A DNA stretch of 64,000 bases, from contig NW_026262604.1 in the NCBI RefSeq assembly GCF_021869535.1, positions 19,220,001 through 19,284,000 on the forward strand, in the 5' to 3' direction. A program made the translations under genes and the position numbers. Each line of letters opens with the position of its first letter. Position 1 is the first letter of the stretch. This DNA comes from Mytilus californianus. Lineage: Eukaryota. Below, piece after piece: positions 1 through 64,000 of the stretch. The notes beneath the pieces are model-generated. The model ran no database searches. It was given only the letters and a program-made list of their open reading frames with translations, and had not been told where the DNA came from.

Positions 1-732
1 GATCTCACATAATTTAATTTGTATTCTTATTGAGCTCTATCAATTGAAACATGACGTAGAAATTGACCCACCGTGAACTTATTTTCAATATTTGATTGCA
101 GAAAAAGTAAACCTGAGTCAAAAGGGCTCGAAGTACGATGTCCCAGAACATGGTAGCTAAACTGAAGTCAGCGTTGTTGATTTTTATTACTTTTTAAAAA
201 TGAAATGAAATGAATCAAGATTGGTGCTTGTGTCAAATTACATCAACAATTGTAATTTTGTTTTTTACTTTTTTGTCGACTTTTCATACATATTATATAA
301 ACCTAAAAAGACTAATTCCATCTATCAGTAAACTACGGCTTCTATCTTTTTTATATTAATATTTCTTGAGTTATTGATGTCTAAAAAGCTTTTACCCCAG
401 ACTGACAGTAAAATACTAAATAAAATGAAATGACAATGTTTCAATATGTATCTTTAATGTGACCAAATCGTCTCTGCGTTACTTTTTCGTGAGATTCATA
501 TTAAAAACCTGATTTATACATTTTATTTTTCTGTGCAAATCGTATTGGAACTATAAATGGCATTTATTAGTACATGGACATAACTCTTGGGCATTTAGAC
601 AAACCAAATTATCTGATAACATTTTAATCCATGTAATATTGGTTTGTTATAAAAGTTAACTCTGTCAATCTGATACAGTTTCAAATACCACAGTGCTTTA
701 GGAGAACAAGCTCCGTTTTCAGCCTTGATAAA

Positions 733-1869
733 ATGCGTTCAGTCTTTTTCTTTGCAATTTTGGCAATTTGTACAGTTTCCAGTTTTGAAAATTTAGCTAA
801 TAAGCATGTTGATGTATCTTCAGGACAAGCAGCACCAAACACGTATGACGATGGTTTATATCCAGAGCGGACTACAACATCAAACTCTGAATACGTGGTA
901 TCTTCAGAACAAACAGCAGCATACACGTATGACGATGGTTTTTATCCAGAGCGGACTTCAGCATCCAACTCCGACCACGTGGTATCATCAGAACAAACAG
1001 CAGCATACACGTATGACGATGGTTTATATCCAGAGCGGACTACAACATCAAACACTGACAACGTGGTATCTTCAGAACAAACAGCAGCATACACGTATGA
1101 CGATGGTTTATATCCAGAGCGGACATCAACATCCAACTCTGACCACGTGGTATCTTCAGGACAAACAGCAGCAAACACGTATGAAGATGGTTTGTATCCA
1201 GAGCGGACCATAACATCCATCTCTAACCACGCGGTATCTTCAGGACAAACAGCAGCATACACGTATGACAATGGTTTATATCCAAAGCGCACCATAACAT
1301 CCAACTCTGACCACGTGGTATCTTCAGGACAAACAGTAGCATACACGTATGACGATGGTTTACATGCAGAGCGGACAACAACTTCCAACTTTAACAACAG
1401 GGTATTTTCAAAGGGTTTCCTATTCTACGGTTATGACCACCATGTATATCCAGTAAGTTCTACACGCTCTAAGTATGAACACGGCGGTGTTTATCTAAAG
1501 AGGACAACAACACACAAGTACGCCAATGGTGTTTATCAAGATAAGATGTCAACATCAAAGTATAGCAATGATTTAAATCCAGAACATGTAGTCACATCCA
1601 ATGTTTACCATAGTGTGTACCCAAAGGGAGCGACATTATTCAACAATGGCAATGATGTAAATGCGATGAGGACAAACAAATCCCAACAGGATAATGATGT
1701 GTATCCAGATGGTACTACAACATATATCTATGACTATGAGCCGACTGAAGTTATACATCTTCAGGGCCAAAGTAGTAAGTGTTTGAATACAAGTCTTGTG
1801 AAAATCGTCATCGAATCTGGTCTTATCGTATCCATTTTGTTTTTGTATGAAAATATTTTCATTCTATAA
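733..1869 (+). CDS. Signal-peptide-bearing Tyr/Thr/Ser/Asp-rich tandem-repeat ORF (378 aa as a single exon; probably exon 733-1774 of a spliced gene)
   Basis: ATG at 733, preceded by an acceptor-like ttttcag ending at 722. N-terminus MRSVFFFAILAICTVSS is signal-peptide-like. About 7 x 28-aa repeats (SSEQTAAYTYDDGLYPERTTTSNSDHVV). A consensus donor GTAAGT lies at 1775 (phase 1). Read-through gives a hydrophobic tail (LVKIVIESGLIVSILFLYENIFIL) and stop at 1869. Confidence 0.8.
   Translation: MRSVFFFAILAICTVSSFENLANKHVDVSSGQAAPNTYDDGLYPERTTTSNSEYVVSSEQTAAYTYDDGFYPERTSASNSDHVVSSEQTAAYTYDDGLYPERTTTSNTDNVVSSEQTAAYTYDDGLYPERTSTSNSDHVVSSGQTAANTYEDGLYPERTITSISNHAVSSGQTAAYTYDNGLYPKRTITSNSDHVVSSGQTVAYTYDDGLHAERTTTSNFNNRVFSKGFLFYGYDHHVYPVSSTRSKYEHGGVYLKRTTTHKYANGVYQDKMSTSKYSNDLNPEHVVTSNVYHSVYPKGATLFNNGNDVNAMRTNKSQQDNDVYPDGTTTYIYDYEPTEVIHLQGQSSKCLNTSLVKIVIESGLIVSILFLYENIFIL
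814..1400 (+). repeat. Coding tandem repeat, 84-bp unit, about 7 copies
   Basis: gtatcttcag/gtatcatcag recurs at 814, 898, 982, 1066, 1150, 1234 and 1318. Confidence 0.95.
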
Positions 1870-2770
1870 ATTGTTTTATTTACAATAAATTGATACTGTA
1901 GAAATACAATAATTTTCTTTTAAGTGAATTAAGTCTAACAAAAGTTAATTAAAGGAGAATTAAGTAAATGCATTGATAAGGCCAGTTGTGTACTTATTTC
2001 AGTCACTAATTGTGACCAAAAAAAATGAAAATAGACATGATAGGTAGTCTGTTATTGACAATTTCCTAAATTAAATTTTGCAGATTTGACGGGTGGGTTT
2101 TATTGTTTTGTCACTGAGAATATATTTCAATACTTATTATTTTTTTTACATAATTGTTCAACCATTCATTGTTTAATACATTTTCAATTGGTAAGATATG
2201 AGATTGGGCCGTCAATACTTTTTTCTTTAAAATATTTTACCATTTAAGTACAGTGGGTACATATGCTCAGTGAAATAAAAGAACTTAAATTCTACCATCT
2301 GATGATTTTTTTGTTAAAATTTCAAAAGAAATATTTGTTTTTAAACTGAAATTTTACCCTTATTACAATGTGATTTGTCTGTGCTAGAAAAAGGGGACAT
2401 TTTTTTTTTTAAAACCAAAATATTCTGTTTATATTCTGAAATCGGATCAGTTCTATATTCTTAACGTTACATTTATTACAGTTTGAATGTATTTGATGAC
2501 ATTTGGATAAATATTTATCAATTGATACAAGATTGACATAAGCGTTATTTTTAACACATGTTCAAACTACTTACATTTTTGTCCTTCCTGTCTTTAAATT
2601 CACGATCAGTGTACTAAAAAAAATAATACCAATTTACCTCAACTAATGCGCAAATGCTCCAGAAGAAAATGTTTATTGTCTGTCGTAAATGAGTTACTCC
2701 TTTGTTTTCAGAGATTCAAAGTTTCTTATTTTTATATAAAACTATACAGATATAACATTGATGTTTTTAG

Positions 2771-3229
2771 AGCGAACCACAAGAAACAAGTCAACTGCTC
2801 TTGGTGTAAATAATAAACGAACCAAAAGATTTATGTCTGGTTATGGCGTCTATCCAGTGCAAGCCACAACATCAATATTTGACGATAGTGTGTTACAAGA
2901 ATGGACCACAAGATACAATTATGACCATAGTGTATACCCCAAGGGGACCAGAACCTCCAAATACGGTTCTGCTGTATATCCAGAGAATACCAAAAGATAC
3001 AACTTTGACCATAGTATGTACCCCAAGGGGACCAGATCCTCCAAGTATGGTTATGGTGTATATCCAGAGCGGACCACAAGATACAACTATAACCATAGTG
3101 TATACCCCAAGGGGACCAGAATCTCTAAGTATGGGTATGATGTATATCCAGATGGGACCACAGAACATTTGTATGAAAATGATGTTACAACAGAGCCAGC
3201 TATAAGTGTAGACCCTCAGGAGAAAACAC
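2771..3229 (+). CDS. Second repeat exon (YPKGT/YPERT Tyr-rich 14/28-aa units), phase 1-1
   Basis: Acceptor tttttag at 2770 and donor GTGAGT at 3230. Open frame with motifs shared with the 733 ORF (VYPERTT, VYPKG, VYPDGTT). Phase matches the 1775 donor. Confidence 0.7.
2914..3160 (+). repeat. Coding tandem repeat, 84-bp unit x3 (two 42-bp subunits)
   Basis: The tacaa(t/c)t.t.accatagt.tgta.cccaaggggaccaga unit starts at 2914, 2998 and 3082. Confidence 0.9.
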
Positions 3230-3883
3230 GTGAGTATTTACAGAAAAGGTATCTCACTAAAGTACCTATCGTCAATATGTGTTATTAGTAAATATCCTAT
3301 TTTGCATGCCTATTTGTTGTTTATGTATAGCTCCTTACTGTCATTTATTAAAAAAAAAATAATAAAGATTGTTTAAACTAATCTTTATGCTTTGGAAATA
3401 TTTTGACATTGTGAAAAGAGAGAATAATAGCTAAGCTTTTATTTCGATCTTAAGTATTAAAGATTATTAGTGTTGTATTTGCAATTTTGCCAAAATTAAT
3501 GTTATTATAGTTATATATTTGATGTATTCCATTTGTAATAGCTGGTAGATCAATTATGATCAATTCACCGCAATATTTTTGTATTGTTTGGTCCTTTGTG
3601 AGTTGTTCAAAATAATTTATTAGCTATACCTGTGCACACCCCGCTTTTTGTTTTTCATGAAGTTGGTCTTGCTCAGTTTTAGTTTTCTATGTTGTGTTTT
3701 ATAGACTGTTGTTTGTATTTTGGATTATCTCTGTCAGTTTATCTTTGACTGAAGTGTTTGAATAACCCTTTGACTTTTTTCCTGCCTCTATTTTACAGTA
3801 AAGGTCATATTTTGACGTTTGTTAAACAAATGAATGGATATCAATTATATAACAAACTTTTTTTATGCAAACAACGAATTATA

Positions 3884-4380
3884 GTCATTTCGTACCCTAA
3901 CCATTTCGTACCTCCCATTTCGTACCCTTGCAAACCCCATTTCGTACCCTGACCATATCTTACCTTGACCATTTCGTACCTCATGGAATATATACATGTA
4001 TACCATTTCGTACCTCATGGAATATTTACATGTATACTATTTCCTCATGGAAGTTTATATGTATGCCAATTCGTACCTCATGTAAGATTTATATATATTT
4101 GTCATTCTGTATCTCATGGAAGATTTATATGTTTTTGATTTTTTGGTAAAAACTGTCTCATTGATGTGCGCCATTTTGTACCTTATGGAAGAGTTATATG
4201 TATACCATTTTGTACCTCATGGAAGATTTGTATGTATGACATTTCGTACCTCATGAAAGATTTGTATGTATGTATACCATTTTGTACCTCATGGAAGATT
4301 TGTATGTATGTATCCCATTTCGTACCTCATGGACGATTTGTATGTATGTATACCATTTTGTATACCAGTTTAGTATGACT
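3884..4380. repeat. Minisatellite array built on CCATTTCGTACC (about 38-bp units in its distal part)
   Basis: Repeated ccatt(t)cgtacctcatggaagatttgtatgtatgtata. The same core recurs inverted (gggtacgaaatgg) at about 5376-5442. Confidence 0.9.
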
Positions 4381-4721
4381 TTTTATTAAAATTTTATTGC
4401 AAACATAGGTCAAAAAGACATTAAAATTACACCTAAGGGATTCCCCTTTACACGAAAGAATAGTTTCTACCTGTCTTGGTTTTTATCCTTCTTTATATCT
4501 TCTCAGGGAAGATGACACTGTGAATTTAGATGATCGATAAATATAACGGGAAATGGTCCTCCGTTATTATTTCTTGTATTAGTTATCAATCTTCCGACCG
4601 AGGCAGACATGAATTACCCTCCGCGGGAGTCCCGATTGATCTCGAGCCGCGTTTCCAATACTTTTTAATATACAATTCCTTGGTTAGATATAAGGATACA
4701 AAATAAACGAACTTGTAATTT

Positions 4722-4905
4722 AGATTAGACCGTTGGTTTTCCTGTTTGAATTATTTTACTCTAGTCATGTTTATAGCTTGCTGTTCGGTGTGAGCCAATG
4801 CTCCGCGATGAAGGCCGCACTTTGACCTATAACTGTTAACTTTTTATACATGGTGACTTGGATGGAGAGTTTTCACATTGGCACTGATACCACATCTTCA
4901 ATATT
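4722..4905 (+). mobile_element. Interspersed repeat (3' end of a retroelement or SINE-like family)
   Basis: Near-identical to 25757-25940 (attagaccgttggttttc...gctgttcggtgtgagccaa...cattgg.act.ata.cacatctt). Partial copies at about 21690-21810, 26335-26445 and 37520-37640. Confidence 0.7.
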
Positions 4906-5865
4906 TTCATTGTAATTTTTAAATTCAAAAGGCCATAGCCAGTTCTTTGATTGGTCACATAAGGTGCAAATTCTAATGAAAACATTCTTGGGTGAATATC
5001 AGCTTGTGTCCCTTTTCACTGCATTTCCTGACAAAAACAACTGTTAATAACTATAAAAACAGTTGCAGATAATCCTTTCTTTGATGATTAATTAATCTCT
5101 TATTTTAAGAGTTGAAAAATTAATTAAGGATAAATCCTGCTAACAAACAACGTGTAATTAAAACTATTAAAGTTTCCAAGTGCTGCTTAATCAAACCAAT
5201 CATCGGTCTTTATAACATTTCTACGGCTGGATGCATTGTATTTATGTTATATTTACAAAAATTCAAATCATCTCAAAATGTTTTATATCTTAAAAAAATG
5301 TGAACTTTTACAAATAGATGATACGAAATAGTAAAGATGTATTTTGTAAAAAATGGTAGATGCATGTGGCCAATAGGGTACGAAATGGTTTTTATCGTGG
5401 GTACGAAATGGTAAATTTTAGGTACGAAATGGCAGAGGTACGTAGTCTAAAATCATGCGAAACATGTAAAAACATTAAAAAGGAATACAAAAATGTTGTA
5501 TGAAAAGAAAATACAAAACCAAGTAAAAACCCGTGAGAAAAAAAAATTGTTATTAAAAAGAAATGCAATTTAAGGTAGCACAATACAAAGATTTTATACA
5601 TGTACCTCCAACTCCCCATTTTTAAAATGCTGTAACTTTCTTTATAATGCTTGAAAATTTATAAAAGTGGTATTTATGGATAGCTAACAGATTATTCTTT
5701 CAAATTAATGCAATGTTAGTATTATACAACAATTATGTAATTAATTATAATTTTAACTGTGTCTACAAAATTTTACAAGAAATTTCCACTTTCAATTGAA
5801 ATTAGCTTCTTCATGGATACCCCGAGAGGGCTGATTTTATAATATGTTGTTCCTAGAGCCATTAT

Positions 5866-6023
5866 CTACAAAAGGGTGTCTCAGATTTTGGACAGAATGT
5901 ATAGATCAAATTTTACACCTAATCAATTAATCTCTACTTTTACTTGGTAAGGATGTTTACACTAATTACAGATTTATGAGAGAATGGAATACGATAGCGA
6001 TAATTTGAGACACCCTTTTGTAG
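5866..6023. repeat. Perfect 18-bp inverted repeat pair around a 122-bp spacer (possible small MITE)
   Basis: ctacaaaagggtgtctca (5866-5883) and tgagacacccttttgtag (6006-6023). Confidence 0.7.
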
Positions 6024-6297
6024 CTCCTGCTGTGTTGATTAACATAACGTTAAAATTTCTTGTGTAGTTATAGAGATGTCAGAGCTAAATTCATTCAAGT
6101 GAACTGACCAAGATTTTGCCATTAATTGCATAATAATTGATTACATAATGATTGCATAATAAAAATATTGCATTCATTTAAAAGATTAATCTTTTATCTA
6201 TCTATATATACCTCTTTTATTAATTTGTATGCAGTCATAAGAAAGTAACATCATTTTAAAGGTTGGAGATTGGAAGTAAAAAAATCTTTGTATTGTG

Positions 6298-6400
6298 CTA
6301 CCTTAAATGAGTTTTAAGCTGAGATTTAAAACAATCTAGAGACTTGCATTGACTCAAACTAGAGATTGTTCCAAAGAAATGCCGCTGACCAATCAAAATA
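6298..6400 (-). mobile_element. Possible L2/CR1-type LINE 3'-end remnant
   Basis: Minus-strand translation ends ...SLSQCKSLDCFKSQLKTHLR*, resembling the S-L-x-x-F-K-x-x-L-K-T-H-L C-terminus of L2/CR1 ORF2. Confidence 0.35.
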
Positions 6401-6919
6401 TCTTTCGCTGTACGTCTTCGTCTTGTAGTTGTGTAGAGCCTGAACGGAGAGATCGATGTGGCACGTGTGTCTTGACTAGTTCCCGATTGTACGCAGGACT
6501 GATGCCATTCAAAGTACAGTGCACATAAGTATGTTAAATTATGGTCAGTACTGAACGGGTTACCAATGCAAGTTGACAAGTATCGGTGTAATATGTTCAT
6601 ATTTCCTTGTCTTGTTGATTACCGAACTGTTGTATTTTGTACTTATCTTGTTGATATTCCTGTTATCAAGTCTGGATCTTACTATAGAGTGTAATAGTGT
6701 CTCACATATATGCAGCTGTTGTTATAAAGCTGCGAATGAGTCCACTATTACTGATGTGAAATGACAACATTTGACTTTGGCAGATACTTGCTGTTCCATT
6801 GTTTTATCATAATATACTCCTAGGAGTTTTACACAGGATACGCACAGTATTGCCGACTTTGATGTGGATATTTGTTACACTTGCGTTCAAATGTTTCGGT
6901 GTGAATATGATACGTTCGG

Positions 6920-7140
6920 TTTTATCTTGATTAAGTTTTAACGTATTTTTTGACATCCATGAACAAACATCGGAAAGACACAGTTCGAGTTTTGAAAAGT
7001 AATTCTCCAGGTGTCTGCCGGCTTTATGACCATGTATACTTGTGTATCTTCCATTTTATCTTGATTAAGTTTAACATATTTTTTGACATCCATGAACTAA
7101 TATCGGAAAGACGCAGTTCGAATTTTGAAAAGTTATTCTT
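6920..7140. repeat. Direct duplication of about 88 bp (period 134 bp)
   Basis: ttttatcttgattaagt...gacatccatgaac.aa.atcggaaagac.cagttcga.ttttgaaaagt.attct at 6920 and 7054. Confidence 0.85.
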
Positions 7141-7169
7141 AAGTTGATTATTTCAGCTTTCCAATTGTA

Positions 7170-7380
7170 AACAATCCATTTCTATGCAGCAACATTCTAG
7201 CAGCGCCTGCATATTGAGTAAATATCTCCCAGTCGATACGAAATTCCAGATGTCTTATCATGATTATTTGATGGAGAGTAGCTGCTCACATGGAAGCTAT
7301 TAAACTAAGAGTTGTAAGTAGTGAAGTTGAAATCATCTCTTCGAAAATTTTACGGACGGCACCACGGGTTGACCGTTATA
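7170..7380 (+). mobile_element. Penelope-like RT C-terminal fragment (decayed)
   Basis: Translates as PFLCSNI.AAPAY...SQ.IR and VKLKSSLRKFYGRH, matching the C-terminal part of the RT seen at 31850-32150. Confidence 0.6.
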
Positions 7381-7513
7381 AACATAAGAAAAATACAAAA
7401 ACAAGAAGCTAACTTGGACAAAAACAAAAGAACACCAACATTTCCAAAATAACCATTACTCTTTAAAATAGATATTATATACATTTTGTTTTTGTATTAC
7501 TTTCTTATTTTAG

Positions 7514-9210
7514 AACTTGGAAGACAGGTGCCATGTGAAATTATCAATATAACCGATACTGTGTCGCCTAATGCCAGGGGTAGAGTACACCATGTTGAAA
7601 AGTCCAGTCGTATGTTTTGGATATGGTTTGATGACTCAAATTATATTTCAGTTGCTCTCAGCAAAAATTGTACACACCTCATGCCAGAACCATTCAGATA
7701 TGTCAGTTCGAGGGACTTACAAGAATTGTTGGAAGACTGCCGAAACGGAACAGTTATCAAAAGGTTATTATGCAACCATTCCGTGACATACAATATCAGT
7801 TTAGTCAATGCCGTTATACCCTACTTTTCCGATGTGCGTATCTTCTTTGCTGATGGAATTAACAACTGCACAGAACTTTTCAACAAATTTATTGAATCAA
7901 AAAAAAGCATTTTATCAAATGCACACGTCAATGATTTTCTAACTAATAGTTCAAACTGCTGGAAATATGCTTTCTTTACTAACCAAATTATCATTGGCGT
8001 ACAATTGACCGAAATAAGAAATGGTAGCGGACGTATGATATCAGGATACATGTATATGAATATTAAATCACTTTTACAGAGACGCATTTGGTTCATATTG
8101 AAACACAAATCATGTAGGGAACTATTTTATCAATACGCTTATTGGAATGTGAAAATGTTTGATGATAGAGCTATTCTCAGTATTGATAATATAAATACTT
8201 TTTCTCATGAAAATAATTGTTTTGATGTTCGCTTTCCATGCCCTTTTCCGTTCTATGATATGTATGCAACTTTACCAGATTCTACAATATCATATGTAAA
8301 AATTGTAATTGCAGTTGAAATAACAATAGTAAATAGCGTTTTTCTATCTATATTTCTGCAAAAAGAGAACCGAACACCTGTTATCATTCTTCTGTCCGTT
8401 TTGGCTGTATCTGATACTACTACCGTGCTGTTAATGACTATTCCATTGTTTACTCTCCATGAAGTACATATGAACTTCAATGAAAGATTGGCTCATCGTT
8501 TTGTTGACTTTCCAGAATGTGTAATTTATACTTTTCTTGACGATTTACAACATTTATTCCATTTAACATCAGTCTTCATAACAGTACTTTTGTGTCTCCA
8601 GAAAACTGTAGCTCTGCTTTTGCCAATGTGGAGCAAACGATGTTTGAATAGCAGAGTCAGTATTATATTTTCTTTTTTTGTCTTTTTCATAAGTATTTGC
8701 ATGAGTTCACCAAAACTTGTGGAAAATCTTATCAGCATTAAGAATTTCAACGGCAGATGTTGTTCAACTTTTTCTACTGATACATTCAGTTACCATTTCA
8801 CTATAACTAACGCTTGTTACCTTGTATCTTGTTTGGTAGTGGCTATATGTACTGTTTATATAATATGCAAATTAACCTGCCTGAGAAGAAATCTCCCGTG
8901 GACCGATAGTCCTGTTGTTCAGAGAAGAAACCGTATCTCAACAATTACGGTTGTGACCATTTGTATCATATTTTTGCTATCTGAGTCGGCGCTTATTGTC
9001 GTATCTTTCACGACTATGCTTTATCTTTTTGACCCATCGTACTTGCAGATATTTTATGTTGCGAAATCTACATTGACAAAATATACGGACATTAGTCTTA
9101 TGTTTGGGTTCTCTCTGAACTTCATAGTTTACATTGTAATGAGTAAGCAGATACGTGATAAATTAGTTATTGGCGTTATAAGGATTGCAAGATGCTGTAA
9201 ATGTTGGTGA
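7514..9210 (+). CDS. Class A (rhodopsin-like) peptide-receptor-type GPCR exon with a long Cys- and N-glycosylation-rich ectodomain
   Basis: 574-aa open frame with seven hydrophobic segments: TM2 LLSVLAVSDT, TM3 end LCLQKTVALLLP (DRY position), TM7 SLNFIVYIVMSKQIR, C-terminal CCKCW*. No ATG or signal peptide. A polypyrimidine acceptor tttcttattttag at 7513 (phase 1) implies upstream exons. Confidence 0.88.
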
Positions 9211-9212
9211 AG

Positions 9213-9341
9213 NNNNNNNNNNNNNNNNNNNNNNNNNNNNNNNNNNNNNNNNNNNNNNNNNNNNNNNNNNNNNNNNNNNNNNNNNNNNNNNNNNNNNNNN
9301 NNNNNNNNNNNNNNNNNNNNNNNNNNNNNNNNNNNNNNNNN
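9213..9341. other. Assembly gap (N run)
   Basis: Run of N starting 2 bp after the GPCR stop codon; sequence resumes with GATC. Confidence 0.99.
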
Positions 9342-12300
9342 GATCAAACCTAATGTTCAATCAATTTAGCATAATTGGGACTTTTGTAGCTTGATATATT
9401 CTGAGTTTTTTTATAGATAGAATGTTTTTACTTTGTATGGTCAAAGATTAATTTTGGAAATTATGATAGTACTCTAAAAAATTACCGCTGTGATTTTATA
9501 TTTTCTAAAAAAAAAAAAAAAAAAAAAAAAAGGAAGATAAAAATTATTTAAGCCCTCCAAGGTCAGAAGTTAATGTGATTGCGAAGATAATAGCACGAGT
9601 AGGAAGTGAAGGCTGACAGTCATTTATTGTTTTCTTACACGTTTTTCAAAACTTGTGAAATGTATTATGAAAACAGAATTGTGAGTATTGAAATATTTGA
9701 GGTTAAATTATGAATATCAAAACCTATTTTTATTGTTTTAACCAAATTGTTATCATATTTTCAAGTTAGAAGCGTACCATGAGGAACATGCTAACTAAAT
9801 GAAACACCATATTTTACAGGTTATTGAATTATCACATATTCAAGAAGTTTAAGTGTTGAGATACCGTAGCATTATAAGTCATTATATATTCACAAGTAAT
9901 AAATCTAGTCAGAAAGTTACTGTTCAAAATCGTTATAATTAGCCCGGAATAAGATTCGTTTCATATCGGGCATTGTTATGCAAATATATGAAAATTCATG
10001 AATCTTGATCCGTCGTGTGGTTTTATGTATTAAGGTTATTTTGATTTAACGGTAAAATATTATACAATTTGGCAGTAAAACTAAATCTATGTTCAGTTTA
10101 TAAAATATAGATGCATGGGGACAATAGATAGTCTAGCGGATAGGCATTGAAGATGCAATAACAATAGCTGAATTATACGATTGTTGGAAGGGATCAAGTT
10201 CCGTAAGAAAGTTTAAAACTGATCGCCTCATCATCATCAGCAGCAGCAGCATCGCTTCTATCTCTACAATTGTAAGATTGCGTTTTACTCTAATCAAGGT
10301 ATTAAGAACCAATTTTGTTTTCATTTAAAACCTGTCGTTTCAAATATAATTTTTAAAACCGATTATTTTAATAGCAGGATATATAAAAAGCAATGTAAAA
10401 GCTTATTGCAAACCTTTTCTTTCTAAAGTTGGGACATACAATTTTATTCCAAAATATACAGTGGACCTTTTTGTTTTTTACATCTTGATTACAGTACAAT
10501 TAAATCTTACTCTTGTGTTCATTTATGCATATCTATTTAGTACACGTGAAATGTTTATACGAAGAAGACATTTTTAAGCAATTTCATTGGACGAGAAGTA
10601 TGTGCTTACTTAGGATATGTTAAGTAATGATATTTGCTAGCAATGACTTCATAGAATTGTAAATACAAATAAATTTTAGTGCTTTGGAACAGTGTTATGC
10701 TTAATAGTTTAGCAGTTAGTTAGAAAAATGTTTGTTATTTACAAATGATAACATGTTTTGAGCCATATTTTTGAAGTCTATGTTATAAAATGAATATAAA
10801 TAATGGGAGATAATTTGGTAAAGGAGATAACATATATAAGAATTTGAAGAAGTTAGGAATATCTTAGAATTTTTACTTATATTTTGGCATTGCACAAGGT
10901 CATAGGTTTATACTGTTGACTAAGAAAGGAATATGAATTTTAAATAATGTTCCAAGTGCTGAAGTTGAAATCTCCGCTTGAAAATTATACGGAAATATCT
11001 GTTTCAAAAATGACGAGTGAATATGTTCCAATTGTCGAAACCATAATCCTGTCCTTTTGGCGAATGTGAATACCGAATTTGACTTATCACCGGGTTTATA
11101 CTTACATGAAAAGCACGATGGTTGCCACATGTGTAGCAGGATATGGTTACCCTTCCAGAGCATCTGATATCAACCCCAGTTTTTGGTCGGGTTTGTATTG
11201 CTCAGGCTTTGGTTTTCCATGTTGTGTTTTGTATAGAAAATCAGTTTCCAAATGCTTTAACATATACAGAATATATAGTCACATATATCCAGAGAACGAT
11301 CCCTATTGATTGTGAAGCTAAAAAATGTCTCAGTTAATACAAATAGACTTTTATTTATGCGAAAAGATTTTCATATGCTTAATCAAATAGTGTATATGAG
11401 AACTTTATGTCATTGTAGGCCCTCACCACTGATCAAAACCATACCGCATATCAATCTATTAAAGGGCCCGACATAACACATGTAAAACAATTCAAACAAG
11501 AAAATTAACGACCCAATTTTCGTACAACACATATTTTGCGGCCAAACAATGACCTTGGATAGTGATGTATAGCACAACATTAGAGAAACTATAGTAATTC
11601 TTTGAAATAAGCTTGGCTTAAGACCGTATGCGTTAATAACTGTAAAGCAAAATATATGCTGTTAGGTTTTGTTAATTGACAAACTCATTGTTAGTACCGA
11701 TATAAAAACCAAATTCAAAAACCTTATTACTGAATTGTTAAATTGATAATCTTTAAGAATATGTTTATTCAAAGGTTATGGCAATTATCACTAAATATAA
11801 ACTAAAATGTGGTTTTCGGATGCAAACTCAAGAACCACATATATGATTAAAATAAAATTGAGAATGGAAATGGGGAATGTGTCAAAGAGACAACAACCCG
11901 ACCATAGAGCAGACAACATCCGAAGGCCACCTATTGCACGTTTTTAGAAATATAGTGATCACAATTTATTCAAATGTCACTTTTGTCATAGTTACTAAAA
12001 AGTATTGAAATATGTGCATAGAAGTAGTTTCCGGGTGCTAATTCTTTTATTTCAAACGAATTTCGTATATGATCGCATAAAAGATAGAGACATCCCTATG
12101 GGTTATGAATTGCTATGTATAAGGTAAAGGCAAAAGGTAGACCAAAATTCGTAAAGAAAAATTGTTTTATGATGCTTAATAAATACTATACTACTTATAT
12201 ATTATCATACATGATGAGGATAGATCCTTTTTAATTCAGACGCCATTCCGTCTAAGCTCAAAGTCATTGGTACATACACAGATTTTGTTAGACAATGTTA

Positions 12301-14799
12301 CTGTCAAATCCTGTTAGAAGTGAATCATAACTTAATAAAATAGATATAAAAACTATGCCATCAAGTCCCTTACAGCTTTTCCTCTTTATAAGGGGTGTGG
12401 TGATATGTTAGCTAGTTCACTTAAGGTTTTTTTAATTTTGAGGAGTATATGACATCTGATCTACCATACTAGTATTACCTTTGTTACGTTTTCTTGCTCC
12501 ATGACCAAGCTTTTGTTGTTGGTTTTAAGAACATAATTTGAATTAAGAAATGTATTTAAGGACCATTTATCTCAGATTAAGACCGATTTAACTTTGTTAT
12601 TAAAAACGTCTGTCCTTCAATATCCCATTTTCTTTAGAATTTAAAATGATGCTTCTCTAATGTAAATCATGTAGATGGAGCATATGCGTTGTATAGACAC
12701 ATTCTGGTTTTTTTTAAGTCTGAAATAATATAAGCTCGGTAAACTATTCGTGATAATTCAATAGTGAATTCAGTTTTACTTCCCTTAATCTATAGAATTC
12801 AATCTAGGCACTGATATATCAAAAGATTATATAAAAATAAGCATGTTATTGACAGGACATACTATAGTTTATTTCTAAGCAACAAACATTTTATTACATT
12901 TAAGTTCAAAAGTCAATGCCACCTATAATGATACAGAGTGTACCGGCATGCAAAATAATAAAATTGAATGTTAAAGGTTACCAAAATTAGTATTGTCGAA
13001 ACAACCAATTGTTGACATAATAACCGAGATCATAGGTCATCTTCACTAGTAATAGACCAAAAAAAGGTACAAAAAAAGAAAAAGTAAAGATATTTATTAT
13101 GTGTTAATAAGATAACATCACATTTGTCTGTTATTGGAGAGTTCTGTTGTTATCAACTTTAACTACAATCAGTATACAATATTTTCAAATACTGGAAACA
13201 TTGAGAGAACATTAATAATGCATTACTGTCTACATCAATGCAGGAATCCTCATAATTGCATAAGCAGAACAAATCATCGTGGGTAGGAAACATCAAGTCA
13301 AATCTACTCAAAAGAACATATAAGTTTATAATTGTAAATTGCATTTTAATTCAGTTGAGATTGAAATAAAGGAATTTTATAAAACCAAGATTTTTGTGCT
13401 AACTAGAAATATGGTAATATGAAAAGAAATTGCGTACATATGGATTGTTCGTTTAAATGTTTTACATATATATATATCGATTTATCGGTTGCTTTGGTCC
13501 AGCTTGTTCGTAATATAAAACCGGATCACTGCATTCAATATATACATATATGTACATGTACCAGTGTCATTTTATCGCTGATAAAGTGAAAAGTATATTA
13601 TATGTGCACGTACGTTGCTTATTTACATAGTGTTTGGGTAATATTAAAATCATACATTCAGTTGAAGACGGGTTCGCAGAAAAGAATCTCGAATGGTCAA
13701 CAATTATACATCGCTCAAAGTAAATAATTATTTATTATAACATAACAACTAATTTCAACAGTAAAAATAAATAACAATACATTGTCCGATTTAAAACGAA
13801 AGTGTATGATTTTTCCTACACTTCAGAATTTATGAACTGAACTTGACATTCACTGAACATGCTGAAATTTACATTGTTACATGGTCGGTTTTGTGTGTTA
13901 CACATGTACACATTCAAGTTTTTAACTCGATGATTGGCGCCGTAGAAAATGGAGTTAATCCTGCTGTTCATGTTTGTCTGTTAGCAGAAAATGGGTTTAA
14001 TGCATATTGCAAATGTTTGAAAACAAACAGAACGTACATTAATCTATAGTTCGCATAAGGTCAAGAAATGCGTCTGCAATACATATTCTGAGGTCACGCA
14101 GGTTCATACAACACTCGTCAACAGCAATACACAAACGTAGTCCGGCAGTGGGCGGACTTTTAAAGCGATATTTGTATAGTATACAGATACAGCCTAGCGA
14201 TATCTGTTGGGCTGTAAATGTATGATAAGACACCCAATTGCAGGATAAATACTTCTACAAAGAGCTTACAATACTTATTTCAGTTCAATGTTTTACTGCA
14301 AGATTTTGACTTTATGCCGTTGGTCAACATGATATTTGTAATTATTTTTAGTTACAGTTTTTTATTTCTAGATTTGTTTTGTTCAGAAATACCTCATTCT
14401 TGGTAATAAAACTAAATACGACTTTGGTTGCACATTACAAGAGTTACGGATTACGTACATAATAGAAATCTTTATTGTTGCACGATATAGTTTCTTCTCA
14501 ACAATGAGGATATGACTTATAGTTACAATTGGTAACAAAACACAGACAATGTGATTGAAATATTTAAACACTTGAAAATATAGATGGCATCAACCTTAAC
14601 AAAAATATCAAACCAGACAAGAATATCATCAAACAGCACAAAACGTTAAAGATTTCTTTTATATATCGTGGCTGATACGCAATTTCGAAAGGTTTACATA
14701 GCTGTGCGTCTTTCCGTCTATCTCATTACTTTCATTTTCATTTTGCATTTAAATAATTGATTAATTAAAGCTCAAATTGCGGATAAATGCATTACAAAA

Positions 14800-14980
14800 A
14801 AAGTAAAATAACAAAAATACCGAACTCCGAGGAAAATTCAAAACGGAAATTCCCTAATCAAATGGCAAAATCAAAAGATAACAACTGTCATATTCCTGAC
14901 TTGGTACAGGCATTTTCTTATGATGAAAATGGTGGATTAAAACTCGTTTTAAAGCTAGCTAAACCTCTCACTTGTATGAC
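14800..14980 (-). mobile_element. 5'-truncated 3' end of the Penelope-like family at 31085-33190
   Basis: aaaagtaaaat.acaaaaatac.gaactccgaggaaaattc...caactgtcatattcctgacttggtacagg, also at about 19630-19790, 29570-29900, 31085-31420, 58435-58580 and 63715-63775. Confidence 0.75.
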
Positions 14981-17900
14981 TTAAAATGTATGTTTTAGCT
15001 ATGCCAAAAGGATATAACAGGCCACATTTTAGGAAAGAGAAATGAACATGCCCATATAGTATGCCAGAAATGCTGCAATGATTCTAATGTCTGTAATTAT
15101 GATCAATCATGTCAAAATCCAACAACAAGTAGGTAGAAAAAAATACACCATATTTTAAAATGTTTGTCGTTAGCAAAAATACATATATGTGTATCGCGGT
15201 CTAGATCTTGCAAAAAATCAAAAAGAAAAAACCCAACATTATAACTATAACGAGTTTGTGTCGTGTATTAAATCATTTATGTGTTATTATATTTCAGTTC
15301 CAGGACAGACATGTCTATCATGTGGTAATGTAGACAATCCGAAAGACTACAATAATTCAATGGCATGTGCAAAAGAAGAGGTATATCTAATTCAATATAT
15401 GTATTTTAACTAGTGATATTCACAATTCGCCACTTCTTCGGAATGACAGTTGACAACAATGAAACGCCATACCCATCTATTCAAGAGTATTTGTATGAAG
15501 AAAACATAATTTGAATGTAATTTTACGTTAAGATCGGTATATGACAGTATATTCCAAGTTAAAAAAAATAATTATCGGTTTTGGGAGTTGAGATAAAAAA
15601 AAAAAAAGCTTTACAATTCGGTGTCATTTTGACTTAGATACGTTGTTACTTACATTATTATATCATTGAATTCAATATATACATACACGTATTCGAATAC
15701 AGTATTTCACTTTGTGTTTTAGGTGTGTTTTCTCCATAAGTATATGACTGAAACGCAGCATGTGAAATATGACCTCGGTTGCAAACACTCAACGGTATGT
15801 TAAAGTTTTTTGAAAAAATTAAAGTCATGCTACAATGAAGTTATTAAATGAATTTAAAATTTTAAAAACTCTGATTTGCTCAACTAGTTCTCAAGAATGG
15901 AATGTACTTGGACCAGATTTGAAAATAAAAAAATGGATAATAAGAGCATTTTAACAGCATCCTCTTGTTTATATTCAGATTAATTTGATTTTTTAAAACA
16001 ATTCAAAAAGAATGAAAAGTTAGAAAACGAAAAACACAAAATCTAAAAATATCTAATATTATCAGAAACAATTTTCTAGAATTAAATTTTTAAAAGCAGC
16101 ATGTTTAAGAGGTCGGTAGGTTTCCTTTTTCTTTCCAATGCCCTTTGATTGTTTTTGCTGTCAAAATTAACTTCTTTTTTGTTTACTTTGCTTAATCATT
16201 TTATTTTTTTTGTTTTTTGTGTTCGTTCTGAATGACAATCATACATGTATTATGTTTATTCGGTTTTAACGTTTTTATCTATTACAACGTGCTCATTAAA
16301 TCCCCTTTTCTGAATTTATTATATGTTACTAAACTGTCAACCTTTTCGTATGCCTTTATGGTTCAAATACGAATGTTTTTGGTCGCCGAACATCTGCTGG
16401 CAAAAATTTAACATGTGAAAACTGTTGTAGTGGAACAGAGCTTTGTAACGTTGACCTCCAATGTAGATAAACAGGCGCGTAAGTTTTTTAAACACAACTG
16501 TATACAAAAGCGCAATGCATGGCAAAACATAATCAGTGGGACTTGAAATGGAATTTTCTATTATTTACATTCTATTTTAGTTTTGAATCTTATAAAGCTT
16601 TATCAAATATACGAAAAAATAAAACATAGACATTGTGACTGTAAAGTTCAAATAATAAATGATTTAAATAAACATACCATACATTTAGAAATTACTGTGT
16701 TCATTTATTATTGCAATTTGTGGAGAATGGGCAAAAATGCAAGATTAAATATTGCAATTTCAGGAAAAACTGCATACATATATACATGTAAGCAGATGTT
16801 ATCATAATGCGAGTTCTGGTTATTGAGATATTTACCTAGTCACATTATACGCATTAATAAAAGCCTCGCAATAGTTTCTGAATTTATGAGTCTTTAAATG
16901 CAGAAAAGGAAATGATGTGTAATGCCCGTCAATAAATGAATGTGAATCATTTGTTCAACTAGACTCTAGCAATGTGCTTCAATCGGGTAATATTGGGACA
17001 ATATCATTAATAATACCTGCATGAAAAGTAAATTAGTTTATATTGTTTTGGGTCGGTTTCTCACGCTTTAACCCATGTTTCATCCAAAATTTTCTCCAGA
17101 AAATACCTGTACTAATCCAAGACTATGACACTTGTTGACTTTTCGTTCCGTTGGTTGATATAGTCAGGCTTTATGGAATTCACTCTTTTTGAATTTTGCA
17201 TGGAGTTTGGTATTTTGGCTTGCAATTCCAAAATTCTGAAATTCGAATAAAATGGATAATACTAATGCAAGAGTATCTTTTTAATCGAAGAAAAAGTTTT
17301 AAATCTACGTGTTTTTCAATTAATAATAAATGTGTCTTTTCATCTTTCTCATATCATTGGTCTGGATCTTGAAATTCAAAGTTTTTCTGGATGTGTGGTT
17401 ATCACTGCCCTTCAACTTCGTTTTATCTTATCGATTTCCTACAACTGTAAATCTATTGGCACTTATGAGTCCCATGTAGACGAAACGCGTGTTAAGTGTA
17501 TTTAATTATAAGCCTGACTTAGCTGGTGAGTTTTACATGTTTTCAGCTTGGTATTCTTATTATATGTCCTGTAAATACTTCAGACAGGCTGTTGCATTTA
17601 ATTTTGTCAAATTTTGTAACACGTTTCAAATAATTTGGAACCCAAATTTTAAGTTGTTATGCTGGCTATTTATACTAAAATTATCGTAAGTAAGGAGAGA
17701 TAACGGTTGCAATAACCCTTGATATGATGTTATTGATAGGAATGATTTTTCGTTATTGAAAGGTATTCATCGAAAATTGATGGATGGATAATTAGATCCT
17801 CGATTAACATAAACCTATAAATATTCCTTGTATATTCGTGATGACAAAATCTCAAAACCGTACGGATATATCCAATTTTTTACTGCTCCGAAGAGGATTG

Positions 17901-18745
17901 AAAAAAACCGGACACACTATTATGGCTCAGAACCTGCCAGTATTTTTCCTATTTTTTAAAAAAGAAATCTTTTAAATGCTTGTTTTGAGTACAGGACCAC
18001 GACTTTGTACATCATCAATGAGAATAGAAATGACCTGGTTTGTGGTAAGCGTCACTTAACGACACAGAAACAAAAAAAAAGACAACCTAAAATAGATATG
18101 TATGCATGAAGATTTATGTAAGAATATATTGAGGTTAAGCACATATGTTTTTCTATATGTAATCCTTCTATAAGTGACCGTCATTCGTAAAAAGCCTTGA
18201 AGGGAATACGTGATATGCAAAAATCTAATTGCATAACATCAGTCCTACAATACAGTTAAGAGATCAGGAAACTGTAAATCAAAATCGTCTTTAATTTCTT
18301 TTTTACAAAAGTTTGTATTGTATGAGTAAAACCAAGAGGTGAGCAGTATCGCTTATGTTATTATCATTGAGCATATTATTATCATACAGTAAAATTCGTT
18401 AATCAAAAAACATTATGAATACGCAGAATAAGTTTCTTGAAAGACAAAAGCTAGCTACAACTTCTGATAAGAATTTTACATGAATATTCTATTTGGGATA
18501 AAATAAAACAAAGGATATGAGGTATCCATCCATGACACAATGCCCATTTCTTCTAGTAATACTTTATGTTGATGCTCTGTTCATTCATGTTTGTTCTTAG
18601 TTGTTGTGTGCATTGTTTATACCTATGAGATGATTGTTGCAATTAAAAAGGCGAAGTTTATTTCTTTTATATTTAATTAAATGAATATTTCACAAACTCC
18701 ACACCAGAAAAATATCTGTTGATTGATATTTTTTTTATTTGATAG

Positions 18746-18865
18746 GAGCCAGGGATTGTGCTGAACTAGCAATAACAAACGATGGTATATACACTATATA
18801 CCCAAGCGGTATTACTCAACCAGTTCTTGTTTATTGTGTAGTACGTCAACACGAAAAATGGACTG
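18746..18865 (+). pseudogene. Fibrinogen C-domain first exon, copy A (frameshifted)
   Basis: GARDCAELAITNDGIYTIYPSG / QPVLVYCVVRQHEKWT across a 1-nt insertion; tag...gtaagt boundaries. Confidence 0.85.
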
Positions 18866-19972
18866 TAAGTTAAAGAAAGTACAAGTTTTGGATTTTTTTA
18901 TTTATTGACACAATGAAAATATAATAGACAACTTTACAGTGTTGGATTCTAAAATTTACGGTCAAAGTACAGTAAATGATATACATCATAGATTTTGGTA
19001 AAATATTTTCATACAACTTTAGCTCGTTGAACTATAACAAAAACGTCGAATAAATTGTACAATCGTCGAAAAACATTAACGGTATACACTATTCAAAGAA
19101 GTGTTCTAGGTAAAAAAAAATCACAAAACGACGAATCAGGCGTAACGTCGACCAGTTTTTGGCTGTTAAACGTCGATTATTTAACATTTTTCACTTTTAA
19201 ATATACAATTTTAGAAACACCAGTATATAATTTTTTAGACAAATATATGGATTTACAGTTGGCAATTTGATGATGTTGAGACTATTTTAAGAGAATTTTT
19301 CGTCAATTGTATCTCCTCTTTATACAAAAGCTTATCGATTTGGAAAGATTTTAATCAGGAATACTTAAGAAAATATAAAAATGGATGTATCATTTTTCAA
19401 TTTTAAGTTTAAGTTCAATGAGCCTAAATTGCATGCAAAATTTTACAAAATTCTGTGAAAAAGCTAATTCACTGTACCTTGATCATTGAAAAAGTAAAGC
19501 CATTAGACAAAAACTATGACAGTAACGTTCTCAGTAACACCTTAAAAAATAAGTTATATTCGTCTGTATCTCATAATTAAACGTTATCTTTTATATAGTC
19601 ATTATAAACAAATATCATAAGTCACCCTTTGCAAAAAGTAAAATAACTAAAATACCGAAAATTCAAAACGGAACGTCCTTATCAAATAGCAAAATCAAAA
19701 ATTCAAGCACATCAAACGAATGAAAAACAACTGTCATATTCCAGAATTGGTACAGGTCTTTCCTTGTGTAGAAAATGAAAAGTTGAATCAGTCGTTTTAA
19801 CTACTTTCCTCTCTTATTATTCTAGCTTTGTCTAGAAGTTTAGTATCGTAGTAATTCCGCGCTATTAAATACTCGATGCCCAAATTTGGTTTGTATCAAT
19901 CGAAATTTTTCTTATTTCTTCTCGTTCTTTAATTCATTTAAACAAAATGATACAAATATCTATGTATTATAG

Positions 19973-20066
19973 ATACAATGAATAAGCGTTGATTCTTGAA
20001 AAAAACAACCATGAGCCCAGAGGGCGAATAGTTTGTTTTTCATGAATCAACGCTTATTCGTTGTAT
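19973..20066. repeat. Near-perfect palindrome of about 94 bp (MITE-like or RNA hairpin)
   Basis: Left arm atacaatgaataagcgttgattcttgaaaaa pairs with right arm tttttcatgaatcaacgcttattcgttgtat, with few mismatches. Confidence 0.8.
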
Positions 20067-20644
20067 ATCTTACTTAAACTATTGCCTTTTCACAATTAAA
20101 AGCCTTTTCTTAATTAGAAGGTAGTTTAAGTGAGTTTTAATAGCTATTTTATCATGCCCATTGTTCAATGATGCATTAATATTGCAACCCATTGGTAGAC
20201 GAGAGGTTCATGTCAGTCACACACAACAGATTTCAAGGATAATTAAAATGTCTACAATGTTCAGATTTTGATGTAAGCATTAAATTGTAATCTATTAACA
20301 ACACATGGCTGCCATGACTACAAAAACATCATAAAAAATGCTTTTTTTGTGAGCATTAAAGAAATGGGGCAAACAAATTGTATACAAAGATCCACTGTAT
20401 ATCTTCAAAAGTGTCACAGAATTCCTTCTTAAAGTTTATGAAAGACAAGTCAAAACAAAACTAATCCGAAACCTAAGGTTGGACAATGCAATATCGTCGA
20501 AAAAGAAAAAGAAAACGCAGTTGTTACAAAAGGTTTATAATTGCTGTTACTCAAGTACTATTCTTCGTCTGATATTCGGTATTCATTAACGAGTTTTAGT
20601 TGCGGTGAAAATATTGAATTGATTGTATTTTCTACTTTTACATG

Positions 20645-20860
20645 TAAAAGAGAGGCGAAGGATAGCAAAGGGACATTAAAACTCATAAGTAAAAACAAAT
20701 GACAACGCCATGGCTTAAAAAGAGAAACAGAAACAGAAAAACAACAGTACACAAAACACAACATAGAAAACATAGGACTGTGCAACACGAACCCCACTTT
20801 GAACTGGGGGTGATCTCAGGTGCTCCGGAAGGGTAAGCAGATCTTGCATATATTGTTAAA
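20645..20860 (-). mobile_element. Interspersed repeat family (retroelement 3' end or SINE-like)
   Basis: aaagagaggcgaaggatagcaaagggaca...catagaaaac...aacacgaacc...ggggtgatctcaggtgctccggaagggtaagcagatc. Reverse copy at 24205-24385 and another copy at 63790-64000. Confidence 0.7.
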
Positions 20861-20917
20861 CCTGTATCTGTTGCATAGAAATGTCTTTCAGATATTTTAT
20901 ATTTAAATATTTTCAAG

Positions 20918-21099
20918 GCAATGAGGATATTGCAACGAGGATATTCATTTAAAATCTACAAACGGTCGTCACGAATTAAGTATATATATGGAAACAATAG
21001 ATACAACACATCACTCAGCCAATTATTCTACATTTAGAGTCAGTGATGAAGAATCTTTGTACGTTCTGACAGCTACAGGTTAAAGCGGAGATACTAAAT
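20918..21099 (+). pseudogene. Fibrinogen C-domain middle exon, copy A (insertion and stop)
   Basis: Reads GNEDIHLKSTNGRHELSIYMETIDTTHHSANYSTFRVSDEESLYVLTATG*SGDTK once the 14-nt duplicated segment gaggatattgcaac is removed (182-14=168 nt, phase 1-1). Confidence 0.85.
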
Positions 21100-23737
21100 G
21101 TAAGTTTGTGGATAATAACGTAAAGCAGTCAAGTAATCTCTAACTACTCGTTTATTTGAAAAATTTTAAAAATGTAGTTTTGATTATGAATAAGTTTATG
21201 GTGAAAACAAATAAAAAATTATAACAAAAGTACAATGTTCTGTGAAACTTATTTTAGATTAGGTGAATTGTATATGTAGTGAGTCTTATAAGAATTTTCT
21301 CGCAGTGTTGAAGACCCATTGGTGGCCTTGGGCGGTTTTATGCTCTTTGGTCGGGTTGTTGTCTCTTTGACAATTCCATTCTCAATTTTATGTATCGATC
21401 TGATGAGTTAAGCATTTCAACTGATTTTTTAGTTTGTTCTTCTCTTGTGCTGTTTCACGACTGTCCCAGATTATGGGAGGGTCGAGCGCTCACAAACATG
21501 TTTAACCCCGCCACATTCCTAATGTGCCTGTCCCATATTAGAAGCCTGTAGTTCAGTGGCTGTCGTTGGTGCATGTCGGTCATATTTGTTTTTCGTCAAT
21601 TGTTTTGTTATAAATTAAGTCGTAAGTTTTCTTAATTGAATTGTTTCATATTTTTCATGTCTGGACTTTTTATAGCCGACTAAACATTATGAGTTTTTCT
21701 CATTGTTGAAGGCCGTACGGTTGCCTCTAATCGCTCACATTCACTTCATTTGAACTTTGTTGGATAGTTGTCTCATTGGCAATCATACCGCATCTCCTTA
21801 TTTTTATACTGGTAAGTCGACAGGATATGTCTTTTCTGCTACATATATGCATGAAGTCAAAGTCAGATAAATCAACATATACTAGTAAACATCATGTTGA
21901 AATAAGGAACAGGACACATAAATCTTTGAAAACCTGTCATTTGTTGAGACTGAGAGACAGTTCCATCGTAGCAGTAAACCAATTCGTGATGTAAACATTA
22001 AAACTTAGTATCATTTTTGTCGTTCTTCTTTATAACCATATCGAAGTATTTTTATTTCATGTAAGAAACACACCTATGTTGACAATTCCGTATATTGTGT
22101 GCATTTATACTCACAACGTTTCAATTAAGATAATTCAACCAAACGGAACAAATGAAATGATATTGCTGCAAAATAGAAATTCGACAATGGAAATTCAGAA
22201 ATTGTCACGTTTGTCATAGATCTCAAAAAGAATTGTATATTGAGCGGCAGGAAATCATCAATATATCTAAAAACGAAATAAAGGAACTTGACAAGATGCT
22301 TTATTGTCTAAAGTTTTTAATGATTTCAACCTGACGTGAGTGCAAAAACAAGTCAACCAGTAGATCTTCACACATTAAGTTAGTATTGGAATACCAGCTG
22401 TTTGTTGAATATCATTCCAAAAACCCAAAGCACTGTTCTTGAAAATGATGCAGTAGTAGCTTAAAGTTCAGTAAAATGTGAAAGATTTGATATTATTACA
22501 AAACTGTAAATTGTGATTTAATATTGTTAAGTACGTGTATTTACATGGTTTTCTTCTTAAGGGTTTTTGTGAAATTTAAAATTTCCTGTTTACAAAATGG
22601 ATATTTGCATCGTCCGAAGCAGAGCGAAACTTGTGATTTTATAAAACCTTTTTCTTGAAATGTGAAGGCGTATGATAAGGATTCATTAATTTGCTGTAAA
22701 TTCATAATCCTTTTGAAAGGCAATCCGCAATATGATTGTTTTCATATAAAAACAATGCTGTTTGGGGCAATGTTTGCTCGCACAGAAAATACGGTATGTT
22801 AAAGTAGTTAACTGGGTTGAATGATGATAAGTAAGAATGTGAGAAAGACTTTATTAAAAAATAAATTATCACAATAAAACAGTAAGTCTTCACGTCAACA
22901 GATTGTTTTCGATTTGTCAATGTGTCAATGTGTCAAGATTGAATAAGTTGTGACTGAGTTTAGGTAGATGGTAGGAGAAAACAATTAGCAATTCAAACTT
23001 CTGATTAGTCGAATATTTTCTTATTTTCTTCACCTTGACCAATAAAAGTTGTTATAGCTGGATTGAGCTGGTTCTGTGTGCCGTCAACCTACTCTTTTTT
23101 CATCTTTCAAAGTTTTATGATAAGTGTACTGAGAAAACACAATGATATTGTGAGTTAAAATCCATAACTAAAACTTTTTATTTTCACAAATACGGGAAAA
23201 CAACTACAAGAATAAAAATAGTATGTATTACTTTTATGACCAAAAGAATGCTAATAGTTGCAGATAAAGAAATCAAGCCGTTCTCCTTTTACATGTTTTA
23301 CTTTTTGGTACAACAATATGGAAAAAAAGTAATTTGGGTTGAAAAAATAAGAGTATATATTAATAACGATAAAGATGAAATACTTAACACGTACTGTTTT
23401 GTTTCTGAAAAGAAATCATGGTATTGTAGCATAGTACAATGTAAATAGAAAGTGTTAAGAACAAGCTTTGTTGGTGACCTTCTGCTGTTGTCTGTTCTAT
23501 GGTCGGGTTGTTGTCTCTTTGACACATTCCCCATTTCCATTCTCATTTTTATTTACATATAATATCTCAATTATTATACAGTAAGCTCTTTATACATAAG
23601 TTTTTGCTGCAGGTAATATTACAGTTTCGTATCCTTTAAGATTATCTTAGCTGTATTTGGCAAAACCTTTCGGAATTTTGGGTACTCAATTCCCTTCAAT
23701 TTCTTACTATATTTTGCCTTTTTAACTTTTTTTATTC

Positions 23738-23784
23738 GAGCGTCACTGATGAGTCTTTTTTTGGACGGAACGCTCGTCTGGCGT
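23738..23784 (+). ncRNA. Minimal type-I hammerhead ribozyme motif (core mutated GAAA>GGAA) in a Penelope-like pLTR repeat
   Basis: gcgtca-CTGATGA-gtc(tttttttg)gac-GGAA-c-gctc-GTC-tggcg. Confidence 0.6.
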
Positions 23785-23910
23785 TCACAATTTTAATCCT
23801 GGTATCTATGATGAGTTTATATAAGCTTATTCTGTCTCTCTTTCTGATTTTTCTATTCCATTTGATAATTCCTTTATGATTAGTTACATCAGTTTTAAAA
23901 CTATTTGTAG

Positions 23911-24155
23911 TTGACTGCATAGACACTGCTGATGATTACTACAAAGCTAACGGTAAATCTTTTACAAATAAAGACAGGGACCATGACAAGTACAGTGATA
24001 ACCTGGCAGTAACATTTACGAGTGCTTGGTGGTATAGTCGGAATATGTATTCAGACTTCAATAGAGCATATTCAGGTCATACAGGCACAATGGTTTGGGC
24101 GTCTTGGAGTGCTGCTATATCGAAAAGTATAATGTTGATTAAAACAACTAATTAA
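23911..24155 (+). pseudogene. Fibrinogen C-domain terminal exon, copy A
   Basis: tatttgtag acceptor; DCIDTADDYYKANGKSFTNKDRDHDKYSDNLAVTFTSAWWYSRNMYSDFNRAYSGHTGTMVWASWSAAISKSIMLIKTTN*, matching the FBG pattern NG..FST.D.DND...AWWY...W..W. Confidence 0.85.
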
Positions 24156-24848
24156 AAATTTCATTCAAGTGTCCTTAATTTCAAACCTCGTCTTTTTGAT
24201 TACCCTTCAAGATCACCTGAGATCACCCCTGGTTTTTGGTATGGTTCGTGTTGCTCTGTCTTTAGTTTTCTATGTTGTGTTTCGCGTACTGTTGTTTGCC
24301 TTTTAATGTTTTCCTTGGCGTTGTCAGTTTATTTTCGACTTATGAATTTGAATGTCAATTTTGGTATCTTTCGCCTCTCTTTGAAATTAAAAAAATCTCA
24401 ATTGAGCGATGTTGATATTATACAGTGTATCAAATGCAGTAGACATTAATGCTGTGTGAATATGTTTTAAACCTCCTACTTTCCACCACATAGTCAATCT
24501 TATTGTCGTCCCTTTTATTTATCAATGAAAAGTTCCAAATAAACTTGATTTCAGCTGCAAGACACGTATTGCTAACGCTGAAGCAAGGCGTTAAAATTCG
24601 TTTGACTGAATAAAAACTGTTATAGAATACACCACGAAATTATCCTTTTAGCTAGATAAACGAGATATAGGATATTGATTAATCAGCATTTAATTGTTTG
24701 CCTTCATTGCTGTGAATAATTATTGCTAGTAAACAAAAATGCATTAGTATACACAAAAAACAAATTTTAGTCTGAAACGGCCATTTTGATCTGAACAGCT
24801 CTTAAAAGATTGAACAATGAATGATTACGTCATTGTTAGTTTTTATCC

Positions 24849-25042
24849 AGTGCGGTAAATTCAGTACTGTTCAAACCTTCGCTTGCGGTCAATTAAGAGA
24901 TGTTCAGTGTATGTTCAGACTGTTCAGTAGTTGTTCTTTACCTGTAAAGATCATCAATTTACTGAGTTGTATGAAAAGCTACTGAACAGTACTGAATTGA
25001 CTGCAAGCGAAACCTCTGAACAATACCGAACTTACCGCAGTC
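24849..25042. mobile_element. Palindromic MITE-like element with imperfect TIRs of about 46 bp
   Basis: tgcggtaaattcagtactgttcaaaccttcgcttgcggtcaatt versus the reverse complement of aattgactgcaagcgaaacctctgaacaataccgaacttaccgca. Confidence 0.65.
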
Positions 25043-28000
25043 AATTAATCTAAATAATGAAGGAATTATTGAAATTGACATAATTATTTATTGTTTAGAC
25101 TTTTTAGATGATGTCAAGATCAAAATGACCGTTTCAGACTAAAAGTCGTTTGCTAGTGATATGTATGGGGTAACACTTTTGATATCCTACTGACATCCAA
25201 AGTATAATCATTACTGTGTGTTTTTGTTTTAGCCCAACATTTCCGTAAAAAAATCATTCCCAGAAAGTAGATCAATTTGTTTCTGTTTTTGCTGGATGCT
25301 GTATTTTTGTGAGCACAACGCATGCATTGGATGTTTATCATACTTTTATGGAGGTCACTTGCTGAACATACGCATATTGTCCTCATTGCTAGAAAATTCG
25401 AAAATGTACGAAAGTTCCTTAACTTTCCTCATCTGACATAATACATTTTTTTTCATATTAAAGAATTAATGATCCGCAAGCACCGATCGGGGAAAAAATC
25501 AGCAGCTCAGAACATTCTTGCGTAGGACATTATTGCCCACTGTGTACCAGAAACTTGTGGGTGTTGAATAAATATAAAATTCAACTTATGAGCTTCAGTC
25601 AAAAAAAACATGCTTAAAAATGCCAAAAATTCCATTAGCAAATATTAACAGATAAACATCACACTGACAGAGTTTCAAATTAAATATTTTTCTAAACAAC
25701 GGAAATACAAATATCCTTTAAAATATAAGTGTTTCTCGATTCTCGTTTTTTATATAGATTAGACCGTTGGTTTTCATGTTTGAATTGTTTTAAACTAGTC
25801 ATTTAAGGGCCCTTTATAGCTTGCTGTTCGGTGTGAGCCAAGGCTCCGTGTTAAAGGCCGTACTTTGAATTATAATTGTTAACTTTTTTTTTGCTTGAAT
25901 GGAGAGTTTTCTCATTGGTACTCATACTACATCTTCTTAATTATACATACAATAACTCTATACTAACTTTAGAAAAAAAAATATAAATTTCACAGTATTC
26001 TCGTAGTCTAGCGTATGCTATCCCATGTTTGTATCTAACCAGAGACCTTTATTGTGTTTTCGTGTTAAACTTCTGTATCACAGTAGGGGTTTACTTGAGG
26101 CATCAGCACAGGGAATGTAAGTTGTCGTTCCAATCTGATCATAGCAAAGGTTTTGTTGTAAAATGCACTCAGGATTCGGTAGATTTTCAACTGATGATGT
26201 ATAATGGGTGTAAACGCATGTTTGTTTTTATGTTTTAATCACAATGTTCATGATAAACCCTAATAAAAATCAATAAGTTTTGGTAAAAATTGTAGGCAAT
26301 ATACATTTTCCTTAGTATCAACAAAACACCTGTGCTTTGCTCATTGTTGAAAGCCGTACGGTGACCTATTGTTGTTAATTTTTTTGTCATTTGGTCTCTT
26401 GTGGAGAGTTGTCTCATTGGCAATCATACCACTTATTCTTTTGTATATTTATAAAACATATCTTCCATGTCATTTACCGGACAATTTTCTTTCACATTAT
26501 CTATATTCAAATACCTTTCCATAGTTGGTTTTAAAACATTGCTGTTTATTCTTAAATTTCCTTTCATATACAGAATCAAATATAATTTCTTAATTTACAG
26601 AAACAACACTTTTACTTTGACAGGTCAAGAATAACAGCTCGGCATTTACTTTATACATAACTGTATTTTACTGTTGTACAACTCCATACTGTACATGCAA
26701 TTTAATTATTACTTTACACAGACATGCAGAACATTTTTTTTTGCCACAGCAATCTGTTGTTTGTTTTTGTTTTTTGGCCATTATTTAACTTTAAAGAATC
26801 ACAGCAAGTAATGTCGACGCAAGATCTTGAATATATGCAAAATTTCTATTTAGTTTATCCTAATTTTATCTTGAAGGTATGATACAATTGTATTGAGTTT
26901 TCATTGTATCATAACTAAAATTTCGACTCATTTTCAATCTCTATTGCTCAGCGTTCGTTTTCAAGATGAGGCCATTCTTGAATAGGTACATTGTAGCAGT
27001 GCATATTTTTTATATGTTAGGTTGTTGTTAGAAGTGATGGTTCTCCTGCCAAAACATTCATTTTTGTTTCCCAGATTATGATAGAAAGATATCTGTTGAT
27101 TTTGCGATTACTATGTCAAAGGTGAAGGTCGTAGTAAATAAAAGTAGACTGACATCTGTGAAGGAAAGGAGTTTCCATGTTTTATCAAACGCTACATATG
27201 GGACTACAACCTTACTTCGATTTATAGTTATAGCATACAATAACTAGACGATTCCTTTTAAGTTTGAAGTCTAACGTCAAAGATCAAAGTCGTACTTCTA
27301 CAAAAACACAGTTTTTTTTCTCCAGAAATTCAGTTTTATATGCTTAATAATATACAGCATATTGCAATCTTAGATATACGATCTTATATATAGCGAAAGA
27401 GATCCTCACTAATATTGACGTCAATACCTCAAAGGTCAATGCCAAAGTTATTAAAAATAGATTGCTACGGTATTTACGTGCAACCACAAGCAAACGTAAA
27501 TAAATAGAACATGACCTTTACTTCATTTTCTATTTGGTGGACCATGAACCTCAATTCAAAAGACCCTAGGTCTCTATAACATATGGTTTACGATTCAAAA
27601 TTATTTTTCACTTGCGTCAAAATGAAAAATGAATTTACCCTTATGGAGTCTCCGCATCGCATCGTTCAAAATTATTTGCGCCATCCTGAGGATGAAACGA
27701 GGAGTTTGGGAAGTTTTTGTTTAATATAGTTTCTGGAAGCGAAGATGCAGTATTCAAACAGTGTTTCGGGAGATAGCTCTTACAAGGAAAAGTGTTCGAT
27801 GAAGCGGTATCATTTTCAAAAGCGTATACACTATTACCATTAACCACGTACCAAACATCTAAGCAAAACGACAAAACAGCGCAAGAAAAATAATTTGCCA
27901 GAAGAAAAACTAAAATTATCAGAACAAAATCAAAATATCTTTCCGTGAAAAAGTGGAAAGACCTAATTATCCTTACGACAGTCAATGTTATACAACCTAC

Positions 28001-30622
28001 GTATTTCCATTTTTGATTTTATCTATTTATGTTCAATAGGTATCATTAAGTACATATTCCTATGATAAGTAGACAATCAGTTCACGTCTTGTATTCTTAA
28101 GTGTCATCACAGTATGATAGCTTGTAAGTTTTATAAGTTTCCATATATATGCATTTATCTAGGGCATACTTTCCAATGATATCTTTCAAAGTGATGTATC
28201 CTTTTGTAATTTTAATTTCATGCTAACACGAAACAGAAAACATATGTTTAACTTAGATGAAATTACACAATAAGATAACATTATACAGTATGTAGACATA
28301 AAGGATTGTCTTTAATATAAGATAACGTTAACACTTAAGGTCAAGCTATTGGCAGAAATAACATGTTTCTTCTTTCCAAACTTGTTACATTGAATTCGAA
28401 GATTATTTGTCTGATCAAACTATAAACTTTGTTCTCTCCTGGTCATGATTAAAGCATTTTACACGTAAATTACTCAAATCTATTAAAATCATGCATACAT
28501 TTTTCAAATTATATATCACTGGTTACATGTATGTGTACCCTATATCACAATGATCTAACACAATTCTCATAAACAAAAAACACATACAAAATAGCTTTAC
28601 ATAAATTACACTTTTCAGAAATCATAGGTGAAAAAGAGGTGCGAGAAACCACTTGGAAATTCAGAATGCATAAGTCGAAGAAAAACGGACAACACCGTGC
28701 CAAAATACGAAAAACGACGAAACACAAAACTCTAAATAGTAATCTAAAGACTTAGCAACAAAACCTCCACCGAAACAGATACAATAACATACACTCATCA
28801 ACTGCATTGGTAACACTTTTTTCAAATTAACGCAAAAATGCATTATCTAACCTTTGTAATATGAATGTGTCTGTTTTTACAGCATTCGGGTTAATGCTTA
28901 ATGGTTTAGTGTTGCTGTCGGTGCTACTGAATAGTATCAGTAAATATGATTTGTATTTTTTTTTAGATATAAGTGAAATATAGTGCAAGCTTTGTTTATC
29001 TATAAAGTTTAACACTTCCGATTGAATATATTGCAAACCTGGTCTAATTTTTTATAACGTTCCCAAAATACTTAATGTTGTTCATGACATCAACAAATGC
29101 GACTTGTCAAGGATTTTTGTATTTTTTGTCATGTCAGTATAACATACCGTGTTAGAAAAGCTTAACATGTAGCATGATTAGTGAAACTTGAGTTTAGTTG
29201 AGTGTGGTTTTTTTTTGCGGGGTGGGGGTCATGTTGTTCGAACTTAAGATTTGTTTTTTCTGTCGATACACATTTATTTTTGAAATTCAAAAGGACAATA
29301 AAAATGCAGAACAGAAGTAAAACCGGGTTCTTCGTCTTATATGTCAACTTATATTTGAATGCATTTTCTCGGTAAAGATAAATTAATACGCACGAGATCG
29401 GCGTTTGTAACAACCGTTTGTCATTAGTATTATGTATAAAAAGATATGTAAAAATGATATCAACATAATATGATGCTTTGATTTTGATGAAATACACATA
29501 ATTTAGATTGACTGGTCATCTGTTATATATTGAAAGGAATACGTTTAAAAAGCAATCTTATAGTAAAAAGGCAAATAACAAAAATACCGAACTCCGAGGA
29601 AAATTCTAAACAGAAAGTCCCTATTAGGCAAGTAGCAAAATCAAAAGTTCAAACACATCAAACGAATGGACAACAACTGTCATATTCATGACTTGGTACA
29701 GTCATTTTCTTATGTAGAAAAAAAGGTTAAACCTGGTTTTATAGCTAGCTAAACATCTCACGTGTATGACAGTCAATAAAATTCCATGATATTGACTACG
29801 ATGTGTGAACAAAACAAACAGACATAATAAGTACACATGTCAAAAATAGGGGTACAACAGTCAACATTGTGTTATAATCTCAATCACTATAAAAACAAAC
29901 AAATAAGCGGGTTTTGTCATTCTGTTTATGAGTAGCTTTTTATTGTGTATGTTTAAAGACGGGAAAAAATGTAAGTACGTTCAACCTGTACGTTTACACC
30001 AAGTGATTGGATTTAAGAAGAAAGAAAGAATCGAGTACTGACTGCTATTTCCTATCCAAAAACTGATTATAACAAAAACAAAAACTATAACTTTAATACA
30101 ATAATACAATTTGTCAAATATTAGTTAGCAAGTTATCTTGTATGGAACACAGTCATGAATATGAGGAACGGAGTTCGTATAATCATTTATATTCCACTAA
30201 AACCTATTTAAGCAGTGAAAATATATAAAAATAGTTTGAAGGCATCAAATACAACGTCATATCATGAATGTTGCTGTAAACGAACCACTCAGTAAAAAGT
30301 AATAAAACGGTCACCAAACATAAACAAGATTACAAAATTAACATGGTTGAAAATTGAAAATTGAAAATATTTTATATATGTTGCAGATATCGTGCAGGAA
30401 TTTTATATAATGTTTAAAATATATCCCATGCCATAGATGTCTGCAAAAATCCTTTCTTATATGATTTCATATACAGTCAAGCATGGATTAGGCGACAGTA
30501 ACTATAAAATGTTGTATTGTGATGTCCAGATTTAATTCTGGAATGCATATACTAATCTTGACTACGGTTAAAACATTATACATTAATGATTGTGATCTAG
30601 CATATTGGTTCTCGTTTATTAG

Positions 30623-30705
30623 ACACCGAACGAGTATGTTATGCATGCAGCAGTTTGAAAGAAGGTGAAAAATGTCAACATGTTATGAGCTGTAATAAAG
30701 ATGAG
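30623..30705 (+). CDS. LU domain 1 exon a (DTERVCYACSSLKEGEKCQHVMSCNKDE)
   Basis: tttattag acceptor and gtaata donor; 83 nt, phase 1-0; CxxC start typical of LU domains. Confidence 0.8.
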
Positions 30706-33700
30706 GTAATAATATATTAGAATTCTATAAACAGTTATTAGTTCTACACATGTACACACTTTGTAATCATTTTGACCTTCTATAAATCTTCCACGGGGAT
30801 GATTTTGAAATTGTATAAAAAAAATTAACACATTGTATAAAATGTGGCAAAACATTATGTCAAGAATTCTACCGAATATGTCATTACATTTTTCTCAGGG
30901 CTTATTTGACATACTCAATCAGTTGAATCTACAGATTTTCTTAAAAAGAGTATGTTGAATATAGGCCTATATTTCTACTCACAACACGCTACTTATACGT
31001 GAGAGGCTATGAATTTGAAAATATCATAATACATACTTTCCTGACGCTGATAGAAATAAATGTTCAAGTATGTTATACAAGATGTATAAAAAGTAAAATC
31101 ACAAAAATACTGAACTCCGAGGAAAATTCAAAAAGGAAAGTCCCTAATCAAACGACAAAATCAAAAGATCAAACACATCAAACGAATGGATAACAACTGT
31201 CATATTCCTGACTTGGTACAGGCATTTTGTTATGTAGAAAATGATGAATTGAACATGGTTTAAAAGCTAGCTAAACCTCTCACTTGTATGATAGTCGCAT
31301 CAAATTCCATTATATTGACAACGATGCGTGAACAAAACAAACAGACACAATAGGAAAAAATGTCAAAAATAAGGGTACAGCAGTCAACATTGTGTTATCA
31401 TCTCAAATACTATAAAAACAAATTAATTTTACAAAGAAGAACAAAAGGCATACATCAAATTTAACATCCTCATTTTGCTTTTTTCTTATACGATACTATT
31501 TATGTATGTACAATCCACCCATAAAGGATTGAAAGATTTTAAGTACTGGCGTAGAATCGCGCATTTGACGTCACACAGGTAGATATAAAATAATGTTGTC
31601 GTTCAAAGTATGACGGGATACATGATACAGAGTTACGTCAAATGGATATCACAAAAACGGAATTAACAGTAAAAGTAATAGTAATAAAATAAAATAATTT
31701 TGTCGTTCTACGTATGATGGGATACATAAGTACAGAGTCACGTCAAATGAATATCACAAAAAAACAGACTTAACAGTAAAAATAATATTTATAAAGACAA
31801 ATAAAAGAATACCATAACACGGTATTAAGATGATTAACAACGTCAGTGTGCAGAATTTATACATCAAGACCATCGTGTATTAGTTGTGAAGTTGATACGG
31901 AATATTTATCAACAAGGTATTGGTACTTTCCGATGAATTTTTTTTAGAAAAAGGACGAGACGTTCTTTGACATATCCCTGGTTCATCAACTTTCTGCTCA
32001 GACAGTGGTGACGTTTTACAAAGTCTGAGTAGGAGCTGCAAGCTCTTGAATACCTAATTAGTTAGGAAATGTATATCCCATATGTTGGTATATTGCAACT
32101 AAGGTGGGGGAAATTGATAATTTCAAAATTAAAAATCGTCTCGTTTGTTATAGATTCTGGTACTGAGATGACTGTGTATGTCAAATTCGAGGTATCAGTC
32201 TAAAAATGAGGCAGAGGAAGCCGTGTCTGTTGTTTCTTTAATTTCTAGTTCTGGGGGATATATTTATAGAACCCAATCAGAAAAGTTAGGATTGTCAATG
32301 GAAATAACATCATCAATAAATCTGAAAGTGAAAGTAAATAACCTGGCTTCTTTGATCTTCTTGTTTTTGACAAGTGTCTGAAGGAACTCCGATTCATATG
32401 ACATCAGAAGAGGTCGGCAAGGAGAGGCGAACAGTTGGTTCCCATAGGAATGCCGATAATTTGTTGAAAATGTCTACCTCCAAATTCAACAAATATGTTG
32501 TCACTAAGAAACTCCAGCATACTGATCACTTGTTTCTCTGTGTAGCATGTTTTACCCTTTTGTTCACTATTAACAAAATATGCCTTATGGTATCCCAAAG
32601 TAATGAATGTATAGCGTATGCTACCATTTTTATGTTCAAAAGTAACGTCGATTATTTCTTTTAGACGATTTTTCAATTTCACATGGGGAATTGTGGTATA
32701 CAAGGTTGAAAAATCAAAAGTTTTCATAGAACTAATTTCAGAAAAAGACCAGGATTTTAAATTATCCAGAAATTCTCCAGAGTTTTTAAGAATCCACATA
32801 TGGTTAATACCACTACGCGAGTTAACAGTTTCACAGTATTTCTGAAGACCATCTCTCCCTGCGGATAGAATTTTAGTCAATCTAATGGACAATTCTTTAG
32901 TGGAACATGCAGATCAGCCGGCAATGTACCGTTATTTGTACGGATTTTGTGAAGTTTAGGTATCCAATACATACAAGGTTAGTCCTCCGATTTGTTGTTG
33001 AATGCAATGTTCATTGAAGCCATGAAGGACTAATGATTCGCCAAAATCTCATCCTTGTCATATGATGTTTTTGTATGTGGGATTTCCTGAGTGCTAATTT
33101 ATTCCTAATTATTTTACAAGACACTTGTAGCAATACGATTTACAAACAAATCTAATGTTATTTGAATCTTCGTCCACAGGAGCAACAACACTATACTAAA
33201 GAGTATAGTGTGTATTCATTTTCACTAACCATGCAACCTGAACGGTAAATTATCCAAAAGTCGACACTTGGAAAACAGGACTTAATGGAAAATTGTTGGT
33301 GAAATCAGAAGTTGACTTACATTCACATTTTCATTCCATTTATAACTATTTTACAAACAAATAAATAAAGATTAGAAAATTTAACAGTAAACATCCTTAC
33401 TTCATCCAAAACAGATGAAGGAGAGTTACAAATGTTTGTTTGTTCAAAAGTAGAATTTTATGCTTTTTATTTGCTATGTCTTCCAACCATACATAAAAAT
33501 CGTTGATAAATTTGACTAACTAAAAACTGAAAACATACTTGAAAGCAACAATCTAATACAAAGCGTATTATGACTCTTTCAGATAGCAACATTTAGATGA
33601 CCTTTATAGATAAGACTATTAGATAGCAATTTGTATTTATTTTAATTGTGTCACAGATATTTCCAGGGGGATCAAACTTCAAGCCTGTATTACAAACTTG

Positions 33701-36700
33701 CAAACACTGTTTAAAAATCCTCACCTTCAGATATAGTAATAACATTATAAATATGAGCAACGGTTTTACCTAAAAGATATTTTCCCCTTTGTCTTAATAA
33801 TATCTGTCTTTTAGGTAAGGTTTTGGATGTTATCTTATTTATTACAAAATAAATAAAGAGTGACATTTAGATTAAATATATTCATTTCAAAAAACAAGTT
33901 ACCTTTCTGAACTCAAGTGACTAGATAATGACTTAGGAATGCTGTTTTATAAAATATGCAAACAATTGAAAAACGTGAAAAATTGGAGTACTTTTGTAAT
34001 TCAGGGACCAAAACAATCGAAATCACCTTTTGTCACTCAGGATAACCGCGAAGTTTTTAAAAGTTTACAAATTAAAATACCGATTTAAGTTAAGCCGGAA
34101 CATTGGAAGACAAAATAATTCATTAGCTGATTTCAATGACGTATTTGGAAGTTGTGGGATTGATTCCCTTCTTTAATAAACTTATATTTTGCGATTGTTT
34201 TTACTAACCATTTTTGTCATTTTTCAGATCTGTTTTGTTCAGAAATACTTTACCCTTGGTAATGAAACTAGATACGATTTTGGTTGTACATATCAGGAGG
34301 TAATCATAATGTTCACAAAATAATTCGTAAAGTTTAATACGAGACATTTTCTTATGATCAATGATGATATGACGCATTGTTACAATGGGTAGTATAAAAC
34401 TGACAATTTGAATAACTATTTGACAATTTTAACGAAAAACCCTGAATATATAGCCAAATAAAAATATTAGCTCTTAAACATGTTAAAAGGATGTAATTGA
34501 TATTTAAAATTTCAAATGTAAAATTATTAGATAAGCAAACAAATTTTAATACCTGAATGTCTTTAAATTTACCTTCACATTTCAACATGTTAAGTAGTAG
34601 TCCGCCTAAGAATCAGGCAGATACCAAATAATTTTAGGAACATGAATTTGGTCAATCTGATGCATTATTTGTATATAAACAGTTATTCTCAACTACTTTC
34701 AGCTGACATAGTTAAAAAAGTGGTATATATTATAATTTGTCTATTTTAGCATGTCAGATTGTGCCATAATGCCTTTAATAATGTACTACAAAAGTACTGA
34801 AATATATATTTTTCATTGAAGAAATACTTGAGAAAACAAATGGGAAACCTTAATATCTTTAAAAAATTAAGAAAAAAAAGTGTCATATGTTATTAAAACA
34901 ATAACTGTTTCTGAGTGTTTTTGTCTCATTAGTACACATATTGTCCTTACAAAAAGACTAGACAATGCTAAAATATAGGTTAGAGTTATCTTCCATTACC
35001 CACAATGCAATAGATTTCAACAATGGCAGCCCCCATGGGCTCCTGCTCAATTGGAGTTTTTGCCTCAACAAAGTGTGGAATATCATCAATGCACCCTTCA
35101 CATACAACTTTATCAAGATAGAAGGACTGCCAGAGGAATATCCAAGCTCATTTGTTGAAAGTTGGATTGAATGCAGGTGTAACAGGAGTAGCAGACGTCA
35201 CATACGAGGGGGAACTTATTTCAAAAAGAGTGGGTTTGTTCACTGTTGAGAGCGACTTCAGTGTTTGTCCATATCATAGAGATTTCCTTGGAATAAACTG
35301 GAGACAAAAGGCCTTGTGCCGATATCCAATTCATGAGGGAAAGGCCAAGCCTTATCGGAGCTTTACAACGGCCATGAGCAGTCAAATGTTAGCCGACTTT
35401 TGTGTATTTGTGCCCATTGGCTCTGGTAAGTACAATGTACTTTATTTTGTTTGTATTCCAATTCATTAATTATATTGTCAAATATATACATAAAATTGAG
35501 AATGGAAATGGGGAATGGGTCAAAGAGACAACAACCCGACCATAGAACAGACAACAGCATAAGGTCACCAACAGGTCTTCAATGCAGCGAGAAATTCCCG
35601 CACCCGGAGGCGTCCTTCAGCTGGCCCCTAAACAATTATATATACTAGTTCAGTGATAATGAACGCCATACTAAACTCCAAATTGTACACAAGAAACTAA
35701 AATTAAAAATAATACAAGACTAACAAAGGCTAGAGGCTCCTGACTTGGGACAAGCGCAAAAATGCGGCGGGGTTAAACATGTTTATGAGATCTCAACCCT
35801 CCCCCTATACCTCTAGCCAATGTAGAAAAGTAAACGCATAACAATACGCACATTAAAATTCAGTTCAAGAGAAGTCCGAGTCTGATGTCAGAAGATGTAA
35901 CCAAAGAAAATAAACAAAATGACAATAATACATAAATAACAACAGACTACATGTTTGTTTATAACTGATGCATTGAGTTTGTTTGGTAACAAACGATTGA
36001 AATCTTTAAACAGGTTCAGTATGTTGACATTTTCAAGGACATTTCTCCCTAAGTAACTGATAATATACATATATGTGTATTTTAAAACAAAGTGCACATT
36101 TTTGTATTGACAAATTACCCCTACATGTACCTTAACATTCTCTTTTTTGTTTGTATTAACATATGCCCTACATGAACTTTATTTTTGAAATCTGCCATGT
36201 CAAGTTGATATATGATAAAGTTGTGCATGCAGGCTCTGTAGAGTCATTTAAGACCGCCCTACAAGAACACCCATAACAATGGGGCTCTTCTCCACTGTGT
36301 ATAAAAGCCATAAGCCCATAACAGGATTCTACACATACCAATACAGATACAGATACCCTCCCCCCTTTTTCCACCACAAACTGAACCCCCAAAAAATAAG
36401 TTTTACATTATATAACCACAGTTTTTTTTATAGGTGATGATCAAGTATTTTGAAAGGGGGACATAGCAAGTTAATGTTTTCACTTTTGATTGATACTTTT
36501 AAAAGTTTATGCATAAACATGATGAAGTTTATCATTTACTTTCAAATTTTCAAAAGTTCAGAATGTATCACCTCCTCTAAATATCCAAAATACATCTAAA
36601 TATATACTTATATAATATGAATGTTTCTTAAATTTAAGTTTTATATGTTTGTAAATATTGTTTATGCTTCTCTTGCAAATGTCTTGGTTTTGGGATTTTA

Positions 36701-39700
36701 TACTAATAAAATAATTTAATTTGTCTTAGACAATACATGATTTTTTAAATAAAGTATTTATTATTATAAGCTACATAATGGAACCCCTCTCCCCCAACTT
36801 AAATGCTTCCTATCAAAATTGATTTTGTCCCCATATTTAAGCTGAATATATAATCCATTATGACATAGACATATATATATATATATATTCTTTATATGAA
36901 TTTTATGCATTCTTTTTTCTTTTTCTTTCAAGGAATATGCAGATAATGTAATGGAGAATACTTGAAAGCATATACATCATGTACAGAAAAAAAGGTAACA
37001 TAGTTTTATTACATATACCAATATAAAACAAAATGTAGGTATAACTGCAAACGGTTTGGGTTTTCTTATACGGTATCTCTACTACCCGAGGGTTATGATT
37101 CTTTTTCTACACTTCATGTGAGGTGGATGATAATTCTGGTCTATGTAAATAAATTGCTAACGGAACCACCATTAAAATTGCATTGAATTTATCATTTATC
37201 TTTATACGACCGCAAAAAATGTTTTGGGATCGTATAATGGTATGATGTCGTCGTCGTCCGAAGACATATTGGTTTCCGGACAAAAACTTTAGTTTAAGTG
37301 AATGGATCTCTATGAAATTTTTTAAGAAGGTCCAATACCACAAAAGGAAGGTTGGGATTTATTGAACCATGTGAGGGAGAATAAAAAAAAAAGATGTTTA
37401 TAATGACAAAAACTCTCAATCAGAAAATTAAGTAGCTTCAGGTCTGTCATTTTATTTTTGCTACCTATATACAAACATGATAGACTAGGCAGTTAGTCTT
37501 CTCAATTAAATAGTTTCATAATTTTTATGTCAGGGCCTTTCATAACAGACTATATGATATGGGGTTGGTTGAAGGCCGTACAGTTGCCTGTAGTGGTTTC
37601 TATCTAATTCATTTAAAATTTGTTTGATATTTGTCTCATTAACAATTACATGTACCCGTATACCATATTTCATTAGTTTTTGTATGTACATGTATGTATA
37701 TGAAATACAATATAAAGACGCAGATGTATGCCGGCATATTGTTTATGACATAGTATACAATAGACATGATAGAATACCAACATCTGCACCTTGAAATTTG
37801 CAGTAAAATATAATTTGCCATAATATTAAATGTTAGTAAGAATTGATTGCTTTTTTTCATATGATTTATTGTCTTCACTGTAATTTGTAAATTGTATCAA
37901 TCAAAAATTAAATATAATCAATGATAAGCATTGTATTTTTTATGTAGGATATCAATGGCAATGGCATGGATATAGAGATTGATGATCCAAATGAAGACAA
38001 ACCTAATGTTAATAAATTTGTAAGTATAGTTTAGTGTGGCACACATACATATATCATGAATATTGTTCAGTATGGTGAAGTAGTAGGCAGGTGGGTGAGG
38101 GGAAACAGGGTAGATAATTTCTACAATTAAAGAAGAGCCAAATGATGTTACATGTGTATGAAGTTATAAAAGGTTGGTAAAAAATATATACAAAAGGAAT
38201 ATTCAAACTCATAAATTGAAAACAAACATATCATGAGGGAAAGATTTTTTTTTTGGAAGAGGGGGAAATTTTTTTTCTCAATTCAGATTTCAGAAATTAA
38301 CAAATAAAATTTCTTCCAATATTTTTTTCTTGTTGGCAAAATAAAGGGTGAGGGGGAGGGGGTAACAAATTTCTTTTTTTGGAGAGGAGGGGGGTCAATA
38401 CGCAACAGCATAGTGTATTGCTTAAAAGCAAAAAAAGGGGGAGTGGGTTAAATTCGCAACAGCATAGTGTATTGCACAAAAACAAAATATTGAATATATA
38501 AATATAAATTCAAATCATATAACCAATTCTAAGTTCTTTGATTAAAGTTATTCTGTGTCAGAAACCTATTATTGTAAAATATTTAATTACAATCCAAATT
38601 CAGACATGTATTAAGCATCGCCAGTAAAACTGCATTTGTGACAGTCAAATCGACAATTGACGGTGGCAACTCTTCAACTACAGTACTGTTATTCCTTCAG
38701 TGTGCTTATCAGTCTATATGATTGTGACCTCATTTTTTTGTTCGTTTTCCAATGTTAAGTTTAGTTTTTATACGACCGCAAAAAAATTTTCCGGTCGTAT
38801 ATTTGAATGACGTTCGCGTCGTCGTCGACCAAAGACACATTGGTTTTCGCACTCTAACTTGAGTTTAAGTAAATGGATCTCTATGAAATTTTACCATAAG
38901 GTTCAATACCACAAAAGGAAGGTTGGGATTGATTTTGGGGGTTATGGTACCAACAGTTAAGGAATGAGGGGCCAAGAATAAGCATTTGTATAACTTCCAG
39001 ACATAACTTGTGTGTTAGTGTATGGATCTCGCTGACATTGTACCACAAGGTTCCATATCACAAAGGGAATACTGGGATTGATATTGGGGGAAATTGCCCA
39101 AAACGTTTTGGAATTTGGGGCCAAAAAGGGGCCAAAAAACAAACATTTTTCTAGTTTCCAGACAATAAATTGTGTTCAAGTGTACGGATCTCTCTGAAAT
39201 TGTACTGCAAGGTACCATACCTCCACATTTTAGGAATAAGGGAAAAAAAAAGGGGCAACAAACAAGCATTTTTCTAGTTTTATGAAAATTACTTGTGTGT
39301 AAGTGTATGGATCTTTTTGCAATTGTACTACAAGGTTCCATATCACAAAGGAAAAACTGGAATTGAGTTTGGGGGTAATTGCCCGAAACGTTTTGGAATT
39401 TGGGGCCAAAAAGGGGCCAAAAAACAAGCATTTTTCTAGTTTCCAAACAATAACTTGTGTTTAAGTGTACGGATCTCTCTGAAATTGTACTGCAAGGTAC
39501 CATACCCCAAAGGGAAGGTTGGGATTGAGTTTTGGGGGGATGAATCATAAGGGGGCTCAGAAAAATTGAGGGGGGATATTTTTTTCCTTTTTTTTCTATA
39601 AAATTTTTCATTTTAAATTGGTTATTTCTGATTTATAAATAAAAGCAAAATAATAATGATATGATTTAAATAGGTAAATTAAAAATGTTTCAGTTCTTAG

Positions 39701-42700
39701 ACAACATTCATTCGGTGTCAGAAACCTATGCTGTGTCAAATATTTAATCAAAATCCAAATTCAGTGCTGTATCAAGCTTGAATGTTGTGTCCATACATGC
39801 CCCAACTGTTCAGGGATCGACCTCTGCGGTCGTATCAAGCTGCGCCCAGCGGAGCATTTCGTTTTAGTTTATGTAAGGAATGAAACAGGTGAGAAATTTT
39901 AGTAGTTGCACTCTTGTTTTTTAGGACATGTAGGAGTAGATTTGTACAAGAGAAATATATTGTTGTTACAAAAGTCAAGTTTAAGTCAACAAACTTGCTT
40001 ATATTGTAGTCAAAATTAGTGGCTACAACAGATGATGAAGATGAGCATTGTAACTATACACTTCGCACGAGAAAAACAAATTCATCTACCTTTGATAAGG
40101 TAAGTCAGTCACTGTAATCATAACACATTTAAGAACAATATAACCAAATAAAAAAGGTTGAAAACTTCTTGCAGAAGAATTGTATCCATCCAGATAACTT
40201 CATATTCATAGAAATTAATATTATCAGGCATATAACATTAGAAAATGAATGCGCTTATTTATCTGTATATCTTGAAATAATTCTCGCTTAAATTTAAAAA
40301 AAAATATCTTCTCTCTTACAAACGATGTGTTATTTGGTCCAAGACAAACAGAAAGAACCCACATGAGAAGCAGCATTCAACAGTTGAACACAAGATAAAA
40401 AAATACTATTTCAATTATTTAAAAAAATAAATGTGGATAGTGTCCACATGTGGACATAGATGATGCCCCCGCTTGAATATCATATAGTTATAAAGGGACA
40501 TAACTGAAGAACGGTAAAAAAGACGCTACCCAAATTTGAACTTGATCTGAATTTTGTGGTAATAAGCATTGTGTGGAAGTCTCATAACATTTGGTTGAGG
40601 CTAACTTAAGTAGAGAACAGAAACTAAAAATTCAGCAATTTTTCTATTTGTAAACACGCATAACTCTAGAACGGTTGTGTATAAGTTTTATAACATTTGG
40701 TTGAGACAAACTAAAGTTAGAGAACGGAAATGAAAAATTCAGCAATTTTTATGTTTATAAAGGGACATAACTCAAGAATGGTAAAAGTGTCGCCACCGAA
40801 TTTCGTACTTAATCTGTATTATGTAGTAATAAGCATTGTGTATAAGTTTCAAAATATTTGGTTGAGGCAAACTAAAGTTGGAAAACGGAAACCAAAAATT
40901 TGTACTTGATCTTAGTTTTGTGGTAATGAATATTGTGTATAGGTTTCATAATGTTTGGTTGGGGCAAACTTAAGTTATAGAATGGAAACTAAAAATTTTG
41001 CAATCTTTTGATTTATAAGGGGGCATAACTTAATAATGGTTAAAGTGACACTACCCAAATTCAACTTGATCTGTGTTTTATCCGTGGAAGTCAAAATTAA
41101 ACATTGCATTGTATAAAGCATTGATTGTAGTTGATTCAACTATAATCATGGACAAAGGAAGATAACTCCAATTTTAAAAATTACTTGATATTTAGAAGAA
41201 AATAAAATTTTTGCAATGTTTCCATTTATAAAGGGGCATAACTCTAGAACAGTTTAAGTGACGCCACCAAAATTCAAACTTGATCTGTGTTTTGTGGTAA
41301 TAAGTATTGTATATAAGTTTCATAACATTTGGTTGAGGCAAACTTAAGTTAGAGAACGGAAACTAAAAATTTTGCAATTTTTCCATTTTTAAGGGGTATA
41401 ACTCTAGAACGGTTTAAGTGACGCCAACAAAATTCAGACTTGATCTGTGTTTTGTGGTAATTAGCATTGTGTATTTATAAGTTTCATAACATTTGGTTGA
41501 GGCAAACTTAAGTAAGAGAACGGAAACCAATTTTGGGACGTACGTACGTGCGTACGTACAGACGGACAAGGGTAAAACTTATTGCCACACAGCTACGGCG
41601 TGGGCATTAAAAGCTCTATAACAACATGAACAATATGACCTCTCATATAAAACAAAAAGTAAGACCAGATGCTCCTGACTAGTCAGCATTACTTGATCCA
41701 TGTATGGTACCTGTCATGTAAGGCAGCACCAAACACAACTTTTATTGCAAAACTATGGTTATCACAATACTATAATAAATACATGTACATGCAGCATAAG
41801 CTTTGACAAACATCTTACAACATTGTATAAAAAAGTACAAATGTAATATAATGAGAGTCACTTCATCTGTGTCCTGTTTGTATTTTAAAGTTTCTGTTTC
41901 ACTTCAATGAAGTTGAAAAAGGAAGATTTCAGCATGCTGTCTCCTGAAAAAAAAAGAATGTTGGGATTGATTTTGGGGGTAATGGCCCTAACTTTTTCGG
42001 AAAAAGGGACCAACATCAAGTCAATACTTTTCTAATACTTCTATATATGAATTGCTTATTTATAGATCAATTTAATTGGGTTTAAATCAAAACTTTATTC
42101 TTCTTTGGGGTTTTTATCAAAAATTGAATTCTTGGGATTCTTTGATAAGCCAAATGTAACTGTATATTCAGAATCTTAAGTATGGGCCCTGTTTCTAAAT
42201 TGGTCCACATTAAGGCCCTCAAGGGTCTAAATAAAACTTTGTTTGATTTCATAAAAAATCAATTATTGGGGTTCTTTGATATGCCTATTATTCTTACCTC
42301 ATATTTATATTTTTATACACTGCCAAAAAATTTTGGAGTCGTATATTGGTATCACTTTGCCATCTGCAATGTCAGAAGACACCTAGTTTCCGGACAATAA
42401 CTTTAGTTTAAGTGAATGGATCTCTATGAAATTAACCACAAAAGGAAGGTTGGGAATGATTTCGGGGGTTATGTTCCCAACTGTTTAGGAATTTAGGGCC
42501 TAAAAAGGGGTCCAAATAAGTATTTTTATACGCCCGTTTATGGGACATATTATGGTTTGCTGTTGTCCGTCTGTCCGTCCGTCCGTCGTCAACATGTCGG
42601 ACTTTAATTCAAAAACGCTTTAACCAATATGCATGAAACTTTGGTGAAGTGTTTATATCTATTGACGTGAGCTCCCTTTCGTTTTTTATAAATTTGGGAT

Positions 42701-45700
42701 TTACGTTTCAGAGTTTTGGGGTTTTATTCATTAAAAAAGGGGGGATTTTCCAGTTTTGGGACAATAACCCAAAAACAATTTCACCAATTTGCATGAAACT
42801 TTTGTGAATGTTTTATATCTATTGACGTGAGCTCCCTTTTGTTTTTTTATAAATTTCTGATTTACCGTTTCCGAGTTTTGGGGTTTTATATAGGGATGTC
42901 AACGAGTACTCGAGTACTCGAGTATCGCTAGTTAGTACCGAGTATCGAATACCAAAACGATACTCGACTAATCAGTTTCCTGTTAGAATGTTGTTGCTTT
43001 CTTAAGCTTAAACAAAAATATTTTTATTGAGAGCGCCTCCTAGGAAATAAAATATTAATCAATATTAAAATATGTCTCGAATGTGTGCGTTTAATTGTCA
43101 TTTTAAATTCCTCCGAACAGAGGTAGGCTATGAACAAGAGCACCTTTCCAATGCTTACACTTTTAGCTAATCTTATAGTCATTCCCCCTCCCCCACCTCT
43201 GTACCGTCAGAGCAAATATTTTCATCAGCAGGAATGTTAAATACGTAACAAAGTTGAGAAATAACCTCGTCGCAGAAAAAGCTGACAAGATAATATTTCT
43301 AAATAAGAACAAATTCGTTGCACCCTGTGTTGACCCTCAGAAAATGATTAAAGGCATCAATAAGTTCTAATCATTACCCCTTTGCTGACCATTAATGTGT
43401 TTTTTTACGATTCCCAAATACTGTTGTTTGAGTAATCATTTTTCTAAAGATGTGTTTTAACATGATTAATTAATTGATTAGATTATTGCCAATTTACTTA
43501 ATTGGTACAAGTAGTAAATGAGCTATTAATTATGGTATAAAATTCCTGGAACAATTATCTAGTCCTAGGTAATATTGTTGAGGGTTTTACGTTAAGAAAA
43601 CGACAAACAATACATAAAATAGGTATGATTTTGTGTTTCCATTTTGTAGATGTTTTTCCGAGCGAGTACTTGAGTATCACTCGGTAAATCCAACGAGTAC
43701 TCGATTAGTAAATCTTTATCGAGTTGACATCCCTAGTTTTATTCATTAAAATAGGGGGGGGGATTTTCCAGTTTTCTGACAATAACTCAAAAACAATTTC
43801 ACCAATTTGCAAGAAACTTTGACGAATTGTTCATTTCTATCGACATGAACTCCCTTTTGATTTTTATAAATTTTAGACTATACGTTTCCGATTTATGGGG
43901 TTTTATTCATTACAAAAATAGGGATTTTCCAGTTTTCGGACAATAACTCAAATGTTATGAAACTTTGGTAAATTGTTTATATCTATTTTTGTAAGCTCCC
44001 TTTTTATATTTATAAATTTTTGAATTTAGGTTTCCGAGTTATAAGATTTTATTTGTTTATAGTCTTGACAACAGATTTACTTAGCATTGCGCAACAGCAC
44101 AGTGTTTTGCACAACAGCAAGAAATCTTTAATTAAATATCAATTCAATTCATATAACCAATTTCAAGTTCTTCGACTACATTTATTCAGAAACCTATAAT
44201 ATGTCAAATATCTTATTACAATCCAAATTCAGACCTGTATCAAGCTTGAATATTGTGTCCATTTTTGCCCCAACTGTTCAGGGTTGGACCTCTGCGGGCG
44301 TATCCAGCTGCGCTCAGCGAAGCAGTTTATCCTAGTTTCCAGACAATAACTTGTGTGTAAATGTATGGATGTTTCTGAATTTGTACCATAAGGTTCCATA
44401 CCAAAAAAGGAAGGTTGGGATCGATTTTGGTGGTTATGGCCTTTTCTGTTTAGGAATTAGGGGCCAAAAACAATATTTGTATAAATTGTTTATTTCTTGA
44501 CCAATTTCAATAGGGTTTTATTCTTGAATTTGTGGGGTTCTTTAATATGCTGAATGTAACCGTGTATAACGTTTTTGGATTTTGGGCCCTGTTTTTAAAG
44601 TGGTCCACATTGAGATCCAAAGGGTCCAAAACTAAACTTTGTTTGATTTCATTAAAAATTGAATTATTAGCGTTCTTTGATATACGAATCTATCCGTGTA
44701 TTTAGATGTTTGATATATTGTCCTGTTTTCAAACTGGGATACATTAAGGTCCGAAGGGTCCAAAATTAAACTTAGTTTGATTTTAACAAAAAATATTCTT
44801 GATTTCTTGGGGTTCTTTGATATGCTGAATCTATACATGTATTTAGATTTTTGATTATGGGCCCAGTTTTCAAGTTGGTCCAAATTTGGGTCCAAAATTA
44901 AACTTTGTGTGATATCAACAAAAATTGAATTATTGGGGTTCTTTGCTATGACGAATCTATTCGTGTATATAGATTTTTAATTTTTGGTCCCGTTTTCAAA
45001 TTGGTCTTCATTAAGATCCAAAGGGTACAAAATTAAACTTAGTTTGATTTTAACAAAAATTTAATTCTTTGGGTTCTTTGATTTGCTGAATCTAAACATG
45101 TATTTAAATTTTTGATTATGGGCCCAGTTTTCAAGTTGGTCCAAATCGGGGTCCAAAATAAAACTTTGTTTGATTTCAACAAAAATTTAATTATTGTGGT
45201 TCTTTGATATGCTGAATCTAACTGTGTTTGGATTTTGGGCCCTGTTGTCAAATTAGTCAACAGGTCAAAAGGGTCCAAAATTACACTTTTCTTTTATTAA
45301 AAGATAAACTTTGTTTGATTTCTGACATCAAAAATATAATTAATGTTAGTCTTTTATTTGATATGCTGAATTCTAACCATGTATATTAAGAAATTGTTGA
45401 ACATCCTTACATATGATATTGTTTAGTTCTTTTTGAATGACAATTGTTACCTGCATGATTTTCTATTTATAGAATTTATACACATATTCACAAGACAGCG
45501 AGGGGCAAGTTAGTACAGTGTGCAGCAGTCAAGATTCAAGTTGGAGCCAAGGGGACGAAGTATTGCCTCTTAAAGAAATCCAAATTGCTGATATCAACAA
45601 GGCTATTTATGTTCTAGGTCATGGTTGTATCAGTCCACTTAGATCAAAGCTGAACACAAAAATAGATGAAGCAAAAAACCGAACCATCCGATACTACAAA

Positions 45701-48700
45701 AGAAAGGCTGAGGAAACATCTGAAGCTCTATATAATGCTATTGCACCTAAACAAGGAACTAAACTAAGGAGAATTTCTGATCAGGTTCCAGTAACGAAAG
45801 GTGATGATGACCTTCTTTATGTTGTTTTCCAGATGTGTAAAAGTATAAAGGATGCAGATGTAAAGTGTCAACTTTTGTCTCTTGTTGTGAACCAGTTTTC
45901 AAAGACTGATTTGTTGACATGGATTCCTGAGATCACAAAATATCAAATAGATAAAGCCAGAAAACATGCATTTGTTAATGGTCCTGGCTCATGTATACAA
46001 TCTTCAAAGACACAACAACATAGAAAGAGAATAAACTATGTCATATTACAGCATGCTGTAGAATTCTTCAGTGACCCATCTTTCAAACAAATATCATCTT
46101 ACACTACCCATGACCTAAAATTAGACTCGGGAGATATTCTTGTTATCCCAGATGTTGTTAGAACAGTCATCAATTCAAACTTGATTAAACTGTATAAACT
46201 CTACTGTGCCGACAATGATTTCAATCCTCTAAGTGACTCAACACTGTATCAAGTTTTGAATGCATGTGAAGCATCCAAAAGGAAGTGCCTTAAAGGTTTA
46301 GACAACATTGCTGTAGATGGCACCACAGCATTTGACAACATTTTGTCCCTAATTTCCAAGCTGAACAAAACAGAGGACTGGAAGAGTACATTTAAGAGCA
46401 AACTTTTAAATAGTAGACTGTACTTAAAAACAGATTACAAACTGCATATAAAAAGAGAAGATGAATGTGCCTTCCATTGCCTGCAGTATTCATTAAGTGA
46501 TCCAAAAGTTGGTGCCCTTAGTGTTGGATGTGAACATGCATCAAAAGGCATGCGACAGATGTCTGCTGCTTGGAGATATTGTTGAAGAAGTTCGGTTGGC
46601 CATTTTATCCAGCTGTCCAGAGGATCAAGAAGCTTTCCTCCAAGACCTGGAAATATCAACAAGGCAGATTGAGGACTGGAGATCTCACATCTTGAGAACA
46701 ATCAACCAAGATGATGTCAGGTTTGATCTTCTGAACAGCATACAAGGCAATGAAGAAATTATTATCATAGATTGGGCAGTGAAATACCTTCCACAGATGT
46801 TTAGGGAAAGAATGAAAGATTTCTTTGGTCAAAAAGGGATGCACTGGCATGTGTGTGTTGCCATTTTTAAAGATGAAGACAACAGTTTAAAGGTAAGAGT
46901 AATATTATTTAAATGATAATCCTATTTACCATTATAATGAACCTAAATGTCATCAAACATGGCAGCCATTATTACTGAAAATTTAAAATATATATATGCA
47001 ACAAAAATCTTGAAAAACTCTGTAAACAAAAATATTACATAACAAAAATTATTAATGACCAAACAGCTAAAAGTGGCCCATTGATGAGGAAAAACTACAA
47101 GTAATGCAAAAAAATTAAAAATCTTTAAAAAAAAACAATTGTTACTGAATTTCATGGAAATAATTCACCAAGCTTGGCCACCACTATTCCTTAAAGGTGT
47201 AATACCACCATTGATTTTCCCTATTAGTCTTTGTTAAATTTGCACTTTTCAAAAAATTGTGCAGAATTTATCTTTGTTTCAAATAAAGAAATACTTGGCA
47301 TGAATAAAGTTTTATCATGTCCAGTACTATAGAAAAAATTTCACATAACATTTCATTGCATATAAGAAAATAACCATCACTGGAAGTTAACCAATCAAAT
47401 TTTCCCCCTTTTTAAACCTGTGTACTAGCTTTAGTAACCATGTAACCTCAAGTTTCCAAAATGTTCTATAGAAACCCCAAATAAAAAAATAATGGTGATT
47501 TGAAATACCCAAGATATATGTTTAAGACCCAGAAATGTTTTACTGCAATGAAATGTAAGATCAATTACCTACAACTGTCAAATTCAAGTGAATATTTTTT
47601 CCGACCTATTTTCGTATGCAACCGGATGTGACGTACTATGATTTGGTGGTATTACACCTAAACAAACATTTTTTTCCAAAATGATTGGACAGTAACATGA
47701 TGGCTGCATGGAACATAGTTAGGGAACCAACAAACCCTATGGGAAATTTTTTTAAGTACACATGTCTGCTTTCACCAATCTGAACCAAACTTGATAAGAA
47801 TGATATTTGAAAATTCAATAAGTTTGTCAGTTACTTCGTTATCAAGCATGGTTAGGTCTGCAATTTCCCTTGAGTACTCTGGATTCCTAAAACATTGGCA
47901 TTGGTGACCAATAGATAAATAAATCCATTCCCCATTTCCATTCTCAATTTTATTTATATTAAATGAGAAGACCTTATTTTGCGTGTTGCTTCTCTTTTTT
48001 CCACAATAAATTAATTATCAACCATCTGTGTCCTAACGGTACCATGCACAGTCGCATTTGTCATTCTCTTTTATGATTATTCAGTTTCGGTTATTTTGAG
48101 AGAAAAATGGAAATAAGGCGTCCAGATATTGTTTCCGTCATTGGAAAGATTTTTAAGTCATAGACAAGACTTCCGTTATATTTAGGACTGTGAAAACAAC
48201 AAATAGTTTTGATAGATACTTGGGAACAGGACAATTATTTTTGCGTTACATATTCTATAAATAGAGTGTATTTGCTATTTACTGTTGGTGACACAGTGGA
48301 AAGTAAACTTTGAAATGATAGTAAATAGGAAATACACTTTATTTATAGTATATGTATGTTCATAGTAACAGAAGAATTGAATAATAGAAAACAAAAAATT
48401 ACGGATTTTGGAAAAAGGAGGATGAAAGAAAAAAATTGTAATGTCAGCCTACAGAAGTTTTACATACTTTAAACCACGGTCTAAATTACAGCTATTTCGC
48501 AAGTGTGTTTTAGTTTTATTTATTTGTAGAAAGTCATATTAAACACCATCCATACTTTGACGGTATACAATAAGAACTGATTTTTATTTTAGCACAAGAC
48601 CTTTACTTATATAATGGACCATGTGAAGCAGAACTTCTTCGGTGTTTTATCCCTGTTGGAGCACACACTATCTTCTATTAAGAAACCGTTACCACAAATC

Positions 48701-51700
48701 ACAGAGGCATACCTTAGATCTAACAACGCTGGTTGTTACCATTGTGGTCAGCTGTGGCTAGCAATACCAAGTTTGTCAGAATGAACAGGTAATATTATAT
48801 CACTTTCACTGAAATACAAATATGGAGTTTTTTAGGATTTTGTTTTGGTACCATGCCCAACATAATAGGAGAGGGAGGGCATAGAAATAACAGTGAGTTA
48901 TGTTCCTTGGAAATGTTAATGACATAAATTCCTTTGTAAGGGCTCCCACATATACCATAATTGCTAGGTTTTTATAAAACTTGTATCAAACATTGTCAAA
49001 TGCTTATTCAAGAATGAGCAATTTCTGGGAAAAATTATTACAAATATCTCAAGGTACTATTCTTTACAAAGCACAAAAATGTCATTATTCACCTCAAAAG
49101 CTAACAAAACCTTTAAACAGACTTATTAAGAAGGGATATGGTTATGATACTGTTGTCAGGTCATTAAAGATTGCATATTTTGGCTTTAATATTGATTCAC
49201 TTATAGGGTCTTTGCATCGGAATTAAACACATTTATTCTAAAACCAGTTGTTGGCATGACACGGGTTATGTTCTTCTCATATATTTTATGACGGTATAAT
49301 ACTAAACCCCTAACAGGAGGGATTGTGCCCGATATTCATATGATGAAGACATAATCTTGTCATAATGTCAGTAACTGCTAGTAGTCTGTTGTTATTTATG
49401 TATTATTGTCATTTTGTTCATTTTCTTTTGTTTCCTATTCTGACATCGGACTCGGACTTCTCTTATACTGAGTTTTACTTTGCGTACTGTTGTGCGTTTG
49501 TTTTTTCTACATTGGCTAGAGGTAAAGGGGGAGGGTTGAGATCTCAAAACACATGTTTAACCCGCCGCATTTTTGCGCCTGTCTAATGTCAGGAGCCTCT
49601 GGCCTTTGTTAGTCTTGTATCATTTTTAATTTTAGTTTCCTGTGTGTAATTTGGAGTTTAGTATGACGTCCATTATCACTGAACTAGTTTATATAATTTG
49701 TTTAGGGGCCAGCTGAAGGACGCCTCCGGGTGCGGGAGTTTCTCGCTGCATTGAAGACCTATTGGTGGCCTTCAGCTGTTGTCTGCTCTATGGTCGGGTT
49801 GTTGTCTCTTTGACATATTCTCCATTTATTCTAAATTTTATACATGTATATCCTGCTCCACATTTGTAAATTTTAATCCATCTCCAACATAAAGATAAAT
49901 TAAGGAACAAGTGAAATGTACTGTAGGATAATATACCCTTTTAAAGGAATTTAAAAATTGGTGTATTTGCTGGACCAATTCACTAACATTTAAAGATGAA
50001 TGCGAGGAAAAAATAAATATTGGAACTTCAGGCCAGTTTGTGTTAGTATCGCCAAGATCTTGTTCACACTCGTTACAAAAAGTAAGTTGTCAGGGTCATC
50101 TATCTAAAAAAAAAAGAAATAAGGTCAAAAGACACTACCAAAAGCCCTCTCGACCAATCATATTATCTTATTCCTTAATATGATAATCATATAAGAATTA
50201 TTTCAATATATATGTTTACTCTCATCAATGTTTGTAGGTTGTATCTTTATAAATAAAAAAAACAAAACAAAAGCATTATTTATTTTTTTAGGGATACAAA
50301 TCAAAAGTTATGATTATAGTGAGGCCCAGAGTGGCAAAAGCTACTGTGATCCTAAAATTGCCCATATGAGACAAAAAATGAGAATTTTCTCTGCAGAAGG
50401 CCATAACATCACTACAGCTATGCAGATGAAAGAAGCGATTGATAGTGGAGCTGGAGTTAAAGGAGTTTATGCATCAGTTGTTGATGTTGATACAAGAAAG
50501 CATCAGCTTAAAACACATTCTTGGAAAGGTGTAAGCTTTATCATGAATGTAGATTACACAAGTTCTGGAATAAAAACATGGAAAGCATACAGAATAGGAG
50601 ATGGTTGCTTTATCGAGAACAACAAGGTAAAGCAAATGTTTCGCGGTGAACAACCAGCTACTTGTTTACAGATCATCAGTGATGACTTTCAAGATCATGA
50701 GTCATCAGGGCATATCAATCTAAAACAAGGAACATCAGCAGAAATTCATGAACAACATGTATCATCCAACCAAACTGCCTCATCAAAGTTCCTCATCATC
50801 AAACCAATCAATAGTCATAGAACAACAAATTCCTCAATCATCAAATTGTACTACAGTCTTAGAAGAATTGGACACTTCATTACAAGACCATGAAGGCAAT
50901 AATGTTGACAACGTATTCTATTGCCCAGAGTATGGCTGCACTAAGGCTTATCAGTCATTTGAAAAAATGCAAGATAACATTCTCATTGGAAAACACTCAA
51001 AACAACTATTAAATGACTCAACTTATGACAAAGCTAAAAAGATCTGGGCTGAAAAATGTGAAAATCTTCATGCTTCTACTCATGTCACTATTGAATCTGA
51101 TCCTGGAACCTCTAGCAGCAACAATTTCAATATACCTGCAATGGGTTGGGCGTTAAAGAGAGAAAAAGTATGTCAGATTTTCACAGAATGTGAAATCATA
51201 TCTTACAGAATTATTTAAGATTGGAGAGGCTAGTGGCAAGAAAGAAAATCCAGCAGCTGTTGCTATGAACATGCGTAACATGTCAGAAAATGGAAGACGA
51301 AAGTTTTCCCCCAATGAATGGTTACAACCTAGCCAAATTGCATCATTTTTTTTCAAGACTTGCTATGAATGCAGGAAAGACAATAATGTGTATACACAGC
51401 TGTGATTTAGATGCTGGTGACAGTGATTTATTGGCCGTGCTGAATGAATTAGAGAATCAAGAAATCCATGAAAAATTACATTTATAGTCAATCACTCTAT
51501 TTGTCTGTTTGTAACTAAATCTTGAAGACATTTTATTTCACTATGACAAAATTTCAATGTGAGGGATATCAATCGTTTGGCTTTCATTGTTTGTACCTCA
51601 GTCGTCTGAACATAAAGTTTTGTAAGAAAGTTTATTGAAAGGTCATCTATAAAATTCATGTTTTTATGCCCCACCTGTGATAGACACATTGGTTTTCTCA

Positions 51701-54700
51701 CTCTTACTTTATATAAGTTAATTGATCTCTATGAAATTTTACCATAAGGTTAAATACCACAAAAGGAAGGTTGGGATTGATTTTGGGGGTTATGGTACCA
51801 ACAGTTAAGGAATTAGTGGTCAAAAATAACTTCCAGACATAACTTGTGTATTAGTATATGGATCTCTCTGACATTGTACTATAAGATTCCATATCACAAA
51901 GGAAAAGCTGGGTTTGAGTTTGTGGGTAATTGCCCTAAACTTTTAGGAATTAGGGACAAAAAAAACAAGCATTTTTCTAGTTTCCAGACAATAACTTGTG
52001 TTCAAGTGTATGGATCTCTTTGAAATTGTACTGCAATGTACCATACCACAAAGGGAAGGCTGGGATTGAGTTTGGGGGTGATGAATCATAAGGGGGTTCA
52101 AAAAATTTGGGGGGGATTTTTTTTTCATTTTTTTTCTTTAAAATTTTCCATTTTAAATTGGTTATTTCTGATTAATATATAAAAGCAAATAATGATGATA
52201 TGGTTTGAATAGGTAAATTAATTTTTTTTAAGTTCTTATACCACATTCATTCTGTGTCAGAAACCTATGCTGTGTCAAATATTTAATTACAATCCAAATT
52301 CAGTGCTGTATCAAGCTTGAATGTTGTGTCCATACTTGCCCCAACTGTTCAGGGTTCGACCTTTGCAGTAGTATCAAGCTGTGCCCAGCGGAGCATTTTA
52401 TTTCCAATTTTACTTTTCCTTTAAAGCTTTAGATACATATATATATAGTAGCTTGATGCAAGGTGTAGTTAGATTAAATAAATTAGAAGGATGAAAACTA
52501 CACACCCTCAAGATATCGTAACAATCTGACTATCTTTTGGATTATGGCATATGAAATGTGAATTTTTTGCCTCCAGTTTGAGCTATTTAGGCTGTGGGCC
52601 TCTAGTTTTTAATCTTTTAATTACTCGCACCCATGTAGACAACTGATTGTTTATGTTGCCATTAACTTATAATTCTAACCAAGTTCATGTTATTTTGCTG
52701 GTCTTCATTGTATGAAGCATTGTATTGTAAAATAGCAAAAAAAGGGTTCCGATGATCCCATTTTTTCTGAAATTTTAGCAGTTTGTTGAAGGTCATTATA
52801 TTAAGGTCAAGGTCATCAAATGTTGAAAACAATTAACAGAATTGATAACTGAAGTATTTGATTGAAAAATGTTTTGATTCAGTTTACTTAAGTAAATATT
52901 TTTTTAATTGTCAATTTCAAGGGTCAAAATGGTTATTTGTTGTGCCGTGAAATTTGAAGTTATTTTAATAAACTTTTTTCCGGCAAAAAATAAAAAAAAC
53001 CCAATTTTTTTTTTCATCAAAATATTTAAAAACAGCATTGTTTTTAATATCAATAAATGAAATGTTCCTGTGAATGTGTTTTTTTTTTAAACCATTGTTC
53101 AAAAATGTCAAAAAAACAGCCTTTTTGGACAATTTCGCTTTCTCTTATTATATGTTCAACAGAAAACATTAGTGTTAACATAGAAAGTAAGATAAGAGAT
53201 GTTCATGTATAGAAATGCATTCTTAAATGTAACTTTTTATCATATACTTTAGTTGTTTTTGCCATTTCTTACCTGGATGTGATTATTTTGCATTCAATAT
53301 ATAGTCAAATTAGTGAATTGTGATGTTTTCAATGACCTTTCAAGCAGTATTACCTTATCTTGCGTTACCATGGAAACGGTAAAAAATTAAAAAGATTTGA
53401 ACAATGAAAAATAATAATATGGATAAGGTGTTATAAAAAGAGAACTTAAGATGCAATTTTGTGATATCAATGTACCATGCTCTACCTGACTCTTAGCTGG
53501 AACAGTACTTAAATATTCATATTCTAATTTTTTATCTAAAGCATTGGTTAATCAAAGAATAGTTTCTTCATGTTATTGGCTGAAAGTAACTTAAAAAAAG
53601 ATTTTTGAATCTGAATATCTTAAACTTTTTCTTAACATTTTTATAACTCCATTCTTATTTTGTCCACAAAGAATTTGTGTATGAAGTATTTTTCTGAAAT
53701 CAATGTGTTTTTGATTAACCAATCTGTTTTGCAGCTATGCCAGAAGGATATAACAGGACATATTTTCGGAAAGAGAAACGAACATGCCCATATTGCATGC
53801 CAGAAATGCTGCAATGATTCTAATATCTGTAATAACGATCGTTCATGTGGAAATGTAATAACAAGTATGTAGCTAAGTTACACCACATGGTATTTATATG
53901 AATTAAACATATTATAAAGTATGTTTATCACAGTCTGTTTCATTAAAAAAGAAACAGTTATAAATTATGAATAGTATTTTTTAAGATAAAACACGTAATG
54001 AGAATTTGTTTTTCAATTTCAGTACAGCAATGTCTATCCTGTGATCATGTGAACAATCCGAAAATCTGTAATTACACAATGACATGTGATAAAGGAGAGG
54101 TAATCTTTAAGTTTGACATTCTTCTTTTACTTAGGAATCAAAGCCAGGTTCTAATTGCAATAGAACATATGCTGCAAGTGATTGACGTCACAATTGAAAT
54201 TTCGAACAACACGTACGCTCCGTATAAAGATATCAATACTTACACAGCTTACACATGTTAAAATGAGCATAGAACACGGCATGACATTACCATTTTTAAC
54301 AGATTTCAACTTCGCTAAAACAGCTTCGACTATAGACAAAAGCAAATCACTTTACCTATTGAATTGGTTCGGAAGTGTACAGCAACAGACCTCATGTCAT
54401 TTCAAGATATATATAAATATATGAATGGGAATAAATGAATGAAATCTCTGAATAGCTCTGCAATCACAAACGGTGTATCAACGGAGACGTCGGGTCATGC
54501 AACTTAAACATGTCGGTGTTGTGGGGTGATATAGGTAGCGTTTACAATTTTTACATAACAAATTTGCTTTGTTAGTAACTGACGGTATAATATTGTTTAT
54601 ATATAAATCTTCCTATATCTATCATCATAAATACCAGGATTGAAATTTCATATTTGCGCCAGACGCGCTTTTCGTCTACAAAAGACTCATCAGTGACGCT

Positions 54701-57700
54701 CGAATCAAAAAATGTTATAAAGACCGAATAAAGTACGGAGTTGAAGAGCATTGAGGACCTAACATTCCTAAAAGTTATTATATAAATACAAGATTTAAAT
54801 ACAGAATTTCGATTTTTGCAGGTGTGTTTCCTCCATAAATATTTGACCGAAACTCAACATGTAAAATATGACCTCGGATGTAAGCACTCATCGATATGTA
54901 AAACTGAATAAGGACAAAAAATGCCATGCTACATTGTAGCAATACAACATTTGTATAATAAACTCGAATTTTTGAAAAAAAATATTTGAGTTTGAAGTAA
55001 TTTTGAGATCATCTTTATGATTGCAAGTTATTTTATTTGAATATGAGTTTTAAAATAATTAGAAGAAAAAACTACCATCCAACAATCAAATGTTGAGCCC
55101 ATTTTCGAACATTGCTCTTGTCTCAACTTTAAATGCATTTCAGAAATCAAAAGATTTTAATATCATCTTCACCAGTGACCTTTAATTATTTGCTTTCGTA
55201 TGTTGTCAAAACTTTCGAACTCTTTTTTCCTTAATTAGTATATTCAAACACTTGTTTTGTTAACATGACATATCAAATTTTTCTGAACTGTTCCTTATTT
55301 TATAAATGTCTATGTCGTATGTGTATTCGTGTTTTACTCAATTTCTGTTAATTATAATATGTTCATCGATTCCCTATTTCTAAATTAATCATTAATTTCT
55401 ATTCTTTCTATTTAAATGTAGTTATGTCTTCATGGTTCAAACACAAATATTTTGGGAAAACGAACATCGTCTGGCAGACATTTGATATGTGAAAGATGTT
55501 GTGATGGAACAGAGCTTTGTAACCTTGACCTCCAATGTACACACCAGCAGCGTAAGTATTTTTTCTGATTCACAAACAAACACATAAAAATCACATAGCA
55601 TTGTTAAACAAACATATGCATTTTGTTTAAATTTACACTTGAAATTTATAATGGTATGAATTAAAAGAAGAAATGGCATTTACCTTGTATTTTTGGCTTT
55701 GAAATCATCGATTTGATTTGATTTTTGGTGTTTTAACGCCCCTTTTAAGCACCGTTTTTGGGCTATTTCGTGGCGGCCAGTTTTTATTGGTGGAGGAAGC
55801 CGGCGCGCCCGGAGAAAACCACCGACCTTCGATAGAAAAACTGACAGTCCTAGTCAATTAAGATTGAAGTCGAGTGCACCCGCAGCGTTGACTGGCTAGT
55901 GATTACAGTAGTAACTACTTAGACCACTCGGCCACCGCGGCCCCTTGAATTCATCGATAGGTAAATCATATGACTGTATGATAAAGTAAAGCATATAATA
56001 GATGTCTGAAATTTTTTACCAAAGCATGGAATATAGTAATGTTTATGATTTTTACAATTTTTTTAATATAGAAAAGACGATGAATGCGTCATGTAGATCA
56101 ACGAATGAATGTGGCAGCAACCTCGTATGTTCGATTGAACAATGTCGATGTGCTTCAAAAGATGATTTTTGGGACAATAAATCCTGCATTAAAAGTAAGT
56201 TCGTTTAAAAAATGAAAACAACGCATCATAAGTTGCATGCGTCCGAGGCGTATATTTGAGAACAAGTTTATAAAAGAACCAAAACAGTTGTTGAGCTATA
56301 TAACAAAAAGAAATTTTAAAAATAATAGCCAAATCCATATAAGGTCACTTTTGTCTAAAAGAAATGTAACATTAGTATCTTAATAATTTCTTTATGTGTA
56401 AACGGACAATCTCTAAAAGGTTTGTCATTAGTCAGTTCATAAACGAAGTACAAACTCTTGCGCTGATGATATCAATAGGACCTGATAGTCCACAAGCAGC
56501 GGTATCGACCCAGTGCTCTAAATTACAACACTTCATAAATTTCCAAAGCGCGTTTCTGGATTTACCTTCCTCAGGAACGATCAAATATTGTTAAAACTAC
56601 TCACTATTTATATCAAAAATAGATTTGTATAACATATACCAATTTGATGACCCGTATAACCTTACAATATTTATCAGGAAGAAAACAAACACGTTGATAA
56701 GACATGTAAGAAAAAATTAATAATGTTTAAACCCCAATTTTCCTCAAAAGATTTCATCTATTCTGGATAACGTAATGTTCGGTTTTTAGGATGGAAATGC
56801 TTAATTCATTTTGCTTTTAAAACGTTTGATTGTTGGGGTTCCCAATGAATATAAGAAACACATGTCTAATAAAAATATTAGAGGCGATACATGCACAAGT
56901 ACAATACGTTTGAAAAATACACAAAGACGTACATACTGTATATCATCTTTCTTTGAAATTTATATTACGAAAAAAACCTACTCTCTTAATCTGAAGTTCT
57001 TTATATGCATAAAAAGATCCTCAATCATTTGATTTTGTGGCGATCAGTTTTTATTGGTAAAGGACAGAAAACTCACTCTCTTAGTCAATTAATATTAAAA
57101 TCGATCGCACCTGCCACATGCGGAATTTTAACTTCAGTGTTGACAGGCTAGTAATATAGTAGTGGGATGTGATAAAAGACACATAGAAAACTACATTATT
57201 CATTGTAGTTCATTAGACACAATACGAAACATATAAAAATAGATAATAATTTTCGTTACACTTAAAAATATTCGTGGTTTTGTTTTCTCTAAATGCGATG
57301 AGGAAGATTCAATCGGTTGTACCGAAGAAAAAAAGCATATTTGGGTCTTTTTTAAAATATCATATCAATAAAATGAAAACTTTAGTGATGGTCACATATC
57401 AGTTTGAAGAATTATCGTATGAAATGGAGTAAGAATAAATTAAAGTAAAATAGGCATTTGTTTTAGATATTGCCATGTTATTTTTTAAACATATGTTACC
57501 ATTTTCCGAATATTAAGTTACAAATTTTGAAAAAAGAATATGCAGACCATTGCGTAAATACTCAATATACTTGGCTTTCAAATATTAGGCTATGAGTGTC
57601 CTTGAAGACGAAAAATCCAGAAAATCGCTTTAGACGAAAAAATTTTATAACGTTTGGTTTTAATTTTGAACATATCTGTAACATTAACAAGACAATTATA

Positions 57701-60700
57701 ACGTTACTTCAGTCTCGATTGGTCTAACGAATGACTTTAAAATTGGCATTTGCTGCTTCTCCACCCATTAGGCTGCATTCTGCAGTACGAGAAAAGATGG
57801 GTACACTAAAATGCCTTATAGATATCATGGCGGTCTGCTTAAATATGAATCATGTTCACCTATAATTATATTTCAAGGGAAATGTTCCGTCAACGTTACG
57901 AGCTCCAATCGTACATTTTTTATGAAGTTCAAGATTTTTGGTAGAATGGTTTAAACGCATGGATTATATAAGCTTATGGATGTAATCCTATTATGTTTCA
58001 GTCTCGTTGAATACTAGTTCGGGAATTATTCTAAAAACATGTGATACAAGTGGAAAATATCAATGAATTTAAAAAATATTATAATCAAACCAAACTCTGG
58101 GAAAAAATTGTGTACTTTAAATAAGTAGTTTTTGAGTAATACAATTTTCAACTTTTATAATCAGTCCGGTCAGAGTCATCATCCAAATAATAGTTTCTGT
58201 CTTTAGAAAAGTCTCTAGAAACAAATTAAAGTAGTTATACCAAAGAAGTAAGTTGTGCAAACCAGGATCATTCGGGCGTGTTTGAATCTACTTTTGTAAC
58301 TATATAATGTATTAATACAAATTAAGAAAAACATGAGAAAATAAAATTGCTTTAGATGTCACCATGTTTTTTCAAACTGAATTGTGATTTAATAGTTTTT
58401 AAAAAAATCACACTTAATAACATATACGAGTTACATCAAAAGTAAAATTACAAAAAAACGAACTCCAAGGGAAATTTCAAACGGAAAGACCTTTATAAAA
58501 TGGCAAAATCAAAAGCTCATACATATCTTACGAATGCAAAACAACTGTCATATTCCTGACATGGTACAGGATTATTTTTTATGTAAAAATGATCAGTGTT
58601 GATTGTTGAATTTGCTTACAGGTAACTGTATTATTCATTCTCTATTAAAATGTTGTTCCTAATCAAATCCTCTTTTTATTAACAAAATATATAAAGAAAA
58701 ATAATGTTTACAATAGCAGATTTGGATTAAATTCTGAAGAAAACTCTTCTAGGAAAACTTTCTACTCATTGAAAAACAATAAATGTAGTCTGTTCATCCA
58801 TTCGTTATGCTTTAACGCATTGTCACACGTTTAGAAAGGTCGGTTACTAGCAAAGAATTTCATTTTTTTGAAAATCATATCCCTGACATTTGATCCTAAT
58901 CACATTGATGCCAAAAATCTATATCACACATGAATGAGAAAAAGTGAAACCTTACACTTCACTGAAAATTCGTTTTATTCATAAATGTTTTTGATATAAC
59001 TGAATACTACTAGTAGTTCCTGACAGACAATGTTCAACTTAGCTTTATATCCTTATGATGATTTAGATAATAAGGGCTAAATTTGAACATGGTCCTGAAT
59101 GTAATATTTTCAAGAAATACTTATAAATATAAAAGTGAGATACGAAATCATTTGTACTTTCAGAAAAATTAAACGGCGAGATTTGCACTGAAAGTAGACA
59201 ATGCCATGCTCTATTTATATGCATACGAAATAGATGTAGCTGTCCGTCAACACAGTATTGGAATGGAACAAGTTGTCTACAAAGTAAGATGTACAAAGTC
59301 ATCAATTACAAATGCCTACTCTCTAAAATGAATCAAATAAACTCATCATATATATCAGGATTGAAAATTTGTATTTGCGCCAGACACGTGTTTCCTCTAC
59401 AAAAGAATCATCAGTGACGCACAAATCGAAAAAAAGTTGAAAAGGCCCAAAAAATTACGAAGTTGAAGAGCATTGAGTGAAACTGGAACAGCTTTTATTT
59501 TTTGTTTACCAAGTCATGATGATTAATATTTCACAATATTGACTATGATATATATGAAATAAATGCCTGTGAATTGAACCAATAATGATTCGTCAAATTG
59601 CACGTTGATAAATGAAATGAGCATCAAGTAAAACATCAATGATTGGTCAATTAGATATCAAAATAAAACGGAATATTTTATATGTATACTACTAAACGTA
59701 AAATGGCGAATTCACAATAATTAAAATATACATAATAAGGTTATTCTTATCAACATATATCAGTTTTTGTTTTAAAGAGAAAAGCATGAACTTTACTTGT
59801 GGTGCCTCTGTAGAGTGCTTAGAAAGCTTGTTTTGTCTACATGGAAAGTGTAAATGTGACCATGAGTTTGATTACTGGATGGGTTCAGCATGTACAAAAA
59901 GTATGTTGACAATATTTATATCAATAACCAATGTTTAAGAGGAGGGTTGAAACAAACGTTACTTTTAATCCCCTAGTGGATCAAACAGATCTTTTTATTT
60001 GATATATCTTTCAAATAAAGCAAGATTTAAGAATCAATAATACTACAATGAAAAAAAAATCCAGGATTACTATGAAAATGGTTACCTTAATATTTGAAAG
60101 AGCATTTAATCAAAACTCGAATACTATTTTTAGGATACATAACTAAATGTGTATTCGCTGAAGTATTCTTATGATAATAACTCAATTGTTGTTTTTGTTG
60201 ATCATTTTTTTAAAGAAACTTATAAGACAACTACTTTGGCTCTAAATTGATAAATACATAGTTACATTTTATATCATATGACTCCAACTTCCATTCATAT
60301 CACGAACTTGATACCTATCTGCTATCTTGCAGGTTTGAAAGCTACCACGAACTAATGTTTTGATAGTTATATATCATCAAGTAACTATTCTATTTCAGGA
60401 AAAAGTTTTAATTCTACGTGTGCTTCAACTGAGGAATGTGAAACAACTTTTCGATGCACTTATAAGAAATGTGTTTGTGCATCAATCTCAGAATATTGGT
60501 CTGGTTCACAATGTTTAAGTGAGTATCGTTGATGTGTTTCCACAACCACCTTTTAAACGCTACTGGTGTTTATCGTTGTTCCCGTGGGTTTAACGTTCCT
60601 AGTAGACAGCGTATCTTCGATGAGATGAGATTGTTGACATATGAGATTAGTTTTCAAATAAAACATAAATGAATGGATGACTTCATGTATGAATAAGTTA

Positions 60701-61728
60701 ACCTGTGGACATTGCTGGTACATTTTTACTATTAATCGAGATGACAAAATCTCAAATGATAAAAATATATGCAACTGTTTACCGTGTAGAAGATGATTTA
60801 AACTCACAAACAATATTCTTGCTTAGGAGATGCCATCATATTCTCATATTTGTTTAATTGTTTTGTTTTAATTTTGGTTTTGATTTAAAATAAACCCAGA
60901 ATCTCTGATTCAATACACCAAGGTGGATTTAAACGACATGATATTTGATAAATGTGAAATTAAACAAGACACGGAAAGACAACTTGAAATACATTATATT
61001 TTGTTAATCAACAAGCATTACTTAAAAAAGCATAAGATATCAACAGTGAAACTAGTTTCTAGAAGAATAAAAAACAAGTTGCAACTACTTTTATACTGAC
61101 AAGCCTGGTATCTGTGATTAGTTTTTAAAAATGAATATTTAAAAAATCGAAAACAACATGTTTAATCATTTCATGCGTCCGAAGCGCTTTTCTAGATTTA
61201 CCTTCATCAGGAACGCTCAAAGCCAAACATTTGAAATCCGAGGGATGTATAAGTACCGAAACAGTTGAAGAGCTATATAACAAAAATACCTAAAACAAAT
61301 AGCCAAATTCATCTAAGGTCAACTTTGCCTGAGGGAGTTGAAACCTTAGTTTCTTTATAATTTCAAAATTTAACAACGGACAATTTTAAAATGGGACAAA
61401 GTAACCATTATCTCAGAAAATATTCTAATAGACTAAGATATTGACACTCGGTTAATTATTTTTTCCATGGTTTAACATGTTTTATGTCAGGAAATAATTA
61501 ATATTATGTTAACAATCACTTGGTTTATTTCATATTCAATCTTATGATTGTTCCTACATACTACACACCAAAACATGACTGTTGATTGATGTTTGAGTAT
61601 ATTTGACAGGACGCATGGAATGTGCTGACCTATCAATAACAAACGATGGTGTATGCACAATATATCCAAATGGTAATAATCAGGCAATTCAAGTTTATTG
61701 TGTAGTACGGCAAGGCTTCAAATGGACG
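30623..61728 (+). CDS. Paralogue B: multi-exon gene encoding 2 Ly6/uPAR-like (three-finger) domains, 4 EB/EGF-like modules and the start of a fibrinogen C domain; incomplete at both ends in this window
   Basis: Exons 30623-30705, 34228-34299, 53735-53864, 54023-54099, 54822-54893, 55422-55551, 56072-56194, 59164-59283, 59778-59900, 60399-60518 and 61610-61728. All are AG-bounded and phase-compatible with no stops (1169 nt). All donors are GT except 54894 (AT). Confidence 0.82.
31085..33190 (-). mobile_element. 5'-truncated, decayed Penelope-like retroelement (RT)
   Basis: Minus-strand motifs YWIPKLHK, KTFDFSTLYTTIPH, GIPMGTNCSPLLADLF, a frameshift at about 32405, then RFIDDV, IYPPELEIKETTD and LIRYSRAC, with several stops. 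No GIY-YIG domain seen downstream of the RT. The 3' tail matches the short repeats listed at 14800. Confidence 0.88.
34228..34299 (+). CDS. LU domain 1 exon b (ICFVQKYFTLGNETRYDFGCTYQE)
   Basis: ttttcag/gtaatc; 72 nt, phase 0-0; paralogous to 14372-14443. Confidence 0.85.
35491..35950 (-). mobile_element. Penelope-like or retroelement 3' end, inverted relative to the copy at 49040-49840
   Basis: About 460 bp reverse-complement match to 49375-49840; ends in the common ...tgtctctttgacacattccccatttccattctcaatttta tail (also about 11850-11930, 21320-21390, 23470-23550, 47925-47950). Confidence 0.8.
36210..36356 (+). mobile_element. Short 5'-truncated CR1/L2-type LINE 3' end
   Basis: Translates VVHAGSVESFKTALQ and ends in an (ATACAG)n tail. 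Confidence 0.5.
38767..39858 (+). mobile_element. Helentron-associated non-autonomous (HINE/DINE-1-like) element
   Basis: T-rich start, subterminal hairpin atacgaccg...cggtcgtat, internal duplications, end tcaagctgcgcccagcggagcattt. Highly similar to 51660-52400; partial copies at about 37200-37350, 42305-42520 and 44280-44470. Confidence 0.6.
40425..41612 (-). mobile_element. HINE-like element with an internal satellite-like array (about 165-bp units)
   Basis: Repeats of aagggacataactctagaacggt..agtgacgccacc.aaattc.aacttgatctg.gttttgtggtaataagcattgtg; terminal gtacgtac/gacggac microsatellite and gcc...ggc hairpin before an A-run. Confidence 0.6.
42525..44050 (+). mobile_element. HINE/DINE-1-like element with (GTCC)n microsatellite and internal tandem repeats, interrupted by a hAT derivative
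   Basis: tttttatacgcccgt...tgtccgtctgtccgtccgtccgtc start; repeats of tttccagttt..ggacaataac.caaa...tgaaacttt..tgaa.gtt.atatctattgacgtgagctccctt. Confidence 0.6.
42891..43735 (+). mobile_element. Non-autonomous hAT transposon (internal deletion derivative)
   Basis: TIRs tagggatgtcaac / gttgacatcccta; 8-bp TSD gttttata/gttttatt (7/8); subterminal cgagtactcga repeats; hATC dimerisation remnant FPMLTLLA / PTSVPSEQIFSSAG / KIIFLNKN at 43133-43310. Confidence 0.85.
44530..45260. repeat. Tandem array of A/B units about 126-138 bp long
   Basis: g.ttctttgatatgctgaatcta anchor at about 44533, 44671, 44809, 44935, 45071 and 45197; related copy at about 42060-42290. Confidence 0.8.
47195..47659. mobile_element. 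465-bp MITE with perfect 16-bp TIRs, Kolobok-like
   Basis: TTAA|aggtgtaataccacca ... tggtggtattacacct; purine-purine start and TTAA on the left, right flank degenerate (aaac). Confidence 0.65.
49040..49840 (+). mobile_element. Penelope-like retroelement 3' fragment
   Basis: ORF end ...KPLNRLIKKGYGYDTVVRSLKIAYFGFNIDSLIGSLHRN* followed by the 3' region shared with 35491-35950. Confidence 0.65.
51660..52400 (+). mobile_element. HINE-like element, same family as 38767-39858
   Basis: Long near-identical blocks from gatctctatgaaattttaccataagg through tcaagctgtgcccagcggagcatttt. Confidence 0.65.
53735..53864 (+). CDS. LU domain 1 exon c (LCQKDITGHIFGKRNEHAHIACQKCCNDSNICNNDRSCGNVIT)
   Basis: ttttgcag/gtatgt; 130 nt, phase 0-1; CCxxxxxCN LU signature; paralogous to 14999-15128. 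Confidence 0.88.
54023..55551 (+). CDS. LU domain 2, three exons (54023-54099, 54822-54893, 55422-55551)
   Basis: QQCLSCDHVNNPKICNYTMTCDKGE | VCFLHKYLTETQHVKYDLGCKHSS | LCLHGSNTNILGKRTSSGRHLICERCCDGTELCNLDLQC; same 1-0-0-1 phase pattern as domain 1. Confidence 0.85.
54656..54701 (-). ncRNA. Minimal type-I hammerhead ribozyme motif
   Basis: Reverse complement: gcgtca-CTGATGA-gtct(tttgt)agac-GAAA-a-gcgc-GTC-tggcgc; intact core boxes, stem I and stem II pair. Confidence 0.72.
55713..55944 (-). mobile_element. tRNA-derived SINE with a 14-bp TSD
   Basis: Minus strand begins ggggccgcggtggccgagtggtctaa (A box), has a central ggttttctccggg...ggcttcctccaccaataaaaactggccgccac core and a (CAAAT)n tail. 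TSD ttgaaatcatcgat (55699-55712) / ttgaattcatcgat (55945-55958). Confidence 0.85.
56072..60518 (+). CDS. Four symmetric phase-1 EB/EGF-like module exons (56072-56194, 59164-59283, 59778-59900, 60399-60518)
   Basis: Each is 120 or 123 nt with pattern C-x5-C-x5-C-x4-C-x-C-x5/6-W-x4-C, e.g. CRSTNECGSNLVCSIEQCRCASKDDFWDNKSC and CTESRQCHALFICIRNRCSCPSTQYWNGTSC. Confidence 0.85.
56543..56582 (-). ncRNA. Hammerhead-like motif, second repeat family (degenerate)
   Basis: Reverse complement: gatcgttc-CTGAGGA-aggtaaatcca-GAAAC-gcgc-TTT; related to 61175-61218. Confidence 0.35.
59377..59420 (-). ncRNA. Minimal type-I hammerhead ribozyme motif
   Basis: Reverse complement: gcgtca-CTGATGA-ttct(tttgt)agag-GAAAC-acgt-GTC-tggcgc. 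Confidence 0.65.
61175..61218 (-). ncRNA. Hammerhead-like motif, second repeat family
   Basis: Reverse complement: gcgttc-CTGATGA-aggtaaatcta-GAAA-agcgc-TTC-ggacgc; stem I gcgttc/ggacgc pairs, stem II is weak. Confidence 0.45.
61610..61728 (+). CDS. Fibrinogen C-domain first exon, copy B (RMECADLSITNDGVCTIYPNGNNQAIQVYCVVRQGFKWT)
   Basis: atttgacag/gtaagt; 119 nt, phase 1-0; FBG N-terminal pattern (C..., G..TIYP, VYC, WT). Confidence 0.85.
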
Positions 61729-61954
61729 GTAAGTTTACGATGATGTAAATTTCATATATATATATATTTAGATATACAACGTTGTTGTGCTGATATTCAG
61801 AGTAATAATGAATATGATATATGCTTTCAGTCATGATGGGTGGACATGTCGTAGAGTTGTAGAAACGTTCTTATCAGTTTTATCTTTTATATACTATCTG
61901 CATAATAATTTTTTTTCTTAGAGTAATTATGAATATAATAACTACATATATATA

Positions 61955-63308
61955 TGTAACACTCAGAAACGTGTCCTTCCCCCCAAACGTGTCCGATTCC
62001 CCCAAACGTGTCCACACGACGTCACTGAACTGCAAAACATGTATAAATGTAAAAGGGCGCCAAAGCGTGTCATTTGTTTAAACGCCCAAACGTGTCCATT
62101 TTTTAATGAACACACAAACGTGCCCAATCCCCCAAACGTGTCCATATAAAGCTTAATTTTTTTTCTTTTACTGGAACTATCATTCGTGTCCATATTATAA
62201 ATACGTAGGTTATTTGGTTATTGTTTTTTTTCAATAACGTATACTCATTTTACTATTTCATTAAAAAATAGAAATAAATTACTTTAGGTCTTTTTTAAAC
62301 CGGCAGTATAACCTGGTTAAAAGTTGGGGCGTCCGTTCGGCTATGTTGGATGTAAATGTAAGCAGCCATGCTCAGTTAAATTTTAGATTTTAAATCAGAT
62401 ACCTCATGTAGGGAGAATGTCACATTCTCTGCGCATTAAAATACCTTTGTAGCAATTCACTCTTTCATGGTGCCATCAGTTGTATTTTGGAAGGCAACAT
62501 TTTTTTTAAATTTCCGCAACTTTTATTTAAAACGGCCTCTATTACATAACGGCCCAATCCCAAATTACCGGTATGATAATAGAACCTATATACAGTATTT
62601 ATTGTTAACATGATTTCGTTCAAATAATGCATGAAATATTTGGCAAAGGACGTTATTTCTCTTGTTCGTGTGTCTTTAGTGATGCTCGAAACATAAAATT
62701 TATTAGAAACCCGGAAAACCAGTTTTTGATTTGAAGAGCTTTTAGAATATCAGAACTGTTGAAAAAAAGGGAAGTCAATTCTAATGAAAGCCCGCCGTCG
62801 GATTAATATAAAAGGCATCATCAGAGTTTATTAGTAAGACATAATTTACATAGTAAGCGATTAATTCAACTGCACTAGAATTATTTGTATGTTCGCTCTA
62901 AATGAGCATGAAATACTTGCAACTGTACAATAAGCAATTTCAGTCAAAAATTAATTCATATGTTACATATTAAATTTGCAATTATGATAATCATTAACAA
63001 CTGGCATTGAACAGACTAATGCTAATAAATGACCACTTCATCAACTGTTTCCCCCCATCATAGAATTGCCGTAAACGCGTTATTGATTTCATTTAGGACA
63101 TACATGCTTTAGCGCTAAAAGACGTGAGACGTTCTGGCGTTAAATAGTGGACACGTTTTGGCGAATAACAATTATTGGACACGTTTGGGGGTTATGAAAT
63201 CGGACACGTTTGGGGAATATTGAATATTACGGACACGTTTGGGGAGAATAGACACGTTTGGGGGAATCGGACACGTTTGGGGGGAAGGACACGTTTGGGA
63301 GTGTTACA
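61955..63308. mobile_element. Foldback-like non-autonomous DNA element (about 1.35 kb) inserted in (TA)n
   Basis: TIR of about 50 bp (tgtaacactc..aaacgtgtccttccccccaaacgtgtccgattcccccaaacgtgtc and its inverse); subterminal arrays of ccccaaacgtgtcc at 61966-62145 and inverted at 63146-63300; TA runs on both sides. Confidence 0.85.
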
Positions 63309-64000
63309 TATATATACAATGTATGCAGATTCTAACAGTGCATAGAATGTATTACGAGTATTACGATATTTTGCCACTCGAGACAGTTAAATTTTGAAAG
63401 CAAGGCTCGTAAAAATTTAACTGTTGAGTGTGAACAAATTTTCTATTGCCCGAGATTTGGTGATGTAATCTATTTTTTTTAAATGATTTAAGGAAGATAT
63501 GTAAACAAACTTTATCTTTCTTTTGGAATAATCTCCAAACGAAAGAGTTTAAAATGTGATGTCATCTGCCATGATCGCTTTTTATCGATACGTCATAATA
63601 AGAATTGCATAGGAAAGCAAGAACATTGAACGTTATATTTGATTTTGCCCAATACAGAGCTGAGATCAACAAAACCACAAGTTGATTGTAAAAAAACAAT
63701 CAACCACCCGTGTAAAAAGTAAAATAACAAAAAAATCGAACTCCACGGAAATTCAAAAACAGAAAGTCTCCTCAAATAGCAAAAGGCTCAGAAAGAGAGG
63801 CGGAAGATAGCAAAGGGACAATCAAACTCATAAGTCGAAAATGAACTGACAATGCCATGTCTACAAAAGGGAAAAAACAACAGACTAACAACACGCACAT
63901 AAAGCATAGAAAACTAAAGACTGAAGCAGCACGAACCTAACCAAAAACTGGGGGGATCCAAGGTCTTCGGAATGGAAAGCAGATAATGTTCTACATGTGG

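Follow-up and report, generated by a model that had tools for sequence, protein, structure and literature searches.

Three Mytilus exons very probably form one gene for a rhodopsin-type receptor of 1065 residues with a long N-terminal repeat array

Analysis of a 64,000-nucleotide stretch of Mytilus californianus DNA (the window) indicates that three Mytilus exons very probably join into a gene for a 1065-residue rhodopsin-type receptor. This gene model is well supported, chiefly on comparative grounds. In the reading that we favor, to which a probability of about 0.7 is given, a single three-exon Mytilus gene encodes a 1065-aa receptor with a repeat array, a folded domain and a divergent seven-transmembrane (7TM) core, and this receptor would capture or sense an external ligand. 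The order of the parts is signal peptide, 479 aa of repeats, a folded Cys-containing domain of ~250 aa, and the 7TM core.

The exon boundaries were read directly on the + strand. Exon 1 (733–1774; 1042 nt, phase 0 to 1) opens with the start ATG at 733 and is followed by the donor GTAAGT (from 1775) and an intron of 996 nt (1775–2770). Exon 2 (2771–3229; 459 nt, phase 1-1) is immediately preceded by the acceptor ttttag and followed by the donor GTGAGT (from 3230). The second intron (3230–7513; 4284 nt) is packed with high-copy repeats, with a word depth of 1e4–1e6 in DNA runs, and with 34–38-nt satellites (3886–4362). Exon 3 begins at 7514, immediately after the acceptor ttattttag; its first part (7514–8280) encodes the ectodomain (254–255 aa), and its second part (8281–9210) encodes seven TM helices and helix 8 and ends with the stop TGA at 9208–9210. 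The splice sites at all three exons are canonical and phase-1. Joining the exons (1042 + 459 + 1697 = 3198 nt) gives a translation of 1065 aa with one terminal stop and the junction residues ...QGQS-K-RTTRN... (exons 1/2) and ...QEKT-Q-LGRQVPC... (exons 2/3). The exon coordinates, phases, ORF length and junction residues of the original prediction proved exact on this reading. A gap of N begins at 9214, just past the stop codon.

The phase match by itself has a chance of about 1/9; a 565-codon open exon in 31% GC DNA, taken with the conserved gene structure, is far beyond chance. The expectation that the GPCR exon lacks a signal peptide of its own was borne out. Of the ORFs within 1–7513, the one at 733 alone combines a signal-peptide-like sequence with a phase-1 GTRAG donor, and no rival signal-peptide exon that could serve as a different upstream partner was found in that interval.

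In the window and in five Mytilus relatives from four species, a phase-1 acceptor precedes the ectodomain's first conserved Cys by exactly one split codon and six codons. The relatives compared were M. trossulus P0005 (a RefSeq model, with the exon structure settled by tblastn and by eye), M. galloprovincialis P0003, the M. edulis-type P0013/P0155, and M. coruscus copies A and B. Transcript-like Logan contigs for P0013 proved genomic, having an intron and an acceptor upstream of the ORF, and gave the intron position. The upstream partner exon in the relatives always bears a signal peptide, whether Tyr-rich repeats are present or not. The segment from 2 to 9212 is colinear with two tandem copies on one M. 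coruscus contig, which indicates that the unit duplicates as a whole. These copies have 85–93% nucleotide identity with the window and use the same three junctions; the orthologous intron 2 measures 2.1 and 6.1 kb, and the homologous phase 1-1 exons in M. coruscus measure 291, 288, 246 and 324 nt.

The same architecture and junctions recur in P0154 (1252 aa) and P0006 (911 aa), which are M. coruscus models with the same three exon types, and in P0001 (705 aa; exons of 235 + 324 + 1559 nt, all phase 1). All three are M. coruscus models annotated as "unnamed protein product", and these public gene models are predictions rather than independent transcripts. The second half of P0154 is 83% identical to the window ectodomain and colinear with it in the DNA; unlike the window gene, P0154 fuses two tandem copies into a chimera, and unlike the window ORF, both P0154 and P0006 are truncated inside the 7TM part by frameshifts. 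The architecture, including that of P0154, P0006 and P0001, was found in no published description in the literature searched. Among 1.8 billion representatives, a homologue search returned just 146 matches at E <= 1e-3, the named homologues being exclusively from Mytilus, and a search for long orthologues with the P0006 repeat region found only P0154 and P0001. Paralogues whose identity has fallen to about 45–55% still share both the ectodomain and the repeat array. The family is apparently a small, fast-evolving, Mytilus-restricted class A group.

A 165-nt contig from run X1 joins 3137–3228 contiguously to 7514–7585, that is, exon 2 spliced to exon 3, and X1 contigs also cover 2883–2984 within exon 2. 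Run X1 is RNA by guess and derives from a related organism at about 92% identity; the contig carries 5 and 8 mismatches, similar to M. coruscus copy A (5 and 7). Of the two junctions at which spliced reads had been anticipated, 3229/7514 thus finds support in a relative, while 1774/2771 was crossed by zero reads in the runs examined and its support is comparative. Raw RNA-seq reads from run X7, the one certain RNA run among those used, which bears the window's own species label (~6% of the run, tissue unknown), included zero reads on the three exons. The intron position and phase in five relatives, the M. coruscus junctions, the X1 contig and the lack of a rival signal-peptide exon upstream support the predicted three-exon, 1065-aa class A model.

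The signal peptide (about 733–798, MRSVFFFAILAICTVSSF) is letter-identical in both M. coruscus copies. It is followed in exon 1 by seven acidic 28-aa units (814–1390; consensus VSSGQTAA(Y/N)TYDDGLYPERTTTSNSDHV) and then by degenerate Tyr-rich units, and exon 2 encodes basic Tyr-rich 28-aa units (YNYDHSVYPKGTRTSKYGYGVYPERTTR). TRF detected the 84-nt (28-aa) repeat at 6.9 copies in 814–1390 (89% matches) and a repeat at 3.1 copies in 2903–3162 of exon 2. The repeat region (aa 23–501) contains 10.9% Tyr, 12.9% Thr, 10.9% Ser and zero Cys. Because the repeats are N-terminal to the folded domain, they form a distal N-terminal appendage and not a stalk; the prediction of a class A receptor with long Tyr-rich repeats is supported, but the description of these repeats as a stalk does not, since they are located beyond the folded domain.

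Repeat copy number differs between copies (about 6 to 18, in 14/28-aa units), and the number of repeat exons in a family member is zero, one or two. With all junctions in phase 1, exon 2 could be skipped, as could the exon-1 repeats through internal sites. In addition, a furin-type motif, R-T-K-R, is present in exon 2 at 2818–2829 (aa 364–367) and is matched by RNKR in both M. coruscus copies. These properties would suit a gene with several isoforms, or a receptor that is processed at RTKR so that a soluble Tyr-rich polypeptide is shed and a shorter receptor is left. However, exon 2 is K/R-rich, hence an RxKR motif is possible by chance, and the motif is missing in P0006 and P0001. We consider isoforms or processing possible, although rather unlikely.

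It is improbable that the family architecture is real while the window copy itself is unexpressed or heading to a pseudogene. The lack of X7 reads on the exons and the unstable repeat copy number are consistent with such a copy, as are the 1-nt indels that frameshift exon 1 as well as the GPCR exon of both M. coruscus counterparts. The dN/dS of 0.5–0.8 against M. coruscus suggests that constraint is weak or that some copies are decaying, and it is weakly informative, the partners being frameshifted and the exon-2 ranges misaligned by repeat-number differences. On the other hand, all 1065 codons are open in DNA of 31% GC, a composition at which chance would make ~8% of codons stops, intact splice sites are retained, and the signal peptide is identical to that of the M. 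coruscus copies. Errors in long-read assembly may account for the M. coruscus indels, the transcript-like X1 contig of a relative is spliced, and the X7 result covers about 6% of a single run from an unknown tissue.

The presence of two genes, with exons 1 and 2 encoding a secreted Tyr-rich protein of the byssus, foot or shell-matrix type and the GPCR exon having another first exon, is very unlikely. Read-through of the donor at 1774 reaches an in-frame stop at 1867–1869 with AATAAA near 1886, read-through at 3229 reaches a stop at 3286–3288 with AATAAA near 3361, zero reads cross 1774|2771, and the Tyr/Lys/Gly/Pro-rich repeats are reminiscent of mussel adhesive proteins. Against this, the three exon types are linked in phase at four other loci and duplicate together, the X1 contig connects exons 2 and 3, and 1–7513 holds no other phase-1-donor exon of the signal-peptide-like kind. 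In repeat-less relatives, too, the same acceptor is joined to a signal-peptide exon, and exon 1 had no stand-alone homologue at E <= 1e-3 among proteins of 191–607 aa.

Within the single-gene receptor, the ~250-aa ectodomain contains eight N-x-S/T sites and conserved Cys. Three internal modules, each about 75 aa long, make it up, with hhalign E values of 1.5e-5 and 2e-4 between modules. Its AF2 model has a pLDDT of 89 and a pTM of 0.84. The ectodomain has no Pfam family; Foldseek against the PDB gave a best E of 0.11, a wide VIA-align search gave zero chains at Z >= 2, and searches of the ESM Atlas gave TM <= 0.29 by shape and values <= 0.87 by features, the latter from LRR/F-box look-alikes only. 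As a model, the ectodomain is confidently built yet has no structural match in the PDB or ESM Atlas.

Seven hydrophobic segments are present in the joined protein, and the AF2 helices of exon 3 (pLDDT 89) span 256–280, 288–317, 334–368, 379–407, 421–454, 466–505 and 507–542, with helix 8 at 544–563. Pfam 7tm_1 matched exon 3 at E 9e-6 (25.7 bits, below the gathering cut-off of 30.5) and also matched 18 of 28 relatives at E <= 0.01. The family profile matched class A receptors in the PDB at E 2.7e-7, and the best 50 of at least 500 Foldseek matches to the PDB (E <= 0.001) belonged without exception to class A; their E values started at 2e-8, and target TM-scores were 0.7–0.78 with NMUR2, SSTR2, NTSR1, opioid receptors and CCR5. 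N1.50 (N273) and D2.50 (D300) are at least 90% conserved in the family, and the family consensus includes YPxC atop TM3 and GxCC in the ECL2 hairpin, the TM3-ECL2 disulfide pair. As modelled, the 7TM part is a class A fold, and a divergent one. Adhesion-GPCR membership was rejected, as 7tm_1 was the sole Pfam hit in exon 3, and no GAIN/GPS and no 7tm_2 were found with exons 1 and 2 included.

The divergence falls on the class A micro-switches. E/DRY is absent: LCLQKT aligns with IAVDRY and LAIERY, with Q, K and T replacing D/E, R and Y, and family members conserve the QK pair. CWxP is also absent (IFLLSESAL versus AFLICWLPY of rhodopsin), giving Ser 6.47, Glu 6.48 and no Pro 6.50, and NPxxY is altered, NFIVY aligning with NPVIY and Phe standing in place of Pro 7.50. 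Because these key micro-switches (QKT, NFIVY, Glu 6.48) are altered, G-protein coupling is not assured. The C-terminus reads ...CCKCW and then stop, KCW being common to P0001, P0002 and P0013.

In both structure and profile comparisons, the 7TM core is matched best by class A receptors for peptides and chemokines (NMUR2, NTSR1, SSTR2, opioid, CCR5 and the PrRP receptor), at an identity of only 13–20%. N1.50, D2.50, the TM3-ECL2 Cys pair, Y5.58, N7.49 and Y7.53 are shared with them, and the helix 8 motif is MSKQIR here versus MNKQFR in rhodopsin. Unlike these receptors, the mussel protein has QKT for DRY, NFIVY for NPxxY, SExL for CWxP and practically no C-tail, and its N-terminus is 730 aa compared with their 30–50 aa. 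The N-termini of class A GPCRs are usually short or carry known ligand-binding modules (LRR, LDLa). Adhesion (class B2) GPCRs with mucin-like Ser/Thr stalks likewise place a very long Ser/Thr-rich repeat ectodomain on a 7TM core; in contrast to those, the repeats here are at the distal N-terminus rather than between adhesion domains and the membrane, and the core is class A. Lineage-specific class A expansions in bivalves and Lophotrochozoa, tandemly arranged and proposed to be chemosensory, have been described (PMC11886862). The present genes resemble them in being genus-restricted, fast-evolving, tandemly duplicated and class A, with the majority of the coding sequence in one large exon. That study covers the 7TM repertoire, "N-terminal" occurring once in its text, and includes neither a 250-aa three-module ectodomain nor a repeat N-terminus.

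In the favored single-gene reading, the invariant family plan would be a signal-peptide exon, a phase-1 intron and one large exon for ectodomain and 7TM. One subfamily would have enlarged the linker between signal peptide and ectodomain through tandem duplication of 14/28-aa units, giving a Cys-free, Tyr/Thr/Ser-rich array with an acidic block from exon 1 and a basic block from exon 2. The three-module ectodomain, which is predicted to be N-glycosylated, and the pocket of a 7TM core that has a helix 8 and hardly any C-tail would form the sensing and transducing unit. The array may be an extended distal appendage, probably disordered and O-glycosylated and possibly Tyr-sulfated. Chemokine receptors capture ligand through acidic Tyr-rich (sulfated) N-termini; by analogy, the appendage could capture or concentrate an external ligand or matrix partner, and the receptor may be a lineage-specific environmental or chemosensory sensor. 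This functional part is argued from composition and analogy.

A more specific role is highly doubtful, namely that of a class A receptor of adhesion or surface-contact type in which Tyr-rich repeat blocks of opposite charge (acidic from exon 1, basic from exon 2), sulfated or DOPA-modified and perhaps shed at RTKR, bind substratum, biofilm or byssal matrix. If true, contact passed via a three-module fold not seen before to a 7TM core with Glu 6.48 would be a new coupling of mussel surface chemistry to G proteins, for example in settlement or byssus deployment.

Some 730 extracellular residues of two unfamiliar kinds on a class A receptor would be an unusual and uncharacterised build, and the receptor is, by analogy, a candidate for capturing ligand or sensing surfaces in an animal that matters for biofouling and aquaculture and whose cues for settling are not well understood. 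The phase-1 modularity of the exons lets this receptor family gain and resize extracellular appendages, and the joined model corrects chimeric or truncated public gene models.

The gene under study is read on the forward strand from three exons, at positions 733–1774, 2771–3229 and 7514–9210. The open reading frame of exon 1 starts at the ATG at 733 with a typical signal peptide (MRSVFFFAILAICTVSSF) and reaches a GTAAGT donor at 1774 in phase 1. Exon 2 (459 nt), an open stretch of phase 1-1, is flanked by ttttag on its 5′ side and GTGAGT on its 3′ side, and exon 3 is preceded by ttattttag and holds an open frame of 1697 nt to the TGA at 9208–9210. When the three exons were joined by script, the product was 3198 nt and 1065 aa in length, its sole stop was the terminal one, and the junctions read ...QGQS-K-RTTRN... 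between exons 1 and 2 and ...QEKT-Q-LGRQVPC... between exons 2 and 3. The original prediction of three phase-matched exons that give a 1065-aa frame with these junction residues is in agreement with both the sequence read and the joined translation. This copy of the gene is intact over its whole length; an N gap begins at 9214, just past the stop codon.

Comparison with other mussels argues strongly that the three exons belong to one gene. One M. coruscus contig (L005, CACVKT020008880.1) carries two tandem copies, copy A at 19638–28233 and copy B at 35703–48707, with which window positions 2–9212 are colinear at 78–93% nucleotide identity, and a third copy (L001, the locus of protein model P0006) is located on the same contig. 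The junctions in copies A and B, ...QDQS-R-RPTTNK... and ...EKT-K-(T/L)G(T/R)QM..., correspond to those of the window, and the M. coruscus model P0001 consists of exons of 235, 324 and 1559 nt in which every junction is phase 1, spanning the homologous signal peptide to the C-terminal KCW as in the window gene. The exon-2 homologues are 459, 291, 288, 246 and 324 nt in length and all are in frame. The acceptor before the ectodomain has the same position and phase in every relative examined, with a split codon, six codons and then the first conserved Cys. It reads Q-LGRQVP-C in the window, S-EQLQEH-C in the M. trossulus RefSeq model P0005, where it is fed by a 79-nt signal-peptide exon, K-YTNRMK-C in the M. 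galloprovincialis model P0003, where it is fed by a 748-nt signal-peptide-plus-repeat exon, and G-AESKMI-C in the M. edulis-type models P0013 and P0155; copies A and B have it at the equivalent position and phase. The architecture is one of modular phase-1 exons. Similar N-termini are present in Mytilus homologues: P0003 has the repeats and P0001 has the same three-exon plan.

In many family members the signal peptide directly precedes the ectodomain, so the ectodomain is extracellular and exon 3 of the window needs an upstream signal-peptide exon. No rival first exon was found within 1–7513 of the forward strand, in which the 733 ORF is the only signal-peptide-like ATG ORF with a phase-1 GTRAG donor. 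Among proteins of 191–607 aa, the exon-1 protein had no stand-alone relative.

Reads were compared over window positions 1640–7635. X1, a small (87 Mb) run of a related organism with patchy coverage that was only guessed to be RNA, yielded a 165-nt contig with positions 74–165 on 3137–3228 and positions 1–72 on 7514–7585, and in it exons 2 and 3 are joined as predicted. The match ends at 3228 because relatives carry A rather than C at 3229 (codon K vs Q). With 5 and 8 mismatches, this contig is close to M. coruscus copy A, which has 5 and 7, and further X1 contigs lie on exon 2. In X7, a true RNA-seq run labelled with the window's species, about 6% of the run gave no reads on any exon and matched intronic repeats only. 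Of the two junctions at which RNA reads had been sought, 3229/7514 was therefore seen spliced once, in a relative and in this presumed RNA run, and 1774/2771 was crossed by no reads from X1 or X7 within 1640–7635. X1 contigs are also present in intron 1 at 2040–2439, at a depth of 6–8, and before 2342 a loose end of 255 nt is seen; possible explanations are RNA that was left unspliced, a repeat of low copy number or, in the relative, an additional exon.

By both fold and profile, the receptor core belongs to class A. The 7tm_1 match (E 9e-6, 25.7 bits) is below the gathering score of 30.5 bits; the same family was matched by 18 of 28 relatives, and nematode Srw by four. The AF2 model from the 28-sequence alignment (pLDDT 89.4, pTM 0.84) has seven helices and helix 8, Foldseek matched it to class A peptide, opioid and chemokine receptors (E from 2e-8, target TM-score 0.7–0.78 among the matches listed), and the family profile gave alignments to the PrRP receptor (E 3e-7) and rhodopsin (E 8e-7). 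N1.50, D2.50 and the TM3/ECL2 cysteines are conserved, and MSKQIR aligns to MNKQFR of rhodopsin in the family profile. Several micro-switches are non-canonical and are conserved in that form. In the same profile, LCLQKT aligns to DRY/ERY, with Gln-Lys kept for Asp-Arg at 3.49–3.50, NFIVY aligns to NPVIY, and IFLLSESAL aligns to AFLICWLPY, with Pro absent at 6.50 and Glu at the toggle position 6.48 (IFxxSE), the latter conserved in the family. The receptor core (8281–9207) stops a few residues past helix 8 with the end CCKCW and is practically without a C-tail.

Residues 1–255 of exon 3, modelled alone, are confidently predicted to form an alpha/beta domain (pLDDT 89.2, pTM 0.84). Profile-profile comparison of alignment slices revealed an internal division into three modules, each about 75 aa long (module 2 vs 3, E 1.5e-5; module 1 vs 2, E 2e-4) and with the pattern strand, Cys, helix, loop, helix, Cys, as in NCTELFNKFIES...VNDFLTNSSNC. 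The ectodomain matched no Pfam family, and its fold had no match in the PDB by Foldseek (best E 0.11), by VIA-align (no Z of 2 or more among 48,161 chains), in the ESM Atlas (TM at most 0.29) or by feature search (scores at most 0.87).

The repeat array is built from an 84-nt unit that TRF detected 6.9 times at 814–1390 (89% matches) and 3.1 times at 2903–3162. Residues 23–501 are 10.9% Tyr, 12.9% Thr and 10.9% Ser with no Cys. Residues 1–501 contain 52 Tyr, and within five positions of 23 of these lie two or more acidic residues and no more than one basic residue. The two blocks differ in charge: that of exon 1 is acidic, with a net charge of about −19, and that of exon 2 is basic, at about +8. 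The number of units is variable, at 6.9 in the window and 5.8, 8.6 and about 18 across M. coruscus copies, and the best-conserved core across 28 units of three genes is VSS.QT...TYDDG. P0003 has a 14-aa unit (VSSEQTTTYIDDGG) corresponding to the first half of the 28-aa unit in the window, and this sharing, despite receptor parts that are only about 41–44% identical, marks the repeat N-terminus as an old trait of the subfamily. The view of the repeats as a stalk bearing the receptor or a binding domain does not hold, as the domain order places the array at the distal N-terminus, beyond the folded domain. A furin-type RxKR motif, RTKR, is located at the start of exon 2 (2818–2829, aa 364–367), and is RNKR at the equivalent place in both M. 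coruscus copies, which makes convertase shedding of the exon-1 block conceivable from sequence; P0006 and P0001 are without the motif.

The exon-1 repeats are 92% identical to those of copy B, the ectodomain is 91% and the 7TM core 87% identical, and the introns reach 85–89%. The 5′ flank (2–732), at 96.7%, is above both the exons (87–92%) and the introns, which could be explained by gene conversion or by conservation of a promoter or 5′ UTR. dN/dS against M. coruscus is 0.5–0.8 (NG86). Indels of 1 nt are present in exon 1 and the GPCR exon of both copies A and B, which are either pseudogenes or affected by long-read assembly errors.

The named homologues of the GPCR exon are all from Mytilus (M. 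coruscus, M. edulis, M. galloprovincialis and M. trossulus), and when 1.8 billion cluster representatives were scanned exhaustively with HMMER, only 146 reached E ≤ 1e-3 and 22 reached E ≤ 1e-30; the family is small, fast-evolving and lineage-restricted. A literature search found no published description of the architecture. It is already present in public databases as unnamed M. coruscus models, some of them chimeric or truncated. P0154 (1252 aa; L005 10001–47930) is chimeric and combines an unrelated N-terminus with copy A, cut inside the ectodomain, and copy B, cut short where TM1 has a frameshift; P0006 begins within an exon-2-type exon of an upstream copy.

Lineage-specific class A receptors in bivalves have been proposed to be chemosensory (PMC11886862), and this gene may be one of them. 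The ectodomain and 7TM core would sense and transduce, while the repeat array, as an extended appendage that is probably disordered and glycosylated and possibly Tyr-sulfated, would capture a ligand or matrix partner.

Elsewhere in the window, ORFs at 45518–46916 and 50228–51218 fit a mobile element and have no relation to the GPCR gene. Within intron 2, the stretch 3640–7440 contains very high-copy repeats at 3640–3839, 4640–5039 and 7040–7439, with a word depth of 1e5–1e6 in DNA runs, that are also transcribed in X7. Satellites of 34–38 nt occupy 3886–4362 of this intron, and the orthologous M. coruscus introns have instead a 21-nt minisatellite, repeated 20 and 67 times.

Follow-up and report, generated by a model that had tools for sequence, protein, structure and literature searches.

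A defunct copy of a very large transposon family, very probably of the Sola3 group, in an intron of a Mytilus californianus three-finger gene

The window analysed here, a 64,000-nt stretch of the Mytilus californianus genome, contains a single mobile element of 18.9 kb at positions 34594-53508, with a TTAA duplication on both sides. Very probably, it belongs to a low-copy family of very large cut-and-paste DNA transposons of the Sola3 group in Mytilus, of which the window holds a defunct member. The family is an ordinary new one of the known Sola3 kind, and its unusual size arises because repeat-laden introns are mobilised together with the element. Few superfamily divisions of eukaryotic DNA transposons are as poorly characterised as Sola3; to our knowledge it has neither a Pfam model nor a solved structure, and we know of no functional assay or experimental test of a Sola3 transposase. 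Sola3 reading frames were reported from bivalves in a recent transposon survey, which curated no full-length Sola3 element (PMC10294476). The locus and its sister copies provide the full anatomy of a mussel Sola3 family, comprising the ends, the TTAA target and a five-exon gene, together with a predicted compact, integrase-like DDD core.

The element termini read 5'-GTA...TAC-3' and are the same in relatives down to ~62-77% protein identity. On the left, the first TTAA copy (34590-34593) is followed by a forward-strand terminal inverted repeat (TIR) of 28 bp that starts with 5'-GTAGTAG (34594-34621; TTAA|GTAGTAGTCCGCCTAAGAATCAGGCAGA, junction 34590/34594) and is identical in nine genomic copies. 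The right 28-bp TIR, on the reverse strand at 53481-53508, is one base off the family consensus (GGTAGA vs GGCAGA) and is followed by the second TTAA copy (53509-53512; ...TCTACCTGACTCTTAGCTGGAACAGTAC|TTAA, junction 53508/53509), as determined from the letters of the window and the comparison with sister copies. In agreement with the sequence-only reading, which had proposed TTAA-flanked termini with a 21/28 match, both the coordinates and the letters are as claimed, and the short TIRs, the targeting of TTAA and the orientation on the host strand are likewise borne out. The pairing of the TIRs is imperfect (21/28 in the window copy, 22/28 in sister copies), and inverted similarity past 28 nt was not significant, with a local score of 25, shuffled sequences averaging 22.9. 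Homology to sister copies at independent loci begins at 34587-34590 and ends at 53512-53514. A genome-wide pattern search allowing up to three mismatches returned 10 left and 12 right ends, while the reversed control pattern gave 0 matches. Hence, the 28-bp ends are genuine and chance is excluded. Other copies with the same termini, as envisaged in that reading, were found: the family consists of about ten large copies, 14-22 kb in length, plus a derivative of 3.3 kb, located at unrelated loci and sharing common ends, and the divergence between copies is only 2-6%. TTAA is present on both sides in the window copy and in copies c24b, c96 and c110; at nine further ends the flanking tetramer is TTAA or differs from it by a single change, with flanks that vary by locus, and one copy has a non-canonical TTAC on either side.

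The element lies between two exons of a host gene on the forward strand. Exon b (34228-34299; phase 0 at both ends, GT donor at 34300) reads ICFVQKYFTLGNETRYDFGCTYQE, and exon c (53735-53857) ends in ...CCNDSNICN, a motif typical of Ly6/uPAR three-finger domains. Searched against Pfam by themselves, neither exon gave a match, exon b showing a Cys-rich pattern only. The intron between them (34300-53734) measures 19,435 nt, and 516 nt when the element and one TTAA are subtracted, close to the growth from ~0.55 to 19.4 kb that had been deduced from the letters; the three-finger gene has its 19-kb intron because the transposon inserted in it. Splice sites of the element may truncate the host transcript or be exonised into it, as suggested in the sequence-only reading. 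An empty site had also been predicted, and it exists at a distance of 112 kb in a paralogous copy of the host gene (C24:19366041), where both flanks are contiguous (CATGTTTAATATTC) around a single tetramer, with 91.5% identity to the window flanks over 862 nt. In addition, the window locus has a 98%-identical copy 254 kb away, which may be either a true segmental duplication or an assembly duplicate. The element would have inserted into an intron of ~0.5 kb in a three-finger-domain gene, gene and element having the same orientation, probably later than the split from the 91%-identical paralogue with its empty site and earlier than the duplication of the locus that now lies 254 kb off. The window copy would have gathered its inactivating mutations after the insertion.

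For the transposase gene, sister copies, RNA and homology give five coding exons and four introns, instead of the seven exons and six introns suggested before. The earlier estimate of ~1,150 codons was approximate, the intact sister copy c96 having 1,095 codons with all exons open. The gene model is based on tblastn to homologues, canonical AG/GT sites, in-phase joins and RNA; the RNA was placed on a stretch starting at 45430, and introns 1 and 2 are thus modelled from homology and splice sites. In the searches the exons were examined singly. All five are on the forward strand. Exon 1 (35023-35425, ATG at 35023) encodes an N-terminal Cys/His-rich part recognised by tblastn to the homologues P0030 and P0032, and is open in c96 with the donor G|GTAAGT. 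Exon 2, of 62 nt (36933-36994), encodes ICRKCNGEYLKAYTSCTEKK in sister copies and completes a conserved PIGSG-ICRxC motif; this exon was deduced from its AG/GT sites, a polypyrimidine tract and in-frame joins. Exon 3 (45473-46892) carries the first catalytic Asp block (IDWAVKYLPQMFRE...GQKGMHWHV) and is supported by tblastn and sister copies as well as sense-strand reads; RNA contigs from three runs break at 45471, which indicates its acceptor. Exon 4 (48593-48788), with the second catalytic block, reads LRSNNAGCYH in the window and has GT..AG RNA joints on both sides (46890>48591 and 48786>50290). Exon 5 (50292-51487) contains the third catalytic block IQIKSYDYSEAQSGKSYCD, a C2H2 finger (FYCPEYGCTKAY...H) and the C-terminal domain. 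The intron-containing nature of the gene, noted from the letters, is therefore confirmed by RNA junctions for two introns, a third acceptor is indicated by the contig breaks, and the remainder rests on homology and splice sites. RNA reads over the transposase are from one strand only.

To judge from its letters, the window copy is dead and unable to encode the transposase attributed to it: it has accumulated three stop codons, four indels, a replacement of the second catalytic Asp by Asn and the nested insertion of a repeat. The stop codons are found in exon 1 (35119-35121), exon 2 (36944-36946) and exon 4 (48782-48784). Exon 3 is shifted in frame by a 2-bp deletion after 46536, and exon 5 is disrupted at three places, having lost 8 bp near 50782 and 2 bp after 51158 and gained 1 bp at 51346. 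At least three frame changes that had been read as introns, namely the 2-bp, 8-bp and 2-bp deletions, are such lesions, and the extra introns of the sequence-only reading arose because of them; frameshift lesions in dead copies may pass for introns during annotation. An intron between 50716 and 50830 was suspected at first and then rejected, since RNA contigs and sister copies show an 8-bp deletion specific to the window. The RNA contigs are contiguous over 50290-51420 with 11 gap letters, equal to the sum of the three exon 5 indels. At the second catalytic residue (48722-48724) the window has Asn and the sister-copy sequence has Asp, and all RNA reads carry G at 48722 (A>G), restoring Asp, unlike the window copy. 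Where reads cover it, the RNA of the family matches the alleles of sister copies and not those of the window.

Sister copies are transcribed from the sense strand and spliced, and at least one has five open exons and the three catalytic Asp residues. From these copies it is conceivable, if rather unlikely, that the family is still active, transposition being deduced from copy structure. If so, it would be a natural 16-22-kb TTAA-specific transposon other than piggyBac and the first tractable Sola3 system, offering a way to ask whether seamless TTAA-specific excision occurs outside piggyBac. An active element would produce a 1,095-residue transposase from the five exons, with an N-terminal Cys/His region, a helical region, an RNase H-like core, a C2H2 zinc finger and a C-terminal domain, in this order. 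The protein may bind the 28-bp TIRs, excise the whole unit and reinsert it at TTAA, duplicating the tetramer.

The transposase core is predicted to be RNase H-like with three conserved Asp residues. Across 45 homologues, D648, D732 and D773 (P0030 numbering) show a conservation of at least 90%, and the triad is complete in the family and broken in the window copy, where the second Asp is Asn. In an AlphaFold model of the homologue P0030, which is not the element's own protein (mean pLDDT 76.5, core mostly 80-96), the elements follow the order b1-b2-b3-a-b4-a-b5-a, with D648 on b1, D732 just past b4 and D773 on the helix that follows b5. In a Foldseek search with this model, the best PDB neighbours were catalytic cores of retroviral integrases, with a probability of 0.97-1.0. 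We infer that D773, 41 residues after D732, is the third catalytic residue, and not the nearby E/D of the 'SE' block.

The assignment to Sola3, already suggested by the sequence-only reading, is supported by three core blocks that match a published alignment of Sola3-1_HM and a Caenorhabditis remanei sequence of clade E.13, CRE_08425. The comparison was made motif by motif and by eye against these two published sequences, with no E-value. The family consensus core is MDWAMKFLPxxFRExQxDWFGKxGISWHV ... LRSDNAGCYH ... YDFSExQSGKDxCDR, and the sister copies read MDWAMKYLPQMFRERMKDFFGQKGMHWHV / LRSDNAGCYH / IQIKRYDYSEAQSGKSYCD. The supplement to Majorek et al. 2014 gives the core of Sola3-1_HM (clade E.13) as KDYCQKVLPSKFREGQKEYFGKKGMSLHV / KSDNASSYH / IQLKRYDYNEPCRGKD, and that of CRE_08425 as MDWSQKVIP...GKSGISVHV / LRSDNAGCYH / FSEAQGGK. 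The blocks of the family and the two references are colinear, with ~40-60% identity within blocks by manual count; LRSDNAGCYH is identical in the family and C. remanei, and IQIKRYDYSE corresponds to IQLKRYDYNE of Hydra. Common to all are D-W/Y-x-x-K-x-L/I-P...FRE.Q...FGK.G.S.HV, SDNA..YH and (I Q L/I K R) YD(F/Y)(S/N)E...GK(D), as well as a short distance from the second acidic residue to the third, a 4-bp target site duplication (TSD) and the lack of a Pfam model. In contrast to the references, the mussel element is 14-22 kb long and has a five-exon gene with repeat-filled introns. Sola3 elements have TTAA TSDs, usually GAG...CTC termini and long TIRs, whereas the mussel element ends in GTA...TAC with 28-bp TIRs, which may set it apart; the termini were not treated as defining because Repbase assigns superfamilies by the transposase. 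For the superfamily to which Sola3 belongs (Sola; Bao et al. 2009), a DDD transposase is reported. Pfam searches of the window ORFs, the long ORFs of distant members and full-length homologues (E<=1-10) gave only a weak C2H2 finger, and a PDB sequence-profile search returned C2H2 fingers only. In the ESM Atlas, only eukaryotic clusters without names were hit, one with 12% DUF7869, which was unmatched on a direct scan.

Two other groups of transposons share the target site. An origin within the Kolobok superfamily would agree with the TTAA duplication at the element ends and with the abundance of Kolobok in bivalves (PMC9587614), where Kolobok, KolobokD and KolobokP also have TTAA-specific insertion and spliced transposase genes in common with the mussel element (Kojima & Bao 2022, PMC9587614). 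However, Kolobok has 5'-RR...YY-3' termini (PMC9587614), as opposed to the 5'-GT...AC-3' found here. A C/DxxH motif that lies after the second Asp and before the last catalytic residue is common to Kolobok, hAT, P and MuDR, and a zinc finger usually follows it (PMC9587614), while the 41 residues separating D732 and D773 hold neither CxxH/DxxH nor a zinc finger, and the CYH after the second Asp is CxH, not C/DxxH. None of the RR...YY ends, the C/DxxH motif, the zinc finger inside the catalytic domain and the accessory nucleases of Kolobok is present in the mussel element, and the core blocks agree with the Sola3 references instead, leaving membership in Kolobok highly improbable. We give equally little credence to a divergent piggyBac-like element. 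The TTAA target, the DDD-type chemistry with its three conserved Asp residues and the short TIRs are alike. The G-K-D-x-C-D block loosely recalls the GGVDxxD block of piggyBac. However, neither the window frames nor full-length homologues matched the Pfam model DDE_Tnp_1_7 (PF13843), and no piggyBac chain appeared in the PDB sequence search or among the listed top Foldseek matches. The second and third Asp are 41 residues apart, and the compact, integrase-like mussel core lacks the insertion domain of piggyBac; the ends differ from the CCC...GGG termini of piggyBac.

A different explanation is that the 19-kb unit is immobile, its 28-mers and TTAA arising by chance or belonging to a smaller element, and that the sequence common to the copies reflects segmental duplication of the host genome. 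The window copy and C24:19508869, and likewise two copies on C93, are indeed duplicated including their flanks, and a 21/28 match alone is weak. This explanation is already refuted by independent insertions: at least five loci have unrelated flanks, with homology breaking off precisely at the 28-mers and a duplication of 4 bp present, one copy has a matching TTAC pair, the paralogous site is empty with one tetramer only, and the reversed control pattern has no match.

The large size of the Sola3-group element results from its four introns (1.5, 8.5, 1.7 and 1.5 kb) and 3' region, in which nested high-copy repeats and tandem arrays would be carried along with the element. A high-copy repeat of 1.2 kb inside intron 2 (40412-41616), with tandem units of 97 and 107 bp and dozens of matches across the genome at 92-95%, is found in all sister copies. 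The nested high-copy insertion on the reverse strand at 35492-35952 (456 nt and the second copy of a TACAT duplication) is specific to the window, missing in c24b and every other copy; the repeat at 49381-49827 is its counterpart in the opposite orientation. The inverted pair 35506-35950 / 49381-49827 was considered as an internal TIR and rejected, its left arm being this nested repeat. Other Sola3 subfamilies are present in the same genome (L027-L034), and their copies extend past the ends of the 10-kb pieces examined.

At its left end (window 34590-34621) the element reads TTAA followed by GTAGTAGTCCGCCTAAGAATCAGGCAGA, and at its right end (window 53481-53512) TCTACCTGACTCTTAGCTGGAACAGTAC followed by TTAA. 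The terminal 28-mers are inverted copies of each other with 21 of 28 positions matching, and comparison of the element ends showed no inverted similarity above shuffled controls inward of them. The 1.65-Gb mussel genome, in which the window corresponds to C24:19220001-19284000, was searched for related loci with a reading frame of 355 residues that lies within the element (window 45518-46585). More than 100 were found, seven of them 91-96% identical at the protein level, and 20 kb around each of these seven were compared with the window. For the two copies with unrelated flanks on contigs C96 and C110, homology to the window starts at 34587-34590 and stops at 53512-53514, with the same 28-mers and TTAA on either side. 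A genome-wide pattern search allowing up to 3 mismatches returned 10 left and 12 right ends, while the reversed control pattern gave 0 matches. Paired ends delimit elements of 14.2 to 21.6 kb; the copy on contig C121 is an older 3.3-kb internal-deletion derivative. The tetramers outside the ends are mostly TTAA, with one change from TTAA in four cases; the C121 copy is flanked by TTAC left and right, a duplication that matches although it is non-canonical. A further copy, 98% identical and situated 254 kb downstream, has the same host sequence next to the element as in the window; it reflects duplication of the entire locus, though it may instead be an assembly duplicate.

A host-gene paralogue that lies 112 kb downstream has the insertion site in empty form: it is contiguous across the site (left flank 88%, right flank 91% matched) and has the junction CATGTTTAATATTC, compared to CATG-TTAA-[element]-TTAA-ATATTC in the window. 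Because of the shared ends, the unrelated flanks, the tetramers and this empty paralogous site, the element is a discrete mobile unit making a 4-bp, TTAA-preferring duplication. The mobile element noticed in the sequence-only reading is thereby confirmed, the match of its TTAA-flanked termini exactly so on re-reading both ends, and both the copies with the same termini at unrelated loci and the predicted empty site were found.

The two host exons next to the element, at 34228-34299 (plus strand, 72 nt) and 53735-53857 (plus strand, 123 nt), enclose an intron of 19,435 nt that would measure 516 nt without the insertion, as expected from the earlier proposal of a short intron expanded to 19.4 kb. 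The downstream exon ends in CCNDSNICN, which by its sequence reads as the cysteine pattern of Ly6/uPAR three-finger domains; in a Pfam search of each host exon alone, the exons were too short to give a match. As the transposase gene and the host gene are both on the plus strand, the host pre-mRNA holds four extra donor/acceptor pairs plus the transposase 3' end. A span of about 670 kb on contig C24 holds seven or more occurrences of the three-finger exon pair, with 69-99% identity (C24:19304411-19305380, 19365614-19366476, 19508433-19527698, 19555498-19556467 and 19564798-19565767; window 14335-15136), which form a tandem gene array. Among the members of this array, the transposon is present only in the window copy and in the duplicate that is 98% identical to it.

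The exon model of the transposase was built from tblastn with homologues, a short-motif search and inspection of splice sites. It comprises five exons on the plus strand, E1 (35023-35425), E2 (36933-36994), E3 (45473-46892), E4 (48593-48788) and E5 (50292 to about 51487), all with AG/GT sites and in-phase joins; the 62-nt E2, which completes the conserved PIGSG-ICRxC motif, came from the motif search. For 45430-51420, mapping used reads from a single RNA-seq run together with contigs from three others, the latter behaving as transcriptomes. Six reads and three contigs span the GT..AG joint 46890>48591, three contigs span the GT..AG joint 48786>50290, and the last exon is unbroken. Introns 1 and 2 are inferred; contigs break at 45471 with up to 683 further upstream letters, which fits an acceptor there. 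Exon coverage comes almost wholly from pairs with the first mate on the minus strand, which in usual stranded libraries denotes plus-strand RNA. In the sister copy c96 (contig C96), every exon, checked one by one, is open and the coding length sums to 1,095 codons, so the earlier figure of roughly 1,150 was approximately right. The seven exons claimed alongside it are corrected to five; the additional ones were needed because three frame changes in the window copy are lesions.

Compared with its sister copies, the window copy carries stop codons in E1 (35119), E2 (36944) and E4 (48782), 2-bp deletions after 46536 and after 51158, a deletion of 8 bp near 50782, a single inserted base at 51346 and, at 48722, an Asn replacing the second catalytic Asp. 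An inverted, window-specific insertion of a high-copy repeat (35492-35952; 456 nt plus a TACAT duplication) is nested in it as well. The window copy is dead. Five lesions are common to the 254-kb duplicate and hence older than that duplication: two of the stop codons (35119 and 48782), the 2-bp deletion that follows 46536, the Asn replacement and the single-base insertion. At lesion sites with read coverage the RNA has the sister-copy alleles, with G at 48722, restoring the Asp, and no extra T at 51346; there is thus no sign of the window copy contributing to the transcripts seen at these positions. The RNA with sister alleles and spliced joints is evidence that sister copies are expressed.

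When a 700-residue frame of a distant member of the family served as query in a word-based search, 84 related proteins were retrieved; bivalves, limpets, corals, anemones, nemerteans and amphioxus are represented, with the top matches belonging to Mytilus species. Full-length homologues range from 900 to 1,140 residues, and none of them carries a name. Their alignment contains three nearly invariant blocks, MDWAMKFLPxxFRExQxxWFGKxGISWH, LRSDNAGCYH and YDFSExQSGKDxCD, which in the sister copies of the element read MDWAMKYLPQMFRERMKDFFGQKGMHWHV, LRSDNAGCYH and IQIKRYDYSEAQSGKSYCD. The RNase H-like cores of Repbase Sola3-1_HM (...KDYCQKVLPSKFREGQKEYFGKKGMSLHV... / ...KSDNASSYH... / ...IQLKRYDYNEPCRGKD) and of a C. 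remanei protein (...MDWSQKVIP...GKSGISVHV... / ...LRSDNAGCYH... / ...FSEAQGGK) constitute clade E.13 'Sola3' (Majorek et al. 2014, supplement; PMC3985635). The three blocks are colinear with these cores and about 40-60% identical within blocks, a manual count that carries no E-value, which supports membership of the transposase in the Sola3 group as the sequence-only reading had proposed. The element would accordingly add a member to an already known kind of transposon.

For the homologue P0030, the AlphaFold model built on a 45-sequence alignment (mean pLDDT 76.5, with 80-96 over most of the core) has the classical arrangement b1-b2-b3-a-b4-a-b5-a and places D648 in b1, D732 immediately behind b4 and D773 in the helix that follows b5. 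Its best PDB matches in Foldseek are retroviral integrase catalytic cores. Bao and colleagues reportedly described Sola transposases as DDD in 2009, and the three modelled Asp with their spacing of 84/41 residues would agree with this. Kolobok transposons use a TTAA target as well and are common in bivalves. They have RR...YY termini and, in the interval from the second Asp to the last catalytic residue, a C/DxxH motif and in most cases also a zinc finger (PMC9587614); the element, however, lacks RR...YY termini and has no such motif or zinc finger in that interval, which excludes Kolobok. An assignment to piggyBac fails on its termini, which do not agree, and on the Pfam scan of the element reading frames and full-length homologues, where no model matched except a weak C2H2 finger. 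Moreover, piggyBac chains, like those of hAT, P and Transib, were found neither in the PDB sequence search nor among the listed top Foldseek matches.

Besides the expression of its sister copies, the size and intron load of this Sola3-like element are notable: coding exons sum to 3.3 kb, and the remainder is made up of four introns together with 2 kb of 3' region. Intron 2 contains a 1.2-kb high-copy genomic repeat (40412-41616), inside which lie tandem units of 97 and 107 bp. Dozens of genomic copies of the repeat are 92-95% identical (38,822 first-look candidates), and it is nested in intron 2 of every transposon copy spanning that stretch. Tandem arrays of 162 bp and 126/261 bp lie at 39247-39538 and 44519-45236. 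The nested repeats occupy matching positions in those sister copies that span them and so were carried along during transposition. The stretches 47030-48029 and 49030-49829 show hundreds-fold RNA coverage on both strands from other repeat copies. The repeat inserted at 35492 also resides in all family copies, at 49030-49827, and many RNA reads join 49815 back to 47926; the canonical repeat thus runs on from 49815 into the 47926-47959 piece, which means that the copy within the element is rearranged or split.

One Sola3-like transposase of 968 residues (P0041) comes from a 3.9-kb contig assigned to a Gammaproteobacteria MAG (DSY43_06820). Its similarity to the mussel protein, at 34% identity, extends through 89% of its length, C-terminal eukaryote-type domains included, and the contig is probably animal DNA that was binned with bacterial sequences. 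Sequence words nearly identical to those of exon 3 turn up in sequencing runs of at least two organism labels at a share of 0.47-0.59, and at 0.15-0.20 under four more; the element family or close relatives are thus present in several related taxa. The mussel genome also holds further Sola3 subfamilies (L027-L034; 30-41% protein identity, frames up to 700 residues) at C24:4458000, C93:5218000, C121:103668000, C35:17630000, C154:61413000, C132:56190000, C24:35052000 and C88:4610000. For two of these, copies are homologous across the entire 10 kb compared, so those elements also exceed 10 kb.
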